Shown here: piece after piece, positions 1-64,000 of the stretch | How the letters are laid out: each line of letters begins with the position of its first letter | How positions within the stretch are numbered: the first letter of the stretch is position 1 | Position numbers and translations under genes: made by a program | Sequence record: MN850645.1 | DNA: 64,000 nt | DNA from: Escherichia phage outra | Direction: 5' to 3' (one strand) | Notes under the pieces: model-generated | Told to the model about the DNA's origin: nothing | Databases searched by the model: none | What the model saw: the letters and a program-made list of their open reading frames with translations, nothing else

Positions 1-1
1 T

Positions 2-208
2 ATGATGATACCTGGTTGTACTTCTGGTAGAGGTGTAACGAGTAAAGTATTAGTTGGTGGTGTTGATGCTCGTGAAATTGATCGTGTCAACAGTGATCCT
101 AATTCAGTAAATGGTTTAGGTGGTGTTGGTAGTGTAGATCGACACACGAGAAATATCAAGTATGCCAGAAACTATGGCCCCATTGGTTACTACAGAAGGG
201 ATAAATAA
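2..208 (+). CDS. 3' end of a gene that starts upstream of the window (probably virion-related); partial
   Basis: Open frame from the window edge to TAA at 206-208; the stop overlaps the next ATG (TAATG), indicating coupling with the structural operon. Confidence 0.35.
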   Translation: MMIPGCTSGRGVTSKVLVGGVDAREIDRVNSDPNSVNGLGGVGSVDRHTRNIKYARNYGPIGYYRRDK

Positions 209-696
209 TGAAATGTGAGATCACACGTGGCGATGATATGTCGTTAGATGAATACTTTAGTAAAATGCTGGCTCTAGATAATATAGAAATAGATGCTGGT
301 TTTCTTACTGCTGTTCGCCATCCAGAATCAGATCTCACTATCCCTGCAATTGCTGCCATACAACAGTTTGGTAATGAAACAAACAATACTCCTGCACGTC
401 CGTTTTTAACGGACGGTGCAGTCCACGCCAGTAAAGAAATACCTAAGCATTTTGATGAAGTGTTTAGAAATTATTTACTTCGTGGAAGGGGTTTAGCTGC
501 CTTTGAACCTATTGCAAAAGTTTCACGAGAATCTATTGCTAAAGCGATTGCTCTGCAACGTTATAGACCGCTATCTCCTGTGACTATTAAAATCCGTAGA
601 GATAAAGGTAACTACTCTTCTCATATTCTTATTGATACTGGACACTTAATTAACAGTATTGAATCAGAAATCAAGAAGGGTCGTTCTAAAAAATAA
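208..696 (+). CDS. hypothetical virion morphogenesis protein (head-tail joining region)
   Basis: 162 aa ORF coupled to the upstream gene, located just before neck/sheath genes; no motif recognised. Confidence 0.45.
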   Translation: MKCEITRGDDMSLDEYFSKMLALDNIEIDAGFLTAVRHPESDLTIPAIAAIQQFGNETNNTPARPFLTDGAVHASKEIPKHFDEVFRNYLLRGRGLAAFEPIAKVSRESIAKAIALQRYRPLSPVTIKIRRDKGNYSSHILIDTGHLINSIESEIKKGRSKK

Positions 697-697
697 C

Positions 698-726
698 TTG
701 CAATAAGTCTGTTTTTGATGTATACT
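698..726 (+). promoter_or_regulatory. candidate sigma70-like promoter (TTGCAA-17 nt-TATACT)
   Basis: Hexamers at 698-703 and 721-726, immediately upstream of the RBS of the gene at 741. Confidence 0.4.
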
Positions 727-740
727 AAAAAGGAGATACA

Positions 741-1157
741 ATGCTATTAGACCAATTTACTCTCCTTGATCTAACAACGTATCAGGGTCGTAAAAGAACC
801 TATGTTCAAGATCCTGATTCGCCAATTTCCAATATGGGTAATACAGTAGCATACGAAGACTTTACAATAGAGGCTGCAAGTTTGCAACCAATATCAGGTA
901 GAACACTTCAAGCACTGCCAGAAGGATACAGATCTAAGGCACAATATAGCTTCTGGACAAAAACAGAAATCAGAGGCATCCAGCAAGGATCAGATCAATT
1001 ATCTGACCAAATACTAATAGATGGACAATGGTTTTCCATTTATTCTTTGAAAGACTGGACAAGAACATCTTTCTTAAGACACACACATTGTGTTGCTATT
1101 CTAGATGACCAGAATAACACCTATTCATATTCTGAGGAGGGTGGTAATTTTGGCTAA
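741..1157 (+). CDS. hypothetical structural protein (neck / tail completion candidate)
   Basis: 138 aa ORF with RBS AAAAGGAGA 7 nt before the ATG; position upstream of the sheath gene. Confidence 0.45.
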   Translation: MLLDQFTLLDLTTYQGRKRTYVQDPDSPISNMGNTVAYEDFTIEAASLQPISGRTLQALPEGYRSKAQYSFWTKTEIRGIQQGSDQLSDQILIDGQWFSIYSLKDWTRTSFLRHTHCVAILDDQNNTYSYSEEGGNFG

Positions 1158-1806
1158 TATCTATGAACAAATTGAATTGTATGAAAATACGATATTATTA
1201 AATATCGCTAAGTTCTTACAAAGACTAGTGGGGCTTCCGGTTTATGTTATGGATAAACCATTTGTTAAACCAACAACCCCATATCTGACATTACGTATTG
1301 TATCATCTGATGATTCAGGTGGTTGGTCACAAAAATATTCTTTTAGTGAAGATGCGTTTTCATATCTAATGGACAATAAGTATGAAATAGAACTTATGGC
1401 TTTTAGAGGAAGACCAATGACACTTTTAAGTTATGTTCTTGCGGCACTTCGTGGTGCAGATGAATTAAAATACCAGTATCTTTATTCCAAAGGTATTAGC
1501 TTTCTATCTGCAACAAATGTTGCACAAGCTAACACTGTTCTGGATGGAGATAAAACTGAACAAAGAGCGAGAATATTTCTTACATTCAATACTACGATGG
1601 TTATTGAGGATTTAGTAACTACCGAAATTGAAGCAATTAATATGAACATTCATTCGTTCAGAGATGATTACGATGATCCTACTCCAATAGATCTTCCTTT
1701 GGATAAGATTTACATTGTTGCTCACAGAAGTAAAACTTATTACTTTACGACGACTGATGATGGATCATTAATTAAGTATATCCCAACGGATAATTCATTG
1801 GAATAA
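1150..1806 (+). CDS. hypothetical structural protein (tail completion / sheath-proximal candidate); probable TTG start
   Basis: The ORF track starts at ATG 1105 with no RBS; an in-frame TTG at 1150 sits 9 nt after a strong GAGGAGG (1134-1140). Overlaps the end of the previous gene. Confidence 0.4.
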   Translation: MANIYEQIELYENTILLNIAKFLQRLVGLPVYVMDKPFVKPTTPYLTLRIVSSDDSGGWSQKYSFSEDAFSYLMDNKYEIELMAFRGRPMTLLSYVLAALRGADELKYQYLYSKGISFLSATNVAQANTVLDGDKTEQRARIFLTFNTTMVIEDLVTTEIEAINMNIHSFRDDYDDPTPIDLPLDKIYIVAHRSKTYYFTTTDDGSLIKYIPTDNSLE

Positions 1807-1826
1807 AGTTTCTAACAGGAGCATAA

Positions 1827-3233
1827 ATGGCAACTTTTCGTGATAAGGTAGTTTCCGTAACCCTTACCTACGGTGCTACTTCAATTAGTGAAACACAGTT
1901 TGATATCCCTCTAATTCTTACAGGGCATAACGTTACTGGCAATCTTGTAGATTATTTCACTTCTTCAGACGCACTTCTGCAAGCAGGTTTTGGCACTGCC
2001 GATCCAGCTTATAAAATGGCAAAACTACTATTTGACGGTCTGTTCGCACCAGAACAAGTTATCGTCGGTAAGCGTGATGTTTCTAAAACAACTCTAACTC
2101 CAGTAGTTGAAGATAGTGCAACTTACGTTATCACTATTAAAGCAAATTCAAAAAGCAAGGACTTCAAGTTTGTTGCCGATGATACTGCAACTGCTCAAGA
2201 GATTGTTGTTGGTTTAACAGAAATGATCAACGCAGACGTAGTGTATAAAGAATTTTTCACTGTGTCAAACGATGGTAGTGTTATCACTGTAACCCCAGTT
2301 GCAGGTAAATACGCTACTATGGATAGTTCAGGATTCACAACTAACGTAGAATATGCAAATGATATCTTAGAAGATATTGCTAAAATTGCAGACTATGAAA
2401 ACAGTTGGTTCTGGTTACTATCTGATTCTCACGCAGAACAAGATATTATCGATCTAGCAGGTTATGTAGAAGAGCACGATAAAGTGTATTTCTTCTCTAC
2501 CTCACAACCAGGTGTTCTAACTAAAGAAGAAGATAACATTCTAGAACGCTTAGGTGATATGGGCTACAATAACACTTGTATGGCATTGTGGATGACTAAC
2601 GCTGACACAGTGTTCCCAGAGGCTGCTGTAGTTGGTTCTATCTGCTCTGCAACACCAGGTACTACTACCCTGCATGGTAAAACCCTTGTTGGTATCGAGA
2701 TTGAAAAACTTGGTCAGACAGCAGAAAACTTTATCGTTCAACAGAATGGTAATATTTACCGTAAAGAACACGGTGTTCTGTTCTACCGTGATGGCTTCAT
2801 GGTTAGTGGTTTCTATGTTGACTATGTGGTACACGCTCTGTGGTTCAAAGCTCGCGTAGAAGAATCTCTGTTCGCTCTATTCAAACAGCAATCTATGCTT
2901 GGTAGTGGTGTTAGAGCAACTTCTGCTGGTCTTGCTTTGATTCGTCAAGCTGTTACTGCAAACCCAATCCAAGTAGGTATTAACAATGGTTCTATTGCCA
3001 ATGAGGTAGTAACTTCAGAGGAAACAGGACTTCTGGTAAGCCTTAAACCTACTATCTATATCCCATCTCGTGCAGATATGACTGATGCTCAAATCAATGC
3101 ACGTTTGGTTGATGGTATGGTTATTGAATACGTATATGCTGGATTCTTCCACTATGTTAAAGTGCAGGTAAACGTTCTGACGAACCGCACTGCAAATAGC
3201 CAGAATTCCAATAGCTCTACTGTATCTTCATAA
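1827..3233 (+). CDS. tail sheath protein
   Basis: 468 aa, RBS ACAGGAG; size, composition and position directly upstream of a ~160 aa tube gene are typical of contractile-tail sheath proteins; followed by a hairpin. Confidence 0.8.
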   Translation: MATFRDKVVSVTLTYGATSISETQFDIPLILTGHNVTGNLVDYFTSSDALLQAGFGTADPAYKMAKLLFDGLFAPEQVIVGKRDVSKTTLTPVVEDSATYVITIKANSKSKDFKFVADDTATAQEIVVGLTEMINADVVYKEFFTVSNDGSVITVTPVAGKYATMDSSGFTTNVEYANDILEDIAKIADYENSWFWLLSDSHAEQDIIDLAGYVEEHDKVYFFSTSQPGVLTKEEDNILERLGDMGYNNTCMALWMTNADTVFPEAAVVGSICSATPGTTTLHGKTLVGIEIEKLGQTAENFIVQQNGNIYRKEHGVLFYRDGFMVSGFYVDYVVHALWFKARVEESLFALFKQQSMLGSGVRATSAGLALIRQAVTANPIQVGINNGSIANEVVTSEETGLLVSLKPTIYIPSRADMTDAQINARLVDGMVIEYVYAGFFHYVKVQVNVLTNRTANSQNSNSSTVSS

Positions 3234-3241
3234 TTAAAAGC

Positions 3242-3259
3242 AGCGGGGGAAACCCCGCT
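3242..3259 (+). terminator. GC hairpin after the sheath gene (AGCGGGG-GAAA-CCCCGCT); weak terminator or attenuator
   Basis: 7 bp stem with GAAA loop 9 nt after the sheath stop; poor T-tract, so likely partial termination. Confidence 0.45.
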
Positions 3260-3291
3260 TATATGAAAAGTAGTATAAAAGGAGATCCACT

Positions 3292-3771
3292 TTGGATAAA
3301 ATGCTTACTGGCGTAATGGCCTATGATCCTTCTCAAGTAATCCTGTCTTTGGGTGGTTGGGAACCTTGGGGTTTCGCCGCAGATACCAAAATTGTTATTA
3401 ACAAAACTAACGATATCATCAACCCATATTCAGGTACTGATGGTGACGTTTCCTTGGCTCTTAGTCGTAACCGTTTAGGTACGCTAACAATGTCACTGCA
3501 ACGTACTTCCCCAGCAAACGAAGTTCTTGCTGCTTATGCACAAACGATGTATTCTACTCGTCAAGTAGCATTTAGCGTATATCTAGAAGACCCTCGCGGA
3601 TATTATATCAGCACAATTGGTTGGATTCAAAGCCAACCGGACGACACTATTGGTGAAACTATTCAAGAAAACCAATGGGTAATTGGTCTTAAAGATGCAA
3701 GCCTACTTCGTTCTACTGTAGGTGTTGGTGTTAACGCACTTAACTCTATTAGTGCTCTAACTATTCAGTAA
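3292..3771 (+). CDS. tail tube protein
   Basis: 159 aa ORF immediately after the sheath gene; TTG start 7 nt after AAAAGGAGA; followed by a strong rho-independent terminator. Confidence 0.65.
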   Translation: MDKMLTGVMAYDPSQVILSLGGWEPWGFAADTKIVINKTNDIINPYSGTDGDVSLALSRNRLGTLTMSLQRTSPANEVLAAYAQTMYSTRQVAFSVYLEDPRGYYISTIGWIQSQPDDTIGETIQENQWVIGLKDASLLRSTVGVGVNALNSISALTIQ

Positions 3772-3774
3772 TAA

Positions 3775-3800
3775 AAAGGGCAGAAATGCCCTTTATTTTT
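3775..3800 (+). terminator. rho-independent terminator after the tail tube gene
   Basis: 8 bp stem AAAGGGCA-GAAA-TGCCCTTT followed by ATTTTT. Confidence 0.7.
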
Positions 3801-3814
3801 AAAGAGAGGAAATA

Positions 3815-4297
3815 ATGGAACAACAAAAAGATAATACTATTGCAAAATTTGCTCGTCCAGAAGTAATGGTTGAAATTGATCTGGATGAAGGACGCAGTGT
3901 AAAATTTAGAGTTCTCAAGTGGAGTCCAACTAAAGTTTTTGAAAGGATTCCAGAACTAGGTAGTGTACTAGCTGTTCCTATGACAATGTATAATACTGCT
4001 CTTATGTCAGCAGATGAAGATCTAGAAGCTCGTATTGCTATGGCGCTGATCCAGTTATTCAGTGGTCTGGAAGAAAAAAACTTAGCCGCATTCTTACGTA
4101 AAATTTTAGATGAAGTTTACACAGAAGCAGGTCATAGTGTTTCCGATAATTTTGATGAATTGTTTTTTGCTCACCCAGAATTAGTTGTTGATTTAGCTGC
4201 AAAAGTTCTTGAGGTGAACTATGCCCCTTTTTTCAAACGAGGTTTCGGAAAACTGTTGACCCAATTTCAAGGAATAGAGACTCTAGCGAAGAGTTAA
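3815..4297 (+). CDS. tail assembly chaperone (G-like, short product)
   Basis: 160 aa acidic protein between the tube and tape measure genes; RBS AGAGAGG; contains the slippery heptamer T_TTT_TTC at 4228-4234. Confidence 0.6.
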   Translation: MEQQKDNTIAKFARPEVMVEIDLDEGRSVKFRVLKWSPTKVFERIPELGSVLAVPMTMYNTALMSADEDLEARIAMALIQLFSGLEEKNLAAFLRKILDEVYTEAGHSVSDNFDELFFAHPELVVDLAAKVLEVNYAPFFKRGFGKLLTQFQGIETLAKS

Positions 4298-4572
4298 GTC
4301 CGGCAATTAAATCAGCAATTGAAATTGCCTCACAAACCCTTAGCTTGACATGGTATGAAGTAATTCTTTGTAAGGTAGTTAAGAATACCTCCGAAACCTT
4401 GTCCTCGTTAGATAATTACGGTGTAGATTATCTACTTAAAATTTATGAATATTTAACATTTGAAGACTATGTACAAGATCTTCACGTTAAAGATGCGGAT
4501 ATTAAACGTGGTCAACAGAGAACAATAAGAGAACTGGATACGGCTATGAAAAAATTAATTCCAGATTCATAA
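3815..4572 (+). CDS. tail assembly chaperone, predicted -1 frameshift fusion product (GT-like)
   Basis: The -1 frame is open from 4213 to 4572 and overlaps the end of the 0-frame ORF; slippery TTTTTTC at 4228-4234 lies in the overlap; conserved G/GT arrangement upstream of tape measure genes. Confidence 0.5.
4228..4234 (+). promoter_or_regulatory. putative -1 programmed ribosomal frameshift slippery site (T TTT TTC)
   Basis: X_XXY_YYZ heptamer in the 0 frame of the chaperone ORF, inside the window where the -1 frame is open. Confidence 0.5.
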
Positions 4573-4591
4573 GTAATACGGAGGATTACCC

Positions 4592-6571
4592 TTGTTAGAA
4601 ATTAACACTTCCAAGATTAAGAATACAGTAACGTTTACTGTAGATAAAGACAGTTTAAAAAATACTAAAGACGCAATTAAAAACCTTAAAACTTTTACAG
4701 AATCTATTGAACCATCTTTAAATATGACTAAAATGCGTCGTCAGTTTAAAAGTATGGAAGAGTATGCTAAAAGAATAAGGCAGCAAATGTCAGGTCTTGG
4801 CGGCGGTAATCCTCCACCAATCCCACCAACCGGAGGTTCAAGTGGTGGTGGAAAAGGAGGAAGTGGCAGAGGTGGTTCTGGATCTTCTGGAGGACGTAAG
4901 ACACCGGAGGAAAGAGCCGCAGAAGCCGCCGCTAAACGTGCAGCACTTGCTAATATGAAGCAAGACGATTTTAGTTTTAAAGCTATGCCTTTTACAAAAG
5001 CAGACAGTAGAATTCTAGAAAAATCTAAAAAGATTGTAGAAGAAACTGTTGAACTTTATCGTAAAGGCGTGATTACTAGCCAACAAATGAACAATACTTT
5101 GGCTAGACAGTTAGAAGAACTACGCAGATCTCATAGAGAGAAGAATGCACAACTTCTTGATGAAGAGAGAGCTAGACGTAGAATTGCCCGTCTGCAAGAA
5201 GCAGAAGATAAAAGAAGACAGCGTGTTCGAGAAAGAGAAAGAAAGGAGTTCGAACGTCAGCAAAGGAGGGAAAAAGAAGCAAGACAGCGAGATAGACAAC
5301 GTAAGTTATCTGGTGTAGGTAATGCTGCTATTGCTCTTAACCCTGCTATGTTTGGTGCTGCTCTTTTAGGTGCTGGTTTATATCAAGGCATAAGCAAAAT
5401 AGCTGAAAGCATCACAACTGCGGCAGAACGTATTAATATGGTTAGTAAAGGTGGTCAGAACGTACAGGTAAACCCTAATGCAATTTTAACAATGCGTACT
5501 TGGGGTGAGATGAACGGTGTAGACTCTGCCAGCATTATTAAAGCCATTGACAATATTAAAGACGTTCGTGAACGTTTAGGTAATACTGTACTCCACTCTG
5601 AATTTGATGAAAAATCAGGTAAATGGAAAGGTGGAGATAGTGGTATTAATGAAATCATGAACCAATTTGGTTGGTCGAAAGAAGATGTTGCTAAATTCCA
5701 GAACAGACCTTTAGACTTTGTTCAAGCACTTGTTAATGAAGGTCAAAAAAGAGGAATGAACTCCGCGCAAATTGGTCGTTTGATGGAAAACCTTGGTGAT
5801 GACTTAATGCACTACCAACGTATGTTTTTGGATAACGGTAAAGAGTACATGAAAGTCTTGGATATGTTAAAAAATTCAGGAGCCACTCTTAACGATGAAA
5901 ACATCAAAGCAGCACAAGATTTTGTTAAGCTAAGAGCACAAATTAGTGCAGCAGGAGAAGGTTTTACCAATAACTTACTTATAGGATTTATGGATGGTTT
6001 AAAATCTGCACCAGATTTTGCAGAGAATATGAAAACTTTCCAAGAAGCTGCTCGTGGTCTTGGTGAAATGTCTGGTAGTATTGTAAGTAGCCTTGCAAAA
6101 ATTGCGAAATATTTCCTTGATTTTTCAAATAAGGTTGGGCCAAAAAACAATACTAAAGAAGCTGTAAGAGATTATTATAATGGTACGCAGTATGGGTACG
6201 ATGCACAGGTTGGTGGTAATCCTTGGGCTTATTGGCCTATTGGAAGAGATCAACATCTGCCTGAAAATCAACCTTTAGGTAACTTTGATAGTAGTTTCTT
6301 AACTAGTGCCTTAAATCCAAGTGCTTCTAGTATTGGTTACAATAGACCTGATTTAACAGCATCTATGCTAACACCACGCCAAGGTGTTCCAGTACCGTTA
6401 AGTGTAGAGAATACGGTTGTTATCCCAGACAACGCATTCCAGATTAATGTTATTCCAGATGGCTATGGTTTTAGTAATTATCTAGATGCGACAATGAATA
6501 CCAGTTTTAGTAACTTCTCACAAGGTTTAACTCTTCAGTTAAGCAGTGGACAATCTTCTACTGGTGGTTAA
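4592..6571 (+). CDS. tail tape measure protein
   Basis: 659 aa; TTG start 6 nt after GGAGGA; Gly/Ser-rich low-complexity segment, long Arg/Glu-rich coiled coil, hydrophobic central segment; located after the chaperone frameshift pair. Confidence 0.7.
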   Translation: MLEINTSKIKNTVTFTVDKDSLKNTKDAIKNLKTFTESIEPSLNMTKMRRQFKSMEEYAKRIRQQMSGLGGGNPPPIPPTGGSSGGGKGGSGRGGSGSSGGRKTPEERAAEAAAKRAALANMKQDDFSFKAMPFTKADSRILEKSKKIVEETVELYRKGVITSQQMNNTLARQLEELRRSHREKNAQLLDEERARRRIARLQEAEDKRRQRVRERERKEFERQQRREKEARQRDRQRKLSGVGNAAIALNPAMFGAALLGAGLYQGISKIAESITTAAERINMVSKGGQNVQVNPNAILTMRTWGEMNGVDSASIIKAIDNIKDVRERLGNTVLHSEFDEKSGKWKGGDSGINEIMNQFGWSKEDVAKFQNRPLDFVQALVNEGQKRGMNSAQIGRLMENLGDDLMHYQRMFLDNGKEYMKVLDMLKNSGATLNDENIKAAQDFVKLRAQISAAGEGFTNNLLIGFMDGLKSAPDFAENMKTFQEAARGLGEMSGSIVSSLAKIAKYFLDFSNKVGPKNNTKEAVRDYYNGTQYGYDAQVGGNPWAYWPIGRDQHLPENQPLGNFDSSFLTSALNPSASSIGYNRPDLTASMLTPRQGVPVPLSVENTVVIPDNAFQINVIPDGYGFSNYLDATMNTSFSNFSQGLTLQLSSGQSSTGG

Positions 6572-6576
6572 TGCAT

Positions 6577-6606
6577 AAAGCCTCGCTTCGGCGGGGCTTT
6601 TTATTT
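6577..6606 (+). terminator. rho-independent terminator after the tape measure gene
   Basis: 10 bp stem (one G-U pair) AAAGCCTCGC-TTCG-GCGGGGCTTT followed by TTTTTATTT. Confidence 0.7.
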
Positions 6607-6609
6607 GTC

Positions 6610-6639
6610 TTGACAAAGAGTTGTTTTTCGTGATAAAAT
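6610..6639 (+). promoter_or_regulatory. sigma70-like promoter with extended -10 (TTGACA-18 nt-TGaTAAAAT)
   Basis: Perfect -35 TTGACA at 6610-6615; TGa plus TAAAAT at 6631-6639; about 45 nt upstream of the gene at 6687. Confidence 0.6.
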
Positions 6640-6686
6640 GAGTGATAAGGGAGAATGTTTCTTATCACATTAAGAGGTAAAATTAT

Positions 6687-7397
6687 ATGGCAGCAAACAC
6701 TCCAGAACAACACGTTCAAGCGGTTTATAAAGCGGAACAAGATATAAATTCTACAAAAAACACAAATAACTCTGCCTCTACTGTGAAAGGGGAGAATGGT
6801 TTTTGTATTTTAGCAAGTGTTTACAATAGTGCAAGTGATCAATATATTCAAAACTACCAAGCTATAGTTTTTGATGCTGTTCCAAATATCGGTGTAAAAC
6901 GTCAAGCAGATGTTACTAGCTATCCTGTAGAAAATGGTGCTAATGTATCGGATCACGTTCAAGTTAAGAATAATACTTTCTCTTTATCAGGAATGATTAC
7001 AGAGACACCTGTAAGATTGATGCGAGATATGCTATATAGTGCTGGTGTTAACGGTACTCGTATCAGTCAAGCAATTACTTATTTAGATAAAATATTTGAT
7101 GAAAGACAGCCTATCATCTTAATAACAGAACATAAAGTTTATGAGAATGTTATTTTGAAAGGTATTTCTTATGAATATCAAACAGAATATGCAATGCAAT
7201 TTGACTTGGAATTTGAACAAGTAAGATTAGTTTCTTACGGGGAAACAAATGCTATTGCACTTAAGACAAAACCAAATAAGAATACAGGTGTTAAAAACAA
7301 GAAAGGTACTAGTCCAGATGCTGATTTGGATGCAAGAACAGGGAAAGCAACTGGTACAGAACATCTTAGTGATCACAGTGCAGATGGTAAAAAATAA
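6687..7397 (+). CDS. hypothetical tail/baseplate protein (first gene after tape measure)
   Basis: 236 aa; RBS AAGAGG; preceded by a terminator and a sigma70-like promoter (6610-6639). Confidence 0.4.
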   Translation: MAANTPEQHVQAVYKAEQDINSTKNTNNSASTVKGENGFCILASVYNSASDQYIQNYQAIVFDAVPNIGVKRQADVTSYPVENGANVSDHVQVKNNTFSLSGMITETPVRLMRDMLYSAGVNGTRISQAITYLDKIFDERQPIILITEHKVYENVILKGISYEYQTEYAMQFDLEFEQVRLVSYGETNAIALKTKPNKNTGVKNKKGTSPDADLDARTGKATGTEHLSDHSADGKK

Positions 7398-7408
7398 GGA
7401 GAAAATTT

Positions 7409-7828
7409 TTGGCTATTTCATCTTATTCAAAGATCAGTAGAAGCACATCTAATAGTGGCTACAATGCAGTATTTATTGATCGAAATTTAGGTTATTATTC
7501 TTGGTACTTACCTACAGAACAGTACCCAGACCAAACATATACAGTAACTCTCGATGGAGTAGATTATGATATACGTTTGAGATGGAATACAAGAGATCAA
7601 GCGTGGCAAATGCAATTAGGGTTATCAGGAGACAACCCTAGTGTAACTTTTAAAGTAACCAATGGTTTAGATCTTCTAGAACCATATAAGTATATAGAAT
7701 CTGTGCCGGATGGTCAACTTTATTTGGTAGATACTGTTAAAATAAATGGTAGACCTAATTACTATGACACAGGTGTAGATAAAAGATTTGCTTTGGTTTA
7801 TATCGACGCTCTTCCATATCAAGCATGA
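7409..7828 (+). CDS. hypothetical baseplate protein
   Basis: 139 aa; TTG start 6 nt after AAGGAGAAA; within the baseplate gene run. Confidence 0.4.
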   Translation: MAISSYSKISRSTSNSGYNAVFIDRNLGYYSWYLPTEQYPDQTYTVTLDGVDYDIRLRWNTRDQAWQMQLGLSGDNPSVTFKVTNGLDLLEPYKYIESVPDGQLYLVDTVKINGRPNYYDTGVDKRFALVYIDALPYQA

Positions 7829-7844
7829 TAAAAGGAGTTTTTAA

Positions 7845-8855
7845 ATGGCAGAAGAAAGAAATTACACAAAAGCTCCTGCACCCAATCTAAACAGAGCATA
7901 CAAACTGTTAATAGGTACAGCTACTAATACTAAAGAAAAAAGGACAAAAAATTCCTCTTTCAAATCTACAGTAGACTTAGATACTAAACTAGGGGATGCT
8001 AAAAAATCAACCCCTAATTTGTATGTTATTACGGAGCACCAAATATCTTTCACAATAAGAAAAGATAATAATAAAGATCCTAATCAAGCCGAGATAACTA
8101 TTTATAACCTAAGTGATGATACTGTTAATTATATTAACAAAGGTATTCGTAACAACTTGGCTGTTGCTTTGGCAGTAGGTTATGAAGGTCAAGAGTTAAT
8201 TATGATCTTTAAGGGAACGGTGCAATGGGTGAGTGATACTTTTAACAATACAGACAGACGTACAGTGTTACATTGTCTGGATGGTGGTATTAACATCTCC
8301 GAAGCAAGGACAAGCAGAAGTTATCCGAAAGGTACAAAAGTAAGTAAGGTTGTTAAAGATTTAGTTAAAGATTTAGGTACTACAGAAGGTAATATTCACG
8401 TAGACACAGAGAAAACTTTATCATCTGCAACAGCTATGTGTGGTAACACATCACATTACTTAGAAAGTATCTGTAAAGGTATTGATCATAATGTGTCAAT
8501 ACAAGATGGATCTGTTTACGTAACACCAAGATCACAAATGTCTAGTGCAAGATGCGCATATATTAGTGCAGAAACAGGTTTAATTGGTAGTCCAGAACCT
8601 TTCCACAACGATATTAAACCGACACAAAAAGTAACTAAATCTTCTAAGAAAGCTAAAAAGCCTACTGATGGTGTTAAGTTCAGATGTGAAATGAACGGTG
8701 CTATCTTACCAGAAAAAACTGTTTGGCTCAAGAGTCATAACTATGATGGTGGTTTTAAGGTGGTGTCTGTTGTTCATACAGGAGATAGGGAAGGTAAAGA
8801 CTGGACAACTGAAGTAGAGTCTGTATCTGTATCTGCAATTATTAAGAAGGGCTAG
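7845..8855 (+). CDS. baseplate hub protein candidate (gpD / Mu gp44-like position)
   Basis: 336 aa; RBS AAAAGGAG; lies immediately upstream of the spike gene as in Mu/P2-type baseplate operons; assignment by gene order only. Confidence 0.45.
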   Translation: MAEERNYTKAPAPNLNRAYKLLIGTATNTKEKRTKNSSFKSTVDLDTKLGDAKKSTPNLYVITEHQISFTIRKDNNKDPNQAEITIYNLSDDTVNYINKGIRNNLAVALAVGYEGQELIMIFKGTVQWVSDTFNNTDRRTVLHCLDGGINISEARTSRSYPKGTKVSKVVKDLVKDLGTTEGNIHVDTEKTLSSATAMCGNTSHYLESICKGIDHNVSIQDGSVYVTPRSQMSSARCAYISAETGLIGSPEPFHNDIKPTQKVTKSSKKAKKPTDGVKFRCEMNGAILPEKTVWLKSHNYDGGFKVVSVVHTGDREGKDWTTEVESVSVSAIIKKG

Positions 8856-8857
8856 AA

Positions 8858-9595
8858 ATGGATGCTTTAAATTTTGTAACAGCAATCCGTGGATTAATCA
8901 ACGAACAAGTTGCGGAAGTACATACATCTTTACCTGTAAGGGTAATTGGTGTAGATTATGGATCTAAGACAGTAACTTTAGAATCTATCGTAAAAAATAC
9001 CAGATCTACTGAAGATGAAATAGATTACCCAACATTCCACGATGTTCCTTTTATGGTAAATGGTGGTGGTACAGGTAGAATTTCATTTCCAATTAAAGCA
9101 GGAGATATTGGTGTTGTTGTCTTTTCAGAAAGAGATCCGTCGAATGCTTTCCAGACAGACGGAGATACAGCCAGCAGCGGAACATTAATTCAACCTTGTG
9201 GTTTGTATCCAGCCTGTTTTATTCCTAAGATAGCAACAGCTACAGATTCTTCTGAAGAAGTAGACTCTGAAAAAGTTGTTATCTCAAATAATAAGCAAAC
9301 TTACGCTTCGTTTGATCCTAACGGTAATATATCTGTGTACAACACACAAGGTATGAAAATAGATATGACACCAAACAGTATCGTTCTTACTGATGCAGGA
9401 GGAGGAAAACTTACACTGCAAGGTGGGACTATGACATATAAAGGTGGTACTGTAAATTTAAACGGTTTAACAATCACACCTGACGGTCGTATGAAAGATA
9501 GTGGTGGCATTGGTTTACACACACATACACACCCTGTACGCGGTGTTGAAACTGGTGGTAGCACTGTTACTTCCGACAAACCAAATGGAGGTTAA
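8858..9595 (+). CDS. baseplate central spike protein (gpV / gp5-like)
   Basis: 245 aa; Gly-rich beta-repeat C-terminal half ending in GLHTHTHPV, an HxH metal-binding apex motif known from phage spike tips. Confidence 0.6.
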   Translation: MDALNFVTAIRGLINEQVAEVHTSLPVRVIGVDYGSKTVTLESIVKNTRSTEDEIDYPTFHDVPFMVNGGGTGRISFPIKAGDIGVVVFSERDPSNAFQTDGDTASSGTLIQPCGLYPACFIPKIATATDSSEEVDSEKVVISNNKQTYASFDPNGNISVYNTQGMKIDMTPNSIVLTDAGGGKLTLQGGTMTYKGGTVNLNGLTITPDGRMKDSGGIGLHTHTHPVRGVETGGSTVTSDKPNGG

Positions 9596-9598
9596 CAG

Positions 9599-10234
9599 AT
9601 GGGAATACCATTTGATTTAAAACTTGATGGTTCTAACGATTTAGTAATGGTGGATGGTGATTTAACACTAACCACAACTAAAAGTGAAATTGCAGCACAG
9701 ACGCTTGGAATAACACTTAGAACTTTCCGTGGAGAATGGTTCCTCAACTCTAATTTTGGGGTTCCATATCTGCAAGAGATTATTGGTGTTGCCAAGAAGA
9801 AAGAGATTGTTGATCGCATTTTCTTATCAACTATCGCAAGTAATGTTTATATAGATAATATCAATTCCTACACATCCTCTTATGATAGAGATGATAGGTA
9901 TTACTCAATGAATGTTACTGTTACAGTTGGTGAACAAGTTGTTAGTGCTCTATTCAGTACACAGCCGTCTGAAGAATATATCTATCCAGAAGCTGGTGAT
10001 GATAATGCAGCAATCACTTGTGAAGCATTTGAAATTGTTGAATCTGCAAATAGACTCTATCGCTTTATTAACATTGTTGGTCTTCCTAAAGATACTTATT
10101 CTACTTGGTGGAATGAGTGGTCTAACGAGGCATTGATTGAAAAATACCTTGTTAACGAAGCCAATAAAGGTCTTGCAACCAATTACAACTATGCTATAAC
10201 AGCAACAATGGGAGCTACAAATAATAATGGCTGA
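9599..10234 (+). CDS. baseplate wedge protein, gp25 / GPW-like N-terminal domain
   Basis: N-terminal region (DGDLTLTTTKSEIAAQTLGITLRTFRGEWFLNSNFGVPY) resembles the conserved gp25/W core; carries a ~90 aa C-terminal extension. Confidence 0.55.
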   Translation: MGIPFDLKLDGSNDLVMVDGDLTLTTTKSEIAAQTLGITLRTFRGEWFLNSNFGVPYLQEIIGVAKKKEIVDRIFLSTIASNVYIDNINSYTSSYDRDDRYYSMNVTVTVGEQVVSALFSTQPSEEYIYPEAGDDNAAITCEAFEIVESANRLYRFINIVGLPKDTYSTWWNEWSNEALIEKYLVNEANKGLATNYNYAITATMGATNNNG

Positions 10235-10700
10235 TTTAACTACAATCAAGGTGTCTGATCTACCTGTAACAACATCTGTTTCAGACACAGATTATTTTGT
10301 AACAGATCAATCAGGCATCACTAAGAAAACATCCTTACGTGTTCTTCTTGCGGGTGCTGGTGTTACACGAAATCGTCTTTCTGCAAGGGGTACTGTTACA
10401 AATACCCTAGCTTTAGATATTAGCACGGCAGAGTATTTCTCTGCCACTTTATCTAGTCCAACTTGCAGTATTTCATTTAGTAATGTTCCAGTTACAACTA
10501 ACATTGTTCAAAACTTTACGCTATCCCTACGTCAAGGCAGTGGAGCAAATAAAGTAACGTGGCCTCAATCTGTTAAATGGAGTTTTGGTCGCGCTCCTGT
10601 TTTGAGTTATAAGCAGGGAGCTACAGATATTTTTGAATTTGTTAGTTATGATAATGGAGCTACCTGGATAGGTAGTTTAGTGATGGCAGGAGTGATTTAA
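10227..10700 (+). CDS. hypothetical baseplate protein
   Basis: 157 aa ORF overlapping its neighbours by 8 nt and 1 nt. Confidence 0.4.
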   Translation: MADLTTIKVSDLPVTTSVSDTDYFVTDQSGITKKTSLRVLLAGAGVTRNRLSARGTVTNTLALDISTAEYFSATLSSPTCSISFSNVPVTTNIVQNFTLSLRQGSGANKVTWPQSVKWSFGRAPVLSYKQGATDIFEFVSYDNGATWIGSLVMAGVI

Positions 10701-13576
10701 TGTCAAGAATTAAGCACAGAATTGACAATGTTTTTCAACTGATCGATGGACATATTCAGTTCTTAGATCGTAATACAGGTTTAACTGTAGATCCTACAGT
10801 GCAACACTATGTATTAAACCCACAAAACGTTCTAGCTAATAACAGACACTTTATAAACTGGACTGCTCAAGAAGGGCAACCAAACGGGGATGCTACAACA
10901 GAAGGTCAATCCGTGCTTATTCTTGGTTGCGCTTATGCATACCTAGCTTCCGGCGATACAAAGTATTTAGACTCTGCTAAAAAATATTGGCAAGCCTATA
11001 TAGATTACTTCTTTGGTGGTCAACCTATCCCAGATCCGCCAGCAAAGTATCGCCCTAACTGGATTATTAACGGTAAAGAACCACGTCTTGCACATTATCC
11101 TCTTACAGATGATGGCTACCCTACACACGGAGGTTTTAAGGGTAGCTTAATGACGTGGACTAACGGTAGAACAGTTATTCCTCATGGTGCTCCACATTGG
11201 GGAGAATACCTTGATAAAGCATGGTTTGCTTTTAATGGTAATCTAGGATGGAACTCTGTAAACGCTACAGTATATGCTGTTAATGCAGATGGTACAACAG
11301 ATTGGTCTAAGAAGGGAGATCAATGGGATGTTGATTGGATCATTGATCGTCTAGGACGTAAAGTTGATTGGGATGGAAATATCTTAGAAGAAGGTTTTCC
11401 AACATCTCAATACGGAACAGTTCAACTAAAAAATACTTCTGTAAATGGTACATATAAATTTAACTATGCGACTTGTAACCCTGTTGAACACGGTGGTTAT
11501 TTAATGGAGCGTAACACTATGTGGCATAACAGACCAGTTAACGTTCCGGTAGAAATGGGCTTTCAGGATAATGCGTCAGATGCCGAAACTTGGTGGTGTG
11601 ATGCTAATTACCTGATGTACCAAATTACAGGAGAAAGAAAATATTGGCTATGCTGGCAGTCTTCACTGTTAGTGTGTCAAGATTATTCAAACATTGATAT
11701 GTTTGATAAATTCTTCCGTAAGTCTACATATGCAACTATCCCGTTTACAGATGGCATCTCTTACGATTATTCGTATCCATCTACAGCAATACCTAAATAT
11801 TCAAGAGATACTTTAGGTTATATTGTTATTAGACAAGATGTTGCTGCTCAAACAACATTAGAACAGCAATCTATTTGGTTTAAAGTTGATCAGAACTCTA
11901 AGTTACGAGTTCAGTTCCAAGGCGTAGATGACGCAGGACATGGTATTCTTTTCCGTCCAGAATTGGAGCTAAGTAAGACCAAAGATGAAAATAACACAGT
12001 AACTTACCGTTGTGGCTTACCATTAGGTACAGCTAATATGACAAGCATGGATATTCCATTATCCAGCTTTATGAGAAGTACCCCTCCGAATGGTGGAACA
12101 TATATTATCGCAGATCCGCGAATTATTGTTGACTGGGGTGACAATACTGTGGTACAATTTAAGTATGTAACAGGTATTGCTGGAACTAATAATGACCAGA
12201 TTGTTACTGCATCAATGGATACGGATGGTGGTGTCACTGTTGGTTTTTGGTTAACTCCTACATCAAAAGCTAATGTTAAGTCTATTACATATAGAACATA
12301 TGAAGATGACTTTAACATGACTATCACGGATGCTCAAGGTTGGAGATGGTGGGCTATGCTGCCTAAAACGCAAGGAGCATGGAGTACGAAGACTTTATCA
12401 GCTTCTGATTTTCAGTTAAGTGCTTACCAGCCTAATCATCCAGATACAGATCCTAAACCTTCAGCAATAAATCTTACTGCGGTAGATCAGGTAAATTTAG
12501 TTCTTGATACGGCTCCTGTCAATGGTTTAACAGGAACAATAGATTTCTATTGTATTAATGATGTACCTGAAAGATATTCGTCATCTTCTGGTGATGATTA
12601 TACCATGTACTTCCGTATTACTGTACAGGCTTCAAGTCCTCATACTGCTAAGTTAGGTGATTGTACTATTATTGACTATAAGTTAAATAGTCTTAATTAC
12701 ACACCAGGAATAATTCCATTCTCTAATATCAGTGACCCAAACACTGCATTATACGATGGATGGCGTGGTATTCCATACCCAGGATACCAGTATCCTTCCT
12801 TATACTGCTTCGCAGGTAGGGATATTGATTGGACACGTTTAAACAACAGTATTGATTTCTTGTATGATGCTCAAATGTGGTTTTATAACACGTTTGATCC
12901 TGTGATGCCTGGGCCTATGGCACAAGCATATGTGTGGGATCGTTGGGATGCAAGAAAATACGGTGAACCTAATACGTTTACAATGAAACACTGGAATGAA
13001 AAAGCGTGGGATGGTTATGAAGCTCGTGCATTCTACTGTGCTTGTCATGCTGTATACGAACTTGTACAAAGAGGAGAAACACCTCCTGAAAAACTAGTAA
13101 CTGTTTGTAAAAATTGGATCAACTACCTTAAATGGTTCCAAGACAATAATGATGGAAGAACACCAACTATCTTTAACCCAGATGGTACAGTTCTTGCGCC
13201 TATAGATGACTTTACTAGTCATATGTCTGCACTGTTTATGGCGGGTTGTTCAATCATGGGCTTGGCAGGTTATGATTCACAAATTCCAAACATTGGTATT
13301 GTAGCAGACAGATGTTTTGATCTGATTCAGCAAAACTATATTGTGCTCTCCCCTAACCATCCAATGAATGGTTGCTGGAGTGTTGCACCGCGTCCAGATT
13401 CAGATAACGGAATGTTCTTTGGTTTCCATGCTGGAGAACTATTACGTGGTTTTGGTTTATATGCTTTATATCGTAAACTAAATCCTCAAAACGCCTTACC
13501 AATTTTGGACAATAGTAACATACCGACACTAACTGTTCTAACTATGAATGATATTAGTGTTGATGTAACCAAATAA
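10700..13576 (+). CDS. large baseplate wedge / tail structural protein (958 aa), possibly carbohydrate-interacting
   Basis: Start coupled to the previous stop (TAATG); Trp/Tyr-rich; inserted between the W-like and J-like genes; function not recognisable by eye. Confidence 0.45.
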   Translation: MSRIKHRIDNVFQLIDGHIQFLDRNTGLTVDPTVQHYVLNPQNVLANNRHFINWTAQEGQPNGDATTEGQSVLILGCAYAYLASGDTKYLDSAKKYWQAYIDYFFGGQPIPDPPAKYRPNWIINGKEPRLAHYPLTDDGYPTHGGFKGSLMTWTNGRTVIPHGAPHWGEYLDKAWFAFNGNLGWNSVNATVYAVNADGTTDWSKKGDQWDVDWIIDRLGRKVDWDGNILEEGFPTSQYGTVQLKNTSVNGTYKFNYATCNPVEHGGYLMERNTMWHNRPVNVPVEMGFQDNASDAETWWCDANYLMYQITGERKYWLCWQSSLLVCQDYSNIDMFDKFFRKSTYATIPFTDGISYDYSYPSTAIPKYSRDTLGYIVIRQDVAAQTTLEQQSIWFKVDQNSKLRVQFQGVDDAGHGILFRPELELSKTKDENNTVTYRCGLPLGTANMTSMDIPLSSFMRSTPPNGGTYIIADPRIIVDWGDNTVVQFKYVTGIAGTNNDQIVTASMDTDGGVTVGFWLTPTSKANVKSITYRTYEDDFNMTITDAQGWRWWAMLPKTQGAWSTKTLSASDFQLSAYQPNHPDTDPKPSAINLTAVDQVNLVLDTAPVNGLTGTIDFYCINDVPERYSSSSGDDYTMYFRITVQASSPHTAKLGDCTIIDYKLNSLNYTPGIIPFSNISDPNTALYDGWRGIPYPGYQYPSLYCFAGRDIDWTRLNNSIDFLYDAQMWFYNTFDPVMPGPMAQAYVWDRWDARKYGEPNTFTMKHWNEKAWDGYEARAFYCACHAVYELVQRGETPPEKLVTVCKNWINYLKWFQDNNDGRTPTIFNPDGTVLAPIDDFTSHMSALFMAGCSIMGLAGYDSQIPNIGIVADRCFDLIQQNYIVLSPNHPMNGCWSVAPRPDSDNGMFFGFHAGELLRGFGLYALYRKLNPQNALPILDNSNIPTLTVLTMNDISVDVTK

Positions 13577-13584
13577 GGAAAATA

Positions 13585-15660
13585 ATGAAACAGGCTATTT
13601 TTACTGTAACTCGAAATACGAGAGTAAATGCCAGTTCATTCAGCTATAAGACCGTCGATGGAACGGCGGTCGCTGGTAGAGATTATGTAGCTAAACAGGG
13701 AACAGTAACGTTCCCTTCTGATGCAGATTCTGCTACTGTAGTGGTTGATGTATATGAACGTCCGGCAAACTCTTTAGATCTTTATTTTACTCTTGAGATT
13801 ACTAGCATAAGTCAAAATAACATGATGATCAACGAAGAAATTCGTTGTGTTATTACGACTGATCAATCGAATACAACCCCGCTAACTTGGCCTGTTGTGA
13901 AGTCTAGAATGTTTGATCCTAAGTTTTGGACAATAGATTCTCAAGCAACAGAAAGTTGTTCTATTATCTCTAATGGTGATTCTTTCACAGCAAGAATGGT
14001 TAATAGGACAGTGGCTGGTCTTGCTGGGATTATTTGGTCAACTTACGATAAATATGATCACAAAGGATTAGGCTACCAAGAACATTCTGACTTAAGTAAA
14101 GAGAAACTTTGGTTTAAAATGGAACTTAGTCAAGGTGTTCCTGGATTAAAAGAAGAAAAATTAATGCCATCCTTAACAGTGACACTGAAGGATGAAACAG
14201 TTCATTATGTATCTCTAAACTTTTATGCAGAAGAAGTTTCAGAGGACGGTAAAACAGCAATAATCAAATTAGATTTCTCAAATTTAAAATCTGGGCCAGA
14301 AAATGATATTGTTGTTGACACTACACAGATAGATAACATGTTCTTCTCCTTGATTTCCGCAAGGTATCAAGAAATTGAAGATGTTATACCAGTAGACAAT
14401 ATAGATCTTTCCTTTAAGTTTACCATACTAGAGCCTGATACTGGTTACAGTATGATGAATATGGGTAATTTAAATGTTCCGGCGCACACCATAAGAATGT
14501 GTACATCTTATGATGATATGTATAACCTAACACCAGAGCGAGTTATTTCTAACACCTATAGATTAGGTTATAGAGATATGATTAACCATTATAATGGTAT
14601 GTCACACTATTATCAATTTAGTTGGGATGCCGGATCTAATAAATGGGCTTTGAATAGAACAGAATATTTAAACCCAGCAACAGAAGCCTGGTTTGATAAT
14701 TTCCACGCTAATGCAAAAGCTATGGGCTACACAGTAATGAACTCCTTAAGTTTTGAACTTATGAGTACAGTGTGTCCTGTAGAATGGGTACAACATACTT
14801 GGAATGATGATCTGGCTGCTACAGGTTATGAGCCACCAAGTTATGTTTTATCTCCTTCAATTGATGAAGGGATGAATTATTTACAAGGTGTAATAAATAA
14901 GATAGCTTCTATATCCGCTGCCAATGATCTTCCTGTTATTATTCAGGTTGGTGAACCGTGGTGGTGGTATAACACAGCTACCAATCTACCGTGTATCTAT
15001 GATTATACAACCAAAGTTGCATTTAATAATGAAACTGGGTTATATGCACAAGATGTTGGTACAGTTAAGAATTATAAAACTGGTACACCATATGATGAAT
15101 ATTATGCATTCCTATCTAAAACATTAGGACTGCGTGTTGCTAAATTTGCAACAGATACTAAATTAGCCTATCCTGGAGCTAAAGTTACATTATTACCATT
15201 TGTGCCATCCATTTTAGGTAACGGTATGATGGAGTTTGTTAACTTCCCTAAAGATCATTATATCCCAGAAAACTTTGACTTTTATTGTTCAGAATGTTAT
15301 GACTGGTTGTTGGAAGGTCAGATGGAAAGATCTTTCGACGCTATCAAAATACCTAATGAGCAACTAGGTTTTAGTTATGATAAGATACATTATCTTGCAG
15401 GGTTTGTTCCAGATGCAACTCTAGCACCATTATATGGCTTTGATCCTGAATCAGACTACAGAACATATTTGTGGAAAATGATTATAGGTAATATTGTATT
15501 GAATGACCAGAAGTTTGTTGGTTTGTATCAATACATATGGGCTTATCCACAAATTATGGCAGATTCATTAACTGTTCTTAATTCAAAATCCCAAGTTTTT
15601 TATATGGGTAACGTACCTCTGAATGTCTTTTTACAAGATACAGTATATGTTTCTTCTTAA
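13585..15660 (+). CDS. large baseplate / tail structural protein (691 aa)
   Basis: RBS AAGGAAAA; long ORF in the baseplate operon; no motif recognised. Confidence 0.45.
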   Translation: MKQAIFTVTRNTRVNASSFSYKTVDGTAVAGRDYVAKQGTVTFPSDADSATVVVDVYERPANSLDLYFTLEITSISQNNMMINEEIRCVITTDQSNTTPLTWPVVKSRMFDPKFWTIDSQATESCSIISNGDSFTARMVNRTVAGLAGIIWSTYDKYDHKGLGYQEHSDLSKEKLWFKMELSQGVPGLKEEKLMPSLTVTLKDETVHYVSLNFYAEEVSEDGKTAIIKLDFSNLKSGPENDIVVDTTQIDNMFFSLISARYQEIEDVIPVDNIDLSFKFTILEPDTGYSMMNMGNLNVPAHTIRMCTSYDDMYNLTPERVISNTYRLGYRDMINHYNGMSHYYQFSWDAGSNKWALNRTEYLNPATEAWFDNFHANAKAMGYTVMNSLSFELMSTVCPVEWVQHTWNDDLAATGYEPPSYVLSPSIDEGMNYLQGVINKIASISAANDLPVIIQVGEPWWWYNTATNLPCIYDYTTKVAFNNETGLYAQDVGTVKNYKTGTPYDEYYAFLSKTLGLRVAKFATDTKLAYPGAKVTLLPFVPSILGNGMMEFVNFPKDHYIPENFDFYCSECYDWLLEGQMERSFDAIKIPNEQLGFSYDKIHYLAGFVPDATLAPLYGFDPESDYRTYLWKMIIGNIVLNDQKFVGLYQYIWAYPQIMADSLTVLNSKSQVFYMGNVPLNVFLQDTVYVSS

Positions 15661-15671
15661 GGATCTCTAGT

Positions 15672-15917
15672 ATGAGAAAATTTTTAATAGGTATGTTTTG
15701 TACATATCCTGATAATAAAGTCAGTTCTACTAAAGTTTGGAATGCTATTGGTATGATTGTTATGTCCAGTATGTTTATTTATTTGGGAATTGATAAAGAA
15801 ATTCCTGAATGGATGGGCTGGGCTTTTGTTTTTATGATCACACCATCCAGACTAATGAAGAATTTAATAGATTTACGTTGGGGCAGATCACCTGCCCCTG
15901 ATAAGGAGGATAACTAA
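15672..15917 (+). CDS. small membrane protein (two predicted TM helices)
   Basis: 81 aa with two hydrophobic stretches (IGMIVMSSMFIYLGI and WMGWAFVFMITP); its stop overlaps the J-like start (TAATG). Confidence 0.4.
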   Translation: MRKFLIGMFCTYPDNKVSSTKVWNAIGMIVMSSMFIYLGIDKEIPEWMGWAFVFMITPSRLMKNLIDLRWGRSPAPDKEDN

Positions 15918-17404
15918 TGGCAGATTATGGTTTAACAGATGCTGGTTTTGTCATTCCAACGTTTGATGATATTCTAAATAATTATATGACAGCATTGAAA
16001 AACACTTTCGGTGCAGATACAGCTACATCTGAAGATACTGTCTTTGGTCAACTGTTTCGTATTATTGCATATACAGATTACACCCTTTGGGAAGGTATGC
16101 AAGGTGTTTACAATACCCAAACCTTAGATGGTGCAGAAGGTATTTACCTTGATGAAATTTTCTCTAAGAGAGGTTTTTATCGTAAGGCAGCTTCTGCTGG
16201 TAGTGGTTATGCTTATGTTAAATCTAACAATAAGGCAGCTTGGACTTATGAACTAAGCACCGATGTTTATTTTAATGCCGATAACGATTTGACATATTAT
16301 GTCAGTGCACCAACAATGTTGAATGCTAAGATTGGAGCATATACCATTTCTAAAGCAAACGCAACAGCTTCTGGTGAAACTTCTATTACTTTCTACATTC
16401 AAAGTGCTATTGATGGTGGTCTTAACAGTAAAACACTAAGTCCTAGCAATACAAACTTTATTTTAGATCTCACGAATTTCATTAAAGCTAACGTATCAAC
16501 AACAGATCGTGCTTTAGTATGGAATGATGCCAGTAATGTTTACATGGGTTATAATCCAGAAGATAATGTTAACCCAATAGGTCTAGTAACACCAGTGAAA
16601 TTTTACGCATCTATTGCAATTGGTACAAAATGGAGTGAAATCCCAGTTACGTGTTCAGACGTTGGTTATAATCCAGTAGGTACAGAAAGTATTACAGGTA
16701 TTTCTTCAACGTTTACAGGCTTTTTAGATACAGGTAACTTCTATCCATTCTCTCCAGGTACGGATGTTGAAACAGATGCAGAATTCCGTTCTCGTTTCAA
16801 TGATAATATGGATGAAGCTAATGCTGCTACTCGTGCTGCTATTGTTAAAGCTCTGCTACTGACAGATGGTGTGACAAAGGTTAAGATTTATGATAACCCT
16901 ACACTACATGATCAGGAACATGCTCCAGCTATGACATTCCAGACTATTGTGTATGGCGGTACAGCAGAAGAAGTTGCACAGGTTATTTATAATACTAAGC
17001 CTATTAACACCTTAACCTATGGTACAACAGCAATTACTATCGTAACAGAAGATGGCGGTCAAGAAGTAATTCGTTTTTCTCCTGGTGACAATGCTGAATA
17101 TTCACTTAAACTAGTATATCAAACTGGCAATGGTAGTGTATTAAGTACAACAGAAAGAGAAAATATTGTTTCTGCTCTTTCAAATCTACAGGCTTATTTT
17201 GAGTTAGGTTCAACAGTAACTAACGATCAGATAAAAGGTGTAATTTATTCTGCACTTGCGTTCGGACGCTTGACTTCTCTCCGTGTTTATGTTAAACTTA
17301 ATACTGAGGATGACAGTAAATATAATGAGGGAGATATCACTCCAGCGTACAATGTTGTACCATCCTTTGACCTTGATAATATTTCCTACGAGTACGGAGT
17401 CTAA
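15917..17404 (+). CDS. baseplate J-like protein
   Basis: 495 aa; RBS AAGGAGGA; size and N-terminal region resemble the baseplate J (gpJ / Mu gp47 / T4 gp6-like) family; followed by I-like, fiber and assembly genes. Confidence 0.7.
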   Translation: MADYGLTDAGFVIPTFDDILNNYMTALKNTFGADTATSEDTVFGQLFRIIAYTDYTLWEGMQGVYNTQTLDGAEGIYLDEIFSKRGFYRKAASAGSGYAYVKSNNKAAWTYELSTDVYFNADNDLTYYVSAPTMLNAKIGAYTISKANATASGETSITFYIQSAIDGGLNSKTLSPSNTNFILDLTNFIKANVSTTDRALVWNDASNVYMGYNPEDNVNPIGLVTPVKFYASIAIGTKWSEIPVTCSDVGYNPVGTESITGISSTFTGFLDTGNFYPFSPGTDVETDAEFRSRFNDNMDEANAATRAAIVKALLLTDGVTKVKIYDNPTLHDQEHAPAMTFQTIVYGGTAEEVAQVIYNTKPINTLTYGTTAITIVTEDGGQEVIRFSPGDNAEYSLKLVYQTGNGSVLSTTERENIVSALSNLQAYFELGSTVTNDQIKGVIYSALAFGRLTSLRVYVKLNTEDDSKYNEGDITPAYNVVPSFDLDNISYEYGV

Positions 17405-17406
17405 AA

Positions 17407-18036
17407 ATGGCAGTGAGTGTTGACCATGTGACAACGTGGGATAGTATCAATGAAGATGTTAAAGACCTACTGATTGAAGATTTTAAATCTTCTCCGAACA
17501 TTGTCAAACTACTCTATATCATTTCTAGCGAAAAACAAAAGATAGATCAGGCAATGATCTATCTTGCCAAACACCGCTTAATCTCTACTGCAACTGGTAA
17601 GTATTTAGATCTTATTGGTGAAGAGATGGGGATGGAAAGAAATGGTGCTACAGATGAAGAGTATCGTACAATATTAAAAATCAGGGCTTATCGTGTTGCG
17701 TCTTCTGGTACGCGAGATGATATCATTGATATGTTCGCTCGTTTTACAGGAACAGAAAAAGAAACGATTAATACATACGTTGGATTAAATAAAACATTCG
17801 ACGTATTCTTTTATAATTTGTGTCTACAATCCGATCAGGCAGTAGCACAGTTACTTAACGTTTTCCCGATCCTAAGTAGTTATCGCTTAGGTGCGAAAGC
17901 GGGTGCAGCCTTTGGTTTCACTTCCTATTATGCCACAACTCCACCTCATGGTATAGGTGGTTTAGGTTCTCTTTACACAGAGGCTGAAGGAGATGATACA
18001 GGGCGAATGACTATGCTGATAGCTCAAATAGAATAA
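17407..18036 (+). CDS. baseplate / tail protein I-like
   Basis: 209 aa gene directly after the J-like gene and before the tail fiber, as in P2/Mu operons. Confidence 0.5.
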   Translation: MAVSVDHVTTWDSINEDVKDLLIEDFKSSPNIVKLLYIISSEKQKIDQAMIYLAKHRLISTATGKYLDLIGEEMGMERNGATDEEYRTILKIRAYRVASSGTRDDIIDMFARFTGTEKETINTYVGLNKTFDVFFYNLCLQSDQAVAQLLNVFPILSSYRLGAKAGAAFGFTSYYATTPPHGIGGLGSLYTEAEGDDTGRMTMLIAQIE

Positions 18037-18049
18037 GGAGTTACTCTTA

Positions 18050-19033
18050 ATGGCAAAGCCACAATACTACCCTGACTGGGCGACACAAACAGTAACCCTC
18101 CCAGGAACGGGAAACACAAACAAGATTAGACCAAAAGAAACCATCCGTAATGTTGGTATGGACTTTGGTCAGATTATGACTTGTGAAGAAATGAACTGGA
18201 TCTTAAACAATATTGGGTCTTGGATTCGCTATATGCAAGATGAATTCTTCCCAACATTGCCTACTACATATCTTCCTATAGTCGGTACTAAAATTACAAT
18301 GGCAGGTGATGCTACAGGTGAAGTCACATGGAATGGTAATGCTGCTGTAACATTATCTATTCAAGTAGTAGATAACAGCCATAATCACTTATCAGCTAAC
18401 ATTACAGACGCAACATCAAACCAAGTTGTAGGGAATGTCCTTGTTAAGCGTGATAATGGTGGTGCTATCTATGCAGGTGATATTTACACTTGTGGTACAG
18501 GTGCTACAGATCCTGCAACATTATTTTTTAGAAACTACAACGGACAAACAGTAGGTAATATGTCCTCTGAACCAGGTGCAGGTGGTCAACTCTATATTTA
18601 TAGAATGAACCCATCAACTGGAGGAACATCTTGTGCAGTCCGTTTATATGATGCAGGTTATGTTTTAATAGACAACCCTCGTTCTAATTCTGGTCAAGAT
18701 ACTGGTAATGGTAATGCTCTTGTAAGATTAGACTATCTTAACTCCAGACTAAACTCATTGCAAAGCACACTGCAAAATAATATTAACAACGTTAATAGTA
18801 ACTTGCAAGGCCAAATTAATAGCATTAACAATAGAGTTTCTTCTGTTGTGTCTGCTATCCGTCTTGGAACACGTATCCAAGCTGGTGTATCTGAGTCTCG
18901 TTTCTATGCTGGTCACGTGATCACAGGTTGGGGTTTTGGTGACAAGAAAGAACTTCGTGGTGCTTGGTATTGGTCAGCCCCGCTACAATATTATATTAAT
19001 GGTAGCTGGATAACAGTAACCAACGTTTCGTAA
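18050..19033 (+). CDS. tail fiber protein
   Basis: 327 aa; RBS AAGGAG; Gly/Asn/Thr-rich beta-type sequence; followed by a tail fiber assembly gene. Confidence 0.6.
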   Translation: MAKPQYYPDWATQTVTLPGTGNTNKIRPKETIRNVGMDFGQIMTCEEMNWILNNIGSWIRYMQDEFFPTLPTTYLPIVGTKITMAGDATGEVTWNGNAAVTLSIQVVDNSHNHLSANITDATSNQVVGNVLVKRDNGGAIYAGDIYTCGTGATDPATLFFRNYNGQTVGNMSSEPGAGGQLYIYRMNPSTGGTSCAVRLYDAGYVLIDNPRSNSGQDTGNGNALVRLDYLNSRLNSLQSTLQNNINNVNSNLQGQINSINNRVSSVVSAIRLGTRIQAGVSESRFYAGHVITGWGFGDKKELRGAWYWSAPLQYYINGSWITVTNVS

Positions 19034-19042
19034 GGAGAGTCT

Positions 19043-19594
19043 ATGAAAAAAGACGTTATTTTTACAGGTTTTGAATTGTATGAACCAGAATTAACAGAAG
19101 AAAATATTCTTTATCTTTCTGTTGGTGGTGGTTTTTTGCAAGACAAAGATGGTAACGACTGGTATCAGCTTCAAAAAACTTTGATGGTAGAATATCCCGA
19201 CGCTTATTTTATTACCTTAGATGATAATAATATTGTACGTGGTGCTACTAAAGATGTTACTACCTATTTCCCTGCCGGACAATCTATTTTAGTTACATAT
19301 AATGTACCAGATAAAATAGAAGATGAAAGTAACATTGGCTCTTGGCAATATGTTGAAGGTAAGTTTGTTCCTCACAATAATCTTGCTATTGAAGATGCTA
19401 CTCTTAAGTTAGAAAAGGAGCTAACTTGGGCTACGAATCAAGTGTCTGCGATTCAAGATTTAGAGGAATTACAAGGTTTATCTGAAGAACAAAAAGATTG
19501 GTTAGGAAAAGTTAAACTCTATCGTGCAACATTAATTCAAATTAACGTTGAAGATGCACCTAATATAACTTGGCCTACAAGACCTAAGAAATAG
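19043..19594 (+). CDS. tail fiber assembly protein (Tfa / gpG-like)
   Basis: 183 aa; C-terminal LYRATLIQINVEDAPNITWPTRP resembles the conserved Tfa-family C-terminal signature; located after the fiber gene. Confidence 0.7.
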   Translation: MKKDVIFTGFELYEPELTEENILYLSVGGGFLQDKDGNDWYQLQKTLMVEYPDAYFITLDDNNIVRGATKDVTTYFPAGQSILVTYNVPDKIEDESNIGSWQYVEGKFVPHNNLAIEDATLKLEKELTWATNQVSAIQDLEELQGLSEEQKDWLGKVKLYRATLIQINVEDAPNITWPTRPKK

Positions 19595-19603
19595 GGGCAA
19601 TGT

Positions 19604-19945
19604 ATGGAGCTAACAGAAGTATGGGATATCGCTAAAGAGGCGATTATCCCTCTTATTGGCGTAATCTGGGTGGTCTTCAAACAGAAGATAGATGATATGG
19701 CAAGTGATTTGGATAAAATGGAAGACAAATACCGCGAACTAGAAAAGAAGTTGGTGTTTGTTGAATCCACTTATGCTACCAAAGCAGAACTTGCTCAAAT
19801 GCTTAACCAGATCAACTCTACATTAATGGCAAATAATACTGCCTTAGAACAGAAGATTGAAAAAATAATGGATTTAAAAAATGCTCCTGTTCAATTAATG
19901 CTAGAGGAGATTACAAAGCGCACACAAAGTAAGGACAAAAATTAA
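19604..19945 (+). CDS. hypothetical protein with N-terminal TM segment and coiled coil
   Basis: 113 aa; hydrophobic IIPLIGVIWVVF then a heptad-rich charged region; stop overlaps the tailspike start (TAATG). Confidence 0.4.
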   Translation: MELTEVWDIAKEAIIPLIGVIWVVFKQKIDDMASDLDKMEDKYRELEKKLVFVESTYATKAELAQMLNQINSTLMANNTALEQKIEKIMDLKNAPVQLMLEEITKRTQSKDKN

Positions 19946-22359
19946 TGGCGAATTTTCCAACATATCCTGCTACGACACTAGAACAAGGTGTTGATCTGGT
20001 TATATTCTCGTCTAACCAGATGCATGATGTTATTAATGGAGATGCTACAGCAACTGTAGAAACCGAAACAGGTTTAATACCTACACTGCGTAAAGCACTT
20101 GTTGATAACTTCTTCTTTAAGAGTCCTGTTGCTTGGTCAGCAGGATCAACTGAAACTGTATTTAACCAGTTACGTTATTTTGAAAACGGTATCTTGAGTG
20201 GGTACTATTATGCCCCATCTGCCACTACTGCTAACCCTGTACCTATGCAGGGCACACCTGTAGGGGATAGTAACTGGACTCTGTACGCTCTTAAAACTGA
20301 ACAGTTAGCTTCAGATGTGTATCCTTGGTATTTTAAAGGTGCTACAGGATATGAAACAGAAATCAGTCCTCCTTATATCTTTGATAATGCTATTGTCACC
20401 ATTAACGGTGTAATTCAGATTCAAGGTGAAGCATTTACTATCAAAGATAGTAAAATTATTCTGGCAGAACCATTAGGTTTAGATCCGTCTACTGGTCTAC
20501 CTAACAAATTGTTTGCTTTTATTGGTAAAACAACAGCCTCTACTTCTTACGTAGAGAAAAACCTTTTGTCATCCACCACTGGTGCAGCAATGGTTGGTCT
20601 TCCATCTGGAGGCAACCTGTTACAAGCTCAATACTTTGTAACGCCTGAGCAGTTTGGTGCAATTGGTGATGGAGTTACCGATGATACTCAAGCAATTTTA
20701 AAAACCATTACTTTCGCTAACACGAATAACATTCAAGTACGTGCAGATAAGAATTATAGATTCACAAGCTCAATTGCTATGTCTGGTATTCGTTGGTATG
20801 GTGGTACATTCACTGGTAACGGTGGAACAATGATTTCTACTGTGTCCTGTTGGATGGAAAACGTTCGCTTTGAAAAATGTTATGTTAAGATGTTAGGTGG
20901 TGATTGCCGATTCTATCGTAATATCTTCTCCAACGCAACATCTACAGCAGCATTCTTAATGCAAGCAATGACAAGTGAAGGTACGTTGGACTTCAGTTAC
21001 AACGAAATGTATGGTTGTAAATATGCGATCCTGCAACAAGGTACTGGAGAAGTAATGACCTACGGGCGTTACTCTAACAACTATATTCACGATATTAAAG
21101 GTGATGCTATTGAACTTAACGTAGTTCAAAAACACTACACTGAAGGTTTGATTATCGAGAATAACCACATTGCTAACGTAGATGCTTCTGGACAAGGGGC
21201 AAACTGGGGTATTGGTATTGGTGTAGCAGGTAGTGGCCCATATGGTGTTGATGTTCCTGACTCACAATATGTACGTAATTTCAGTATCGTTGGGAATAGG
21301 GTTTACAATTGCCGTCAATGTCTACACGTTGAAATGGGTAAAAACTTCACAATACGTGATAACGAAGTTTATCCTAACACAGCAGTTTCAACAGGTACAG
21401 GTTTAACTACTTGTGGTGTTGCATTATACGGATGCCAAGATTTTGAAGTTGATGGTTTAACTGGTTATCTGCTTAATGATCCGTCTGTTTCAACACGCAT
21501 GGTCTTTATTGACTGGGGTGTTAACAGTGGAAGATATGCGGGGCCACCAATTAACTTTACAATTAAGAATTTGGATATTCCAGAATCTTCAATTGAGATT
21601 GCAACGGCTGGATCAGATGCCTGGGAAAACTCTACAATTGTTAGTAACATCAATTGTAATGTTTTTAAATGGCGTGGGCTACCATCTAGCTCTACCTTTA
21701 ATAATATTCGTTGCCGTAGTATTGACTTTATTGGTCAACACGGAAGCGGAGAAGGAAGTGGTGGCGGTTTCTATACTCGCAGCCAATTCACGTATATGAA
21801 GTGGGTAGGATGTACAGCACTTAGCGGAGATGAAACAACAGTTTCTTTTGCTAAAATCTACACTGATCGTTGCGATCAGGTTGGAAATAACTTTGGTGTT
21901 CCAACTGCTGTTGATGGTACAGGTCATCGTGGGCCAGTTTTAACTACTATTTCTGAACAATATTTTACAGCTTATGATGAATTCCCAGGTGGGCGTGAAT
22001 TCCCTACTGGAACAGTTATTCATTGTGCAAGCGGTAAAAAACATGTTGTTACAGTAGGTGGTGCTTTCTTTAGTGCCAACGAGAAAATAAAAGCAACTGT
22101 TACAGGTCAAACCTATCTACAGTCTAATGCTTTAAACTGGGCTAGTAATGGCTACGCTAAAGCAGCAGGTACTAAGATTGTTATTCCAGGTGCAGGTGCA
22201 AATGGCGGCGATCTTGTGACAACTATAGCACGTGCTACATACGTGACAAATAGTTTGTACACAATAGATATTGCAGATCCAATTGTAACACCTACAGCAG
22301 AGAATACACAAATTAAAGCTCTGAATCCTGTTACTTTTGTTACTGTCAATAATGCTTAA
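19945..22359 (+). CDS. tailspike protein with pectate-lyase-like beta-helix (putative polysaccharide depolymerase)
   Basis: 804 aa; PEQFGAIGDGVTDDTQAILKTI matches the N-terminal signature of pectate-lyase-fold depolymerases; Gly/Asn-rich parallel beta-helix-type sequence. Confidence 0.65.
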   Translation: MANFPTYPATTLEQGVDLVIFSSNQMHDVINGDATATVETETGLIPTLRKALVDNFFFKSPVAWSAGSTETVFNQLRYFENGILSGYYYAPSATTANPVPMQGTPVGDSNWTLYALKTEQLASDVYPWYFKGATGYETEISPPYIFDNAIVTINGVIQIQGEAFTIKDSKIILAEPLGLDPSTGLPNKLFAFIGKTTASTSYVEKNLLSSTTGAAMVGLPSGGNLLQAQYFVTPEQFGAIGDGVTDDTQAILKTITFANTNNIQVRADKNYRFTSSIAMSGIRWYGGTFTGNGGTMISTVSCWMENVRFEKCYVKMLGGDCRFYRNIFSNATSTAAFLMQAMTSEGTLDFSYNEMYGCKYAILQQGTGEVMTYGRYSNNYIHDIKGDAIELNVVQKHYTEGLIIENNHIANVDASGQGANWGIGIGVAGSGPYGVDVPDSQYVRNFSIVGNRVYNCRQCLHVEMGKNFTIRDNEVYPNTAVSTGTGLTTCGVALYGCQDFEVDGLTGYLLNDPSVSTRMVFIDWGVNSGRYAGPPINFTIKNLDIPESSIEIATAGSDAWENSTIVSNINCNVFKWRGLPSSSTFNNIRCRSIDFIGQHGSGEGSGGGFYTRSQFTYMKWVGCTALSGDETTVSFAKIYTDRCDQVGNNFGVPTAVDGTGHRGPVLTTISEQYFTAYDEFPGGREFPTGTVIHCASGKKHVVTVGGAFFSANEKIKATVTGQTYLQSNALNWASNGYAKAAGTKIVIPGAGANGGDLVTTIARATYVTNSLYTIDIADPIVTPTAENTQIKALNPVTFVTVNNA

Positions 22360-22363
22360 TTAA

Positions 22364-22383
22364 AAAGGGGCGAAAGCCCCTTT
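22364..22383 (+). terminator. terminator hairpin after the tailspike gene
   Basis: 8 bp stem AAAGGGGC-GAAA-GCCCCTTT, 5 nt after the stop; short U-tract. Confidence 0.5.
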
Positions 22384-22400
22384 ATAAAAGGAGTAGTAAA

Positions 22401-24362
22401 GTGATTTTAACACGTCCAAATAGTGCCATTGCAGACATGGTAGAGTCTCGCTATAGAAAGCGTAGAAGTTTTGCAAGTGGTTTTACCTTAAGAGATGCTC
22501 GTGAAGCATTGCTCTTTGAAACTGACGGTAACTACTATCAGTGGAAAGGTTCTCTACCTAAAGTTGTACCTGCTAACTCTACTCCTACATCTACTGGAGG
22601 TATTTCAGATACAGCTTGGAAAAATGTGGGTAATGCAGATGACATTGCTCAAATAGAATCAGAATTAGATGCTATTGAAGCTGAAATTGAAGATCTTAGA
22701 GAATCCATTCCAGAAGCTGGTAAATCAGCTTACCAGATTGCCGTAGACAATGGTTTCCAAGGTACTGAGACAGAGTGGTTGGCTTCTTTAAAAGGTGATC
22801 CAGGTGCTCCATTAAAGCTGCTAGGGACGCTATCTAATACCAACCAATTACCTACAACTGGAAACAATGCAGGAGATGCATGGATTGTAGGCGAGAATAT
22901 GTATGCTTGGGATGGTACTGCTTGGAGAAAAGTAAACTCACAGGGGCCAGAAGGTAAATCAGCTTATCAAGTTTGGCTTGCAGCAGGAAACCAAGGTACA
23001 GAACTAGATTATCTTGCTTCAATTAAAGGTGATAAAGGGGAGCCTGGCCCAGAGGGGCCACAAGGTGTACCAGGTAACAATGCTAATGGTTTTGATTACC
23101 AAGGTGCAGCTAATTCCGTTTCAGATCTTCCTTCTGCATCTCCTGGAAACACATCTCAAGCATGGAGTATTGGTACATATCTATACGTGTCAAACGGTGT
23201 AGAATGGATCAATATGGGTGCTATAGTGGGGCCAAAAGGAGATAAAGGCGACAAAGGAGATAAGGGTAACACTGGTGATTCAGCTTATCAAGTCTGGTTA
23301 AACGCTGGTAACGTTGGTACTATTGACGAATATATTGCCTCTCTGAAAGGAGAAAAAGGTGATAAGGGAGACAAGGGTGATCAAGGTGAGCAGGGTATAC
23401 AAGGCTTGACGGGGCCAACTGGTGCAGGGTTGACCATTATTGATATTCTGACTGACACTTCTGAACTACCACAAACTGGAGAAGATGGTGATGGTTATCT
23501 GATCAATAATGAACTTTGGGTTTGGTTGCAAGGAGCCACACAGTGGACAAATGTTGGTCGTTTAGCTGGTACTCCAATCACTGCAAAAGGACACGTTGCG
23601 TCTGCAAGTGCACTTCCTCCTACATCCAATTACGGTGATGCTTATCTAACGGAAGACACAGGTCATCTTTACATTTACACCTATGATGAACAAACTCAAA
23701 CTGCTGAATATGTAGATATGGGCAGTTTGAAAGGTGATAAGGGTGAGAAAGGTGACGCTGGTACTAACGGTACAGACGGTGCAACTTGGATTGTTAAAAC
23801 AACAGATCCAATCTCTAGTGATGGTAAACAAGGGGATTATGCCTTTAATATCTCCACTGGCGAGGTGTTCTTAAAAACATCTGCAACTGTCTGGACTTCT
23901 CAAGGTACACTACCTAGCATTACAGATGCACCTAGTGACGGTAAGATCTATGCTCGTAAAGATGGAGCATGGGAAGAACTCACCAGTTCTGTAGATGGTC
24001 AAGATATAGTTCCAACAAAAGTAACAACTAATTTTATAGAGGTTACAGCATATACCAACAACTCTGTTACAGGTGACTGGACACCTCCAGGAACACATAA
24101 CATGAATGTGTTGAATCTTACTGGTAACTCTACTATAAAAGCATGGCCTGGTGTCGAAGATAGCACAAAACCTAAACCATTCTCTGCAATAGTTTATCTT
24201 ATCCAAGATGCCACTGGAGGTCGTACTGTTACTTTAGATCCATCTTATAAAGTAATTGGTTCTAGTGATATTAATACAGATCCTAACGGAGTAACAATAC
24301 TACAACTAACATATTGTGGTGTTGGTGATTACGTGGATGCTATTGTTGCTAAACGCACATAA
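22401..24362 (+). CDS. tail fiber protein with phage-fibre repeats and collagen-like Gly-X-Y repeats
   Basis: 653 aa; GTG start after AAAGGAG; three copies of a SAYQ...GxQGTE...(W/Y)LASLKG repeat; several GDKGDKGDKG-type collagen-like runs. Confidence 0.7.
   Translation: MILTRPNSAIADMVESRYRKRRSFASGFTLRDAREALLFETDGNYYQWKGSLPKVVPANSTPTSTGGISDTAWKNVGNADDIAQIESELDAIEAEIEDLRESIPEAGKSAYQIAVDNGFQGTETEWLASLKGDPGAPLKLLGTLSNTNQLPTTGNNAGDAWIVGENMYAWDGTAWRKVNSQGPEGKSAYQVWLAAGNQGTELDYLASIKGDKGEPGPEGPQGVPGNNANGFDYQGAANSVSDLPSASPGNTSQAWSIGTYLYVSNGVEWINMGAIVGPKGDKGDKGDKGNTGDSAYQVWLNAGNVGTIDEYIASLKGEKGDKGDKGDQGEQGIQGLTGPTGAGLTIIDILTDTSELPQTGEDGDGYLINNELWVWLQGATQWTNVGRLAGTPITAKGHVASASALPPTSNYGDAYLTEDTGHLYIYTYDEQTQTAEYVDMGSLKGDKGEKGDAGTNGTDGATWIVKTTDPISSDGKQGDYAFNISTGEVFLKTSATVWTSQGTLPSITDAPSDGKIYARKDGAWEELTSSVDGQDIVPTKVTTNFIEVTAYTNNSVTGDWTPPGTHNMNVLNLTGNSTIKAWPGVEDSTKPKPFSAIVYLIQDATGGRTVTLDPSYKVIGSSDINTDPNGVTILQLTYCGVGDYVDAIVAKRT
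22700..23800 (+). repeat. intragenic tandem repeat region (three phage-fibre repeats and three collagen-like Gly-X-Y blocks)
   Basis: Protein repeats at about aa 108-135, 187-215 and 293-320; Gly-X-Y runs near nt 23230-23280, 23350-23410 and 23730-23780. Confidence 0.6.
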
Positions 24363-24365
24363 TCA

Positions 24366-24390
24366 AAGCCCCTTCGGGGGCTTATTGTTT
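24366..24390 (+). terminator. rho-independent terminator after the collagen-like fiber gene
   Basis: Stem AAGCCCC-TTCG-GGGGCTT followed by ATTGTTT. Confidence 0.6.
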
Positions 24391-24401
24391 AAGGAGATTA
24401 A

Positions 24402-26288
24402 ATGTATCCTATTCCTTTATTTATGTCAACAACATCAGCTTCAGTAGTAACAGCTACATCTATAACCACTTCCTCTATTGGCATTGCAATAGTTGGTAGT
24501 AAAAAACAACTGACATATACAGTTACACCCGAAGATGGTGCGTTATTTGATATAGCTTTTTCATCTTCAGATAATACCAAAATGGTTATAGATAATAATG
24601 GTATGATGGAGTTTGTTGCTGAAGGTGGTTTTGATGCAATAATGACAGCTAAAAATAATTTAGGTGCTGTCTTAACTGATCAATCTGGTGGTTATGCTTC
24701 AGAATTAAGTGTGTACACTGAAAGTCTATCGGCTATGGATGTAGGCACTACTCAACAGTTGGTTGCTACAATCAGTCCAGAAGGTGCTAAAGACCTTCCA
24801 GATATGGTAATTACATACACCACAACAGATCCAGAAGTAGCTACTGTAAGCCCTACAGGATTAATAACTGCTCTTAAAGATGGCAATTGCCGTATAGGTT
24901 GTACTGCAACGTATCAAGGAACAGTTGTGGCCTCTGATAGTTCTTATTTAGGTGTTAATGCTATTCCTGTTATTTCTAATGTAACAGCCGTGGCAAACAG
25001 TTATGGAGACGTTCGTGTTGCTTGGGATGTAACTGATCCACTAGACGGTGATACTTATACTGTAGAAGTATTAGATTTAAGTGATAATAGTGTTCAGTGG
25101 ACTACAACAACCACGAATACTTACGCTTACTTTGATATCTCTGACTCTATTCCTCTTTATGGGTTTGCTCCAACATACCTTAAAATTAGCGTTAAGAGCA
25201 CCAAAGCAGCAGCCGTTATCTTTAATAACTCAATAGCTACAGATGATTCGTTCATTAAAGAAGTTATTGTCTTTGCTGGACAAGATAACGTAAATGCACA
25301 CTTTACAGAATTATCTGGTGCAAATAAAGCAGTAATGAGTAGCACAACAACCCGTAATGCATATGCTACGCAACGTGGTTTAGCAAATGCTGAAGTTCTT
25401 CCGTTAAATACAGCTTCTGGATCATCAGCAGCAGATAAATATGCTGACGATAAAGCTGGAACAGGTACACCAGACAACTACTGGTATGATCTGGATAACA
25501 CAGCAGATGGGCCATGCTTAACTAACTTTATCACTAAAGTCACACCTTATGCAAGTAAGGTTAAAGCAATTATTTGGGGACAAGGTGAAAATGATGCTGT
25601 ATCAGCATCTTCGACTGTTGCAGGTAGGTACAGTAACACTACACGTTACCATGATGCTACGATAGCTATCTTTGATAAGATGCGTACAATAGTTCCTGCT
25701 TCTCAAGCAAAAATTGTTTGGCAGATCCTAGGACGTTCTTATTTATATGGTGTAGAAGTTAATGGTGTGGATTGGCAGAAGTACAGAAATGTACAAAGAA
25801 CCATCTCTACAGCACGTGATGATGTTATCATTGGTTCTTGGGTAGATGGTGCTGAACGTTACAGTGGTTATGTTTATGAAGAAGGTATTGATGGTCGTAT
25901 CCATTATATTTCTTCTGTATATCAAACAGCAGCTACAAAACTTGCTAAATCAGCAGCAGACGGTACAGATTTAACATCAACACCACCTGTTTGGGTTGAT
26001 ATGTCTGTTCCAACAGGAGGAGCCGCTGTAAGACAAGCTAACCAAGATGCAATTATTTCTTGGGAACCAGCAGGATATACCAAACATTACTTCCGAAATG
26101 TAAACGTCCTCACAGCAGCAATTCTTACAGAACAAACTCTTGATACTAACACTTACACATTTACTTATGCAGATCAGGTTGAACAATACGGGTTTGCAGC
26201 AGGTACAGCAGTGTTTGATGTTGCACACTATGATGCTGATAATGACGTGTTATCACCTCTTGTCAGATTTACAGTCAATGTTACATAA
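24402..26288 (+). CDS. tail fiber/spike with SGNH/SASA-type carbohydrate esterase domain
   Basis: 628 aa; RBS AAGGAGA; motifs VIVFAGQDNV, IIWGQGENDA and DGRIHY resemble the GQSN / QGExD / His blocks of sialate-O-acetylesterase-type esterases. Confidence 0.6.
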   Translation: MYPIPLFMSTTSASVVTATSITTSSIGIAIVGSKKQLTYTVTPEDGALFDIAFSSSDNTKMVIDNNGMMEFVAEGGFDAIMTAKNNLGAVLTDQSGGYASELSVYTESLSAMDVGTTQQLVATISPEGAKDLPDMVITYTTTDPEVATVSPTGLITALKDGNCRIGCTATYQGTVVASDSSYLGVNAIPVISNVTAVANSYGDVRVAWDVTDPLDGDTYTVEVLDLSDNSVQWTTTTTNTYAYFDISDSIPLYGFAPTYLKISVKSTKAAAVIFNNSIATDDSFIKEVIVFAGQDNVNAHFTELSGANKAVMSSTTTRNAYATQRGLANAEVLPLNTASGSSAADKYADDKAGTGTPDNYWYDLDNTADGPCLTNFITKVTPYASKVKAIIWGQGENDAVSASSTVAGRYSNTTRYHDATIAIFDKMRTIVPASQAKIVWQILGRSYLYGVEVNGVDWQKYRNVQRTISTARDDVIIGSWVDGAERYSGYVYEEGIDGRIHYISSVYQTAATKLAKSAADGTDLTSTPPVWVDMSVPTGGAAVRQANQDAIISWEPAGYTKHYFRNVNVLTAAILTEQTLDTNTYTFTYADQVEQYGFAAGTAVFDVAHYDADNDVLSPLVRFTVNVT

Positions 26289-26291
26289 ACA

Positions 26292-26313
26292 AAAAGGAGC
26301 CAATAGGCTCCTT
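26292..26313. terminator. bidirectional rho-independent terminator between convergent modules
   Basis: Hairpin AAAGGAGCC-AAT-AGGCTCCTTT with T-rich flanks on both strands; lies between the last + gene (ends 26288) and the last - gene (ends 26324). Confidence 0.65.
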
Positions 26314-26323
26314 TTCTTTTATC

Positions 26324-26755
26324 TTAATCAGTGAAAATTACGCTCACATCTTCTTTAGAGAAGAGTTTATGATCTTCACCTTTTGTCTCAAGAGTTTCAT
26401 ACAGGTTAAGAAGTTCTGAAACATCTTTCTCTACTAGTTTCTTCAATGTTGCAATTTTCTGTTTGCGATTTTTAATACGTTCAGCTACAACCTTACGTTG
26501 GTATCCGGCAGTACGATAACCTGAGAAAGTTACACCAGTGAGACTTGCAGTTACAGGATCGTAATGACGTTCAATCTGAAATTTATTAAAAGGTACAGCG
26601 TCATCACGAATAATCTTACCGCCATTACTTACTTGACGAAGACCAGTAACTTGTTCTAGTCGTGCCATAGAAATCTTTGGAGACAGACCAGAGTCCAGGT
26701 TCATACCGTTGTTAATCAGTGCTTTCAGGGTGATTTTGCTGTTCAGTGTACTCAT
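26324..26755 (-). CDS. hypothetical protein co-transcribed downstream of the DNA methyltransferase
   Basis: 143 aa; GGAGGA 9 nt upstream; start lies 44 nt inside the 3' end of the MTase gene; no motif recognised. Confidence 0.4.
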   Translation of the reverse strand: MSTLNSKITLKALINNGMNLDSGLSPKISMARLEQVTGLRQVSNGGKIIRDDAVPFNKFQIERHYDPVTASLTGVTFSGYRTAGYQRKVVAERIKNRKQKIATLKKLVEKDVSELLNLYETLETKGEDHKLFSKEDVSVIFTD

Positions 26756-27443
26756 TTAGTCGTTCCTCCGCTTGCTTAAAAATATTTACATCGGCTTCAC
26801 AGCCTAAGTATTCTCTACCTGTTAAAAGTGCCGCAACTTGTGTTGTTGCACTTCCAGAGAAGAAGTCTAAGACTACATCTCCTTCGTTGGTATGTATATT
26901 AATAAGGTCACAAAACAAAGTCAAGTGTTTTTGTGTCGGATGAAAACGATCTGCTCCTTGATAGATAGGATACTCAAACACACCCTTGTGGTAGGAGGCA
27001 TTGAAGGTTGGCTTAGAACCTTTAACACAAACAATAGCCATCTCTTTAGCGTTACTAAGGTAGTTAACACCACTGTTGATGGGTACAGGGTTTGTTTTAA
27101 TCCATTCAATAGTACGGAACATACGAAAACCAAGCGGTTCAAGGATTTCACGTAGCTCCTGGATCTTCCAGATATCATACCAAACTATGCAAGTACCACC
27201 TTTTCTAAGCACCCTATAGGCTTCTTTGAATACTTCTTTAAAGTAAGGAATATCTACAACATCCCAATCCCCAAAGTTGTAAGATACACGGAATCTATCT
27301 GTATCTTTTCCAGTAGGCTCTCCAGATTGAAAATTTGTGTCACGAGAAATAGCATATGGTGGGTCAGTAAGAATCAAATCTACACTATTGCTTTCGAGGG
27401 TTTGCAGGTAGTTTAACGCGGTGTTGTTTACAAATTCGCTCAT
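26712..27443 (-). CDS. DNA methyltransferase (amino-MTase, beta-class; N6-adenine or N4-cytosine)
   Basis: 243 aa; DPPY (motif IV) near the N-terminus and FFSGSATT (motif I, AdoMet binding) near the C-terminus; RBS GAAGGAG. Confidence 0.8.
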   Translation of the reverse strand: MSEFVNNTALNYLQTLESNSVDLILTDPPYAISRDTNFQSGEPTGKDTDRFRVSYNFGDWDVVDIPYFKEVFKEAYRVLRKGGTCIVWYDIWKIQELREILEPLGFRMFRTIEWIKTNPVPINSGVNYLSNAKEMAIVCVKGSKPTFNASYHKGVFEYPIYQGADRFHPTQKHLTLFCDLINIHTNEGDVVLDFFSGSATTQVAALLTGREYLGCEADVNIFKQAEERLNEYTEQQNHPESTD

Positions 27444-27455
27444 TATATCTCCTTC

Positions 27456-27481
27456 AAAGAAAAGGAGCCGTTAGGCTCCTT
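27456..27481 (-). terminator. rho-independent terminator after the SSB-like gene
   Basis: Hairpin AAGGAGCC-TAAC-GGCTCCTT followed on the minus strand by TTTCTTT; about 90% identical to the hairpin at 26292-26313. Confidence 0.6.
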
Positions 27482-27503
27482 ATATTTACACAATATTTAA
27501 CTA

Positions 27504-28451
27504 TTAGAAACAGTGCAGGAAGTTTCGACCATACTGCAAACCAATAGGAGCAAATGGGATATCATCATCGAAATCTTGAACAACAGGTTCTGGTTCTTTC
27601 GGTGCTGGCTCTTTCTTCTCTACTTTTTTAGTTTCTTTCTTAACTTCTTGTACTGGGGTAGACATTCCACGGATAGCAGCAGCTACTTTATCAGACAAAG
27701 CAAGAACTTCACGAGCAGCTTCAATAATCTCTTCTGCCGTTACAGTTTTACCTGTATGATCACGACAAGCGTTAAGAATTGCGTGTCCAACTGAAGCACC
27801 AAGATCATAGTCAGTCACATCAACGCCACGATCTTTAGCAATTTCTGCTTTCAGAGTAACAGTTGCAGATTGTACCACACCAGCCAAGTCGAAAGCATCA
27901 CCTTTCACACCAGCACGTAGAAGCTCCAGAGCGCCGTTTACAGCGTGTCCTGTTTCAATCCCTACGGTATCACGTTTTTTGTAGTTAGGCTTGCTACCTT
28001 CGTTATTAGATGGCTTATTTCCACCTTTTGAAGAAGATTGTGCTTGCTGAACACCTTCTGTTGAAAGAATAGTGATTTTACCTTTAGAGGAATTGTAGTA
28101 TGTTTTGCCATTCCATTCAGAAGGTTTAACATCCATAGTTAGTTCTACACCTTTTTCGATAGTAACCCACTTGTCACCATCTTTAACTTGCAGGTTTTCA
28201 TGTTCTGGATGCAGTTTAACTTCACCTAGGCTAACCCAAACACCTTTATCATCAGCACTAGCACCTTTCTCTTTAATAAGCAGAGATGCTTTGTGAGTTG
28301 ATTCAATTTTCTTATCTGGCTGACCTGCAACCTTAATATAAGAGACTTTCATTTCATCAAACTTATCCAGTTTGACATATTCAACGATACCTTCAGCCCA
28401 GAATGCTTCTTTTTTAGTACGACGGTCGATTTCAGAATTAATTACTGGCAT
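27504..28451 (-). CDS. single-stranded DNA-binding protein-like
   Basis: 315 aa; beta-rich N-terminal region; Lys/Glu/Pro linker and acidic DFDDDIPF motif (SSB tail signature) 15 aa before a C-terminal Phe; RBS GAGGAG. Confidence 0.55.
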   Translation of the reverse strand: MPVINSEIDRRTKKEAFWAEGIVEYVKLDKFDEMKVSYIKVAGQPDKKIESTHKASLLIKEKGASADDKGVWVSLGEVKLHPEHENLQVKDGDKWVTIEKGVELTMDVKPSEWNGKTYYNSSKGKITILSTEGVQQAQSSSKGGNKPSNNEGSKPNYKKRDTVGIETGHAVNGALELLRAGVKGDAFDLAGVVQSATVTLKAEIAKDRGVDVTDYDLGASVGHAILNACRDHTGKTVTAEEIIEAAREVLALSDKVAAAIRGMSTPVQEVKKETKKVEKKEPAPKEPEPVVQDFDDDIPFAPIGLQYGRNFLHCF

Positions 28452-28467
28452 AAATTCTCCTCTATAA

Positions 28468-28866
28468 TTACATTACTTTAACACAAAACTCTCGTAAAAG
28501 AGTAGCGTCAGTTTCTTCCAACAGGTATTTACCAAGACCAATACCAAATCCTATTTCACCACTTTCGAAATGGAGGATTTGTATCTTTTCTCCACCAAGG
28601 TTAATTACTTTTGCTTTTCCAGGATTATCCAAAACATCTCGTATTGTATCCTGTAGTAACATAAGCTCACGTTTTGTGATAGTGGTTTCAGATATCTCTT
28701 TGTTTTCTACCCGCACTGTTAAACGGTTGTATCCACCAAAGAGACATAGTATTTGAATAAAAAAGGTATTATCTTGAGGTTCAACATCTTTTTTAGTTAG
28801 CTCAAGACGGTTAGTTTCCCTACTGTAGAACGTCTCGACTAAGATTTTAGAACGATTATCTGTCAT
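28468..28866 (-). CDS. hypothetical protein
   Basis: 132 aa ORF with GAGGA RBS. Confidence 0.4.
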   Translation of the reverse strand: MTDNRSKILVETFYSRETNRLELTKKDVEPQDNTFFIQILCLFGGYNRLTVRVENKEISETTITKRELMLLQDTIRDVLDNPGKAKVINLGGEKIQILHFESGEIGFGIGLGKYLLEETDATLLREFCVKVM

Positions 28867-28909
28867 TCAAGTCCTCATAATAACACATAATTATAATGTT
28901 TGTCAACAC

Positions 28910-29503
28910 TTAAATCTTAAATTCTTCGTTGTTAAATGAATCCAGTGTACGTACTTCTGGTTCTTTGGGAATGAAAACGTCTTTTACAAAGCGGAACATA
29001 GGGAAACGTTCTGCCATTTTACGGACGTGTGCTTCCTTACCTGTGTATCGGTGATTAATAGTACAAATATTAGTTTTCAGTGCAAATTCAAAGTCTGGAT
29101 GATATACATAATTTTGACCATCCCAGTAACACAGGCAAATAGCCACATCAAAGTTCCATACGATTTCACTGCGTACACCCTCTTCCATGATCATAAAGTT
29201 AAACTTAAGATCTTTATAGTATGCTTCAAATACCCATTTCAAATGTGGTAGTTCGGCATAAGTGTGTTCTGTTTGCTTAGTAAGTTGTTTAACATTACGT
29301 GCACCAACACCCAACATCAAAAATTTCTCTACTAGTACGAGTGTATTGTGGTTAGGCATACGCAAGTAAATGTCAATATCTTGCGCAGGTTTCTCTAATC
29401 GCCAATCACGTACAGCGCCGCCAGCTACAATTGCAAACGGATCTACCAGTTGGCACATACGTAATACTTCTAAAGCTCGTACTTTTTGATCTTCAATATT
29501 CAT
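28910..29503 (-). CDS. nucleotidyltransferase, CCA-adding / poly(A) polymerase head-domain type (Pol-beta superfamily)
   Basis: IVAGGAVRDWRL...DIDIYL matches the GGAVRD-DxD catalytic signature of class II CCA/PAP enzymes; only ~197 aa. Start revised to the ATG at 29503 (AGGAGA 5 nt upstream); the track's start at 29524 is a GTG within that RBS. Confidence 0.55.
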   Translation of the reverse strand: MNIEDQKVRALEVLRMCQLVDPFAIVAGGAVRDWRLEKPAQDIDIYLRMPNHNTLVLVEKFLMLGVGARNVKQLTKQTEHTYAELPHLKWVFEAYYKDLKFNFMIMEEGVRSEIVWNFDVAICLCYWDGQNYVYHPDFEFALKTNICTINHRYTGKEAHVRKMAERFPMFRFVKDVFIPKEPEVRTLDSFNNEEFKI

Positions 29504-29537
29504 ATTTTCTCCTATCGTGTCCACTCTTTGTGTTGTT

Positions 29538-29660
29538 CTACATACTCAAGCATTTCATTATATAGTGCTTTTTCATATAATGCGGCGTTAGTTTCTTACT
29601 ACCAGGTAGCGTACTCTCGCCTTCCAAATCATTAATACCTTCACCATATACGGTAAGCAT
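29538..29660 (-). CDS. possible small ORF (40 aa) in an apparent intergenic gap
   Basis: ATG at 29660 with AAGGAG 5 nt upstream, TAG at 29540-29538; below the ORF-track size cut-off. Confidence 0.25.
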   Translation of the reverse strand: MLTVYGEGINDLEGESTLPGSKKLTPHYMKKHYIMKCLSM

Positions 29661-29687
29661 AAAAACTCCTTTAAAATCAAAGAGATG

Positions 29688-32267
29688 TCAGTGACAAGAC
29701 GCCCATGAGTTACCAACATCGTAACCAGCAGTGAGAGGTACATTAAGATTGTAATACTCACCAGCTTTATTAACAGCGATAGATGCTAATTCTCCAGCAC
29801 GACTGTAGGCTGTAAACCAACCACCTTTCGGAGATTCATGTACGTTAGCCCAAATCTTGCCAGTACGTTTCTCTTCCTCTTCTTTCCAGGCATTAACTTT
29901 ATCCAAACATTCTTTATCAATTTTCTTTTGTTCTTCTGGATCATCAACTTGAGTCCAACCTAAAGATTCTTTAGAGAACCATTTAAAATGCACCAGATCA
30001 CGAGTTACTTCAAGCTGTGCTTCATCGTGATATGCAATCATTTGTTGAACGAATGACTTATTTTTCCAGTCATCAACAAAAAAGTCAACAGCTAATCCTT
30101 CTTCTTCGATAAGATCGTCGTAGATAACCATTGCTCTTTTTGCACAAATAACACCACCACTCTGGAACAGAGAGTTAAGTATTGCGTGTGCAGATCGTGT
30201 AGGTACTTTCCTACCATCAATACCCAGAATGTATTTCTTACCTGTTTTAACCCAAAAGTCATGCAGACGTTCTTTAAGAAGCGCAAGAGGTTTTGCAGCT
30301 TCCCAGAAAGCATCGTATACAAGCTGTCCTGTATACATATCACTACCTATAGTTTTTGCTACTTTTGCAGCTTGAGCACCATAAGTAATACCATACTTAA
30401 CAGATTTAGCAGGGCTTCGTTCAAACTTACGACCAATAGTGTCAGAAATACGTCGAGCCATCATTGTATGAACGTCATTAGGTTTTTCCAATAACAGAGC
30501 ATTACAATATTCGTGTGGTTCCTGCTCGTACCGCCAACAGTAGTGTGATTCTATTTTTGCCTCAAGAGAATCAAAGTCATAACCAATTTGGAAGTATTTT
30601 GGAACTTCTACACCAAATAAGTTACGCATTTCATATCCGTACAGAGATGTTACACGTGGGATATTTGCTACTAGCCTATGTTTCATACGAGACGTAGCTG
30701 CATCACACGTTGCAGCAGGAGTTGGTATACGACCATCAGCCCTTACTGCTGCCAGATAACCTTTATCGTAATCCTCTTCATCTTCTTCCCAATCAGCACC
30801 ACCCCCTAGAATAGAGTTCCTACGGTGTTTATACGTAAGATACTGCACAATCTGCGTAGCATAAGGAAACTTTTCACCTAGTGCTTCCAAGTTAGGACAA
30901 ATATCTTTCTCTTGCCCTTTTGTAAAGGAAGGGTTCGTAAGCACTTTAACACCACGACCTTTAGCTTTAGCAATACGATCTCTTAGTTTCCATTCCAAAG
31001 TTTCTGGTGTGCACTCCAGATGATCACATCTGTCCTGGCAGAAGTTAGATGCTAATGTTTGATCAACATAGTCACGAATAGCTTTCTCCATTTGTGCTTC
31101 ATCTTTCTTAATCTTAGTGCCAGATTTAAGAGTGATATCTTTATCTTTATATTCAGATGGACTCCAACCTAAACCAACTAACCAGTTTTTAATATGTGTA
31201 GTGTCGTCTAAAGTAGCAGGTACTGTAGGATCACAAATAGGTTCTTCTGCTGGAATAGGTAGTTTAAACTCTTTACCTAATGCAAATAGCCACCAACCAT
31301 CTTCTTTTTGTACAAGTTCACCAGAATGTTTCTCTGCAAACTTTATCATGTTACTTGAAGGTTCACCATTCTTTTTAAACTGTAGTTTAGGTGGAATGAA
31401 TGATTTCAAATAACCTTTAGTAGCAGGTTTAGGAGGTAGCACAGGTTCTGCCTCTAAACGACATGCTTCCATTCGAGCATCCAGATCACGAATATTATCT
31501 TCTGCTTGTTTCATATTGAAAGCAAAGCCACGGTGCTCTTGACGTGTAATAATATCAGCTACACGTTGTTCTAAGTTAAATGGTTCAGACCACTTGTTAT
31601 AATCACCCCACTCTTCCATCAAATAACGGAACACTGCGGTGTTAGCTTTGTTATCGTAAATACAGTAATACAGCATATCTGCTGCAAATGTTTTAAATCT
31701 TTCAGTTTCAGGAATGTTTTTTCTAAAATCAATTTTAACATCCCCTCCAGCTTTCTTAGATAACTCTGCCAGACTATGACCACCGAAGCGATCAGGGTTT
31801 AGTGTCTTACTTAAGATCATAGTATCACAAATTTCAATGTTACTATTACCCCAAGTATTGTACTTAATACTGTAGTTGAGTTTAAAAAATAATTTAATTG
31901 CCAGTAAGTCAAAGTTAATGATGTTATGTCCAACTACTTTGGTAATTTTATAGTTTGAATTACCTTTAAATTTACCTGTTCCATTTACAAAATCAGGAAA
32001 ATCTTTAAGAGGGAAATGGGTATATTCTAAATGCTCATATTCCTCCAGTCGGTATTCATACTTTCCGTCAGTCTCAACATACGGACGACCATCGAAAAGA
32101 TATTTATCACCATCATGGAAAGCAATAATCTCTCCAGTATCATGACTTTCGCACACAATACAGTGCATTGCAAAACTATCTTTTAAACGATATGGACTTG
32201 CCAAGTAATCTACACTTTCGTCATTAAGCAAGTTGTTACTTTCAATGTCGAAAGTAAAAGCTCCCAT
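29688..32267 (-). CDS. DNA polymerase, family A, with 3'-5' exonuclease domain
   Basis: 859 aa; N-terminal FTFDIESNNL (Exo I DxE); motif A DFDSLEAKI, motif B RSPAKSVKYGITYG, motif C AYHDEAQLEV; RBS AAGGAGGG. Confidence 0.85.
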   Translation of the reverse strand: MGAFTFDIESNNLLNDESVDYLASPYRLKDSFAMHCIVCESHDTGEIIAFHDGDKYLFDGRPYVETDGKYEYRLEEYEHLEYTHFPLKDFPDFVNGTGKFKGNSNYKITKVVGHNIINFDLLAIKLFFKLNYSIKYNTWGNSNIEICDTMILSKTLNPDRFGGHSLAELSKKAGGDVKIDFRKNIPETERFKTFAADMLYYCIYDNKANTAVFRYLMEEWGDYNKWSEPFNLEQRVADIITRQEHRGFAFNMKQAEDNIRDLDARMEACRLEAEPVLPPKPATKGYLKSFIPPKLQFKKNGEPSSNMIKFAEKHSGELVQKEDGWWLFALGKEFKLPIPAEEPICDPTVPATLDDTTHIKNWLVGLGWSPSEYKDKDITLKSGTKIKKDEAQMEKAIRDYVDQTLASNFCQDRCDHLECTPETLEWKLRDRIAKAKGRGVKVLTNPSFTKGQEKDICPNLEALGEKFPYATQIVQYLTYKHRRNSILGGGADWEEDEEDYDKGYLAAVRADGRIPTPAATCDAATSRMKHRLVANIPRVTSLYGYEMRNLFGVEVPKYFQIGYDFDSLEAKIESHYCWRYEQEPHEYCNALLLEKPNDVHTMMARRISDTIGRKFERSPAKSVKYGITYGAQAAKVAKTIGSDMYTGQLVYDAFWEAAKPLALLKERLHDFWVKTGKKYILGIDGRKVPTRSAHAILNSLFQSGGVICAKRAMVIYDDLIEEEGLAVDFFVDDWKNKSFVQQMIAYHDEAQLEVTRDLVHFKWFSKESLGWTQVDDPEEQKKIDKECLDKVNAWKEEEEKRTGKIWANVHESPKGGWFTAYSRAGELASIAVNKAGEYYNLNVPLTAGYDVGNSWASCH

Positions 32268-32335
32268 TCTCCCTCCTTAAAATATTTCTAAAGTCTTAAT
32301 TTGTTAATACTGTACCACAAATTAATTGTTTTGTA

Positions 32336-32353
32336 AAGGGGCTTTCGCCCCTT
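32336..32353. terminator. GC-rich hairpin AAGGGGC-TTTC-GCCCCTT between two minus-strand genes
   Basis: 7 bp G/C stem; same element as the hairpin at 22364-22383 in inverted orientation; the downstream U-tract is weak on the minus strand and better on the plus strand. Confidence 0.45.
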
Positions 32354-32357
32354 CTTG

Positions 32358-32753
32358 TTATTTATTGTCAGCACTTAGTTGTACTTTAATAAGGCAATTA
32401 GGGACACCATTGGTATTTCTCAAGCCTACACGTTCAATTTTAACAGTGCCTGTCAAACCATTAAAAGTGGAAACAATGTTATTAATGTTTTCATCCTTAC
32501 TAGTGATATCAAGAATAACTTTATCACTGACATTTTTCAACATACGATCTACAAGCTCTCCCACAAAACCACTGGTAGTTTGAATGAGAAGGTATAGACA
32601 ACCATCCTCAAACCACAAATGTTCACCATAAGCATAACCGTATGGTTCTAATTCTGATCCGTCTTGAAATTTAAACTTAGCAATAGTTTTCGTATAATCA
32701 TACGCTAAAGCAGAAGGGCATACCCCATAGAGGATGTTTTCGTTGTCTTTCAT
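32358..32753 (-). CDS. hypothetical protein (start revised to internal ATG)
   Basis: The ATG at 32753 has AAGGAG 6 nt upstream and sits right after the primase-helicase stop; the longer track ORF (to 32882) would overlap that gene by 119 nt. Confidence 0.45.
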   Translation of the reverse strand: MKDNENILYGVCPSALAYDYTKTIAKFKFQDGSELEPYGYAYGEHLWFEDGCLYLLIQTTSGFVGELVDRMLKNVSDKVILDITSKDENINNIVSTFNGLTGTVKIERVGLRNTNGVPNCLIKVQLSADNK

Positions 32754-32763
32754 ATTTTTCTCC

Positions 32764-34536
32764 TTAATAAGAACCAGCAGAGATGTTCTCTGGGTTACTT
32801 GTGTATTGATCGTAATCGTGAAGTGTAGCTGTTTTAATCTCATAGAAGAAACTACCTGCTGCACCAGTCTCTGAGAACTCACGGTTCTTTAGAATGTAGC
32901 AATATGTGCGGTTACGTTCCATAGGATCTTCAGCTTGTTTATCACGCTCCAGCGCAATTGTGATACCAGCACCTTTAGCAAGGAAGCTACTACCCATTGC
33001 ATCATCTTCTACAATATGTTCATTACTATTGTTAGAAGACTTTTTAACGTGTGAAATTACAACAATGGTTATTGCATACTCTTTCATAATGCGTTTCAGC
33101 CACGTCGCAAGTTCCTCTTGTTGTGACACGTCCATACCAGAAAGCAAATCAGAATAAGGGTCGATAACAAGAATGGTTACTCCGAAATAAATAATCATTT
33201 CCAGAACCTTCTCTTTAATCACATCTACGTTAGCTCCACGATCATCACAAACATAGAAACGTGGTGTTCCATCTTCTCGTTCGTAAAAATCACGAATCTT
33301 TTCTTCATTATCTTTTAAAATCTTTTCCTTCTCTTCTTTCGTTTTACGGTGAAGAGGGATATGCAAGAATGAAGACAGTAAGTTACGAGAATACTTCTTA
33401 TACGTTGCCTCCAAAGATAAAATACCAAGAGTATGTTCTGGATGTGCAAGAATAATGTGCTTTGTAATCTCGTTAACCAACAGTGTCTTACCAATACTTG
33501 TTTTTGCAAGTATAACAGTAATTTCTTCTTCTACCAAGCCTCCACCTAACATATTAGAAGCAACACGCATGAATGGAGGAAGGGTGATCATTTTAGCTTC
33601 CAGGCATTCCAAGGCTGCTTCATACAGTACGTTAGAAGCGTAAACACCAGCAGGTGTGTACAATTTAGCTTTGAAAAAGCGATCAATAAAATGATCAATT
33701 TTTCCTTCTACTAGTGCCTGGTTAGGATCTTTAACATCCGTTAGTTCCATCACGTAAACTTTATTACGTGGTAAGATTTTAACACATTTCTCAACTGCTG
33801 CACGTCCAGCTTCATCATTATCCATACATAGAACAATCTTTTTAAATTGATCTAAGAATTTATAACGATGTTGAAGCTGCTTATGCAGAGATGTTTCGCC
33901 ACAAGTACCAGATACTACAGCAGGAACAGGATATTTACCACCCTTGTTATAATCTTTTAGCATCTGTGTTGCAGCCAGCATATCGTGTTCACCACCAACG
34001 ATTAGAATAGTACCGCTGTGGTTACGATATTTAAACTCCCCAAAAAGATCACAATCCTTTCCTGTTTCACCGATAGGATGCGAGAAATCTTTTGGATCGA
34101 TACGTTGTTTATACCCAGCAATATTGTAATCTTTAGTTGTAGGGTATAGTGTTGAAATTACTTCGCCAGTAGCTTCATCGTACATATAACGTACACCGAA
34201 AGGCTTAGAGATATCTTCACGAATACCGCGATAACCTTTTGGATTAGTTCCAGTGCTGGCTTTTAGTTTATCATGTACTTCTGGATTAAACTCACTACCC
34301 AAGATATCCTCCTCTTCAATTTCTTCGCCGTGTGCATTTAACCATTTTTGATCAGGGATAGTAAAGCCACAAGAAAAACAATGTGCGCCTCGATGGTCTT
34401 CATCGGCATCTAAGCCATATACCATCAAATTGTTTTGTGATCGATCACGCCCTCCTTTCATACAACGAGGACACCCAGTATGTCCTTCTTGACTTAGATC
34501 AATGTTATACCCATATTTATTTACAACATAAGACAC
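32764..34536 (-). CDS. DNA primase / helicase (T7 gp4-like)
   Basis: 590 aa; N-terminal zinc ribbon (CPRCMKGG...CFSCGF), central TOPRIM-like region, C-terminal DnaB-type helicase with Walker A (AKTSIGKT); GTG start after AGGAG. Confidence 0.8.
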   Translation of the reverse strand: MSYVVNKYGYNIDLSQEGHTGCPRCMKGGRDRSQNNLMVYGLDADEDHRGAHCFSCGFTIPDQKWLNAHGEEIEEEDILGSEFNPEVHDKLKASTGTNPKGYRGIREDISKPFGVRYMYDEATGEVISTLYPTTKDYNIAGYKQRIDPKDFSHPIGETGKDCDLFGEFKYRNHSGTILIVGGEHDMLAATQMLKDYNKGGKYPVPAVVSGTCGETSLHKQLQHRYKFLDQFKKIVLCMDNDEAGRAAVEKCVKILPRNKVYVMELTDVKDPNQALVEGKIDHFIDRFFKAKLYTPAGVYASNVLYEAALECLEAKMITLPPFMRVASNMLGGGLVEEEITVILAKTSIGKTLLVNEITKHIILAHPEHTLGILSLEATYKKYSRNLLSSFLHIPLHRKTKEEKEKILKDNEEKIRDFYEREDGTPRFYVCDDRGANVDVIKEKVLEMIIYFGVTILVIDPYSDLLSGMDVSQQEELATWLKRIMKEYAITIVVISHVKKSSNNSNEHIVEDDAMGSSFLAKGAGITIALERDKQAEDPMERNRTYCYILKNREFSETGAAGSFFYEIKTATLHDYDQYTSNPENISAGSY

Positions 34537-34548
34537 AGGATTCTCCTA

Positions 34549-34818
34549 CTAAAATGATTCGTTTGTCTCCATAATATATTGCATTTCCAAATCTTCCATA
34601 TGTTTCTTAAATTGGTAAACAATTTCCGATGGGGAAATATCTATATCAAAAAGTTCTTTTGTACCAGAATAAAACCTAATACCATCAACAATAAGACCAC
34701 CATAATAATCCCAATCACTTTCTCGTGAGAAAGGGTTAGGTTCTTCATAATAGTAATCTACTTCAACAATAATAGGTTCTTTATTATCTTGTTTATACTC
34801 AAAATCAAAAGTGTTCAT
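34549..34818 (-). CDS. hypothetical protein
   Basis: 89 aa acidic ORF coupled to the upstream gene (TAATG overlap). Confidence 0.4.
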   Translation of the reverse strand: MNTFDFEYKQDNKEPIIVEVDYYYEEPNPFSRESDWDYYGGLIVDGIRFYSGTKELFDIDISPSEIVYQFKKHMEDLEMQYIMETNESF

Positions 34819-35762
34819 TATAAATCCTCGATAAGCAGTCTGCGGGTTTCATTTAAATCATCAATATTGTAGTTATCTCTTACATACTTAGCAAGAGCCA
34901 ATCCTTTCTCAATACAAACATCAGGAGATTCGATTAAGTATTCTACAATATCTTTCCACTCTTTAACTGAATCAGCAAAGAAGATTAGATCTTTAAATTC
35001 TTCAGTATAATAGTTCTCTCGTGGCGAACAAACGAGTGGCAAACCTTTAGCACCAGCTTCAAGAATTTTTAAATTACTTTTGGCATTATTAAAATGATTA
35101 TTTACTAATGGAGCTATGGAGATTTGATGACCATCGTATGCTTCCATATAACACTCATAAGGACGAATACCTTCATAAACACAATCTGGTTGAATATCTT
35201 CTTTAATTTGCAACCATTGAGCACTACTTAACTCTTCGTGATCTCTACGAAATCCACATAAAGTTAAATCTTTACCAAAATCAGGAAGAATTGCTAAATC
35301 ATGTTTATGGGTTTCACTTCCCGCCCAAACCAGTGGACTTTTAGAATAACGATCTTTAGTAAGAACAAACTGTCCTTCATCAAAAGGTAGTCCGTTAGGC
35401 ACAATATGTACATTATCATTGTATTGGCTTAATTCAACCTTTAATGCCGGAGTTGTTGTAGTTACAAGATCGCTTCTTTCAAGAAACCATTTTAGGTCAT
35501 CTCGGATTTGATTTTCAAATAGTCCTTCAAGCATATGTCCTTCAGGAATAATTAAAGAATCATCCAGATCCATTACCAATTTAAACCCAAGTTGTTTAAG
35601 AGCCAGGAAACCTGGCTTTCCACGTGTTGGTACACCATTGAACACAAAAATATTATGCTTAGGATTAATGGTCAGTTTGCGTTTATATGGCAAAATGATT
35701 CTATGAAAATCACATACACTATACTTTTCATTTCCGCGTGTGTCAAGAATAATATTAGGCAT
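34818..35762 (-). CDS. glycosyltransferase-like protein, GT-B fold candidate (paralog 1)
   Basis: 314 aa; clear paralog of the next gene (shared blocks VDLDD, PxDEGQFxLTKDR, YDGHxIxIAPLVxNxFNNxKSNLKILEAGAKGLP); the last block resembles the GT-B donor-binding motif. Confidence 0.45.
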   Translation of the reverse strand: MPNIILDTRGNEKYSVCDFHRIILPYKRKLTINPKHNIFVFNGVPTRGKPGFLALKQLGFKLVMDLDDSLIIPEGHMLEGLFENQIRDDLKWFLERSDLVTTTTPALKVELSQYNDNVHIVPNGLPFDEGQFVLTKDRYSKSPLVWAGSETHKHDLAILPDFGKDLTLCGFRRDHEELSSAQWLQIKEDIQPDCVYEGIRPYECYMEAYDGHQISIAPLVNNHFNNAKSNLKILEAGAKGLPLVCSPRENYYTEEFKDLIFFADSVKEWKDIVEYLIESPDVCIEKGLALAKYVRDNYNIDDLNETRRLLIEDL

Positions 35763-35773
35763 ATAACTCCTTG

Positions 35774-36787
35774 TTAAAGACTTTCAATAACTTGACGACG
35801 CAGTTCATTGGCATCTGCAAGATTATAATTAAGACGAACGTGTTCTGCAAGCATCATACCACGATCTTCTGTGTATCTAGGGTTCCTCATTAGCTTGACA
35901 ACTTCATAATGCCAAGATGCTTTAGAGTCTGCATAGATAACAGCCTTTGCATCTACCGGATTGAAGTACGGCAGCACAGGAGAACAGATAATAGGAAGAC
36001 CCTTTGCACCTGCTTCCAAAATCTTCAAATTGCTTTTACAGTTGTTGAAGTCATTATCTACCAGGGGAGCAATTGCAATGCTGTGACCGTCATACACAGA
36101 CATATACTCACCTAAATTTTTAATAGCTGGTTTATACTGTGCATTTGGAATTTTACGTTTTATTTTAACCCACTCCGCAGTAGTTAGATACTGACTGTTA
36201 TTTCCAACAGGTGCAGAAGGATACACTTCATACCCTGCAATTGTCAATAGTGTATCATCAAATGTATTAGCTACAAGAGATAAATCAGGCTCGTGGCTTG
36301 CTCCTCCAGCCCAGATAATAGGCGTGTCAGAATTACGGTCTTTTGTCAAAGTAAATTGACCTTCGTCGTAAGGTAGTGCGTTTCTAATTACGACAACATT
36401 ACGATTTAAATGACGAATTTTGTAAGCTAGGTATTCTGTTGTTACAGTAACAACATCTGCTAACTTAACCATCTCTACAATAGTCTTTGAATGATTAGTA
36501 AATACGCCAGCCATATAATGTTCAGGATTAAGTGAATAAAAGTCATCTAAATCAACAATAATCTTAACACCTTGTGCCTTCAGGCGTTTAACCTCGTCTG
36601 CTCCACGAGAATACACTCTATTAAAAACTAAAACGTCTTTCTTAGGTTTAAACGTATTTCCAGCAAATGGCATTACAATACGATGGTAATCACAACCACT
36701 GCCTAACTTATTATCACACTTAAGTACAGGAGTATTAGGATTTACCATATTTTTGAGCCTCCTCATAAGAGATAAAAGTTTTACCAT
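35774..36787 (-). CDS. glycosyltransferase-like protein, GT-B fold candidate (paralog 2)
   Basis: 337 aa; tandem paralog of 34818-35762. Alternative in-frame starts at 36766 and 36748, the latter with a GAGGAGG RBS. Confidence 0.45.
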   Translation of the reverse strand: MVKLLSLMRRLKNMVNPNTPVLKCDNKLGSGCDYHRIVMPFAGNTFKPKKDVLVFNRVYSRGADEVKRLKAQGVKIIVDLDDFYSLNPEHYMAGVFTNHSKTIVEMVKLADVVTVTTEYLAYKIRHLNRNVVVIRNALPYDEGQFTLTKDRNSDTPIIWAGGASHEPDLSLVANTFDDTLLTIAGYEVYPSAPVGNNSQYLTTAEWVKIKRKIPNAQYKPAIKNLGEYMSVYDGHSIAIAPLVDNDFNNCKSNLKILEAGAKGLPIICSPVLPYFNPVDAKAVIYADSKASWHYEVVKLMRNPRYTEDRGMMLAEHVRLNYNLADANELRRQVIESL

Positions 36788-37421
36788 TGCGAAGATCCTC
36801 CAAGGATTGTTTATATTGTTCCCAGTTTACACCAATCCCCTGTTCTTTCTCTTCTTTTGACAGATTCGCAAAAGGTAAAGGATTGTCTCCAAATACATCA
36901 TCAGGATGGATAAACGCCATAATTCGAATAGGACATGGCACGCCTTGAATACCTCGGTTCAAACCTGCCAGTGGAACGCGATGAATCCACTCTGCATCTT
37001 CATATCCATAACCGTGGGTGTATGAGCGGAAATAGCCAGCTTTCTCAATAACTGCACGGGAATACATACCAAACTGGCACATACCTAGTTCCCAAATAAC
37101 CACTTCCCCTTCAATACCTTTTACTTTATCTTTAAAGTATTCAGGCATACCAAAGAAATCCCAACCATTTTCCTTCGCCTGTTTTACAAAATATGTTTCC
37201 CAACCTTGAACAACAGGATAGCAATCATCATCAAAAATAAACCAGTAATCATACCCTTCATCATAAAACTTTTTCATCAGTTCATTACGAGCATATGCAA
37301 CACCTTTTCGCTCCCGATCATACTGTACAACAAAAGTAGCATTAGGATCAGTCACAAGATAATCTTTAAGAGGACGCTTACCTACAGTAATAACACCAAC
37401 ACCAATTTTTGTATTTTCCAA
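36735..37421 (-). CDS. glycosyltransferase, family 2-like (GT-A fold)
   Basis: 228 aa; TTG start after AAGGAG; N-terminal IGVGVITVGKR, then RKGVAYARNELMK and DxD motif FIFDDDCYP, as in GT2 enzymes. Confidence 0.65.
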   Translation of the reverse strand: MENTKIGVGVITVGKRPLKDYLVTDPNATFVVQYDRERKGVAYARNELMKKFYDEGYDYWFIFDDDCYPVVQGWETYFVKQAKENGWDFFGMPEYFKDKVKGIEGEVVIWELGMCQFGMYSRAVIEKAGYFRSYTHGYGYEDAEWIHRVPLAGLNRGIQGVPCPIRIMAFIHPDDVFGDNPLPFANLSKEEKEQGIGVNWEQYKQSLEDLRNGKTFISYEEAQKYGKS

Positions 37422-37430
37422 AATAACTCC

Positions 37431-37994
37431 TTAAATAATTTTATTCATGTCTTGACAATGTAAAAGGTGTGAAATAGCTTTTCTAGGATCATCATTACCT
37501 AAACGGTATGTGTGAAATAAATATAACCCACGTAGTAAACCTAGCCTTTTATTGTTAGCGTGCAATGCTTTAGAGAAAATTATATCAAACTGTATTGATC
37601 TTTCCTCAAAAGGGATTTCATTCCACAGACTCTTACGAAAGAGAAGAAAGAATCCTGCTAAGATAGCATCTGTAGGTACTTCCTCTATTGAGTTTCCCCA
37701 TTCTAGATGTGCTCTTTTTGCAATCTCAATGTGGTGTAGTATATTCGGATCTTCACTTCTTTCATTATTAAATAATTGATATGTTGATCCCAATCTATTA
37801 CAAGATGCACCAAGAACATCAAAATCAGGATTTGAACGGACTATTGATTCCAGCCAAGCAGGTTGTTCTGGAAGAAGAAACATTGTATCAATGTCTCTTA
37901 GGCAAATCCAACTATCTTCTGGTAAGACACTTATTGTGTCATTGATACCTTTTCCAATATCTCCAGAAAGATAGGGAGTTATGTGAAATATCAT
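37431..37994 (-). CDS. putative glycosyltransferase (DxD-containing), first gene of the GT block
   Basis: 187 aa; contains ICLRDIDTMF; GGAGGG RBS; assignment is weak and rests mainly on context. Confidence 0.3.
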   Translation of the reverse strand: MIFHITPYLSGDIGKGINDTISVLPEDSWICLRDIDTMFLLPEQPAWLESIVRSNPDFDVLGASCNRLGSTYQLFNNERSEDPNILHHIEIAKRAHLEWGNSIEEVPTDAILAGFFLLFRKSLWNEIPFEERSIQFDIIFSKALHANNKRLGLLRGLYLFHTYRLGNDDPRKAISHLLHCQDMNKII

Positions 37995-38022
37995 ACTCCC
38001 TCCGTATTATTACTTTAGCATT

Positions 38023-38042
38023 TTTAGACTAAAAAGTCTAAA
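38023..38042. promoter_or_regulatory. 20 bp perfect palindrome TTTAGACT-AAAA-AGTCTAAA (operator or weak terminator candidate)
   Basis: Lies in the 57 nt gap between the gene ending at 38052 and the first GT-block gene starting at 37994. Confidence 0.3.
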
Positions 38043-38051
38043 TGGTTTTAC

Positions 38052-38246
38052 CTATTGATTACGTTTTGCGAGTTCCATTTGGATAGCTAAACTGTGATCT
38101 CGTGCTTCCATATACTCTTTATACGTTTCATTAAGATGATCACGACAAACATCACGCAGTTTAATCAATTTATCTGTAGGGATACCACTAAGATCATCCC
38201 AAGATTTTACAACTTCGCCAGTATCATTGATCCCAATGGTTTTCAT
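38052..38246 (-). CDS. hypothetical small protein
   Basis: 64 aa; AAGGAGG 6 nt upstream of the ATG. Confidence 0.4.
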   Translation of the reverse strand: MKTIGINDTGEVVKSWDDLSGIPTDKLIKLRDVCRDHLNETYKEYMEARDHSLAIQMELAKRNQ

Positions 38247-38454
38247 CTACAACCTCCTTAATTGCTACAGCACAGTTTTTGCAGATACACTGCCCTTTAC
38301 CTTTAGAAATCTGGATGTAAGGTTCATTTTCATTTTCGCCCTTACGTGAGTCATATATTACAGAATTGAAGCACACAACGCAAATATTTTTTAAGATTGT
38401 ATACTTATCAACTTTCTTTTTTGTTTTAAAGTTAACTTCAATAACATCAGCCAT
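38224..38454 (-). CDS. small zinc-ribbon protein (start revised)
   Basis: Two Cys pairs (CVVC ... CICKNC); the ATG at 38454 overlaps the upstream stop (ATGA), so it is preferred over the RBS-less ATG at 38502. Confidence 0.4.
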   Translation of the reverse strand: MADVIEVNFKTKKKVDKYTILKNICVVCFNSVIYDSRKGENENEPYIQISKGKGQCICKNCAVAIKEVVDENHWDQ

Positions 38455-38732
38455 CAGTGTAACACTCCCAGTATGTTGCTTTGTGACATAACCATAGAAC
38501 ATTCAACATTATCGTGACTACGTGAAAAACGTTCCCAAACATCTTCATCGACTCGTAAAGCTATACAAGGATAGACGTTATCATTGATCATTTCAATTGA
38601 ATAAACATCCATATTGTCTTCGTCTTCGATGAACATCATTGCAAACTGTTCTAAATGTTTCCTAATGTAATGTACATCCTCTTCTGTAAGACCAATAACA
38701 AGATAACTTGCAACGATAACGCCATCTTTCAT
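38454..38732 (-). CDS. hypothetical protein
   Basis: 92 aa; AAGGAGA 6 nt upstream. Confidence 0.4.
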   Translation of the reverse strand: MKDGVIVASYLVIGLTEEDVHYIRKHLEQFAMMFIEDEDNMDVYSIEMINDNVYPCIALRVDEDVWERFSRSHDNVECSMVMSQSNILGVLH

Positions 38733-38742
38733 CTATATCTCC

Positions 38743-39252
38743 TTAGCGATAGAATTGATGTTCTTTGTAGCGGTACACTAGAACCATATCTTTTTCCCAG
38801 TGTGCTCTTATTGTAGATTTTTTAAAGTATAATGCTCCTTTTGTAATATCTAATGCAATTCGTAATTCTGGAAAATGCGTATCGAGATAAAGTAGACGTT
38901 CTGCTATAGTCTTAGCTTCCTTCCACTTATCACGTTCCATAACGTTGAATGTCTTTGTGTAAGAGAATTGTCCTTTTTGAAACAAAACTTCTTTTATAGT
39001 ATCAGGGAAATATGAATCTCTAGCCCTATTCAATACTACATTACCAACAGCAGACATACCTCGCTTTCCTTGATTACGACTTTCTGCATAGATTGCACAA
39101 GCTAATAGATTTTCTTTACTATCACGCTTTGTACACTTGTGAACTACTTTAGCAGTTTTTACGTTTGCAGCTTCGGCTTGCGCCACAACAGGTGTAAATG
39201 TAAAAGCAGTTAAGGATAGTAACGCAATTGCGACAAAGGTTTTTATTGACAA
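38743..39252 (-). CDS. secreted cell-wall hydrolase, SleB / Hydrolase_2-like
   Basis: N-terminal signal peptide (FVAIALLSLTAFTFTPVVAQA); core CAIYAESRNQGKRGMSAVGNVVLNRA resembles the SleB-type hydrolase signature; TTG start after TAGGAGG. Confidence 0.55.
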   Translation of the reverse strand: MSIKTFVAIALLSLTAFTFTPVVAQAEAANVKTAKVVHKCTKRDSKENLLACAIYAESRNQGKRGMSAVGNVVLNRARDSYFPDTIKEVLFQKGQFSYTKTFNVMERDKWKEAKTIAERLLYLDTHFPELRIALDITKGALYFKKSTIRAHWEKDMVLVYRYKEHQFYR

Positions 39253-39315
39253 ACTTGCCTCCTATTTTGTTAAACGAACTTTTATTGTAACACAGAAGAG
39301 GCTGTTTTGCAAGTG

Positions 39316-39334
39316 GAGGGGGATTATCCCCCTC
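39316..39334 (-). terminator. GC-rich hairpin (GAGGGGG-ATAAT-CCCCCTC); weak terminator or processing site
   Basis: Perfect 7 bp G/C stem between minus-strand genes; no clear U-tract. Confidence 0.35.
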
Positions 39335-39344
39335 TTACACCCTG

Positions 39345-39947
39345 TTAGATGTTGTAAACCTTTGTATGAGTTACTACACCATCTTCTACAAAATCAATAC
39401 GTTCTTGATCCGTAACTAGTGCAGACAATACTTTAAATTTAATTGTTACACGTTCAAAAGCTGGTTGACCATCTTTAAGATAATTATGTTCAGTTGTTAC
39501 TGTCTTGTTTACAAAATCAACTTTTGCTTTACCGTTTTCACGCAAGTGGAATGTTTTTCCTGCTTTATACACAATTTCAACATTACCTTCGAGAGTAATT
39601 CCTTCAAAAAGTTCACCCTCTTCTTCATTTTCTTCACTTTTGAACAGACGACGAAACTCTTCCATATCAAGATAAACAACATCTTCAGAATAACTATCAG
39701 TAAGGTATGTCTTACCATCCATTAACCCGAAATATTGCCAGATCGCAGAATAAACATCACTAGTTGATCCAAGGGTTTCTCTGAGTTTAGTTCCACGGAT
39801 TACTTCATAAACTTCAAAATTGAAACCAGACTGCAAAGCATTAAACAGTACATCACTAACTTCTAAAGCATAATCTTCATTGTTGTCAATATCCACAAGA
39901 AAATTACCGCTGCGAATAAGTTTTTGACCTTCTAAAGTAATACCCAT
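39345..39947 (-). CDS. hypothetical protein
   Basis: 200 aa acidic ORF; GAGGAGA 5 nt upstream; preceded by the terminator of terD. Confidence 0.4.
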   Translation of the reverse strand: MGITLEGQKLIRSGNFLVDIDNNEDYALEVSDVLFNALQSGFNFEVYEVIRGTKLRETLGSTSDVYSAIWQYFGLMDGKTYLTDSYSEDVVYLDMEEFRRLFKSEENEEEGELFEGITLEGNVEIVYKAGKTFHLRENGKAKVDFVNKTVTTEHNYLKDGQPAFERVTIKFKVLSALVTDQERIDFVEDGVVTHTKVYNI

Positions 39948-39960
39948 TGTTTTCTCCTCT

Positions 39961-39990
39961 TCTATTTAAAATATGCGCCCCGAAGGGCGC
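39961..39990 (-). terminator. rho-independent terminator after terD
   Basis: Hairpin GCGCCC-TTCG-GGGCGC followed on the minus strand by ATATTTTAAAT. Confidence 0.6.
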
Positions 39991-39999
39991 TATGATTTA

Positions 40000-40596
40000 T
40001 TACTCGAACCAATCGTCGCCAGCGCCAAACGCTTTAACTACATCATAAATGTCAAGTCCAGCTTTACCTACACCATATGCTTTCAGTTTCCATTCGCTAT
40101 CTTCCCGCACCAGGGAGGCAACGTGGCAAATGGTATTACCTGCAAGTTCTGGAGCCAAGAAGTCAAAATCCAGCAGTTCAACGTTACGTTCATCATCGAA
40201 GATTTTAAGGAAACCTTCGGTAGCGTGACCAAGGCGTTTCTTACCCGTTTCGTCATCAATAGTGATTACGAATGCAATTTCCTGTGCTTCAGCAGAGATA
40301 TTATCCAGTGTAACATCAATCTGCTCCATTTGTCCTACACCGTCACGAACATCTTCACCTGCAAAAGTAGAACGTTCAGGATCAAATTTCTGTGCGTAGC
40401 ATACCAGGTGGCGAGGAGACAACAGTTCCGGCAGACCAGATGCATTGTGTCGGCAAATCAGAGCACTAACATCCAGATCCAGTTTTTCGTTAGATTTCCA
40501 AGAGAATTCCAGACGAATGCGTTTCAGTGCTGGTGCAATCTTTTTCAGAGAAACTTTTTCGCTAGAACCTTTTTTCAGGGAAATTTTCTGAGTCAT
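40000..40596 (-). CDS. terD: TerD-domain protein (tellurite resistance / stress protein family)
   Basis: 198 aa; alignable by eye along its length to bacterial TerD (KISLKKGSSEKVSLKK / DLDVSALI / GEDVRDGVGQMEQIDVTLDNI / SEWKLKAYGVGKAGL), including the Ca-binding-type acidic motifs; RBS AAAGGAGA. Confidence 0.8.
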   Translation of the reverse strand: MTQKISLKKGSSEKVSLKKIAPALKRIRLEFSWKSNEKLDLDVSALICRHNASGLPELLSPRHLVCYAQKFDPERSTFAGEDVRDGVGQMEQIDVTLDNISAEAQEIAFVITIDDETGKKRLGHATEGFLKIFDDERNVELLDFDFLAPELAGNTICHVASLVREDSEWKLKAYGVGKAGLDIYDVVKAFGAGDDWFE

Positions 40597-40633
40597 AATT
40601 TATTATCTCCTTTGTTGTTAATTTACGTTGTCT

Positions 40634-40661
40634 ATTTTACTAATCTTTTCTACAAAGTCAA
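40634..40661 (-). promoter_or_regulatory. sigma70-like promoter upstream of terD (TTGACT-16 nt-TAAAAT)
   Basis: On the minus strand, -35 TTGACT (40661-40656) and -10 TAAAAT (40639-40634), about 35 nt upstream of the terD start. Confidence 0.5.
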
Positions 40662-40668
40662 GCGTTTT

Positions 40669-41463
40669 TTACGCTTTTGCTCCAAATTTTTTAACCCACT
40701 CGCCAAACTCTTCGGATAGCAGTTTATCGTAAAGTTCTTCGTCAGACAAGGACAAATCTGCAATACCGATAAAATCAACGTTATCGTATTCTTTTGCCAA
40801 GTCTTTCAGGAATTTAAAGTTTGCATTACCTACACCAACCATAAACCAGTAAACAGGAGTGTTGCGGTGTTTGTTCAGCAAACTACGTACTGCTGAAGTA
40901 TCCATGTTCTCCCCGTCAGTTTGGAAGAAAATCATTGCAGGAGTACGATCAACTTGTGCATCAGTATCTACAACCTGTTCTACAACAGTACGTGTAACTT
41001 CTACACGTTCTTTTTTACCAGTTAGTTTAGCAAGGAAACCCTTAGCCGGAACTTCTTCATACTCAACGACTTCGCGTGTAATATTTTTCATAGGTACACT
41101 ACCGAAGTATGTATCATAGATCTCTTGCATTACTGGAGCATAAGCTGTACCACCATTGATGCAAACATTAGACATACAAGAGCCGACATAATCATCATAT
41201 ACATCAGCCGTTGCAGGAGGCAGTTCAAAAGAAGAACTATTGAAAGCCCACATGTCAATCTGTGCATTATCATCAAACTTCATACCAAACGGCAGTAGCT
41301 TACCTACAAAATCACTAACAGTGCCATCACGATACAGCTCACACATACTACCCGAAATATCTAAGGCGCTACCGACACGAAGAACAACATCGTTAATCTT
41401 TTTCTTACGCAGAGATACGGTAAGAGTTTCTTGACGTTTTTTAAGACTGATTTTATTGGACAT
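40669..41463 (-). CDS. vWA-domain protein (TerY-like)
   Basis: 264 aa; MIDAS motif DISGSM near the N-terminus and later FQTDGEN; basic N-terminal KISLKKRQ; adjacent to terD and telA. Confidence 0.55.
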   Translation of the reverse strand: MSNKISLKKRQETLTVSLRKKKINDVVLRVGSALDISGSMCELYRDGTVSDFVGKLLPFGMKFDDNAQIDMWAFNSSSFELPPATADVYDDYVGSCMSNVCINGGTAYAPVMQEIYDTYFGSVPMKNITREVVEYEEVPAKGFLAKLTGKKERVEVTRTVVEQVVDTDAQVDRTPAMIFFQTDGENMDTSAVRSLLNKHRNTPVYWFMVGVGNANFKFLKDLAKEYDNVDFIGIADLSLSDEELYDKLLSEEFGEWVKKFGAKA

Positions 41464-41464
41464 A

Positions 41465-41734
41465 TTATTTCTCCTTTCTGAGTGTAATGTTAGTAACTTC
41501 TAAATCCACTTCTACCATTTCTGTATCATACGAAATACAGCTAAGTTGACCTCTTTGCGAACCGTTCAGACACATTGCTTGGTTTGTATTAACTTTAATA
41601 AACACTAAGTTTCTGAACGTATCTAAACCAGAATCTTGATAGGCAACATAATATACAAATGTATCACCTACGTCAAGTTCTCCAAAACATTTAGGTTCAT
41701 CTGATTTGTCGTCTTTGATATTAAATTTAAGCAC
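41465..41734 (-). CDS. hypothetical protein (GTG start)
   Basis: 89 aa; GTG at 41734 after AAGGAGGAG; overlaps the upstream gene by 8 nt. Confidence 0.35.
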   Translation of the reverse strand: MLKFNIKDDKSDEPKCFGELDVGDTFVYYVAYQDSGLDTFRNLVFIKVNTNQAMCLNGSQRGQLSCISYDTEMVEVDLEVTNITLRKEK

Positions 41735-42290
41735 TATCTCCTCCTTTACCTACTTTCCAACCTAAATAGAAAGCCTCTCTAGTGATTTTTTGCAACTCGT
41801 TTAAAGAGATAGTTACAACTAAATCATCTTCAATTTCTAGCTTTGAGTCTTCTTCTGTCTCAATGCAAGTATTATGCACTTTGTGGTAAGGATTGTCAAC
41901 ACGTTTAAATTTATTATTTTCAGTGTTGAAGAAGCAATCTGGATCTTCTTCTCCATCACCCCAACCCTGGTTAGGATCTTCTTCAGATCTTTCTGTTGGG
42001 ATCTCACCTGTAAAGTGCTCTTCTAATACCAGAGCAATCCCATCTCCAAGATCGGAAGAGAACATCAAATTACAAACTTCTTCCCAAGGCATAGACCACT
42101 TAAATCTTTTACGATTGCCATGTTTATCTTCTTCGTTAGAGAAAACACTACCATAGCTATCATAATTCCCATACATCTCTTCGACAACCTTACCACCTTT
42201 CAAAAGAAATAGGTAGCAAGGAGAGCCATCAAAAGAGGTAGAAAGAGCAGCATTACCAGACTCTTTGCACAAGAAACTAAAACACCCCAT
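41727..42290 (-). CDS. hypothetical acidic protein
   Basis: 187 aa; start coupled to the upstream stop. Confidence 0.4.
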   Translation of the reverse strand: MGCFSFLCKESGNAALSTSFDGSPCYLFLLKGGKVVEEMYGNYDSYGSVFSNEEDKHGNRKRFKWSMPWEEVCNLMFSSDLGDGIALVLEEHFTGEIPTERSEEDPNQGWGDGEEDPDCFFNTENNKFKRVDNPYHKVHNTCIETEEDSKLEIEDDLVVTISLNELQKITREAFYLGWKVGKGGDSA

Positions 42291-42490
42291 TATACACCAG
42301 CCTTAAGATCAATTAAAGCCAAAGTTGTTTCAGAGTGTGTTTGCTCGTCTACAGGTGCAGTCATATGATAATACAAAAAATCTTCGGCATCATACCAATC
42401 TGATTCTTGACCTTGTTTCCAACCATCAATGAAAGCATCTTCCATAATGGTTTGCAATTCTTCACGAGTTAAGTGAATATCTTTACTCAT
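42290..42490 (-). CDS. hypothetical small protein
   Basis: 66 aa; translationally coupled on both sides. Confidence 0.4.
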   Translation of the reverse strand: MSKDIHLTREELQTIMEDAFIDGWKQGQESDWYDAEDFLYYHMTAPVDEQTHSETTLALIDLKAGV

Positions 42491-42696
42491 TACACATTCT
42501 CCTCTTTTACCAATTCCATCGTTGAATTGTCAAAACCATCTTTAGAAGAATAGGTATAGACAGAACGTAGTTCTCGCAGGACAGTGAATACATTAGGATC
42601 ATCTAACCAAGCATCCTGGAGGAGAACATAACGATCTTCATTATCATACTGAACAGCAATCATAGAACCAGACAGTTTGTAAATTTTAATATTCAT
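42490..42696 (-). CDS. hypothetical small protein (start revised)
   Basis: The ATG at 42696 has AAGGAGA 8 nt upstream and lies after the telA stop; the track start at 42723 is a GTG inside that RBS. Confidence 0.4.
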   Translation of the reverse strand: MNIKIYKLSGSMIAVQYDNEDRYVLLQDAWLDDPNVFTVLRELRSVYTYSSKDGFDNSTMELVKEENV

Positions 42697-42709
42697 AATA
42701 TATTTCTCC

Positions 42710-43813
42710 TTAAAGTAGACCACGTTTAACAGTTTGAATCATACCATCTTCAAGAGATTGCACTTCTTGAATGTAATCAATACGAGCAGCACGGGCTTCA
42801 GTGTTGATTCGGTTAGTTTCTTCCAACATTTTAACCAAGTTTTCTTGATCACGACGTAATGTTTCAATATCCAATACTTGACGATTAGCAAGTTGTGTAG
42901 CTTCAATTTGGTTTTGTGCAGCCAAATCACTACCCATTGCAATCGCAGCATTAAATTCATTTAGTACATTGTTCTGTGTATCGGCTGCTTTCTTCTGGCG
43001 TAGACTTTCAATATACATAGAAAAGTTTGCAGAGTAAGCAGGGATAACATTATTCACAATATTACGGGCTGATCGCATCAAACTTGCAGATACTTTCTGC
43101 ATACTTTGTACACGTGGCCCCATCTGAACACATAGTAAGCGTAAGGCTTTCAGGTCTGCAATACGAATTTCAAGCAGATCCATAGTATCACGAGTACGTT
43201 GACGCTCTTCTACCTCATTTTCAGGCAGTGTATTAAGGCGAATTTCTTCTTTTTCATAAGTAGCTGTTAGAAGCTCTATATCCCTGTTTAAACTAAGGGC
43301 ATATTTTGCAATAGCCTCTTCTAAACGTTGCAGATATCGTAAAGAATCTTCTTCTTTTTTCAAGTCTGTTTGGAGTGTCTTTACCAAACCTTCAATACGG
43401 TTATTGATGGTGTCAAATTCTCCAAACAAATCTTCTTTCATACCTAAAACTTTCTTAACTAGTTTACCTAAACCTTTAGATTGTTTAATAGAGTTAGGAT
43501 CAAGTTGCTTTGCTTGCTTAATAAGCGCAGTTAAACGTTCACTCATTTCATCTCCCTGAGATGAACGCTGGTGTTTAAGCACTTCAGCATTAAGGTTACG
43601 AAGAGTAAGTCCTGCATCAGCACCAACCTGTTCAATCTCTTCACGAGACATTGGAGGCAGCATTTGTACAGGTCGTGCAACAGCAGGGGCATATACAGGA
43701 CTTGCATCCATAGCAGTTGGAGCAAACAAAGACTTACTTTTTTCTGTTGTTGCCGTGAATACACTCATTTCAGACGGTTTGCTTTTTACGGCACTGATAA
43801 AAGGACTGGACAT
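42710..43813 (-). CDS. telA: TelA-like toxic-anion-resistance protein
   Basis: 367 aa, predominantly helical coiled-coil with the size and architecture of TelA/KlaB/YaaN-family proteins; GGAGGAAA RBS; flanked by terD/vWA and terC. Confidence 0.5.
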   Translation of the reverse strand: MSSPFISAVKSKPSEMSVFTATTEKSKSLFAPTAMDASPVYAPAVARPVQMLPPMSREEIEQVGADAGLTLRNLNAEVLKHQRSSQGDEMSERLTALIKQAKQLDPNSIKQSKGLGKLVKKVLGMKEDLFGEFDTINNRIEGLVKTLQTDLKKEEDSLRYLQRLEEAIAKYALSLNRDIELLTATYEKEEIRLNTLPENEVEERQRTRDTMDLLEIRIADLKALRLLCVQMGPRVQSMQKVSASLMRSARNIVNNVIPAYSANFSMYIESLRQKKAADTQNNVLNEFNAAIAMGSDLAAQNQIEATQLANRQVLDIETLRRDQENLVKMLEETNRINTEARAARIDYIQEVQSLEDGMIQTVKRGLL

Positions 43814-43861
43814 TCAATTTCCTCCATATTCTTTAGTAGATGGTGATACTTCTATACCACC

Positions 43862-43889
43862 ATCATAACACAAGTTAAGTATTAAACAA
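43862..43889 (-). promoter_or_regulatory. candidate sigma70-like promoter upstream of telA (TTGTTT-16 nt-TATGAT)
   Basis: -35 at 43889-43884 and -10 at 43867-43862 on the minus strand, about 45 nt upstream of the telA ATG. Confidence 0.35.
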
Positions 43890-44733
43890 ACATATCTAAA
43901 TAATTTGTAGTAATAAATGCTCCATCTGCTTCCAGATTAACATAACCCGTGGTATTAGCAGTTAAGAAATCCAGATCGAAGGACTCTTTAACACCCCGTA
44001 CCTCAACACGAGAGATATCGAATACAGGTAGTGTAACAGCCTCTTCGTGCAATACCGTACCTTTGTAGGTTGCCTTAATGATAAACTTGATATTACCCGT
44101 TCCAGCATCATACAAAACACTTTCAAACCCTTTGAGAGTATATTTATCACCAGAAGTGAAGTGCAAAGTTGCTTTGTTTACAGTACGTTTTTTACGAGGA
44201 GTTCCTTTCACACGTTTATGATCACTACGTTTTTTGTATTTAGGAATGAATACAAACGATACACTCTCAAGAAAGGTATCAACATCAAGGATTTTAATAT
44301 CCTCTGTTGCAGCAAATTTTGAAGTCGTTGCATCAAAATGCTTTTCCCTGCGATCATACATAAAGATATCAAACCGATCTTCTAAATCAAACAAATTATG
44401 TATTTTAATTTCAGAATGCTTGCGCATTGCAGCAACCTTGAACTCTTCAAAACGTGGGTGTTCTACAAGTTCTTCAAGTTTTACACCAAAGACAGTATAT
44501 TGCTTCGAAGTCTTTTCTGGTGTTGGCATTACAGAAGCATAATCACCGATTGCGCTCTTAAAGCAAAATTGTTCTTGACCTGTATTTTTACCAACGAATT
44601 TACAGTATTCGTCATTGTGCATACTTTCCTTGGTAGTACCAACAAACTCAAAACCATCTTTATTCTTCTCAAGAATTTCTTGATTAAAGATCCAACCTTC
44701 CAGGCGATACACTTTACCAACTTCTAGTTTCAT
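43882..44733 (-). CDS. hypothetical protein
   Basis: 283 aa; AAGGAGA 5 nt upstream; no motif recognised. Confidence 0.4.
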   Translation of the reverse strand: MKLEVGKVYRLEGWIFNQEILEKNKDGFEFVGTTKESMHNDEYCKFVGKNTGQEQFCFKSAIGDYASVMPTPEKTSKQYTVFGVKLEELVEHPRFEEFKVAAMRKHSEIKIHNLFDLEDRFDIFMYDRREKHFDATTSKFAATEDIKILDVDTFLESVSFVFIPKYKKRSDHKRVKGTPRKKRTVNKATLHFTSGDKYTLKGFESVLYDAGTGNIKFIIKATYKGTVLHEEAVTLPVFDISRVEVRGVKESFDLDFLTANTTGYVNLEADGAFITTNYLDMFV

Positions 44734-44768
44734 CTGTTTCTCCTTCTTATTTAATCTGTATTAAATTA

Positions 44769-45359
44769 TTAACGACGACGTGAGCTACTAAAACTACGTT
44801 TCGACGAAGAATAACTTTTCGAAGACTTACTATAAGAGCTAATAGGACTTGAGTAAGACTTACGAGCAGAGTAATCACTATTCACTTTTGTTGTTGATGG
44901 GCGTGAATACGTTTGTACACTTTGCTGCTTAATTGTGTTTTGTTTAGTGGTTGTATATGTATTCCCTTGTTTATCATAAAACCTATGCTTTTGTGTTGTA
45001 TATGCTTTACTATTAGTTGTAGGAGCAGCGTTGTTATTGATAATTGTTGTATTGCTACCGCCATCTCTATAACCACCACCGCCACTATTACCACTCAACA
45101 TATGACCAAGAAGCATACCTGTAGCAAACTCACCTACGCCAGAAGAACCACTGCCGCCTCCTTGCACAACAACTGTTGAAGGTTGTGCAGGTGCTGCTTG
45201 AACAACTTGAGGTGCAGGCTGATTTACATATTGTTCATCTACCATCTGATTTGGTGTTTGTTGGTAACGTTGATTTTGTACATTTTCAGAATCATCACAA
45301 CCTACCAGCAATGCACTACCTAAAACAACTGCAACAATAAAAGATTTAATGTTTTTCAT
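44769..45359 (-). CDS. lipoprotein with glycine-zipper motif and Ser/Tyr/Lys-rich basic C-terminus
   Basis: Start revised to the ATG at 45359 (GAGAGGG 7 nt upstream); signal peptide with lipobox LLVGC; GGGSGSSGVGEFATGMLLGHMLSGNSGGGG resembles glycine-zipper outer-membrane lipoproteins. Confidence 0.5.
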   Translation of the reverse strand: MKNIKSFIVAVVLGSALLVGCDDSENVQNQRYQQTPNQMVDEQYVNQPAPQVVQAAPAQPSTVVVQGGGSGSSGVGEFATGMLLGHMLSGNSGGGGYRDGGSNTTIINNNAAPTTNSKAYTTQKHRFYDKQGNTYTTTKQNTIKQQSVQTYSRPSTTKVNSDYSARKSYSSPISSYSKSSKSYSSSKRSFSSSRRR

Positions 45360-45552
45360 TTGTAACCCTCTCATTTAAAATCTCAACACAATTTTTAAAA
45401 TCCCTAGAGAAACAATACATCTGTTCTCCGTTCCTGTTGATAGTAATTGTATGGTTATCAATATATGTTGTCAAGATAAAAATCAAACAAAACAAACCTA
45501 GAGCAAAACAAATATTTTCAAACAGAATCCAAAGAACACGTAAAACCACCAT
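45346..45552 (-). CDS. small membrane protein
   Basis: 68 aa; one strongly hydrophobic N-terminal helix; GAGGTG RBS just downstream of the terC terminator. Confidence 0.35.
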   Translation of the reverse strand: MVVLRVLWILFENICFALGLFCLIFILTTYIDNHTITINRNGEQMYCFSRDFKNCVEILNERVTNEKH

Positions 45553-45561
45553 CAGATCACC

Positions 45562-45583
45562 TCAATAAAGCCCCCGAAGGGGC
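45562..45583 (-). terminator. rho-independent terminator after terC
   Basis: Hairpin GCCCC-TTCG-GGGGC followed on the minus strand by TTTATTG. Confidence 0.55.
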
Positions 45584-45591
45584 TTAATGAA

Positions 45592-46569
45592 TTAAGCAAC
45601 AGCCTGGTCTTCTTTTTCAGGGAAGATTAAACTTGCAAGAACACCCAGCCCAAGAGTACCTAACACAATATACATACTGATCGTCGGGTCAATGTGTGCT
45701 GGCAGGAAACTCACTTTTGCGTGCAGAGTTTCTGCAAACGGGTGATACATCAGTTTTACACCCACAAACACCAGGACTACGATAACTGCTTTCTCCAGAT
45801 GAACCAAATACTTCAGTGCAACACTAAGAACAAAGAACAGAGCACGTAAACCTAAGATTGCACAGAGCATCGAAGAGAACACCAGCAGAGGTTCTTGTGT
45901 CACTGCAATTACTGCTGGAACAGAGTCTACTGCAAAGATTACGTCAACCATTTCCATTACAAACACACAAACCAGAGCCGGAGTTGCTACACGAACACCA
46001 TTTTTGATTGTGAAGAACTTCTCACCATCCATCTGATCAGATACAGGGAACAGCTTACGAACAATGCGAGTAGCCCAGTGTTTAGAGTAATCAACTTCTG
46101 CATCATTATCTCCAGCGAATACCATTTTAGCCGCACAGAAAAGGATGACAGCACCGAAGAAGATATTAACATACCAGCCCAAACTCAACAAGTAAGTACC
46201 TACTGCTACAAACACACCTCGGAAGACAATCGCACCTGCAATACCCCAAAGTAGAATCTTGTGCTGCAAGTGTGTGCTTTTAATACCAAAACTTGCGAAT
46301 ACTGCTACAAATACTACTAAGTTATCTACAGAAAGAGATTTCTCCAACACATACCCACTCAAGAACAAGCTCGCAAAATCAGCACCGTGTTGGAAGTATA
46401 CAAAACCATAGTAGGCTAATGATACCCCAATCCAGAAAATTGACCAGCCAATTGCAGATTTAAATGAAATTTCTTTGTTTTCTCTGTGTCCAAAGAAGTC
46501 AATACAAATCGACAAGACTAAAATACCCACTAAAACAACCACATCAATAATTGGGAAACCCAGTTGCAT
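45592..46569 (-). CDS. terC: TerC-family integral membrane protein
   Basis: 325 aa; multiple TM helices; EKSLSVDNLVVFVAVF matches the TerC-family signature; RBS AAAGAGGAG. Confidence 0.75.
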   Translation of the reverse strand: MQLGFPIIDVVVLVGILVLSICIDFFGHRENKEISFKSAIGWSIFWIGVSLAYYGFVYFQHGADFASLFLSGYVLEKSLSVDNLVVFVAVFASFGIKSTHLQHKILLWGIAGAIVFRGVFVAVGTYLLSLGWYVNIFFGAVILFCAAKMVFAGDNDAEVDYSKHWATRIVRKLFPVSDQMDGEKFFTIKNGVRVATPALVCVFVMEMVDVIFAVDSVPAVIAVTQEPLLVFSSMLCAILGLRALFFVLSVALKYLVHLEKAVIVVLVFVGVKLMYHPFAETLHAKVSFLPAHIDPTISMYIVLGTLGLGVLASLIFPEKEDQAVA

Positions 46570-46587
46570 TCTTTTCTCCTCTTTAAT

Positions 46588-46606
46588 GCGGAGGACAATC
46601 CTCCGC
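46588..46606 (-). promoter_or_regulatory. stem-loop in the terC 5' leader (GCGGAGG-ATTGT-CCTCCGC)
   Basis: Perfect 7 bp G/C stem between a predicted promoter and the terC RBS; no U-tract. Confidence 0.4.
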
Positions 46607-46618
46607 TCTATGTCTTAT

Positions 46619-46646
46619 ACTATAAACTGTTTTTAAAGAAAGTCAA
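46619..46646 (-). promoter_or_regulatory. sigma70-like promoter upstream of terC (TTGACT-16 nt-TATAGT)
   Basis: -35 at 46646-46641 and -10 at 46624-46619 on the minus strand. Confidence 0.45.
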
Positions 46647-46895
46647 CTAGTTCAGTTCTGTAATTTTAAGTTTATCTTCTTTGTTAATGACAGGGAAAGC
46701 TACAGCATCACCTACGTCATCAATAAAGCAAATAGCAAGACCACCTTCCACTTTGCTGATTTGACCATTAAAGGCGTGATACGGGGCAGGAACTTGATCT
46801 CCATCTTCAAGGAGAATAGCCTCGTAAACCTTGCCGATAGTACAATCACGAGTGTTTCTAAATTTTTCAAGCACTTCAACATTTACTTTACGCAT
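46647..46895 (-). CDS. hypothetical protein
   Basis: 82 aa; GAGAGGA 8 nt upstream. Confidence 0.4.
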   Translation of the reverse strand: MRKVNVEVLEKFRNTRDCTIGKVYEAILLEDGDQVPAPYHAFNGQISKVEGGLAICFIDDVGDAVAFPVINKEDKLKITELN

Positions 46896-46909
46896 ATAAA
46901 AATCCTCTC

Positions 46910-47116
46910 TTATTTGTTAGATTGAAAGATACCACGAAGTACCGCAAGAATGAACGTCACACAGACTACACTCCAAAACGTTACAGGAACATGATGCCAG
47001 TCTAAGCCGATAATGTCAATCATATAGTTGTATGCTAAAAGCAGTAGCCAACTAGGGATTAACACAATCAAAAACACAACAATAAAACAACCTAATACTG
47101 CTAAAACACCTGCCAT
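46910..47116 (-). CDS. small membrane protein (two TM helices)
   Basis: 68 aa; AAGGAGA 5 nt upstream; two hydrophobic helices. Confidence 0.45.
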   Translation of the reverse strand: MAGVLAVLGCFIVVFLIVLIPSWLLLLAYNYMIDIIGLDWHHVPVTFWSVVCVTFILAVLRGIFQSNK

Positions 47117-47125
47117 ACTTTCTCC

Positions 47126-47842
47126 TTATTTCAGTTTGTAAACAATTACATTTAAACCTTTGTTTACTAGAGTTTCTTCGATCATAAGTTTTACAATACT
47201 CCAAGAACCTCCAGCCAAACCACAACCAAGCATTGGTAAACCTACAATTTTACCGCCTGAAGATACAACATCGTCTCCCATACTATCTAACGCATTGTAG
47301 ATAGCTTCATAATTCAGGTCACGCTTACCTTCCTCACGACGACTATAACCATATTGTCCATATAAATTATAAATTGTCAAATTGTTTTCTATATATTTGG
47401 TAAACGTACCTAATTTTTTATAATCACCATGTTTAGTGGCACAATCTGCTTTAAACGCACCAGGCCACTTGCTTTTAATTTTTGGTGCAATACCACTACC
47501 CATAGTGCAAAAACAGTTACAGCAGTGTGCTATAGCGTCTATATCGCCTCTCTCGGCTGCTGCTAAAAGATCACCGTATACCTCAATGATACCTGCCGGA
47601 TAACTTGTTACAATTTCATCTTCCCAATACATTTTCTCTACACCACCGATCAGTGCAAAGTTTTGTGTAATGCGATCATCAATATAGTTAAGACCTGAAA
47701 CATACACAGCATATTCATCCTGTGCTGTAATACCTTGTACACGAATTCTTAAGACACCATCTTTATCTGTTGCTACACGCCCAAAATCTTTTTCTGTAAT
47801 ATTGGTGATAGGATCTCCGAAAGTCATTACTTTATTAGACAT
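47126..47842 (-). CDS. macrodomain protein, TARG1/DarG-type ADP-ribosyl hydrolase candidate, with extra N-terminal domain
   Basis: C-terminal ~150 aa match TARG1-type macrodomains (GDLL...AIAHCCNCFCTMGSGIAPKIKSKWP ... LGCGLAGGSWSIVKLMIEE ... VIVYKL). Start revised to the ATG at 47842 (AAAGGGG 6 nt upstream, overlapping the upstream stop). Confidence 0.7.
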   Translation of the reverse strand: MSNKVMTFGDPITNITEKDFGRVATDKDGVLRIRVQGITAQDEYAVYVSGLNYIDDRITQNFALIGGVEKMYWEDEIVTSYPAGIIEVYGDLLAAAERGDIDAIAHCCNCFCTMGSGIAPKIKSKWPGAFKADCATKHGDYKKLGTFTKYIENNLTIYNLYGQYGYSRREEGKRDLNYEAIYNALDSMGDDVVSSGGKIVGLPMLGCGLAGGSWSIVKLMIEETLVNKGLNVIVYKLK

Positions 47843-48692
47843 AATAATCCCCTTTAACATTAGATTTGTTGATAATGTTGCTTTCAAAAAATTGACGTAG
47901 GAAATCAAAGTTCTCTTTATATTTTTCAATGTTATTGTAGCCTTCTGCAAGGCAACCAAAGAACAGTTGTTCTACATAATACAAAGGAAGCTGTGAAAGT
48001 GCAATTTTAAAATCAACTTCGCTTTGACTCATTAGATACTTAATAGGACGAACCAAACATTTAGCATCAGTTTCTTGTTTAATCATTTTAATAAAAGCTG
48101 CCAGGTTATTGATATAGTTGAAGTTAAGTGCAGCTTCGGTATTGGCTTCTGTACCTTCATACTTTGCAAAGTACAGGAAAAACGTATCGTTTTCAACACC
48201 TTCTTTGTCTAAAATTTCAATAAGTTTTTCTTCGTGCGTTCCTGTAATATTAACATCATCAATGAAAATCAGAGTTTTATTACCCCAGAAATCACGATTG
48301 ATAGAGAAAGTGTCACCATCGATCAAAGCCTTACGATCTTCTTTGCTAAGAAATCCATAATCATTGATATAGCTCACTTTACGATGAACGATATCCCACT
48401 CCACTGCTTTACCTCCTTTGATAGAGATTAGGTAGTTGAGGTGATCTACAAAATGTTCAGATAACACTGTAGCTGCATTTTTCACATAGTTATATGGAGA
48501 TGGAATAACAACAAAACTTTCATTTACCAGTCGTTCTTCATACTTGGAAAAGAAACTTTCAGCCAGAATGCGCCCCATTCTTTTTGCTGCCTGGTTACTA
48601 CCAAACTTTAGCTTGGAATAATCTGCAATGTTAAATTTTGCTTCCTTCAGGTTAGTAAAAGTATTAGCAAAATGTTGAATTTGATTACGCAT
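47835..48692 (-). CDS. phosphoribosyltransferase (PRTase type I fold) protein with C-terminal extension
   Basis: 285 aa; PRPP-binding-loop-like motif LIFIDDVNITGTHE; AAGAGGAA RBS; start overlaps the HAD gene by 8 nt. Confidence 0.55.
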   Translation of the reverse strand: MRNQIQHFANTFTNLKEAKFNIADYSKLKFGSNQAAKRMGRILAESFFSKYEERLVNESFVVIPSPYNYVKNAATVLSEHFVDHLNYLISIKGGKAVEWDIVHRKVSYINDYGFLSKEDRKALIDGDTFSINRDFWGNKTLIFIDDVNITGTHEEKLIEILDKEGVENDTFFLYFAKYEGTEANTEAALNFNYINNLAAFIKMIKQETDAKCLVRPIKYLMSQSEVDFKIALSQLPLYYVEQLFFGCLAEGYNNIEKYKENFDFLRQFFESNIINKSNVKGDYYV

Positions 48693-49341
48693 TAATAAGT
48701 TCCTCTTTTTTAAGTTTAGCCAACAAGTCTTCTGGATTAATAATATGACAGAACTTCATCCCTATGTCAACAGCTTTTCCATCATAGATCAAACTATCTC
48801 CAACGTGTAAGATCTCCTCTGGTGCGAGATCAAACGTTACCATTTCATCAAAAGAGAGTTTAAAAAACCTAGGATCTGGTTTACACAAGCAAAACTCGTC
48901 AGAAAAATGCATAAAGTCGAATGGTAATTTTGTCAAGCCAGAATATACAGCTAAAAAACTACCAGGTACAAAATTAGTATTGCTTTTAATACTCAAAGAA
49001 TAGGTTGAACTTAGCTCTTCCAACTTCTTGCAAAGTTCAGGGTTTAATGTTGGAGGATGTTTTATAAACATTGCTAAACAGTCTCTTTTTAACCCATCTA
49101 CTTTATCAAGATCAATGTTCAAACGAGCAGAAAGTGTTTCCCAAGCATTTCTAGATGTTCCACAAATGCCTTTTTCTGCTTTTAAATCCAGGAGAGTTTT
49201 TACCTCTTTATATACGGTAGCTGCTTCTACCTCAGAACAAGAGGCATACTCGGCAATAACCTTGTTGCGTTCTTCTGCATACAAAGGATTAGCAGTAATA
49301 AGAGTATTCCATACATCAAAAGAAATATGCTTAACAGTCAT
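48685..49341 (-). CDS. HAD-superfamily hydrolase (phosphatase / nucleotidase-like)
   Basis: Start revised to the ATG at 49341 (GGAGGA 6 nt upstream); motif I FDVWNTL (Asp+2 replaced by Trp) and motif IV HVGDSLIYDGKAVDIGM. Confidence 0.5.
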   Translation of the reverse strand: MTVKHISFDVWNTLITANPLYAEERNKVIAEYASCSEVEAATVYKEVKTLLDLKAEKGICGTSRNAWETLSARLNIDLDKVDGLKRDCLAMFIKHPPTLNPELCKKLEELSSTYSLSIKSNTNFVPGSFLAVYSGLTKLPFDFMHFSDEFCLCKPDPRFFKLSFDEMVTFDLAPEEILHVGDSLIYDGKAVDIGMKFCHIINPEDLLAKLKKEELINA

Positions 49342-49510
49342 TTTTAATCCTCCGTCCAAAAGAATATCATCTGCTTAATTTTATTGATCTCTTGATGTAG
49401 TAACTTTCCAGCATGTGATTGATCTTTAATATTGACAGCAAGAATTTCAAGTTCCGTTAGTTTTTCTTGGATAGCTTTATATTCATCATCTGTAAGCATT
49501 TTCTTCCCCT

Positions 49511-49702
49511 TTAGAATGGTAATCTTTGTATGTCACTTATCCCCACACCAAGAAGTCTAGCAATATCCTTATCTAAAAGCAACTCTTTTTGTTCTAAAAT
49601 GTTAATCAGATCTCCTAATACTTCTTTAATGTCACGATCATTTTTAGCAACGTGACCACCTGCGGTATCAACTTTATCTTTAAAAACAAAATAATGATCC
49701 AT
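49511..49702 (-). CDS. hypothetical small protein
   Basis: GGAGGG RBS 4-5 nt before the ATG at 49702; preceded by a terminator hairpin. Confidence 0.35.
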   Translation of the reverse strand: MDHYFVFKDKVDTAGGHVAKNDRDIKEVLGDLINILEQKELLLDKDIARLLGVGISDIQRLPF

Positions 49703-49711
49703 AATACCCTC

Positions 49712-49743
49712 CATACAAATAAAGGAGGCTTTCGCCTCCTTTT
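49712..49743 (-). terminator. rho-independent terminator after the AAA+ ATPase gene
   Basis: Hairpin AAAGGAGGC-GAAA-GCCTCCTTT followed on the minus strand by ATTTGTAT. Confidence 0.55.
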
Positions 49744-49748
49744 ATCAC

Positions 49749-50909
49749 TTAGTAAGAACGACCACCAAACACATACTCTGTGTAGTTTTTACGTTCTTTG
49801 TTTTTAATAACAACTTCAATGTTGTTACCTTTATCATCGGTGAACATAAAGTGATAACCGTCACCGCCCATTGTACGGATGTGTTTTTCATCATACGTCA
49901 GCAAGATACGGTCTACACCCCAGTAGTAGTCACCTTCTTCGTCTTTATCTTCTACGGTAACGACTCCTTCCATTTCAGGAAGATGCTCTTCTCCTAGCTT
50001 ATGGTCTACAGCTACAACATAACGATTACCGCTAAACAAACCCTGTGCTGTCATACCGTCAATATCGGTATCTGCCGAAACATCTCCTGTACGATCTACA
50101 CCGTTAACTTTCAGAAGTTTAACTTCTTTTGCAGCATAGCGGTGTTCAGTAATACTGATACCCATTAATGCAAGTGCATCAGAGAATTTGTCATTAGGGT
50201 AACGGTTAAGTTCTTCTACTAATGACTGAACAATATCAAAGTTCAAGTCCACGGACAGATTATAAAGCGTTTCAAAATCTGGTAAAAAGGCTTTGTTCTC
50301 CAGATTTTTAGCCAGATAATCATCCATAGTAGCTTTAGGTAGTTTCTTATAGCTAAAGCTGTAGAAAATACGGCTAGGGCGATTACGCAAAAATTCTGAT
50401 ACATAACCATCATTTTTAGTCAATACAAACAGCTTGTCATAGCCACCAACACCATCCAGCAGGGTAAGCAAACCATCCTGTGCATCTTTTTCAGCATACA
50501 GTTTATCAAATTCATCGATCATAATCATCACAGGTTGTGTGATTTTAGACATAAAATTGATAAAGCCTTCACCATTAAAAGCACTACCGATAGAAATAGT
50601 AGGAATACCCATTTCACGAAGAGCAGAAGACAGCATTTTAGCTTGCAAAGTTTTACCGCTACCCTTCGTACCCTCAAGGAGAACACCTGTGTTTTTACCT
50701 TTGCGGCTAAGGAACGTCTTGATAATACGTTCTGATTTATCATCAGTATCACCGTATGTTACTGAAGGGACTTCCATATCGTTTTTAGGATACAGGAAGA
50801 ACTCGCCACTTTGAGTAACACCTACACCAAAAGTTCCTGCTGGAATTTCTTCAATATCTGTACCAGACTTCTGACGCAGGAAGATTTGATTGCCGAATAC
50901 TGTAAACAT
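49749..50909 (-). CDS. AAA+ ATPase
   Basis: 386 aa; Walker A LLEGTKGSGKT and Walker B VMIMIDEFDK; GAGGAG RBS. Confidence 0.6.
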   Translation of the reverse strand: MFTVFGNQIFLRQKSGTDIEEIPAGTFGVGVTQSGEFFLYPKNDMEVPSVTYGDTDDKSERIIKTFLSRKGKNTGVLLEGTKGSGKTLQAKMLSSALREMGIPTISIGSAFNGEGFINFMSKITQPVMIMIDEFDKLYAEKDAQDGLLTLLDGVGGYDKLFVLTKNDGYVSEFLRNRPSRIFYSFSYKKLPKATMDDYLAKNLENKAFLPDFETLYNLSVDLNFDIVQSLVEELNRYPNDKFSDALALMGISITEHRYAAKEVKLLKVNGVDRTGDVSADTDIDGMTAQGLFSGNRYVVAVDHKLGEEHLPEMEGVVTVEDKDEEGDYYWGVDRILLTYDEKHIRTMGGDGYHFMFTDDKGNNIEVVIKNKERKNYTEYVFGGRSY

Positions 50910-50929
50910 AGTTTTCTCCTCTATTTAAT

Positions 50930-51400
50930 TTAGTCAGATTCCCAAATGTTGTCTTTCTTAACCCACATTCGTTGATTATCTGAACCTCTATAACGTTTCG
51001 TTGTTGGTTGAGTCATATCATACTTACCATCTATTACTATGTCAACCAGTTTTTTAATTTTCTCTGGAATTTCTTCAAAAAGATATCCTGTATATAAGAC
51101 AATATCTTTTTTGTTTCTAAAACAATCTCTTACCTTCTCAAGAACATACTCTACAGTGTCAATGTTCTCTTTGTCAAGAGGTTCACCACCTAAAACTGTT
51201 AATCCTTTAATGAAAGGTCGAGATAAATCTTTCAAGATAAGATCTAATGTTTCAGTAGTGAACTCTTGTCCGTAGTTATACGACCAGGCTTTCTGGTTAA
51301 AGCAGCCACGGCAACCGTGGCTACAACCGCTCACCCACAAAGAGCATCTTACACCATCACCGTTGAGCATGTCAACAGGTTCATATCCGGCGTAATTCAA
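50930..51400 (-). CDS. nrdG: anaerobic ribonucleotide reductase activating protein (radical SAM)
   Basis: 156 aa; CSHGCRGC radical-SAM cluster motif; N-terminus MNYAGYEPVDMLNGDGVRCSL matches T4 NrdG; TTG start overlapping the nrdD stop. Confidence 0.8.
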   Translation of the reverse strand: MNYAGYEPVDMLNGDGVRCSLWVSGCSHGCRGCFNQKAWSYNYGQEFTTETLDLILKDLSRPFIKGLTVLGGEPLDKENIDTVEYVLEKVRDCFRNKKDIVLYTGYLFEEIPEKIKKLVDIVIDGKYDMTQPTTKRYRGSDNQRMWVKKDNIWESD

Positions 51401-53196
51401 AAATGTTTCTCCCTTTCTAATACCTCTTGCATTTTACCTTTATTATAAGGGCGAGAGTTAGGGGCAGACAGGTATCCTGACACTCTTCTGATTACAGATA
51501 TAGATTCTTCCTCATGATTGCCACAACTTGGACACTCGAAGCCTTTAGCTGTTGCCTTAAATTCACCATGAAAACCACATTTGAAACACTGATCTACAGG
51601 TTGGTTCACGCCAAAATAAGGAATTTTGTTGTAGGCATAATCTACAAGGGTTTCCAGTGCTTGCAAGTTATTTTTAAGGTTTGGTGTTTCTACATAGCCT
51701 ATGTTCCCACCATTACTGATTTGTGCAAAACCTTCCTCATAATCCCACTTTTGGAACGGGGTAGTGTGCATCCACACAGGTTGATGGAAAGAGTTTGTCA
51801 AGTAGTCACGATCAATAGAACCAGGATAGCGATCATTTAATGCTTTGGCAAATTTATAACACAAGGATTCTGCTGGTGTTCCATACAAACTAAAAGCTAA
51901 ACCAGAACGTTCTTTAAATGTGCCACAGATATCCTTCATATATTGAAGGATGTTTTTACCCATTGCTTTTGGATTGGTGTTACCTGGGTATAAAATCTCC
52001 ATAGCTTCTGCTAAACCTACATAACCGATACTAATAGAGGCATAACCACCTTCGAATAGCTTACCAATCTCTTCATTAGCTTCTAGTCGAGCTAAAGCCC
52101 CTTCCATAAACAATGTAGGGTTTTGAGATGCTTTGGTATGTCTAATACGGTTAACACGTAGCATATGTGCCTTATACGCCATCTCCATATGTTGTTCCAA
52201 CAGTTCAGTAAATAAGATGCCCTTTTCACGGGACTCTGCTGCAATGATAGGTAAGTTTAAAGAAACTACGCCTAAGTTGAAACGACCATCATATTTTTCA
52301 CCTTGCTCTGTTGCATAGTATGACAAGAAGCTACGGCAACCCATGCTTGTGACGCGACCATCTGAAGATCCTGTAACTTCTTTGTTTAAAGGTACAGAGA
52401 TAAAATCAGGATAAATGCGTTCAGCACAACACTCCATTGCCAGTTGCTTCAAATCATAATTTGGATCGCCAGCTTTCATGTTAACACCATCTTCCAAGAA
52501 GAAGATAACTTTAGGAAACACAGGAGTTACCCTATCTTTTCCCAATCCTTGTTTGTGCACCATTAGGTAGTTTTTAGTGATCATTCTACCAAAAGCAGAG
52601 GTATCCAAACCTAAACTAATTGTTATAAAAGGTGACTGACCATTTACACTCATTAGAGTGTTCACCTGGTAGATTAAAGTTTGCATTGCATCATAGACCT
52701 GTTTATCTACCATACGCATAGCAATATCATAATCGCCAACATCGGCATATATTTTATTAAAACTTGCTTTAACGTATTGACTAAGCCCAGTATCAACATG
52801 TGCACAAGTTTGTCCACCATATTGGCTAGAAGCTACTGCTTGAATAATTTGAGTTAGGACAGTAGTCGCTACACCGATAGATTTTGGTTTTTCAATATGT
52901 GCATTACCAATACGGAAACCGTTCTCAAGCATATCTTGGTAATTTACCAGGCAACAATTAGTTAAAGGTGAGAGTAAATAATCTAAATCGTGAATGTGAC
53001 CATACCCACTTTTATGCCATTCTGCCAGATCTTCCGGTAAAATATGGGTCATTGCCATGTGCTTGCTTAGGATACCTGCTAGTAAGTCTCGGTGAGTATT
53101 AACAATCATTGCAGGTTTGTTTGCATTTTCACGAGTAAATTCTTCGGATGTTTGTTCGAGGAATCCGATTACATCCTCATATAGTTTTTGGGTCAT
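51397..53196 (-). CDS. nrdD: anaerobic ribonucleoside-triphosphate reductase
   Basis: Near-collinear by eye with T4 NrdD (NCCLVNYQDMLENGFRIGNAHIEKPKSIGVAT; C-terminal zinc ribbon CFKCGF...CPSCGN; glycyl-radical motif RRVSGYL). Start revised to the ATG at 53196 (GGAGGA RBS), which matches the T4 N-terminus; the track start is 53226. Confidence 0.85.
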   Translation of the reverse strand: MTQKLYEDVIGFLEQTSEEFTRENANKPAMIVNTHRDLLAGILSKHMAMTHILPEDLAEWHKSGYGHIHDLDYLLSPLTNCCLVNYQDMLENGFRIGNAHIEKPKSIGVATTVLTQIIQAVASSQYGGQTCAHVDTGLSQYVKASFNKIYADVGDYDIAMRMVDKQVYDAMQTLIYQVNTLMSVNGQSPFITISLGLDTSAFGRMITKNYLMVHKQGLGKDRVTPVFPKVIFFLEDGVNMKAGDPNYDLKQLAMECCAERIYPDFISVPLNKEVTGSSDGRVTSMGCRSFLSYYATEQGEKYDGRFNLGVVSLNLPIIAAESREKGILFTELLEQHMEMAYKAHMLRVNRIRHTKASQNPTLFMEGALARLEANEEIGKLFEGGYASISIGYVGLAEAMEILYPGNTNPKAMGKNILQYMKDICGTFKERSGLAFSLYGTPAESLCYKFAKALNDRYPGSIDRDYLTNSFHQPVWMHTTPFQKWDYEEGFAQISNGGNIGYVETPNLKNNLQALETLVDYAYNKIPYFGVNQPVDQCFKCGFHGEFKATAKGFECPSCGNHEEESISVIRRVSGYLSAPNSRPYNKGKMQEVLEREKHF

Positions 53197-53206
53197 TAAT
53201 CCTCCG

Positions 53207-53238
53207 TGGAAAATAAAAGCCAGCATTAAGCTGGCTTT
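53207..53238 (-). terminator. hairpin (AAAGCCAGC-TTAAT-GCTGGCTTT) with U-tract immediately upstream of nrdD
   Basis: Perfect 9 bp stem followed on the minus strand by TATTTTCC, then the nrdD RBS; may terminate or attenuate read-through from the upstream gene. Confidence 0.45.
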
Positions 53239-53285
53239 AGGGTGGATCTTTATTTTAAATCTTTTTCGTAAGATTGTCCTTGATC

Positions 53286-54236
53286 TTAGTCAAGGTTTTT
53301 GGTAATACGTGTACAACCATCAGAAGTCAAACCGTCAACTTGAGTTTCCCAAGTGCCATGAATATTTCGGAACAATGTTGTTACACCTTTTGGTTCATTA
53401 ATAATGATTGCCATAACAAGTTTAGGATCGATAACAGACATAATCTTTTCCTCAATACCCTCTGTAATAACATTATTACGCACAATATTAATTACATCTT
53501 CTTGTACAGAAAGGGTACTTACGTTCTTAAGAGTATATACCTGCTGCGTAGTGTAAATGATACGAACATAACTTACAGAACGAGTAGGCACAGGTTTACG
53601 CGGTCGGCGAAAACGTGGTTTTGGTGAAGATTCAGTCTTACTTTCATTTTTTGAATAATACTCCTCAAACAGTTTAGTAAATGTTTTTACATCAACTACA
53701 AACCGATCTTTCCTATATGGAGAATTCTTATGTGCACCATTAATACCACTGTTTTCATCGAAGAAAGTAATGTTTTCTTCAGTTGAATATGTTAGATAAT
53801 GGTCTGCATCTTTCCAATGTGGTTGTGGACAATGCGGATTACAAACGGAAAGCAGATAACTAATATCTTCTTCCGTTGCACTAGTATCCAGGAAACACGT
53901 ATTGTGCACAGTCAGTTGTACTTTTGCAACCATATCCATTTCTTTATCCTCGTTGGCAAGATATTCAGTACGAATAATTTCCAGAAAACCTTCAGGTGTT
54001 ACTTCCATAAATGTGTATTCAGGGTGAAGTTCCATATATTCAAATCCACAACCATCTAATTGCTGTAGGAAGTTAGGATAGAAGAACAAGTCATTAACAC
54101 TATGAATCAGATCATTGATTTCTGCTTCAGATGTGTAACCAAAACTTTTGTGAATTGCTTCATTAAGAATATGCAGGATACCCATCTCTTCTGCTGCTTT
54201 TTTAACTTCCAGTTTATTAGCGTAAAATGCAATCAT
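53286..54236 (-). CDS. hypothetical protein
   Basis: 316 aa; GAAGGAGAA 5 nt upstream; no motif recognised. Confidence 0.45.
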   Translation of the reverse strand: MIAFYANKLEVKKAAEEMGILHILNEAIHKSFGYTSEAEINDLIHSVNDLFFYPNFLQQLDGCGFEYMELHPEYTFMEVTPEGFLEIIRTEYLANEDKEMDMVAKVQLTVHNTCFLDTSATEEDISYLLSVCNPHCPQPHWKDADHYLTYSTEENITFFDENSGINGAHKNSPYRKDRFVVDVKTFTKLFEEYYSKNESKTESSPKPRFRRPRKPVPTRSVSYVRIIYTTQQVYTLKNVSTLSVQEDVINIVRNNVITEGIEEKIMSVIDPKLVMAIIINEPKGVTTLFRNIHGTWETQVDGLTSDGCTRITKNLD

Positions 54237-54253
54237 TATGTTCTCCTTCTAAA

Positions 54254-54688
54254 TTAGTTTAAAATTTCTTTGGCAATGGTAGAAGCAAGTTTTCCATCAT
54301 ATTGATTAGGATACTCTGCTTTAAGGTGTTTCATCATATCTGGCATTTTCTTGCCTGTCAAGGCAAATTCTTCAGCAATCGCTCGAAGGTCATCTTCAGA
54401 TAGCATTTCTGGCAAATATTTTTCCAGAGTGGTGATATCACGCATAGCTCGCTCACATTTGCTAATGGAAGCATTAACTTTCTTAAGTGAGTCTAGCTCC
54501 TCTTTAGCGTGTGCAATACCAATCTTAACAATGTTAATCATAATATCATCTTCTGATTTATTTAGATTTGCCTTTTGAGTACGCGCAAGGTCAAACTCAC
54601 CAATAATATTAGTTAACAAAGCAAAAGCACCCTTATCGGTTGTACGTGCTAAGATACGATCTGCTTTCATTTGTGTCACAATAGACAT
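54254..54688 (-). CDS. GatB/YqeY-domain protein
   Basis: 144 aa; resembles stand-alone YqeY proteins (LEKYLPEMLSEDDLRAIAEEFALTG...MKHLKAEYPNQYDGKLASTIAKEIL); AAGAGGAGA RBS. Confidence 0.55.
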   Translation of the reverse strand: MSIVTQMKADRILARTTDKGAFALLTNIIGEFDLARTQKANLNKSEDDIMINIVKIGIAHAKEELDSLKKVNASISKCERAMRDITTLEKYLPEMLSEDDLRAIAEEFALTGKKMPDMMKHLKAEYPNQYDGKLASTIAKEILN

Positions 54689-54700
54689 TCTATTCTCCTC

Positions 54701-55273
54701 TTATTTGCTAATGCTTTGAGTCTTGTTTACAACACGGTTTATTGCCAGTGAAGCCCTAGGCTCTGCAATACCTGTTGCATAGATATAAGGATGACCTTTT
54801 GGAGACTCCCTCATACCGAATGAACCTAATTCTAAACCATATTCATCCTCTACGTCAACCCCAATATTAGTGGGTACTAAATATGTTTTAACTCCATAAT
54901 AAGTAGAGAAGAAACAGCGCATAGAGTTAGCATACTCTTCAATTGTAGCATCAGGGTAGAACTCAATCAACTCCAATTTCAAGAAAATATTAAAATGGGT
55001 ATCATCTAAATTTTCTTCTGTGCGGTAACATGGTGTTAGTGCCATATACGGATTACCTACTGCAAATTCAAAACCATCCTTCTCCATTTGCAGGAAAGAT
55101 TGTTCTGCACTAGCTACATAGTATTTACCGTTAGGATGCCCTAATGGGCGATCCTCTTTATTTTCTGGTAGTGTATACGCCAGTATATCAGCATCCACGA
55201 GATATGGAACTTCCAACATTTGTGCAAATCGACCATAGTAATCAATAGCTTGAGCTATTACTGCAACATTCAT
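54701..55273 (-). CDS. hypothetical protein with class II aminoacyl-tRNA-synthetase-like core motifs (tentative)
   Basis: 190 aa; motif-2-like CYRTEE and motif-3-like GIAEPRASLAI; GGAGG RBS; coupled (ATGA) to the next gene. Confidence 0.3.
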   Translation of the reverse strand: MNVAVIAQAIDYYGRFAQMLEVPYLVDADILAYTLPENKEDRPLGHPNGKYYVASAEQSFLQMEKDGFEFAVGNPYMALTPCYRTEENLDDTHFNIFLKLELIEFYPDATIEEYANSMRCFFSTYYGVKTYLVPTNIGVDVEDEYGLELGSFGMRESPKGHPYIYATGIAEPRASLAINRVVNKTQSISK

Positions 55274-55521
55274 GATCGACCTCCATTGCGGAATGCACGT
55301 TTAGTAATGTTTGACATAGTGATCAAATCTTGAAGCGTCATACCAGGAAAATGCTGTTCAAGAACACCTTCAACAGCGCCTACAATATCTGATAACTCAA
55401 TAAGTTGCATCAGCTTGCAATCTTGATCAATAGCATCTTGAAGTTCATAAAGCTCTTCTTGAATCTTAGCAACAGAACCATATTCCTCTTTGCTAATCTC
55501 CTTCAAATGATACCCTGCCAC
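55270..55521 (-). CDS. small all-alpha protein, MazG/HisE-like NTP pyrophosphohydrolase candidate (tentative)
   Basis: 83 aa; acidic helical pattern KIQEELYELQDAI...IELSDIVGAVEGVL; GTG start after AAGGGGGGG. Confidence 0.3.
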   Translation of the reverse strand: MAGYHLKEISKEEYGSVAKIQEELYELQDAIDQDCKLMQLIELSDIVGAVEGVLEQHFPGMTLQDLITMSNITKRAFRNGGRS

Positions 55522-55533
55522 TTTAACCCCCCC

Positions 55534-57270
55534 TTAGTTTACCAGTTTATTTATATCTGGTAAAAGATTTATTTCACCTAAGAAATCACCTTCACCTTCC
55601 TCTAGCCAACTCTCATATGCTTGTGCATGATTATAGTTACCATCAAAAGAATCTGCAACAAATTTTTCTACAGTTTTTCGAGATGTGCCAGCGCCAAATA
55701 CACCAAGTTTAATACCATTGATCGGTAAAGTGGTACTTGTGGGTACTTTCTCTGTTGCAACACGGTTGATATCTATAATCTCCTGTACGGTTGTGTTCCA
55801 TTGTAAGCATTTAACACAACGGGTATGCGCTACATACAGTAGGTTTCGCTCTGCCTCTTCCAGTCCTACCCATTCACCAGTCTTTTTATCATAGTTGGAA
55901 GGAAAATCATTAGCAACAATAACCTGATCCCACTCCAAACCTTTAGACTTGTGTGCTGTAGTCAGTGTGACTTTTGCTGTAGGAGAATTTCTATGCGTTC
56001 TAAGTGTATGTGCTATAGTGTTTGCCTTACCAGAAACTACGATGTTTAACAAGCGTTTAGCATCTGGATCAGCCTCTGCACACTCAACAAATTCATCCCA
56101 GTCTGCGTAAGGTAATACAGTTTCATGTTTTACTTTCTCAATATCTCCTCTCCGAAGAGCATTAACACTATCTACCATAGAGATAAAATCCCTGGTATCT
56201 ACGTTAATAATAATTTCTTCCCCATCTGCAATACGATCCATTGCCTCCATAAGCAAGGTTAAATTCTTGCGAAAGATGATAGTGTAAGGTTTTGTATAGT
56301 CTACAACATCTGATTTGTAGCTACCTACTACAGTATCAAAACCTTTACCAACCAAAGGATGACGCAAAGGTTCTTTATCGCTTAAAATCATATTGGCAAT
56401 GTTTGCCACTTTGGGGCCAAAACGGAAGCAAGCAGTTAATGGAAGCTCTGCCCCATATGTAGAGGTTTCCTTCATCATATTTTGGCTTCCACGGAACTGG
56501 TAGATGCTCTGATATTCGTCACCCACCACTACTACTTGTTTTGCAGATTTAGCATTTCGCAGAATAGACAAGAATGCAGGGTTAACATCCTGGAATTCAT
56601 CACCAAAAATAATATCATAACCAAGATCAGCACCAGATAATTCAAACAATTTTACATAGGTGTCATGCGTCATCAAAGTATCTGTGTTAGGATCGATGCG
56701 CTCTCGCCACAATTGTTTTGCATACTTAACTACTTCTGTAATTAGTTTGTGTTCGTTAATACCTTTTCTTTTAATATCTGCAAGATGTACACTAGGAAAA
56801 TGTTTACGGCTGATAAAAGGATCATCCGAAAATTCAAACTTACCTACGGTTTGCTTGATCATTAAACCGATCATAGCACGAGTTAAAAGTGTTTTCCCTC
56901 GTTTATCAATAAGATTATTAATCTTAAATTTCTTTGCTATCTCACTACCTGTACCTGCAACGTTAACATACTGTCCTTCTGGTCGTGACAGTTTTGCACG
57001 TAAACGATGATCCAGGAATTGATAGCAAATAGAATGCAATGTACGGCATTCTACATTTAGTGGCATCTTACGTCGTGCTTCTTCTGCCATGCTTTTATTG
57101 AAAGCTAAGTAAAGAATGCGATCTTCTGTACTGTTAGCCAGCAAATAAAGTGTTGACGTTTTGCCTGATCCAGATTTAGCTTGGATAGTTAAAAAGCGAT
57201 GGTCTGGAAAAGCCTCCTTAATAGCTGTCTGCTCTTCTGTTGGAGTGAAGCTCAACTCTTTCTTAGCCAT
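55534..57270 (-). CDS. superfamily 1 DNA helicase (UvrD/Rep-like)
   Basis: Walker A AKSGSGKT, motif II FGDEFQDV, motif III VVGDEYQSIYQFRG; start revised to the ATG at 57270 (GAGAGG upstream); the track start is 57309. Confidence 0.75.
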   Translation of the reverse strand: MAKKELSFTPTEEQTAIKEAFPDHRFLTIQAKSGSGKTSTLYLLANSTEDRILYLAFNKSMAEEARRKMPLNVECRTLHSICYQFLDHRLRAKLSRPEGQYVNVAGTGSEIAKKFKINNLIDKRGKTLLTRAMIGLMIKQTVGKFEFSDDPFISRKHFPSVHLADIKRKGINEHKLITEVVKYAKQLWRERIDPNTDTLMTHDTYVKLFELSGADLGYDIIFGDEFQDVNPAFLSILRNAKSAKQVVVVGDEYQSIYQFRGSQNMMKETSTYGAELPLTACFRFGPKVANIANMILSDKEPLRHPLVGKGFDTVVGSYKSDVVDYTKPYTIIFRKNLTLLMEAMDRIADGEEIIINVDTRDFISMVDSVNALRRGDIEKVKHETVLPYADWDEFVECAEADPDAKRLLNIVVSGKANTIAHTLRTHRNSPTAKVTLTTAHKSKGLEWDQVIVANDFPSNYDKKTGEWVGLEEAERNLLYVAHTRCVKCLQWNTTVQEIIDINRVATEKVPTSTTLPINGIKLGVFGAGTSRKTVEKFVADSFDGNYNHAQAYESWLEEGEGDFLGEINLLPDINKLVN

Positions 57271-57271
57271 T

Positions 57272-57748
57272 TCAACCTCTCTTAATTTGTTTAACAAGCA
57301 TAGGAACAAAATCTCGTTTTAAAATTTGTTCAATAATGTGATCAGGTAGCTGTTGGAAATTATAATTAAATGCTACTGTCTCACCTTTAGGTGTTTCTAC
57401 CCGCACATATAACATGTTACGAAGTTTATCCACTTGTGCTGTATATTCTAAACCATGTAATTGATGCATTGCAAACATCAAATCATCAGTTTCAGTTTGG
57501 AATCTATCATTTGCTTGCATCAAGGACAAGGTAAAAGGTAGATTTTCCCTAAGAGCCACCTTCTTAGGAACTAGTGAAGGAAAATACTCACCAATAACTT
57601 CCTGTGTAAGCTGGATACACTCTTTTTCAAGTTGGTTTTGTTCCTTGAGTTCACAAACACTTTTTTGTAAAGTGTTAACCTCTTTTTGCAAAGCTGCTAG
57701 TTGAGCACTTAACTTTCTTTTTTGATTACGACCAAAACGTTTAGACAT
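57272..57748 (-). CDS. hypothetical protein (basic N-terminus, coiled coil)
   Basis: 158 aa; AGGGGGGAA RBS. Confidence 0.4.
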   Translation of the reverse strand: MSKRFGRNQKRKLSAQLAALQKEVNTLQKSVCELKEQNQLEKECIQLTQEVIGEYFPSLVPKKVALRENLPFTLSLMQANDRFQTETDDLMFAMHQLHGLEYTAQVDKLRNMLYVRVETPKGETVAFNYNFQQLPDHIIEQILKRDFVPMLVKQIKRG

Positions 57749-57757
57749 ATTTCCCCC

Positions 57758-58273
57758 CTAGTAAAACCCTTTAACAATCTGTATTAACTCGGCACAACGG
57801 TTGACCAACTTTTCCTCATACAATACACGTTGTGGCATATGTTGTATAATATACTCCATTTGCTCATGCCATGTCCACTTCTCTTTTTTGTCTGGGATAA
57901 CATCACTAGCACGAGAATTATCTTTTAATGTTTGTATAATCCAATTGCTTGGAAAGTGCTCTCCACCTTTCTTAAATGGTTTATAGTGGCCTAGAGTAAA
58001 TTGAGAATCCCCTGTTAGAGCACCCAATTTATTTAGATGGATAATCAAACTACGAAACACGTAGTATTCATAGATGTTATCCACCGTATAGCAAGCATAA
58101 TATTTCAAGATGCCCTTATCTCGCGGATACTTACCAACATCCAGATTGCACCAGTTAACATTTTCTGGATCATAGTGGTGTTCCTTAAGCCATATTTCTC
58201 TTTCATCAAAGTCTGGATATATTACCGCCCTGCTTACAGAGTCAACAAGTGGAGATTGAGCATCAAAAAACAT
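57758..58273 (-). CDS. hypothetical protein
   Basis: 171 aa; AAGGAAA 6 nt upstream. Confidence 0.4.
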   Translation of the reverse strand: MFFDAQSPLVDSVSRAVIYPDFDEREIWLKEHHYDPENVNWCNLDVGKYPRDKGILKYYACYTVDNIYEYYVFRSLIIHLNKLGALTGDSQFTLGHYKPFKKGGEHFPSNWIIQTLKDNSRASDVIPDKKEKWTWHEQMEYIIQHMPQRVLYEEKLVNRCAELIQIVKGFY

Positions 58274-58294
58274 TATATTTTCCTTATTGGTTTG

Positions 58295-58657
58295 TTAAAC
58301 GTTTTCTAAATCTTTTAAGGCATTACCCAACGTTAGAACAATAACATCGTTTGCTGCCTCTTCCCCATTGATATTGGTGAAATTTGGTGTGACAAAAGTA
58401 ACCATATAAAACTCGTCCACCTGGAAGACAGCAATAACACCATCCATCTTAACATCTTGACGAAAGGAAAAACCAATCATCTTCTCTTGCAAAGGCATAT
58501 CCCCTTCCTTCATTACCGCCAGGGAGTTTTCAGGAATGTTATATTTATCTGATCCGATGTAGATGTACGTAATGTTATCTTTATCGTGATGATACAGGGT
58601 TGCTTTTTCCATATCTAAACCTGACAGATCAAATACGTTAATTTCTTGTGTAGTCTT
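58295..58657 (-). CDS. hypothetical protein (start revised)
   Basis: The ATG at 58657 has GGGAGGA 4-5 nt upstream; the longer track ORF (to 58735) would overlap the upstream gene by about 100 nt. Confidence 0.4.
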   Translation of the reverse strand, partial: KTTQEINVFDLSGLDMEKATLYHHDKDNITYIYIGSDKYNIPENSLAVMKEGDMPLQEKMIGFSFRQDVKMDGVIAVFQVDEFYMVTFVTPNFTNINGEEAANDVIVLTLGNALKDLENV

Positions 58658-59048
58658 CATAAATATCCTCCCAAATCCAATAATCATCTGTGTAAGTAGG
58701 ATGCCTTTTATCCCACTCTGCTCTAGCCCAAGCAACCGCTGCTACCAACACATCACCATGACAAGGTTGAGGTGCGCAGAAGCAAACTAAGTCTTTCCCT
58801 TCTAATTCTAACAAATCCTCAAGAGTGATTTTACCACAACGAATTTGTTCCCACAACCACTCTTTATATCTTTGTATAGTTGACCCTCGTGGTTCATCAT
58901 CCTTTAACTTAAAAGGATTTGCAAACTTTGAGGCTTTTAACCCCATATGAGGCATAGCTCTGCCAATGTAAACTGCACCTTCAGGTATTACTTTACCTAA
59001 GTGGTAAAAATTTAATACTTTCATATTAACCCAAACACATCTGTGCAA
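58638..59048 (-). CDS. DUF4326-like protein
   Basis: Conserved block GKDLVCFCAPQPCHGDVL; the track start is a TTG at 59048, and an ATG at 59024 directly after the upstream stop is an alternative. Confidence 0.45.
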   Translation of the reverse strand: MHRCVWVNMKVLNFYHLGKVIPEGAVYIGRAMPHMGLKASKFANPFKLKDDEPRGSTIQRYKEWLWEQIRCGKITLEDLLELEGKDLVCFCAPQPCHGDVLVAAVAWARAEWDKRHPTYTDDYWIWEDIYEDYTRN

Positions 59049-59376
59049 TCAAGCCCTGTATAAATTTATTAGCTTCTTTACTGTCGTAGTCAGTCTCTTC
59101 TGGATATCCATCTTCATCGTACACAACTGTACCTTCAATATACCCTGCCTCAATTAAGGCGCGGATCATATCAAATTGCCAGCATGAGTTACCAAATGGA
59201 CGTTTACCATTAAAACACTCTTCTTCTCTCCATAACGTAGAGAGTAGTTGTCGGAAATATTCCCGTACAGTGACAGTACCAAGATCTGAATCCTCAAACA
59301 TAACATCCAGGGCATCAGGATTGCTTTTCTCTACGTAAGGAATATATTTAACACCATTAATAGTTACATCAAGCAT
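59026..59376 (-). CDS. hypothetical protein
   Basis: 116 aa ORF, start adjacent to the upstream stop. Confidence 0.4.
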   Translation of the reverse strand: MLDVTINGVKYIPYVEKSNPDALDVMFEDSDLGTVTVREYFRQLLSTLWREEECFNGKRPFGNSCWQFDMIRALIEAGYIEGTVVYDEDGYPEETDYDSKEANKFIQGLIAQMCLG

Positions 59377-59739
59377 TTATTTCTCCTTATCATCATATTC
59401 TAGGAACATATCTGCACGATATGCTTTACGCTCTTCAAACTTAGCAGGATCTACAACAATAAGCAATACAAGGTTAACATCTAAATACTTTTTAACAAAT
59501 AGAAATAAATCTTTTCCACAGTTAAAACCTACACCAGTATAGGCATCCCCATATTGATCTACTGATTTAATCTTCTTACTAACCGTACATTCTATGCTAT
59601 TCTTTTCTTCTTGGTATAAGGCTTTCCCACCCCAATATGTAAAGAATTTAGTACCGTCAGCACCAAGTTTAAAACCTTCTGTTGCATGTCCAGCAAATGA
59701 AAGTAAACATAACCAAGTAATCATCAGGTACTTTAGCAT
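59377..59739 (-). CDS. secreted protein with signal peptide (start revised)
   Basis: The ATG at 59739 lies 1 nt after the upstream stop; N-terminus MLKYLMITWLCLLSFAGHA looks like a cleavable signal peptide. Confidence 0.4.
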   Translation of the reverse strand: MLKYLMITWLCLLSFAGHATEGFKLGADGTKFFTYWGGKALYQEEKNSIECTVSKKIKSVDQYGDAYTGVGFNCGKDLFLFVKKYLDVNLVLLIVVDPAKFEERKAYRADMFLEYDDKEK

Positions 59740-59740
59740 T

Positions 59741-60223
59741 TTAACCACCCAATTGCAAATGTTTAGAAAGAACAATATCCCACTGATCACCACAACCATT
59801 ATCTATGCGGAACATAATGTACGTATCATCTTCTTCTACGACATATAATACCTCATAGGAATTACAACAGCCTTCCCAATTTTTAACAGCCTCTGGTGTA
59901 TGATGTGTAAGGATTTCATTACCATCATATGACCAAAACAAAGGGGTAAGGTTTTCGAAGGTCAGTGAAGTAGGGTTTACTTCATCTTTAACTGCTTCCT
60001 CATATTCTTTATGCGTTTGTACTGCTTTAGTTAGTGTACTCATGTCTATCTCCTTTTCTCCTTCTTGACTATGGAGGATAGCGAACTCTCTAAACTCCAC
60101 CTCACGCCATGTTTTCAGGTAGTGCTTTATAATTTGATCAACATCTACCTGTTCAACGTTACTTTTCAAGCAATAGTAGTCATGGTCTTCACCCATTCTA
60201 CCCCATATGCTATACATTGTCAT
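59741..60223 (-). CDS. hypothetical protein
   Basis: 160 aa; GAAGGA 8 nt upstream. Confidence 0.4.
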   Translation of the reverse strand: MTMYSIWGRMGEDHDYYCLKSNVEQVDVDQIIKHYLKTWREVEFREFAILHSQEGEKEIDMSTLTKAVQTHKEYEEAVKDEVNPTSLTFENLTPLFWSYDGNEILTHHTPEAVKNWEGCCNSYEVLYVVEEDDTYIMFRIDNGCGDQWDIVLSKHLQLGG

Positions 60224-60491
60224 CTGATTGATCCTTCACATTGTTCTTGGCATACACAGGAATAACATCATGGTGATCTTTATTACTTTCGTCTGTTAAA
60301 GCCCAAAACAACTTACCTGCCGGATGTTTAAAGATGTAAGCAATAGGTTCCTCTTCCTGTGCTTCTTTGCTACGGATGCCATCCCGCCAGGCAAGCCAAG
60401 TGTAGATCATCATCTCTTGACGTTCTTCTTCATTAGGCCACAGATGGGGTAGAAAGTTTTTATCAAACCATTGCTTAAACTCTTCAGTCAT
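60210..60491 (-). CDS. hypothetical protein
   Basis: 93 aa; AAGGAG 7 nt upstream. Confidence 0.4.
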   Translation of the reverse strand: MTEEFKQWFDKNFLPHLWPNEEERQEMMIYTWLAWRDGIRSKEAQEEEPIAYIFKHPAGKLFWALTDESNKDHHDVIPVYAKNNVKDQSDDNV

Positions 60492-60501
60492 AATCTACTC
60501 C

Positions 60502-60666
60502 TTAGCGTACAAAGTTAACTTCTGCTTCTTTCAGCTTTGACACTTCTACATAACCACCATGATCATCTTTAATCCATTCTTTTCCTTTTCGGATGATAAC
60601 AGGGTAGGTAGAGTGAGTAAGTTTAGGTACAGATCTTTTTGTTTTAGTGATAGAAATGTTTTGCAT
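60502..60666 (-). CDS. small basic protein (54 aa), not in the ORF track
   Basis: ATG at 60666 with AAGGAGA 6 nt upstream; TAA at 60504-60502; Lys-rich; fills an otherwise 235 nt gap. Confidence 0.35.
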   Translation of the reverse strand: MQNISITKTKRSVPKLTHSTYPVIIRKGKEWIKDDHGGYVEVSKLKEAEVNFVR

Positions 60667-60694
60667 AGTAGTCTCCTTAGTAAATTTTACATAG

Positions 60695-60723
60695 AATCTA
60701 GATTATTTAGTAGGTAGAGTCAA
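60695..60723 (-). promoter_or_regulatory. candidate sigma70-like promoter (TTGACT-17 nt-TAGATT)
   Basis: -35 at 60723-60718 and -10 at 60700-60695 on the minus strand, upstream of the small ORF at 60502-60666. Confidence 0.35.
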
Positions 60724-60726
60724 TAA

Positions 60727-60993
60727 CTAATTACTGTTAGATCTGTACTCTGTCTTCCATTCACAATGGTAAACTTCAACAGGTTCTAACTTCCAGTGTT
60801 CAGGAACTAGTTCAGGACAATATCTACAAAAGAGAAATAGATAGATAACTAAGACAGGTATTAAATAGTAAAATGGTATACGATCATAACCATACTTACG
60901 AGATAACATGTAGACATATAGATAGGGTATAACAATTAATCCTATAACTATAAGTAAGAAGAGAAGTATAAACCTTAGTGTAGTAACATCCAT
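60727..60993 (-). CDS. small membrane protein (two TM helices)
   Basis: 88 aa; AGGAGA 5 nt upstream; hydrophobic LRFILLFLLIVIGLIVIPYLYVYM and LIPVLVIYLFLF. Confidence 0.45.
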   Translation of the reverse strand: MDVTTLRFILLFLLIVIGLIVIPYLYVYMLSRKYGYDRIPFYYLIPVLVIYLFLFCRYCPELVPEHWKLEPVEVYHCEWKTEYRSNSN

Positions 60994-61070
60994 AGTATTC
61001 TCCTATACAGTAATATACTCTGTTCCTGCCCCTCCATGAGTGACAGGAACAATATCTATAGAGAATACTA
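60994..61070 (-). promoter_or_regulatory. nested RNA secondary structure enclosing the RBS of the downstream membrane-protein gene
   Basis: 9 nt inverted repeat AGTATTCTC (60994-61002) / GAGAATACT (61062-61070) enclosing a 7 bp hairpin GTTCCTG...CAGGAAC (61011-61039); on the mRNA the 3' arm contains the Shine-Dalgarno region. Confidence 0.35.
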
Positions 61071-61157
61071 ACTCGCTTCGCTCGTCACCTTTCAGGTTTA
61101 GGGTAGCATGTTTTTCTGAAAAAGTCAATACTCTCCACAAAACTTTACAAAATACTT

Positions 61158-61430
61158 TTACATAGGTACAACAGAGTCTGTTTTGAAGTCGTACATATGA
61201 TTTACACCTGTGATTTTTGACATAGAGATTGCACGTTTAGCACCTGCAATTACCTGGTCTGTCTTCTTAATCTCTTCACGGAACTTACGTACAGTTAAAG
61301 AGAAGAAACGATGATCCATCCATTGACGATTCACACGATCACGCTTGAAGTGACGGAAATCTTCAATCTGCTTATTGCGCAATCGGCGCAGTACATGCAA
61401 TAGTTGATAGTAAGGGTGTTTATTTTTCAT
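61158..61430 (-). CDS. hypothetical basic protein (possible nucleic-acid binding)
   Basis: 90 aa, Arg/Lys-rich; GGAGAA 6 nt upstream. Confidence 0.4.
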   Translation of the reverse strand: MKNKHPYYQLLHVLRRLRNKQIEDFRHFKRDRVNRQWMDHRFFSLTVRKFREEIKKTDQVIAGAKRAISMSKITGVNHMYDFKTDSVVPM

Positions 61431-61433
61431 AAA

Positions 61434-61862
61434 TTATTCTCCAAATCGAAAATCGTCAATATCATCAAACCATACACAATGGCGAGTCCTTTCTTTTTCT
61501 GTTGCAGACATTGTTTCAACAGCTTTAGGACTAAGCACAACAGGAGTGTAACGAATAGGTCGTTCATAATAGTAGCCATACTTTTCTGTATTAGCTGCCT
61601 CAAAGACTTTACGGCGTTCTTCAAGATCTTCTATGGTGAATCCTACCATATAGCCATCATATTTGCTACCCCATCCTTCCTCGCTTTCAACAATCGGGAT
61701 ATAAAAGCCGTTACGCGTCCCTAACGCTGGTTTTTCTTGAGCCTGAAGGCAAGCCTCCCATCCTGCTTTAAAGACGTTATAGAGCGATTTACGCACGTTA
61801 TGAGTGCCGCTTTCGCTTGCTGGATAGAGTTCATTAAATTTATCTTGGATTTGTTGTGTCAT
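61434..61862 (-). CDS. hypothetical protein
   Basis: 142 aa; AAGGGG 6 nt upstream; start overlaps the stop of the upstream small ORF (ATGA). Confidence 0.4.
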   Translation of the reverse strand: MTQQIQDKFNELYPASESGTHNVRKSLYNVFKAGWEACLQAQEKPALGTRNGFYIPIVESEEGWGSKYDGYMVGFTIEDLEERRKVFEAANTEKYGYYYERPIRYTPVVLSPKAVETMSATEKERTRHCVWFDDIDDFRFGE

Positions 61863-62005
61863 ACTCGCCCCTTAGTGATTATTTGACCAGCTAAACAAAT
61901 AGCTTGTAGTACAATAAAGAAGTAGCCTAATTTTACACTACCCAATACCCAGAATGCAATGTTTGCAAACAAACAAAAAGCAATATTAAGTCTAAAGAAT
62001 AACAT
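61859..62005 (-). CDS. small hydrophobic membrane protein (48 aa), not in the ORF track
   Basis: ATG at 62005 after AAGGGG and right after the upstream stop; translation MLFFRLNIAFCLFANIAFWVLGSVKLGYFFIVLQAICLAGQIITKGRV; its stop overlaps the next ATG (ATGA). Confidence 0.45.
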   Translation of the reverse strand: MLFFRLNIAFCLFANIAFWVLGSVKLGYFFIVLQAICLAGQIITKGRV

Positions 62006-62206
62006 TTAATCCCCTTCATATTTAGGTAAAGGCATATATGCCACAATAGGAGGGTAATCAAAGTGAAAATGATGGTTCACCACAATAATCTTACCAGACA
62101 TACTTTTATGCACTTCACAATACCCTTTTTCACCATCTTCCATTACCACCACATACTCACCTAGTGGGATATCGTATGGATCTTCTACTTTTACCCATTC
62201 TGTCAT
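62006..62206 (-). CDS. hypothetical small protein
   Basis: 66 aa; 4 nt overlap (ATGA) with the upstream gene. Confidence 0.4.
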   Translation of the reverse strand: MTEWVKVEDPYDIPLGEYVVVMEDGEKGYCEVHKSMSGKIIVVNHHFHFDYPPIVAYMPLPKYEGD

Positions 62207-62472
62207 TTTGGAAATACCTCTTGTCCATCTTCATGCATTTGTAGTAAAGTTTCACAGATTTCATACACATCTTGGTATGTTACAACTGAGAGATCAGATT
62301 CTTGATCTTCGACAAGCATAGCACAAAGAGCTTTAATGTCAATACCTTTACAATGTTCCGTAGCTACACGGTACATTTCACCATCCTCCCAAACAATTGG
62401 TTGCGGGAGCAAAACATCTGTACCATCTTCACAAGTTACAATGTAGTCTGCAATATTATCACGAATTTTCAT
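62203..62472 (-). CDS. hypothetical small acidic protein
   Basis: 89 aa; 4 nt overlaps with both neighbours. Confidence 0.4.
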   Translation of the reverse strand: MKIRDNIADYIVTCEDGTDVLLPQPIVWEDGEMYRVATEHCKGIDIKALCAMLVEDQESDLSVVTYQDVYEICETLLQMHEDGQEVFPK

Positions 62473-62726
62473 TGTACTACCCCCTTAAATCCAGATGTAC
62501 TGCCAGTTTTAACTTTTGCTTTAAGAGGTTCCAACTCTACCATAGGTGTTGCTACTTGTATAGGATTTTCCTCAACCTCATAAATATAATATTCATAATA
62601 AGCATACTTACCAATAGAGTGCAGATACTTAATTGCATGTTCAGGTGAATCTGCTTCAACATACCCCAAATCTTTTGTAGTGCGGCCTTCACAGTCGCCT
62701 TCTGTAGTTACGTGATAAAGTGTCAT
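62469..62726 (-). CDS. hypothetical small protein
   Basis: 85 aa; 4 nt overlaps with both neighbours. Confidence 0.4.
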   Translation of the reverse strand: MTLYHVTTEGDCEGRTTKDLGYVEADSPEHAIKYLHSIGKYAYYEYYIYEVEENPIQVATPMVELEPLKAKVKTGSTSGFKGVVQ

Positions 62727-63046
62727 AAAACCTCCTTCTTGTTGGCTGCTTCAATCATAGCGTTAAGAGTCTCCATACCACTGTCAACTGCTTGAGCAAT
62801 CTCTTGGAACACCGTTTTCTTAAAGATGTATAAAGATCCTGCCTGTAAGCGTTGCACACAGCATAAGATGGTTTGGTGATCCATAACAAAATCACCATAA
62901 GCACAATCAATTTTCCCTGTGATTGGGTTGTCTCGTGAGCGAGGATCGTATTCTAATGTGATATGCGTTACACCAGGTAAAGTAACAAACTGACAACGGA
63001 TATTGACACGTGGTGCAATTGACACGCTAAACAGACTGTTTGACAT
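62723..63046 (-). CDS. hypothetical protein
   Basis: 107 aa; GAGGAGG 5 nt upstream; ATG directly after the stop of the small ORF at 63047-63193. Confidence 0.4.
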   Translation of the reverse strand: MSNSLFSVSIAPRVNIRCQFVTLPGVTHITLEYDPRSRDNPITGKIDCAYGDFVMDHQTILCCVQRLQAGSLYIFKKTVFQEIAQAVDSGMETLNAMIEAANKKEVL

Positions 63047-63193
63047 TTAAACCTCCTCATAGTAAGGTAAAGCCTTGATCAGTTGTTCTGAAGTGCCATT
63101 TTGCACCCACGTAACACCATTGTCAACAGAAACATACCCTTTTTTGTCAATAAATTTACGCAGACAGCCAGTGAACTTATTTTTGTAGATCAT
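63047..63193 (-). CDS. small ORF (48 aa), not in the ORF track
   Basis: ATG at 63193 overlaps the upstream TGA (ATGA); TAA at 63049-63047 abuts the next ATG; AAGGA about 9 nt upstream. Confidence 0.35.
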   Translation of the reverse strand: MIYKNKFTGCLRKFIDKKGYVSVDNGVTWVQNGTSEQLIKALPYYEEV

Positions 63194-63357
63194 TTCTTCT
63201 TTCCTTTTTGATTACACCCCCCATCACTCCCTTGCCAAACTTCCGATCTGAATTCCATCTCAAACCACTCACCACCGCAAAAACGGTTATGTTCAACACG
63301 TCTATCTTCCTTCATTGCTTCTTTAGCTTCGATAGAAGTTAGTTCGATGTTTTGCAT
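63190..63357 (-). CDS. small protein (55 aa); first gene of the leftward small-gene operon
   Basis: The ATG at 63357 has AGGAGA 8 nt upstream and lies just downstream of a TTGACA-type promoter; the 113 aa track ORF to 63531 would run into the divergent + gene. Confidence 0.35.
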   Translation of the reverse strand: MQNIELTSIEAKEAMKEDRRVEHNRFCGGEWFEMEFRSEVWQGSDGGCNQKGKKK

Positions 63358-63388
63358 TTGTTTTTCTCCTTTCATTTGGTATGCGCTA

Positions 63389-63416
63389 ATCTTAACAAAA
63401 TAAAAATGTATGTCAA
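63389..63416 (-). promoter_or_regulatory. sigma70-like promoter for the leftward operon (TTGACA-16 nt-TAAGAT)
   Basis: Perfect -35 TTGACA (63416-63411) and -10 TAAGAT (63394-63389) on the minus strand, about 30 nt upstream of the ATG at 63357. Confidence 0.5.
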
Positions 63417-63475
63417 TACTTGATTTGAAATTAGTTTCTGGTACTCTGTGGGTATCGTAACAAAAGAGGTTAGAT

Positions 63476-63766
63476 ATGAACATCACACTAGCAACTAAGA
63501 ATATTACAGAAACTTTTGATGGTTTTGGCATTATTATTGCTGTTCATGGGCATAACGAAAAATGGTTAGCCTCTTTTGAAGAGGACAAAGAACGCAATGT
63601 ACGTTTGAATGCACCAATCAAAGTTTTACACCAGGTAGGTGAGAATAAGAAACAATGGAGATCATACAAAGAGTGGAACATTACGAACGAGTTAATACAC
63701 AAACTTGACAAAGTGATAAACATGTTCGACAATGCACCAAGCAGTGCAAAACGTGTTTTACTATAA
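63476..63766 (+). CDS. hypothetical protein (first rightward gene after the divergent region)
   Basis: 96 aa; AAAGAGG 7 nt upstream of the ATG. Confidence 0.45.
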   Translation: MNITLATKNITETFDGFGIIIAVHGHNEKWLASFEEDKERNVRLNAPIKVLHQVGENKKQWRSYKEWNITNELIHKLDKVINMFDNAPSSAKRVLL

Positions 63767-63777
63767 AGGAGAGTGAT

Positions 63778-64000
63778 ATGAAAATTGTACACGATGAAAT
63801 TCAATTTGAAGAGAGTGATCTTCTTGATCTGGATGTGACACTAAGTAAACTGATCTACAACGCACTTTCTGCATATCGTGCAAAAGTGATAGCCACAAAC
63901 AATGTTAAAATTCCTAGCGGGTTACTTCGTCGGATGTACCCACACGCTAAAGGTGACTATCTACCTTATATGGAAGAACGAGCAGCAGAACACTGGTTAG
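63778..64000 (+). CDS. hypothetical protein, 5' partial (runs off the window end)
   Basis: ATG at 63778 preceded by AAGGAGAG; the frame is open to the end of the window. Confidence 0.4.
   Translation, partial: MKIVHDEIQFEESDLLDLDVTLSKLIYNALSAYRAKVIATNNVKIPSGLLRRMYPHAKGDYLPYMEERAAEHWL

Follow-up and report, generated by a model that had tools for sequence, protein, structure and literature searches.

The window analysed here is the whole 64,000-nucleotide stretch of Escherichia phage outra (record MN850645.1), and by its sequence identities it is that of a phi92-like phage of the genus Justusliebigvirus. Over 25800-28000 it shows 100% identity with Escherichia phages ESCO8 and ESCO32 and 90 to 99% identity with 53 other Justusliebigvirus records (phi92-like, Stephanstirmvirinae). 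At this place the plus-strand tail genes, ending at 26288, converge with the minus-strand replication genes, and the last two genes of the replication cluster form the cassette considered below: a gene for a DNA methyltransferase (MTase) and an overlapping gene for a small partner protein, orthologues of phi92 gp155 and gp154, respectively (Table 1). The gene upstream of the cassette is SSB-like, and its product is annotated as a single-stranded-DNA-binding protein in ESCO32. On the far side, many genomes carry a different allele of the tail gene, with allele homology stopping exactly at the first of the two hairpins that flank the cassette. The G+C content is 0.37 to 0.41 both within the cassette and in its flanks, with no compositional anomaly. 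A first-pass annotation, made from the letters alone, had already located the hairpins, the MTase, the 143-residue partner and the 44-nt overlap, and each was found again at the same position.

Table 1. Features of the cassette and its immediate neighbours, in window coordinates
Feature	Position	Strand	Description and basis
Tail gene	24402..26288	+	628 aa, Big_2 domains; convergent downstream neighbour
Hairpin 1	26292..26315	both	Bidirectional intrinsic terminator, stem AAAAGGAGCC / loop AATA / stem GGCTCCTTTT; terminator scan; between tail gene and partner gene
Partner gene	26324..26755	-	143 aa, phi92 gp154 orthologue (phrog_20244); predicted winged-helix N-domain, long C-terminal helix, no HNH motif
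MTase/partner overlap	26712..26755	-	44 nt, out of frame; variable MTase C-terminal tail over partner N-terminal helix
Partner ribosome-binding site	26765..26769	-	GGAGG, within the MTase gene at its 3' end; ATG follows after 9 nt; read from sequence
MTase gene	26712..27443	-	Beta-class type II DNA amino-methyltransferase, 243 aa, phi92 gp155 orthologue; PF01555
MTase ribosome-binding site	27449..27454	-	AAGGAG; read from sequence; annotated in phi92 record
Hairpin 2	27460..27481	-	Intrinsic terminator or attenuator after SSB-like gene; AAGGAGCC TAAC GGCTCCTT, then TTTCTTT; terminator pattern and folding
SSB-like gene	27504..28451	-	Replication-module protein, 315 aa, phrog_4477; upstream neighbour of the cassette; adjoins tail module in Phapecoctavirus

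The MTase matches PF01555 with 106.9 bits (cut-off 26.7) over profile positions 1-221 of 221. Its translation has DPPY at residues 27-30 and FSGSATT at 195-201 (DFFSGSATT, 193-201), and since motif IV thus precedes motif I, the enzyme falls in the beta class of amino-methyltransferases, as the first-pass annotation had it. The closest solved structure is 5hek, M1.HpyAVI/DpnA-like. We considered whether a GAGG/GGAG specificity of the M1.HpyAVI kind might be tied to the GGAG in the hairpin stems, and dropped the idea for want of supporting evidence. The nearest relatives in sequenced phages outside the clade are only 30 to 38% identical, and a search of the literature found no published methylome for Justusliebigvirus. 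As for the overlap with the partner gene, one of 4 to 44 nt is maintained in relatives, with the MTase C-terminal tail variable and the partner N-terminal helix conserved in the shared region, and the phi92 record annotates the same GGAGG site for gp154 inside gp155. Such overlap is characteristic of the module, and it suggests that translation of the partner is coupled to that of the MTase.

Flanking hairpins and the history of the cassette

The two hairpins, AAAAGGAGCC-AATA-GGCTCCTT at 26292-26313 and AAAAGGAGCC-GTTA-GGCTCCTT at 27460-27481, are identical at exactly 20 of 22 positions, the figure first given as approximate; with ATTA as the first loop, as in phi92, Paula, ALITA and alia, the match rises to 21 of 22. 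Both have the G+C-rich stem, short loop and T-run of Rho-independent terminators, both fold stably (-13.6 to -18.1 kcal/mol), and both are already annotated as terminators in the record of phage Paula. The terminator-like character ascribed to them in the first pass is thus borne out by terminator scan, folding and annotation alike. Hairpin 1 lies between the end of the tail gene and the end of the converging partner gene at 26324, and folds with -16.3 kcal/mol on one strand and -18.1 kcal/mol on the other (z = -5.5). Hairpin 2 ends 16 nt from the MTase start codon. A scan confined to the sigma-70 consensus recognised no sigma-70-like promoter on the minus strand at 27443-27560, and with no promoter between hairpin 2 and the MTase start, transcription of the cassette is most likely by read-through.

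One account of these features, built on the first-pass annotation, is of a recently acquired, moron-like anti-restriction cassette, with duplicated hairpins as its boundaries and the partner as a specificity subunit of the MTase. In its favour, the cassette is absent from the corresponding junction in the sister genus Phapecoctavirus, where a single bidirectional terminator is all that stands between the SSB-like gene and the tail gene (contiguous in phage ASO2A), and the claim that the two genes are an accessory unit is upheld by this comparison. The hairpins are, moreover, direct repeats at only these two genome sites. The pattern AAGGAGCCnnnnGGCTCCTT has exactly two copies in the window, with a further copy bearing two mismatches at 49722, none being expected from 100 shuffles, and there are exactly two copies in the 148,860-bp genome of the near-identical ESCO8. 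The distance of the MTase from relatives outside the clade points the same way.

The comparison of the hairpins with the rest of the genome, which had been proposed as a check, shows that identical stems of other terminators recur. A census of ESCO8 found 24 terminator-like sites grouped in a few stem families: AAAGGGGC-tetraloop-GCCCCTTT is present in five copies, three of them with an identical loop, AAACCCGC in three, AAGCCCC in four and GGGCGC in four. In divergent relatives that have the cassette at the same junction the hairpins at the two positions differ from each other, and where the two genes occur in other phage lineages, they are not flanked by hairpins. Given the recurring stem families, the non-matching hairpins in relatives and their absence from other lineages, near-identity is weak evidence of insertion; on these comparisons both hairpins are ordinary Rho-independent terminators and not insertion scars. 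The single SSB/tail terminator of Phapecoctavirus, ATAAAAGAAAAAGGGAACC-TTTGCG-GGTTCCCTTTT, shares the flank ATAAAAGAAAAGG with hairpin 1 and is its orthologue, so that hairpin 1 is the ancestral terminator of the replication/tail junction. We also rejected the notion that the hairpin pair is a PeSL-like mobile element, since the hairpins of the window are promoterless and the cassette occurs elsewhere without such repeats.

Recency does not hold either. Each of the 55 Justusliebigvirus records has the cassette, and uncultured relatives carry it at the same junction with partner identity of only 55 to 66%. Beyond these, MTases 61 to 71% identical are found in phage contigs of about 120 to 135 kb, within nucleotide-metabolism clusters (thymidylate synthase, DHFR, RNR, PhoH), and in 8 of 8 loci of this type the MTase is followed by an overlapping homologue of the partner. 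In another lineage the MTase-partner pair sits in a T7-like context, so that a partner follows a PF01555 MTase in three settings: the ends of replication modules, nucleotide-metabolism clusters and the T7-like context. A shorter subclade of partners (125-130 aa) is preceded, with an overlap of 4 to 8 nt, by an unrelated MTase with an NPPF motif, which belongs to phrog_799 (E 1e-28 to 1e-32) and whose profile found no relative in the PDB. At every partner locus with a readable upstream gene, an MTase of one of these two unrelated families lies directly upstream, the one exception being Pseudoalteromonas phage J2-1. By this distribution the cassette is accessory, old and mobile.

Of the moron-like insertion, then, there remains the position between two genes that adjoin each other in the sister genus, and not a promoter of its own or a shift in composition. 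The proposed specificity subunit fares no better: orthologous MTases adjoin independent endonucleases (described below), and hence the MTase needs no such subunit, although the DNA binding that was suggested along with it fits the predicted winged-helix fold of the partner. Finally, phi92-like phages were exceptionally susceptible to the restriction-modification systems tested in the BASEL study (PMC8594841), which argues against a broad anti-restriction role. The recent-acquisition and repeat-as-scar parts of this account are largely refuted, and as a whole we regard it as improbable.

The partner and endonucleases of the NlaIII/IceA1 type

The partner found no match in Pfam, NCBIfam, PADLOC or PDB sequences; phrog_20244 is listed as of unknown function, and gp154 is annotated as "hypothetical." A profile search of 1.84 billion representative proteins gathered a partner family of about 30 clusters, mostly of 125 to 143 aa, with the conserved motifs LGLDxxTGxS, SNGxxIIRxD and FxGY. 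AlphaFold2 gave an unusable model (pLDDT 54) from five close sequences, and an alignment of 20 sequences was used instead (pLDDT 90.4); the resulting model has an N-terminal helical and beta-hairpin domain, predicted to be a winged helix, then a single helix over residues 83-125 and a short C-terminal helix. The protein has no cysteine and no HNH motif. A dN/dS of about 0.1 to 0.2, with dS saturated, places it under purifying selection, and it is therefore a functional protein rather than a decaying remnant.

A relation between the partner and a restriction endonuclease emerges from seven IMG/VR loci with MTases 47 to 55% identical, in which the overlapping downstream ORF is longer, 177 to 248 aa. 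The N-terminal region of these ORFs matches the partner profile, and it is followed by a Cys/His-rich C-terminal domain (CRxxD...IECDHKDGRY...KRxHCxxC...CxGCYWYDP). Their products are members of PF05315, ICEA (E 1e-25 to 1e-32). The enzymes of PF05315, the NlaIII/IceA1 family, are type II endonucleases of the His-Me (HNH) kind (PMC5714182); IceA1 recognises CATG (PMC13340068), and iceA1 adjoins hpyIM, the gene of a CATG-specific MTase (PMC13340068, PMC4202330). In hhalign the partner family aligned with these ICEA proteins at a probability of 95.8% (E 8e-9, about 18% identity), partner residues 18-101 falling on the segment that precedes the HNH domain. In the reverse direction, an HMM made from the IceA N-domains alone was run on 4,511 six-frame ORFs from the window phage, ASO2A, J2-1 and related loci, and all 10 of its matches were partner ORFs. 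Foldseek of the partner against BFVD, a set of predicted viral protein structures, placed an ICEA1-annotated protein at rank 5. Scanned singly, 0 of 29 partner-family members reach the Pfam ICEA profile, and by that curated criterion the partner is not a PF05315 member. The HNH/His-Me catalytic domain, with its Cys/His zinc ligands, is missing from it, and the long helix stands in its place. This relation had gone unnoticed in the first pass.

Gene order tells a similar story. The MTase profile (A4) scores 276 to 417 bits on MTases directly upstream of IceA-like genes at about 20 bacterial and 7 phage loci; among species-representative bacterial genomes, about 20 of 80 loci have a same-family MTase directly upstream of the IceA-like gene and in the same orientation. 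The arrangement of MTase and then second gene on one strand, abutting or overlapping, is also that of the window, and the spacing ranges from a 44-nt overlap to a 9-nt gap in phage loci and from a 13-nt overlap to a gap of about 130 nt in bacterial ones. Could the similarity to IceA be convergent or spurious, and the partner an unrelated small phage DNA-binding protein of a kind that tends to lie near MTases? The direct Pfam scans and the low identity in hhalign leave room for that view, but the forward HMM, the reverse HMM (with no false positive) and hhalign agree with one another, and the partner has the position and orientation of the endonuclease gene beside orthologous MTases, so we hold it to be very improbable. 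Homology of the partner to the endonuclease N-domain is shown at the level of profiles, and the case for it rests on profile methods together with gene order. On that footing gp154 derives from a restriction endonuclease but is nuclease-less, an origin that had not been recognised before.

In a neighbour-joining tree, unbootstrapped and midpoint-rooted, 10 partner-linked MTases form one clade among the endonuclease-linked MTases. This tree, and the lineages in which each form is carried, point to loss of the HNH domain rather than its gain.

The reading that we favour, with a probability of roughly 0.7, is that the cassette is a domesticated restriction-modification module from an operon of the NlaIII/IceA1 type, with a nuclease-less endonuclease as the partner and terminators as the hairpins. 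The ancestor would have been a type II operon in which the endonuclease gene came after that of the MTase. The endonuclease gene would have kept its N-terminal winged-helix DNA-recognition domain and lost its C-terminal HNH nuclease, and the long helix that took the place of the nuclease probably dimerises the partner. Hairpin 1, on this reading, is the bidirectional terminator inherited at the boundary of the replication and tail modules, and hairpin 2 would end or attenuate transcription after the SSB-like gene, so that the cassette is probably expressed at a low level by read-through.

CATG sites and possible roles of the partner

If the cassette descends from a CATG-specific system, the abundance of that site is of interest. 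CATG is the most depleted palindromic tetranucleotide in the window (observed/expected 0.38) and the second most depleted in the whole ESCO8 genome (0.55); in Phapecoctavirus ASO2A the ratio is 0.86 (50 kb). Pooled ratios are 0.38 for partner-type loci and 0.45 for endonuclease-type phage loci, with scatter between loci, and in some partner loci CATG is not scarce (L021, 0.85; L188, 1.05). From gene context and site depletion we infer that the MTase makes C(m6A)TG on phage DNA. Host restriction systems alone could produce the depletion, and members of PF05315 could differ in specificity.

The extreme case is J2-1, which has 0 CATG in 142,204 bp, as against 348 expected. It retains the partner, an MTase of either family was not found in it, and the gene upstream of the partner (L007 4100-4792), examined as a hidden MTase, is not one. 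In the 50 kb sampled from H101, the nearest sequenced relative of J2-1, the CATG ratio is 0.61 and a homologue of the partner is absent. J2-1 is the one such case.

Three roles for the partner can be weighed against these data. The first is that of a regulator or helper of methylation rather than of a factor directed at the host, either a transcription factor resembling the controller (C) proteins or a SeqA-like reader of unmethylated or hemimethylated phage sites that times expression or recruits the MTase. The predicted winged-helix fold and the tight translational coupling to the MTase would suit it, and hpyIM transcription levels in H. pylori have been associated with variants of iceA1 (PMC4202330, PMC13340068). 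However, if the specificity is CATG, the partner of J2-1 cannot act on sites in its own genome, where there is also no cognate MTase; and that the partner is found beside MTases of two unrelated families is easier to reconcile with a target site common to both than with a dedicated protein-protein interaction. Controller proteins are small HTH proteins of the XRE type whose genes precede that of the endonuclease; the partner gene is downstream of the MTase and its product homologous to the endonuclease itself, and no member of the family has an XRE/HTH match in Pfam. We view such a role as unlikely.

The second is that of a shield or decoy against host CATG-specific restriction, covering the CATG sites of phage DNA, as it enters or replicates, up to the time of their methylation. 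Descent from the recognition domain of a CATG enzyme, co-expression with the MTase and a CATG depletion indicative of selection by restriction at that site would all be in keeping with this. A shield would be useless in CATG-free J2-1, though, and a protein encoded at the end of the replication operon, behind a terminator, would be unavailable at the moment of DNA entry, so that this role is quite unlikely.

The third follows from the domesticated-module reading itself. The partner would be a non-cleaving, methylation-sensitive binder of CATG, working as a dimer through its long helix and acting on unmethylated DNA, most likely that of the host, and the phage would protect itself by methylating its own sites and by having few of them. 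An intriguing possibility, which we offer tentatively and at rather less than even chances, is that the gp154 family as a whole consists of restriction enzymes without the cut: dimeric readers of unmethylated CATG turned on host DNA, from which the phage escapes through a coupled MTase of either of two unrelated families or, as in J2-1, by removal of every CATG from its genome. Such a reader might serve, for example, in nucleoid interference, in shut-off of host functions or in recruitment of a nuclease in trans.

Where a phage has an orphan MTase, a simple anti-restriction function is the usual explanation. In this cassette the hairpins and the known type of MTase are ordinary, and the new element is the identity of the partner: gp154 gains a testable one, as a conserved protein under purifying selection whose origin would be the recognition half of an endonuclease of the NlaIII/IceA1 type and which is coupled to a methylase across several phage lineages. 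Should the partner indeed read unmethylated CATG, virulent phages would be making non-nucleolytic use of restriction-modification logic, and the marked depletion of CATG, total in J2-1, would have an explanation.

Comparison with known systems

Several known arrangements resemble the cassette in part. In T4-type phages, promoter-early stem-loops (PeSLs) flanking shuffled genes are reportedly mobile regulatory cassettes, as described by Arbiol et al. in 2010. The window resembles them in its repeated stem-loops at the cassette boundaries and in the recombination breakpoint of the tail alleles at hairpin 1, but its hairpins have no promoter; promoter-plus-stem-loop arrangements were seen only upstream of the cassette in two loci, L026 and L022. 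Phage morons, which have their own promoter and terminator and lie between conserved neighbours, are similar in that the cassette also separates genes that adjoin in the sister genus and has a terminator behind it. Unlike them, the cassette is promoterless and normal in composition, the phage is virulent, and the upstream hairpin terminates the preceding gene.

Closer likenesses are found among the restriction-modification systems. With the NlaIII and IceA1-M.HpyI systems the cassette has in common an MTase family whose genes, in phages as in bacteria, directly adjoin those of PF05315 endonucleases, with the gene order unchanged and frequently an overlap, a partner with the N-terminal domain of the endonuclease, and a phage genome depleted in CATG. 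It differs in that the partner has no HNH/His-Me domain and no cysteine, falls below the Pfam threshold and ends in a long helix; in H. pylori, moreover, iceA1 is upstream of the MTase gene, and hpyIM is perhaps of another MTase subfamily. A further likeness is with orphan MTases beside endonuclease genes that have decayed, such as the frameshifted iceA1 alleles of H. pylori: there too the MTase is kept and cleavage lost (PMC13340068). The partner, by contrast, shows no such decay, being under purifying selection, maintained in distant phage lineages and furnished with a helix that is new at its C-terminus. That a virus can carry a module of this kind has a precedent in the CviAII system of chlorovirus PBCV-1, a virus-encoded CATG system with adjacent MTase and endonuclease genes (M.CviAII, A251R; R.CviAII, A252R) (PMC7248222), in which R.CviAII, unlike the partner, is an active nuclease.

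Hairpins and genes at the edges of the cassette

In about half of the Justusliebigvirus genomes, megablast homology to the window starts exactly at hairpin 1, the bidirectional terminator between the tail gene and the partner gene (break at window 26277-26291), and the tail gene upstream of that hairpin is a different allele in these same genomes; the terminator is therefore a recombination boundary. A third related terminator lies elsewhere in the window (see table); where its stem departs in sequence from those of the cassette hairpins, the changes are compensatory. Endonuclease or HNH-type genes are found at or adjoining the cassette junction in two comparison loci, one of them from the Phapecoctavirus nieznany; in the other, L003, the HNH ORF has the SSB-like gene on one side and, on the other, an upstream hairpin with the same sequence as that of the window. 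Further into the replication module, the window and ESCO32 differ by an indel in the polymerase region: in ESCO32 the nucleotidyltransferase gene is separated from that of the DNA polymerase by an additional gene of ~195 aa (stretches compared: L001 9713-10300 and window about 29500-30100), and its polymerase is annotated as longer than that of the window.

Coordinates of features in the window and the comparison loci
Feature	Record	Position
Third related terminator, AAAGGAGGC-GAAA-GCCTCCTTT	window	49721-49742
DNA polymerase ORF, 859 aa	window	29688-32267
Partner homologue, phage J2-1	MF988720	112975-113388
Endonuclease or HNH-type gene, nieznany	L008	5905-6399
HNH ORF	L003	about 270-740
phrog_799 NPPF-motif methyltransferase	L010	3802-4338
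phrog_799 NPPF-motif methyltransferase	L190	783-1355
phrog_799 NPPF-motif methyltransferase	L192	196-726
Sigma-70-like promoter, TTGACA-N17-CATAAT	L022	about 4940-5000
Sigma-70-like promoter, TTGACA-N17-TATTCT	L026	about 3440-3500

Missing and depleted tetranucleotides

Neither CATG (348 sites expected) nor CCGG (95 expected) occurs anywhere in the 142,204-bp genome of Pseudoalteromonas phage J2-1 (MF988720, L184-L186), which encodes a partner homologue and no methyltransferase of either partner-linked family. GTAC is strongly depleted in the Phapecoctavirus phages ASO2A and nieznany (L183, L009, L008; observed/expected 0.31-0.37), unlike in ESCO8 (0.66-0.81), and for CATG the contrast is reversed. 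GATC is nearly missing (0.06) from a group of IMG/VR contigs, among L067-L092, in which a relative of the methyltransferase is followed by a second methyltransferase gene.

Unrelated methyltransferases and promoters in other lineages

Methyltransferases of the phrog_799 family, of about 176-190 aa with an NPPF motif, gave no Pfam match above threshold and no PDB relative; in every case (L010, L190, L192) the gene shares 4-8 nt with that of a short partner homologue. In other lineages (L022 and L026), a sigma-70-like promoter lies directly upstream of the methyltransferase, and the spacer of the one in L026 is a G+C-rich stem-loop, in which respect this promoter resembles the promoter-early stem-loops of T4.

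What the first reader, a model, noticed from the sequence alone, without database searches (positions are those of the whole stretch)
28910..29503. Minimal CCA / poly(A)-polymerase-type nucleotidyltransferase (GGAVRD motif) beside the DNA polymerase gene
The ~197 aa protein carries the hallmark GGAVRD-DxD head-domain signature of class II tRNA nucleotidyltransferases but lacks the usual body and tail domains. No tRNA genes are visible in this window. A phage-encoded CCA-type enzyme could repair tRNA 3' ends damaged by host anticodon or acceptor-stem nucleases, or it could be a minimal nucleotidyltransferase with a different substrate, such as a signalling nucleotide or a protein.
Basis: partly seen in the sequence, partly recalled or inferred. 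Interest (0 to 1): 0.55.

Follow-up and report, generated by a model that had tools for sequence, protein, structure and literature searches.

The report
Short Gad2-family phage nucleotidyltransferase
The gene is real and encodes a small enzyme with the catalytic head of CCA-adding/poly(A) enzymes, but it belongs to the phage-only "Gad2" family, one member of which blocks the bacterial Gabija defence, so it is probably not a tRNA CCA-repair enzyme, and what it modifies is still unknown.

Summary
The 197-aa ORF (window 28910-29503, minus strand) is real. [quoted passage not shown] Membership in that family fails. Sequence similarity stops after motif A, the RRD motif and the EDxxR arginine are missing, there is no body or tail, and the curated CCA models score 14-15 bits against cut-offs above 280.

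The exact protein carries a precomputed hit to Pfam PF26128 "Gad2", the Gabija anti-defence protein of Bacillus phage SPbetaL7. Its family aligns with the Gad2 NTase domain at 94% HHalign probability, against 10% for E. coli CCA. It is a short form that lacks Gad2's C-terminal half.

The family is phage-specific. In 24 of 35 lineages it lies within 6 kb of a family A DNA polymerase and/or a gp4-type primase-helicase. It also occurs in phages with no tRNA genes, and it evolves about twice as fast as its replisome neighbours. A near-identical phage encodes 15 tRNAs that all carry CCA.

Verdict: a new member (short variant) of a known but mechanistically unsolved family, most likely a counter-defence or host-interaction enzyme. 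Interest is moderate.

The parts
28910..29503 (-). CDS of the 197-aa short-form Gad2-family (PF26128) / PHROG 1614 nucleotidyltransferase
   Evidence: ORF and sequence. Same CDS in phage alia JR320_gp038 'nucleotidyltransferase'. PHROG 1614 E=2e-34. Precomputed PF26128:Gad2 hit, unmarked (E<=1e-5), for this exact protein. AF2 pLDDT 90.3.
29509..29513 (-). Shine-Dalgarno-like AGGAG/GGAG, 5 nt upstream of the ATG at 29503
   Evidence: Read directly from the sequence.
29372..29422 (-). Motif A: GGAVRD (residues 28-33) through DID (residues 42-44), the NTP/metal-binding core
   Evidence: G28, G29, A30, R32, D33, W34, D42 and D44 are invariant in 102 homologues. This is the only stretch that aligns with class II CCA enzymes and PAP.
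29198..29200 (-). Asn102 codon. This position is Gln/Asn in 99% of the family and an invariant Gln in Gad2. It lies on the hairpin strand where class II enzymes are inferred to carry their third carboxylate.
   Evidence: Column statistics. Gad2 Q88 is invariant and aligned. The equivalence to the class II Glu is inferred from hairpin topology and was not checked by superposition.
29504..29687 (-). Remnant of an HNH homing-endonuclease gene between the polymerase and NTase genes (448 bp missing relative to ESCO8 and alia)
   Evidence: Alignment with ESCO8. A 597-bp HNH CDS is annotated there in alia. A public contig, L104, has no gene called between the polymerase and NTase genes (137-bp gap).
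29688..32267 (-). Family A DNA polymerase, the upstream neighbour on the same strand
   Evidence: PF00476 E=3e-13. PHROG 17.
32764..34536 (-). T7 gp4-type Toprim primase / DnaB-like helicase in the same gene string
   Evidence: PF13155 plus PF03796.
28877..28906 (-). Strong sigma-70-like promoter match (TTGACA-18-TATTAT with TG) just after the NTase stop codon and ahead of the 132-aa gene
   Evidence: Best match in the scan, 11 of 12 positions. This is a consensus match only.
28468..28866 (-). 132-aa protein of unknown function (PHROG 16560). It is the conserved downstream neighbour in Stephanstirmvirinae-like phages and also evolves fast.
   Evidence: Not related to the Gad2 C-terminal half.
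27504..28451 (-). 315-aa protein that other records annotate as SSB. It carries a DFDDDIPF motif near its C-terminus.
   Evidence: Translation. Annotated as 'single-stranded DNA-binding protein' in the ESCO9 and ESCO32 records. PHROG 4477, function unknown.

Best explanation
The gene encodes a catalytically competent, stand-alone Pol-beta-fold nucleotidyltransferase. It belongs to a phage-specific family that descends from the class II (CCA/PAP-type) head domain and is homologous to the N-terminal enzyme domain of Gad2, the Gabija anti-defence protein. Shown here: the fold, the intact GG...DxD nucleotide/metal site, the homology to Gad2, the loss of the CCA-specific motifs and of the tRNA-binding domains, restriction to phages, placement in the polymerase/primase-helicase gene string, and fast evolution. 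Inferred mechanism: during the DNA-replication phase the enzyme binds an NTP or dNTP through GGAVRD/DID and transfers the nucleotidyl group to an acceptor hydroxyl. This neutralises a host response aimed at replicating phage DNA, such as Gabija or a similar DNA-end- or nucleotide-sensing nuclease system. The most likely acceptor is a nucleic-acid 3' end or a host defence protein, not the CCA end of tRNA. The acceptor and the defence system countered are not established.
Against: No member of the short form has been tested. The only functional data come from 400-aa Gad2 proteins, whose extra C-terminal half (many invariant residues) is absent here and is not encoded by the neighbouring genes. 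That half could carry the anti-Gabija activity. Gad2's own mechanism is unknown. The short form keeps the class II 'RD' of GGxVRD, which Gad2 has lost (GGTITSLF), so the two may use different substrates. The gene sits in a conserved replisome string, not in a variable anti-defence locus like gad1/gad2 of SPbeta phages, and it is present in all close relatives retrieved. Local Pfam and NCBIfam scans give no Gad2 hit because neither local library reports such a model, so the Pfam assignment rests on precomputed hits plus my HHalign runs.
Confidence: 0.45

Rival explanations
1. It is a true minimal RNA 3'-end nucleotidyltransferase of the CCA/poly(A) type. It would repair or tail tRNA or other RNA 3' ends, either to keep translation running after host nuclease attack or to tail host RNAs for shut-off.
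Against: There are no body or tail domains to hold tRNA. RRD is absent and the EDxxR arginine is replaced by Ile/Val in either plausible register. Scores are far below the curated CCA cut-offs. The family is mildly acidic (median pI 6.1). All 15 tRNAs of the near-identical phage encode CCA. Members occur in phages without tRNAs. tRNA genes lie within 6 kb in only about 7 of 36 loci, whereas replication genes do in 24 of 35 lineages. Genuine phage CCA enzymes keep the full length and 40-55% identity to the host enzyme.
Confidence: 0.2
2. It is an accessory enzyme of the T7-type replisome itself. It would act as a template-independent terminal transferase on DNA 3' ends or primers, for example for end processing, concatemer formation or primer maturation, with no role in defence evasion.
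For: Gene neighbourhood is conserved across roughly 25-30%-identical lineages despite shuffled gene order: PRIHEL-POL-NT, PRIHEL-NT-POL, NT-PRIHEL-POL and POL-NT. Here the gene lies between the polymerase and SSB-like genes. The ribose-discriminating RRD motif is absent, which is compatible with dNTP use (inference).
Against: It evolves about twice as fast as the replisome proteins. T7 itself lacks it, and related NTases in Friunavirus phages are absent from close relatives. In ICP1 it is split and lies away from the polymerase. In T7 the region between genes 4 and 6 also holds anti-host genes such as gp5.9 (established knowledge), so synteny with replication genes does not prove a replication role. 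The protein has a neutral to acidic charge.
Confidence: 0.2
3. It nucleotidylylates a small molecule or a protein, for example by AMPylating a host factor or producing or consuming a signalling nucleotide.
Against: Class II RNA-end enzymes, not small-molecule NTases, are the best structural matches. No CD-NTase or SMODS-type match and no PADLOC hit were found. No partner gene suggests a signalling pathway.
Confidence: 0.1
4. It is a non-catalytic structural or decoy protein that only retains the fold.
For: The strand position where a third carboxylate is expected carries Asn/Gln in 99% of members.
Against: GG, RD and DxD are invariant over 102 sequences that are only about 25% identical overall. 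That level of conservation is not expected of a dead enzyme.
Confidence: 0.05

Closest known systems
Gad2 (Gabija anti-defence 2) of Bacillus phage SPbetaL7, Pfam PF26128
   Same: The N-terminal NTase domain is homologous (HHalign Prob 94%, 122 columns). Both share AGG, DxDxY, the conserved Gln strand and the F..(V/I)C motif. Both have class II CCA/PAP enzymes as nearest structures. Both are phage or prophage proteins. The window protein carries a precomputed PF26128 hit.
   Different: Gad2 is about 400 aa, with a conserved C-terminal half that is missing here. Gad2 has GGTITSLF where this protein has GGAVRDW. Gad2 sits in an anti-defence locus of temperate Firmicute phages, whereas this gene sits in the replisome string of a virulent E. 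coli myovirus. Anti-Gabija activity is untested for the short form.
[quoted passage not shown] 1MIV, 3H37, 3AQL)
   Different: Below the Pfam and NCBIfam thresholds. No RRD, no EDxxR arginine, and no neck, body or tail. Asn/Gln at the inferred third-carboxylate position. Half the size.
Short 'tRNA nucleotidyltransferase / PolyA_pol head domain' proteins of Autographiviridae and other phages (e.g. Pectobacterium PP47 gp28, Bordetella BB8 p30, P. putida phage Emajogi gp22, phAPEC8 gp183)
   Same: Similar size of roughly 170-220 aa, the same fold (BFVD TM 0.6-0.8), the same position between or beside the primase-helicase and the DNA polymerase, and no experimental function.
   Different: These are the same kind of protein. 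phAPEC8 gp183 is 37% identical and BB8 p30 about 22% identical. The window protein is simply the Justusliebigvirus orthologue.
Full-length phage-encoded CCA tRNA nucleotidyltransferases (e.g. Escherichia phage A5-4 gp149, 416 aa)
   Same: Phage-encoded and of the same superfamily.
   Different: These are 40-55% identical to E. coli CCA over the head and neck, are full length, and are not in the replisome string. The alia genome has none.
2LA3 (S. pneumoniae NP_344798.1), a stand-alone 'CCA-adding enzyme head domain'
   Different: 10% identity, bacterial origin, and function also unknown.
MenT/AbiEii-type nucleotidyltransferase toxins
   Same: Small Pol-beta NTases that act on tRNA 3' ends. Relatives of the window protein are cytotoxic when over-expressed.

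Membership tests
Class II CCA-adding enzyme / poly(A) polymerase | Motif A: GGxVRD followed by DxD | tested here: met
   GGAVRD at residues 28-33 and DID at 42-44, invariant in the family. Aligns to CCA enzymes 6IBP and 1OU5 and to E. coli CCA.
Class II CCA-adding enzyme / poly(A) polymerase | Curated model thresholds (Pfam PolyA_pol head; NCBIfam CCA equivalogs) | tested here: not met
   PF01743 scores 19.1 bits against a gathering score of 23; only 12 of 102 family members reach E<=0.01. NF009814 scores 15 bits against 290, and TIGR03671 scores 13.9 against 281.
Class II CCA-adding enzyme / poly(A) polymerase | Pol-beta head-domain fold closest to class II enzymes | tested here: met
   [not shown]
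Class II CCA-adding enzyme / poly(A) polymerase | Motif B (RRD, ribose recognition) | tested here: not met
   No Arg-Arg-Asp is present. In the relaxed HHalign and by manual register, RRD falls on residues 115-117 (VWN), and these columns are not conserved. Only the following Phe (F118) is conserved. The alignment is of low confidence.
Class II CCA-adding enzyme / poly(A) polymerase | Motif D (EDxxR amino-acid template that selects C and A) | tested here: not met
   The arginine position is Val160 (Ile in the family consensus) or His/Tyr159 in the two plausible registers. Asp/Glu157 is only 65% conserved. The alignment is of low confidence.
Class II CCA-adding enzyme / poly(A) polymerase | Third catalytic carboxylate on the strand after the beta-hairpin | tested here: inconclusive
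   Asn102 is Gln/Asn in 99% of the family. Its equivalence to the class II Glu is inferred from hairpin topology (conserved Gly plus 4). It was not confirmed by superposition and is not reproduced by the relaxed HHalign.
Class II CCA-adding enzyme / poly(A) polymerase | Neck, body and tail domains that bind the tRNA | tested here: not met
   The protein ends at residue 197, and residues 180-197 have low pLDDT. Bona fide enzymes are 412-465 aa.
Class II CCA-adding enzyme / poly(A) polymerase | CCA or poly(A) addition to RNA 3' ends | not testable with these tools
   Needs an in vitro assay.
Gad2 (PF26128) | Significant match to the Pfam Gad2 model | tested here: met
   Precomputed PF26128:Gad2 hit, unmarked (E<=1e-5), for the exact window protein, also listed for P0001 and most homologues. 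The model is not in the local Pfam copy, so I could not re-run it.
Gad2 (PF26128) | Homology to the NTase domain of experimentally validated Gad2 | tested here: met
   HHalign Prob 85% against the SPbetaL7 Gad2 sequence and 94.4% (E=8.4e-8) against a 25-sequence Gad2 alignment, covering query residues 11-151. BLASTP finds only the motif A stretch.
Gad2 (PF26128) | Conserved C-terminal half (about residues 190-400, with many invariant residues) | tested here: not met
   Absent from the 197-aa protein. Not encoded by the two downstream genes.
Gad2 (PF26128) | Inhibition of Gabija defence | not testable with these tools
   Shown only for SPbetaL7 Gad2 and a Brevibacillus homologue.
PHROG 1614 phage 'nucleotidyltransferase' | Full-length profile match | tested here: met
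   E=2e-34 over residues 7-193.
Defence-system NTases (CD-NTase, MNT/HEPN, MenT/AbiE) | Match to PADLOC models or an adjacent partner gene | tested here: not met
   No PADLOC hit. The neighbours are replisome genes.

The most novel reading that the evidence does not exclude
The short Gad2-like enzymes are a widespread but unrecognised replisome-linked counter-defence module. In this reading a terminal nucleotidyltransferase tails or caps the 3' ends of replicating or injected linear phage DNA (or its primers), so that end-sensing immune nucleases such as Gabija cannot act on them. That would also reveal the still-unknown catalytic mechanism of Gad2.
Probability: 0.15. Interest if true: 0.75.

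Novelty: new member of a known kind. Interest (0 to 1): 0.38.

Why it matters
Gad2 is one of the few anti-defence proteins thought to act as an enzyme, and its mechanism is still listed as unknown in a 2026 review. The window protein represents a large set of half-size relatives, at least 522 clusters at 50% identity, that contain only the catalytic domain. In most lineages with enough flanking sequence they sit within 6 kb of a family A polymerase or a gp4-type primase-helicase. That makes them a simpler object for finding the substrate. It also warns that the common database label 'tRNA nucleotidyltransferase / poly(A) polymerase' for these small phage proteins is probably wrong. For this particular gene the result is mostly a re-classification, not a discovery.

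Tried and rejected
- Direct sequence searches against PDB with the single protein and with the family profile gave only marginal motif A hits.
- Local Pfam, NCBIfam and PADLOC scans gave no family at threshold. The Gad2 model is not reported by the local libraries.
- I looked for phage tRNAs lacking CCA as a rationale for a CCA enzyme. All 15 tRNAs in phage alia encode CCA.
- I looked for linkage to tRNA arrays or to the RNA ligase/phosphoesterase repair genes. The window has no tRNA genes, related loci rarely have one nearby, and in alia those genes lie far from the NTase.
- I looked for informative domain fusions. Some marine homologues carry one or two copies of an N-terminal module of about 90 aa, but it has no Pfam match and only hits a PHROG of unknown function.
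- I tested whether the missing Gad2 C-terminal half is encoded by the downstream genes. It is not.
- I tried to force a full-length profile alignment to class II enzymes. It extends only at very low confidence, so the motif B and D statements are marked accordingly.
- Literature searches found only annotation-level mentions and no biochemical study of the short proteins.
- The Nature version of the Gad2 paper is not held in the library.

Full report
**1. What is there**

The window is part of a Justusliebigvirus, a phAPEC8-like E. coli myovirus of the Stephanstirmvirinae. The region 27000-33000 is 100% identical to phage vB_EcoM_ESCO8 and 99% identical to phage alia.

The finding's coordinates are exact. 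A minus-strand ORF ends at 28910. The ATG at 29503, preceded by GGAG with a 5-nt spacer, gives 197 aa, and public records annotate the same CDS. Residues 28-33 are GGAVRD and residues 42-44 are DID.

The gene follows the 859-aa family A DNA polymerase (PF00476) on the same strand. A Toprim/DnaB-type primase-helicase lies further upstream. Downstream come a 132-aa protein of unknown function, a 315-aa protein that other records annotate as SSB, and a methyltransferase. A strong sigma-70-like match lies just after the NTase stop codon, and no terminator-like site separates the polymerase and NTase genes.

**2. Fold and family**

HMMER against 1.84 billion cluster representatives finds 522 relatives at E<=1e-3, mostly about 175-230 aa long. 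In the 102-sequence alignment G28, G29, A30, R32, D33, W34, D42 and D44 are invariant. Q6, D21, Y82, F118, F138, Y153, K162 and F167 are nearly so. That pattern indicates an active enzyme.

**3. Why it is not a CCA-adding enzyme by membership**

- Sequence similarity to class II enzymes stops after helix 1 and motif A. The family profile against PDB gives E=0.012 over positions 7-50. HHalign against E. coli CCA gives Prob 10% over 23 columns.
- PolyA_pol is below its gathering score, and the NCBIfam CCA equivalogs score 14-15 bits against cut-offs above 280.
- No RRD motif exists. In a relaxed, low-confidence profile alignment and in my manual register, RRD falls on the unconserved residues 115-117. 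The templating arginine of EDxxR falls on Val/Ile160 or His/Tyr159.
- The protein has no neck, body or tail.
- Position 102 is Asn/Gln in 99% of members. It lies four residues after the hairpin glycine, where I infer class II enzymes carry their third carboxylate. This is an inference from topology, not a superposition.
- The family is mildly acidic, with a median pI of 6.1.

**4. tRNA-related tests**

- The window has no tRNA gene.
- The complete genome of the near-identical phage alia has 15 tRNA genes, and all of them encode CCA.
- alia has no other CCA-enzyme homologue.
- Family members occur in a 41.6-kb T7-like Bordetella phage, between the primase/helicase and the DNA polymerase, and in a 47-kb Zobellviridae vibriophage. 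Neither phage has any tRNA gene.
- Genuine phage CCA enzymes exist in 474 phage records. The two I inspected are full length (416 and 422 aa); the listed matches are up to about 55% identical to E. coli CCA, and in A5-4 the gene lies outside the replisome string.

**5. The Gad2 connection**

The homologues carry a precomputed Pfam hit, PF26128. A contig look-up shows that its name is 'Gad2'. The exact window protein has an unmarked hit, meaning E<=1e-5.

Gad2 is the 400-aa anti-Gabija protein of Bacillus phage SPbetaL7. It is predicted to contain a nucleotidyltransferase domain. Knocking it out sensitises the phage to Gabija, and a Brevibacillus homologue cancels Gabija defence. The SPbetaL7 protein itself is toxic when expressed.

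I took the Gad2 sequence from that paper's supplementary table and compared it with the window family:
- The family profile aligns to the single Gad2 sequence with Prob 85% and E=5.9e-6 over 121 columns.
- It aligns to a 25-sequence Gad2 alignment with Prob 94.4% and E=8.4e-8. Query residues 11-151 match Gad2 residues 16-140.
- Shared features include AGG, DxDxY, the Gln strand (VQLM against VQxIHF) and F..(V/I)C.

There are three differences. The window protein lacks the conserved C-terminal half of Gad2, and the neighbouring genes do not supply it. It keeps the class II 'RD-W', where Gad2 has 'TSLF'. And its genomic setting is different.

A 2026 review still lists Gad2's mechanism as unknown. 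Gabija is currently thought to act on linear DNA ends that are devoid of RecBCD activity.

A 2026 preprint on a P. putida phage reports that its NTase gp22, next to the primase/helicase gp23, is cytotoxic at high induction. [quoted passage not shown]

**6. Context and evolution**

A pattern scan of IMG/VR returned 80 loci. I called ORFs in them and clustered the proteins. At 70% identity there are 51 NTase lineages, and 35 of them have at least 4 kb of flank on both sides. Of those 35:
- 24 have a DNA polymerase and/or a gp4-type primase-helicase within 6 kb
- 23 of the 24 have these on the same strand
- 21 have both

The gene order varies, which argues for selection on the linkage. HNH homing endonucleases, 5'-3' exonuclease and ligase genes are the other recurrent neighbours. 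tRNA genes lie within 6 kb in only about 7 of 36 loci.

The same peptide pattern found only 9 hits in 185,579 species genomes, all on MAG contigs, several of phage-like size. The family is therefore phage-specific.

Against syntenic relatives the NTase is 32-52% identical. The polymerase is 71-87% identical, the primase-helicase 72-75% and the SSB-like protein 59-62%. Such fast evolution is typical of host-interaction proteins.

Among cultured phages, 196 records carry a homologue. phAPEC8 gp183 was annotated 'putative tRNA nucleotidyl transferase / poly(A) polymerase' in the original record. Genome papers on Pectobacterium and Acinetobacter podophages discuss such genes as putative CCA enzymes without experiments. 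They also note that the genes are absent from some close relatives.

**7. Interpretation**

Shown:
- an active-site-intact, stand-alone class II-derived NTase
- homology to the Gad2 enzyme domain
- loss of the CCA-specific features
- restriction to phages
- linkage to the replisome genes
- fast evolution

Inferred: it transfers a nucleotide to an acceptor that matters for the conflict between replicating phage DNA and host defence. A Gabija-type system is the only experimentally anchored candidate.

I give this reading 0.45. The rivals are a true RNA/tRNA 3'-end enzyme (0.2), a replication accessory terminal transferase (0.2), a small-molecule or protein NTase (0.1) and a dead enzyme (0.05).

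The main weakness is that every functional datum comes from the long Gad2 form. Its extra domain could be the effector.

**8. Novelty**

The gene is already annotated as a nucleotidyltransferase, and it already falls within a named Pfam family. It is a new member, the short variant, of a known kind. The replisome linkage and the mis-annotation as a tRNA enzyme are the useful take-aways.

Noticed in passing
window 29504-29687: Relative to ESCO8 (otherwise 100% identical) and alia, the window lacks 448 bp from the middle of a 597-bp HNH homing-endonuclease gene that sits between the DNA polymerase and NTase genes. Only the two ends of that gene remain. One public contig (L104) has no gene called there (137-bp gap), so the element is polymorphic.
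   Followed up: partly
window 27504-28451 (minus strand): The 315-aa protein that some records annotate as SSB carries DFDDDIPF, the C-terminal tail motif of E. coli SSB, followed by 15 more residues. This may mimic the host SSB interaction tail. Pfam finds nothing, and it matches only PHROG 4477 of unknown function.
   Followed up: no
window 28877-28906 (minus strand): A near-consensus sigma-70 promoter match (TTGACA, 18 nt, TG-TATTAT; 11 of 12 positions) lies in the 43-bp gap between the NTase stop codon and the 132-aa gene. The downstream genes may therefore have their own promoter.
   Followed up: no
[not shown]
   Followed up: no
homologues P0059, P0188, P0195, P0103, P0197, P0066 (loci L017, L027, L028, L035, L037, L043): Some environmental-phage homologues carry one or two N-terminal copies of a module of about 90 aa (MK.MKFRV.S.EHS..IQ..LF..GY.W...). 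It has no Pfam match and matches only PHROG 17589 of unknown function.
   Followed up: partly
L096 (Vibrio phage ICP1_2001_A) 6959-7535: In ICP1 phages the homologue appears split into two adjacent ORFs (137 aa and about 60 aa). It lies near a DNA ligase and a PRPP-synthetase-like / NamPT gene pair, not near the polymerase.
   Followed up: no
phage alia NC_052655 136833-139531 and 132453-133938 (outside the window): The near-identical genome encodes an adjacent pair annotated ribose-phosphate pyrophosphokinase and nicotinamide phosphoribosyltransferase. This resembles the reported phage NAD+ reconstitution pair (from memory, not tested). It also encodes an RNA ligase next to a phosphoesterase, a possible RNA-repair pair. 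Both are far from the NTase.
   Followed up: no
L009 / L087, 9155-11108: In one distant lineage (35% identical NTase, 147-kb contig binned as Bacteroidetes) a 10-gene tRNA array lies 2.6 kb downstream of the NTase. Nine of the ten genes lack an encoded CCA. This is the only context found that would fit a CCA-adding role.
   Followed up: partly
window about 34800-38000 (from alia annotation 43544-46720): Four consecutive genes annotated as glycosyltransferases lie just past the primase-helicase gene in the same minus-strand gene string. Their target (DNA or a surface glycan) is unknown. The window coordinates are extrapolated from alia and were not checked.
   Followed up: no

Follow-up and report, generated by a model that had tools for sequence, protein, structure and literature searches.

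Glycosyltransferase genes of the block

The window, a 64,000-nucleotide stretch from the phi92-like Escherichia phage outra (MN850645.1), carries a block of four minus-strand genes for glycosyltransferases (GTs), which we call A to D. D (37431-37994), the first gene, opens the block and encodes a minimal enzyme of the GT-A fold with 187 residues and a DxD motif at 37887-37895. It is followed by C (36735-37421), a GT-A enzyme of 228 residues with a TTG start, a DDD motif at 37224-37232 and a YGYED motif at 36996-37010, and then by two GT-B (GT4-like) enzymes, B (35774-36787; 337 residues, or 324 if the ATG at 36748 is used) and A (34818-35762; 314 residues). An acidic ORF of 89 residues on the same strand (34549-34818; phrog_4240) is translationally coupled to A via a TAATG overlap, though its membership of the module is uncertain; a small ORF with a conserved SDWD motif comes after the GT-B gene in the related loci L007, L010 and L023. 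All four GTs are predicted to be soluble, having no hydrophobic 19-residue window, and their pI values are 5.1, 8.9, 5.2 and 5.6. Promoter and terminator counts were no higher than in shuffled sequence, and we therefore claim no operon boundaries.

The sequence-only reading of this DNA had described four GT-like genes, including a paralogue pair, set among replication genes, and had proposed that the proteins be assigned to Pfam families and folds. Its description was borne out on both gene content and setting, and the assignment gave GT folds for all four proteins: the paralogues A and B are of the GT-B type, and C and D are GT-A proteins with DxD motifs.

A and B each consist of two Rossmann-like domains, of which the C-terminal one binds the nucleotide-sugar. 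A scores 26.8 bits against PF13524, above the cutoff of 25; B, which is 41% identical to A, reaches 14-18 bits with the Pfam group-1 GT domain, under the cutoff, and matches phrog_7162 (E = 7e-149). Within the C-terminal domain of the pair, E235 in KSNLKILEAGAKGLP is invariant, and we take it to be the second Glu of an EX7E-type motif; as we read the motif, without formal alignment, K or S occupies the site of the first. Where relatives have a single homologue, it is 42-52% identical to B as against 37-40% to A; judged by sequence identity, B is the copy nearer the ancestral single gene and A its lineage-specific duplicate. Among the enzymes closest to A in structure are the Campylobacter Und-PP-glycan GalNAc transferase (8dqd), WlaC, PimA/PimB, WaaG, WaaB and WbnH, and the T4 alpha- and beta-glucosyltransferases rank 18 and 33 in the comparison, with dozens of other GT-B enzymes equally alike.

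C and D each have one Rossmann-like GT-A domain in which the DxD is invariant. C matches phrog_2456 (E = 2e-79), its family alignment shows invariant motifs, and its homologues carry PF00535 plus PF02709; against Pfam TAGT it scores 24.1 bits, below the gathering cutoff of 27.5, over residues 16-79 only, which comprise the nucleotide-binding and DxD region. By tblastn, C matched 351 mycobacteriophage records at about 26% identity, among them Cheoctovirus phages and Che9c, and these significant though distant homologues are GTs at the right genome end. The structural neighbours of D include GT-A enzymes of wall teichoic acid and polysaccharides, RmlT, TarP and TarS among them, and its sole close relative among viral models is a domain of Cellulophaga gp39. 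No PDB chain was significantly matched by the sequences of A, C or D, and the folds were therefore assigned via models.

Sugar-nucleotide supply and gene neighbourhoods

The genome encodes RmlA, RmlB, RmlC and RmlD, all scoring above NCBIfam equivalog cutoffs (TIGR01207, 471 bits; TIGR01181, 442; TIGR01221, 259.8; TIGR01214, 253.6); in ESCO8 the rml genes lie at record positions 33537-36798, outside the window. The pathway is present in 55 phage records and the GT block in 56, and the two sets break down identically by organism name except for one Klebsiella record. In some relatives an NDP-sugar dehydratase/epimerase (SDR) lies inside the block itself, in the order D-SDR-C-B in L023 and also in L008, which ties the GTs to sugar-nucleotide supply. 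We infer that dTDP-L-rhamnose is probably one of the donors.

The block lies beside replication genes in the window, in all close relatives (L007, L008, L010 and L023) and in L030. Beyond the phi92 lineage, most homologues, whether of the C-B pair, of A or B alone or of D, adjoin terminase, portal and capsid genes, an adjacency to packaging and head genes that is found in six other lineages and is absent from the window and its close relatives. Thus four Pseudomonas prophage loci carry C-like (41-45% identical) and B-like (41-43%) genes directly upstream of genes for a phage metallopeptidase, the small and large terminase, portal and MuF proteins, and in three of the four the gene immediately upstream of the pair encodes a small Ig-like (Big_2) protein whose linker is Thr-rich. 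The packaging/head operon of the metagenomic phage contig L017 opens with C-like and B-like genes and is divergent from the replication operon. In L021 the two genes immediately ahead of the small terminase gene encode a hexapeptide acetyltransferase and a GT2 enzyme, and a B-like GT lies about 4 kb upstream of these two. The small terminase gene of Streptomyces phage KimJongPhill has a B-like GT just ahead of it, accompanied by an SDR and a methyltransferase. D-like domains are encoded between the portal and the capsid genes of Cellulophaga phages and, in L013, between those for terminase and portal. With replication genes as the setting in the window, its close relatives and L030, and virion genes elsewhere, the context evidence is mixed. 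The terminase-adjacent position is a common moron slot, and it is also on record for some DNA-hypermodification clusters.

The gene for an inverse-autotransporter (invasin-type, Ig-domain) adhesin is followed by that for a B-like GT in Burkholderia dolosa and Trinickia, a position that suggests a protein acceptor. Aah and TibC, which act on AIDA-I and TibA, are cytoplasmic adhesin glycosyltransferases, specifically heptosyltransferases; the Burkholderia and Trinickia loci likewise place the gene of a putative soluble GT beside an autotransporter-type adhesin gene, although that GT belongs to a different family.

Candidate acceptors of the glycan

Earlier publications have already annotated and discussed the genes of the block. 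Overall, the evidence points away from DNA glycosylation and weakly toward phage proteins as the acceptor. On the observed folds, catalytic motifs, paralogy, conservation, genus-level co-occurrence with the rml genes and neighbourhoods of homologues we base the proposal that a rhamnose-containing glycan is assembled on phage structural proteins, and give it a probability of about 0.37. The block would be a phage-borne glycan-building cassette with the ancestral composition D (GT-A), C (GT-A) and B (GT-B); the phi92-like and Phapecoctavirus phages have the duplicate A in addition. The four soluble cytoplasmic GTs probably work one after another, drawing on host UDP-sugars and on dTDP-L-rhamnose from the phage RmlBACD enzymes, and their product would be a short oligosaccharide of at most four residues. 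Its acceptor, most likely not DNA, would be at least one phage structural protein, which would receive its glycan in the cytoplasm ahead of assembly or in the course of it, by analogy with the capsid and tail-tube glycosylation of mycobacteriophages. Our literature search on the phi92-like group found no report of glycosylated virions, no experimental nucleoside analysis and no virion glycoproteomics.

More tentative is the wider conjecture that the phi92-like and Phapecoctavirus phages would be the first phages with Gram-negative hosts shown to glycosylate their own virions, D-C-B(-A) and phage dTDP-rhamnose yielding a rhamnose-containing O-glycan on structural proteins, possibly Big_2 fibre or decoration proteins, and that the same mobile C-B cassette does likewise in Pseudomonas prophages and many uncultured phages.

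The sequence-only reading had named both virion and host-surface glycosylation as alternatives to its leading claim, and a glycan of the host envelope is an unlikely acceptor, but one with several points in its favour. Soluble GTs at the inner membrane face would modify lipid A-core or Und-PP-linked ECA/O-unit intermediates with rhamnose-containing residues, and by masking its own receptors the phage would achieve superinfection exclusion and spare its progeny adsorption to debris. Many lipid-linked-glycan enzymes are among the structural neighbours of A, those of D include the wall-teichoic-acid and polysaccharide enzymes, both A and B bear the BASEL label 'putative disaccharide synthase', O-antigens are classically made from dTDP-rhamnose, and ECA and LPS-core glucose are receptors of phi92-like phages (PMC8594841). 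However, the block encodes no membrane-anchoring segment, flippase, polymerase or Gtr-type component, the homologues adjoin virion or adhesin genes and not polysaccharide loci, it is not evident what a phage that is strictly lytic and short in its cycle would gain, and no phenotype was found in the published literature.

Glycosylation of the phage DNA, on which Olsen et al. 2020 had already speculated for this group, seems to us improbable. The GTs would put rhamnose or other sugars on a hydroxylated pyrimidine and so block restriction and CRISPR; the leading claim of the sequence-only reading, a sugar on hydroxymethyl pyrimidines, finds no support in the whole genome or the literature. That reading had correctly seen no hydroxymethylase in the window and had called for a search of the rest of the genome, which returned as the single thymidylate-synthase-like protein a divergent ThyX type (Pfam Thy1, 36.9 bits; TIGR02170, 35.5 bits), with no relative in the PDB by sequence. 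Among the proteins scanned there was neither a 5hoC synthase nor a hydroxymethylase of the ThyA family, the kind of enzyme that produces hmC, hmU and 5hoC (PMC13326640). Among unannotated proteins of at least 170 residues in the 98%-identical genome EmilieFrey, a search for known families with Pfam and PHROGs found no TET/JBP, TET/5mYOX, 2OG dioxygenase or other base-modifying enzyme. The DNA-sugar pathways known so far require a hydroxymethylase or 5hoC synthase, or TET/5mYOX, usually clustered with the GTs (PMC13326640).

The block does resemble the RB69/DLP3 arabinosyl-5-hydroxycytosine and TET/5mYOX-associated GT clusters, which build oligosaccharides, in combining a multi-GT cassette with a phage sugar-nucleotide pathway (PMC13326640; bioRxiv 10.1101/2023.12.21.572611), and it shares with the TET/5mYOX-associated clusters a weakly TAGT-like N-terminus, that of C. 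Yet the TAGT match is under the gathering score and confined to the nucleotide-binding and DxD region, and those systems need either a 5hodCMP synthase homologous to ThyA or a methyltransferase together with 5mYOX, as a rule in one cluster with the GTs; neither arrangement was found here. The T-even phages, in which T4 GTs act on hydroxymethylcytosine, differ further: here there is no dCMP hydroxymethylase and a ThyX replaces the ThyA homologue, the donor is probably dTDP-rhamnose and not UDP-glucose only, A and B are nearer GT4 enzymes than AGT or BGT, A is no closer to the T4 alpha- and beta-glucosyltransferases than to dozens of GT-B enzymes, and phi92-like DNA is restriction-sensitive (PMC8594841).

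The phage also codes for a bona fide C5-cytosine methyltransferase (PF00145, 149.8 bits), about 60 kb from the GT block, and for Dam-like and other N6-adenine methyltransferases, and such Dcm-like and Dam-like enzymes imply canonical, unmodified C and A in the phage DNA. In the BASEL plating experiments restriction systems of types I, II and III acted on phi92-like phages to an exceptional degree, the phages being 'exceptionally susceptible' to restriction-modification 'despite a putative dTDP glycosylation machinery' (PMC8594841), data which contradict the repeated statement or implication that a 'rhamnose modification' protects the DNA (PMC7552041, PMC10844046). Moreover, C-B homologue pairs lie beside the terminase in temperate Pseudomonas prophages with no hydroxylase in the ORFs examined. 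A narrower form, in which glycosylation is sparse or site-specific, may apply; sparse rhamnosylation of this kind would be a new DNA modification without a known hydroxylase.

We give similarly little credence to another cytoplasmic target, whether a host protein modified in the course of takeover, comparable to EarP-type arginine rhamnosylation or to glycosylating toxins, or a small molecule, for which the nucleoside-like product proposed for the Ter/PRTase/HAD cluster adjoining the block is a candidate. No specific evidence points to any host-protein or small-molecule target, the Pseudomonas prophage loci and L017 have the C-B pair but no Ter cluster, and four GTs suggest an oligosaccharide and not a single regulatory sugar. 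Serotype conversion of the Gtr type was rejected: GtrABC are membrane proteins (a flippase, a bactoprenol glucosyltransferase and a periplasmic-face GT), and A to D have no membrane segments and no Gtr-like ORF lies in the block.

Comparison with known glycosylation systems

For the proposed glycosylation of structural proteins, a close parallel lies in mycobacteriophages, in which GTs that glycosylate the capsid and tail tube are documented for Che8 (gp108-110), Corndog (gp38) and Myrna (Freeman et al. 2023, cited by PMC12363180 and PMC11256854). Both systems have several phage-encoded soluble GT-A and GT-B enzymes and no DNA-hydroxylating partner, C is distantly but significantly related to putative mycobacteriophage GTs of paralogous families, and homologues of C, B and D adjoin packaging or head genes in many phages; in the Che8 genome the GT genes occupy the far right end. 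Direct homology to the Che8 enzymes was rejected, C giving BLASTP E values of at least 0.2 against gp108, gp109 and gp110, and the D family an hhalign probability of 0.1% against gp110; the link to mycobacteriophages is therefore to the paralogous families and not to the tested enzymes. The proposed system further differs in its Gram-negative host, the position of the cassette in the replication region and the phage's own dTDP-rhamnose pathway.

Glycosylation of the Bacillus subtilis spore crust employs a comparable set of proteins, with SpsA as a GT-A enzyme, CgeB carrying a GT-B domain of PF13524, and SpsI-L as homologues of RmlABCD, although that system is cellular and not viral and the resemblance is at the level of fold and family only.

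An outlay of seven or eight genes, three or four GTs plus RmlABCD, is conserved across two genera. Both groups, the phi92-like and the Phapecoctavirus phages, have a broad host range and are candidate agents of therapy and biocontrol. If their virions are glycosylated, antibody recognition, mucus binding, stability and pharmacokinetics of therapeutic phages would be affected, and virion glycosylation would reach beyond the actinobacteriophages.

The Ser/Thr-rich C-terminal extension reported for Che8 has no convincing counterpart on phi92-like capsid or tube proteins or on capsids encoded next to homologous GTs. The terminus of the phi92-like sheath protein is Ser/Asn-rich and ends in NSQNSNSSTVSS.

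Organization and ancestry of the glycosyltransferase block

The four glycosyltransferase (GT) genes, designated D, C, B and A in the direction of transcription, lie on the minus strand at 37994 to 37431, 37421 to 36735, 36787 to 35774 and 35762 to 34818, positions that ORF calling reproduced exactly as the sequence-only reading had given them. The genes are tightly packed, with a Shine-Dalgarno site before all four. Over 34500-38100 the sequence matches Escherichia phage vB_EcoM_ESCO8 (OM386653.1, 148,860 bp; Stephanstirmvirinae, Justusliebigvirus, the phi92-like phages) at 100% identity and 50-odd further Justusliebigvirus phages at 98-99%; a window position w falls approximately at 143090 - w in the record. 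Positions 1-26288 carry the genes for tail, baseplate and fibres on the plus strand, followed by a long minus-strand block that is headed by a Dam-like methyltransferase gene and includes those for DNA polymerase (29688-32267) and primase-helicase (32764-34536). The GT genes had been described as embedded between primase-helicase and replication genes, which is correct for the primase-helicase side; upstream, however, are small ORFs, a SleB-type hydrolase gene and a TerD/vWA-TerF/TelA/TerC cluster.

Translation of B could plausibly begin at ATG 36787, giving 337 aa and overlapping C by 53 nt, or at ATG 36748, giving 324 aa and a 14-nt overlap. Both starts have a strong ribosome-binding site, and we favour the shorter form because homologues align from about residue 17-20. 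An 89-aa acidic ORF (34549-34818, minus) is translationally coupled to A, its ATG sharing one base with the A stop codon (TAATG overlap), and may be part of either the GT or the replication module. Comparison loci L007, L010 and L023 likewise have, between the GT-B and primase-helicase genes, a small ORF in which an SDWD motif is invariant.

RefSeq and BASEL records already annotate these genes as glycosyltransferases, and the "dTDP glycosylation machinery" of phi92-like phages has been discussed in print (PMC8594841), so that the observation itself is known and the system is an uncharacterised case within a known class of phage glycosylation cassettes. The GT-A fold of D is new here, as is the recognition that D-C-B is the ancestral core and A a duplicate. 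C is a member of phrog_2456, and given the FxFDDD and YGxED motifs invariant in its family and the Pfam Glycos_transf_2 and Glyco_transf_7C domains of distant homologues, we assign it to the Gal/GalNAc-transferase type of GT-A enzymes; Pfam TAGT matches residues 16-79 only, at 24.1 bits, below the 27.5 threshold. In related large phages (Klebsiella phage KP13-16 and metagenomic contigs L007, L008 and L023) the gene order is D, C, B-like, small ORF, primase-helicase, PolA. Given that the GT-B gene is single-copy there and nearer to B (46-52% identity) than to A (39-42%), we conclude that D-C-B is the ancestral unit; A is a duplicate common to Justusliebigvirus and Phapecoctavirus. L008 and L023 carry in addition an SDR-type NDP-sugar dehydratase/epimerase gene between D and C.

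Two records labelled as Campylobacter jejuni phages, MG065645 ("Campylobacter phage A145") and MG065650 ("B15"), carry GT A (99% and 76% protein identity, respectively; D is 99% identical in A145). The A145 GTs match the E. coli Justusliebigvirus versions and the B15 GT the Phapecoctavirus version, and the host labels of both look doubtful.

Rhamnose supply, gene neighbourhoods and a proposed protein acceptor

In phi92-like genomes rmlB, rmlA, rmlC and rmlD, the dTDP-L-rhamnose pathway, adjoin genes for glutaredoxin, class I RNR, ThyX and thymidine kinase, and all four Rml proteins score above the NCBIfam equivalog cutoffs. In ESCO8 they lie at record positions 33537-36798, beyond the window and ~68 kb away from the GT block; the cluster occurs in 55 phage records, the GT block in 56. 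Olsen et al. 2020 noted the pathway and speculated that hydroxymethylated nucleotides are rhamnosylated (PMC7552041), and "rhamnose modification" reappears in a later paper as a modification of the genome (PMC10844046).

Searched for among 5.8 billion proteins, the three GT families prove small, at 57, 18 and 47 clusters, with members almost all from phage-like contigs. The settings described next lie outside the phi92-related lineage. At four chromosomal loci, Pseudomonas prophages carry a C-like gene (41-45% identity) and a B-like gene (41-43%) directly upstream of genes for a phage metallopeptidase, DUF2280 small terminase, large terminase, portal and MuF (L025-L027 and L029, locus coordinates roughly 6800-16300). 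Three of these four loci also encode, directly before the pair, a small Big_2 Ig-like protein that has a Thr-rich linker, TVTTTPVATGASP, and is a candidate acceptor; the ORFs preceding its gene appear, from their translations, to be holin- and spanin-like lysis ORFs. The packaging/head operon of contig L017, which diverges from the replication operon, opens with the C-like and B-like genes. In contig L021, hexapeptide acetyltransferase and GT2 genes stand directly before the small terminase gene, and a B-like gene lies ~4 kb upstream of them. Streptomyces phage KimJongPhill has an SDR (41% identity to that of L008), a methyltransferase and a B-like GT directly upstream of its small terminase gene. 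In Cellulophaga phages, D-like domains are encoded between the genes for portal and capsid; in L013 they lie between those for terminase and portal, together with GT2, deacetylase and methyltransferase genes. Burkholderia dolosa (L006, 3025-8440) and Trinickia (L028, 2807-8960) share a conserved three-gene arrangement of an inverse-autotransporter, invasin-type adhesin (IAT_beta, Invasin_D3, Big_1), a ~560-aa unknown protein and a B-like GT, which suggests adhesin glycosylation.

Some settings run counter to this trend. In contig L030 (371-10739), binned as Acetivibrio, a B-like GT and a second GT1 have as neighbours RNR, RecA, GroES, a Holliday-junction-resolvase-like gene and a MazZ-like dATP/dGTP diphosphohydrolase, of a family linked to 2-aminoadenine genomes; L009 and L014 have large sugar clusters near replication genes. 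Overall, the cassette adjoins virion genes more often than DNA-metabolism genes and, in bacteria, a surface adhesin gene, and its best description is a mobile module for building glycans that passes between unrelated phages. The recurrence of the C-B pair beside packaging/head genes and Ig-like or adhesin proteins is new here.

These neighbourhoods, together with the evidence against DNA, are why we favour a protein acceptor. With the observed folds, motifs, paralogy, conservation, rml pathway and neighbourhoods as starting points, the GTs would act in sequence, rhamnose would be among the sugars transferred, and the acceptor would be protein, most plausibly virion proteins. We hold this reading, a rhamnose-containing glycan on phage structural proteins, tentatively, at a probability of about 0.37. 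Counting against a virion target, the GT block sits with replication genes in the phi92-like genome; no obvious acceptor sequence was found on the structural proteins examined in the phi92-like phage and on GT-adjacent capsids, and no published glycoprotein data were found in the literature. Among the structural proteins examined, only the 98%-identical orthologue, in phage EmilieFrey, of the tail sheath (1827-3233, plus) has a low-complexity hydroxyl-rich terminus, a Ser/Asn-rich tail, NRTANSQNSNSSTVSS.

Phage GTs are known to glycosylate the capsid and tail tube in mycobacteriophages (PMC12363180, PMC11256854). C alone has significant matches (~26% identity, E about 1e-7) in several hundred mycobacteriophage records, to GTs encoded at the right end of the genome, but these distant homologues are other than Che8 gp108-110, the GTs implicated there, to which neither C nor D has similarity.

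Remodelling of envelope glycans, whose host-surface form the sequence-only reading had named as an alternative, appears unlikely beside a glycan on virion proteins, and some other cytoplasmic target is more improbable still.

DNA as an unlikely acceptor

Phage DNA was the acceptor originally favoured, a preference that the whole genome did not bear out. Every characterised DNA-sugar pathway begins with a hydroxylated pyrimidine, made either by a ThyA-family enzyme (hmC, hmU and, as demonstrated recently in RB69 and DLP3, 5-hydroxycytosine; PMC13326640) or by a methyltransferase acting with a TET-like 5mYOX, and the hydroxylating enzymes are usually clustered with their GTs. In phi92-like phages the sole thymidylate-synthase-like product is the annotated "thymidylate synthase" (EmilieFrey, MZ501063, 124839-125810, minus; L003:7840-8811; outside the window), a very divergent 323-aa ThyX-like protein that does not belong to the ThyA family. 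Its scores are 36.9 bits against Pfam Thy1 and 35.5 bits against TIGR02170 (cutoff 87.9); sequence search gave no PDB relative, and by our reading its motif would be THR...S...SxR, not RHR. No dioxygenase was found with Pfam and PHROGs among unannotated proteins of at least 170 aa. The ThyX assignment and the finding of no recognisable hydroxylase are new here.

The genome also has genes for one genuine C5-cytosine methyltransferase and for two N6-adenine methyltransferases, which make sense only if C and A in the phage DNA are ordinary, and the BASEL study found phi92-like phages "exceptionally susceptible" to restriction-modification "despite a putative dTDP glycosylation machinery" (PMC8594841). 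Given the ThyX, the negative dioxygenase search, the methyltransferases and the restriction sensitivity, bulk base glycosylation is very unlikely. Sparse or site-specific sugars on the DNA are also quite improbable, and are retained because synteny with replication genes is conserved.

Genes upstream of the block

Positions 40000-49359 (minus), a short way upstream, hold a complete Ter-type cluster: TerD (40000-40596), vWA-TerF-like (40669-41463), TelA (42710-43813), TerC (45592-46569) and PRTase_3, ComF-like (47835-48692), assigned by Pfam on the 98%-identical EmilieFrey orthologues, and a macrodomain (47126-47959) and HAD-like protein (48685-49359) from BASEL annotation. In L023, TelA, vWA-TerF, TerD, hydrolase and PRTase_3 genes likewise precede the GT block. 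No other terminator-like site within 29-45 kb is as strong as a perfect GC-rich hairpin (39975-39990), GCGCCCCGAAGGGCGC, between TerD and the next downstream gene, which may be a boundary between transcription units upstream of the GTs. The SleB-type cell-wall hydrolase (38743-39252, minus; Pfam Hydrolase_2, E 7.5e-20), whose gene is in the early/middle region, has an apparent N-terminal signal-like hydrophobic segment and comes on top of an endolysin annotated elsewhere in related genomes.
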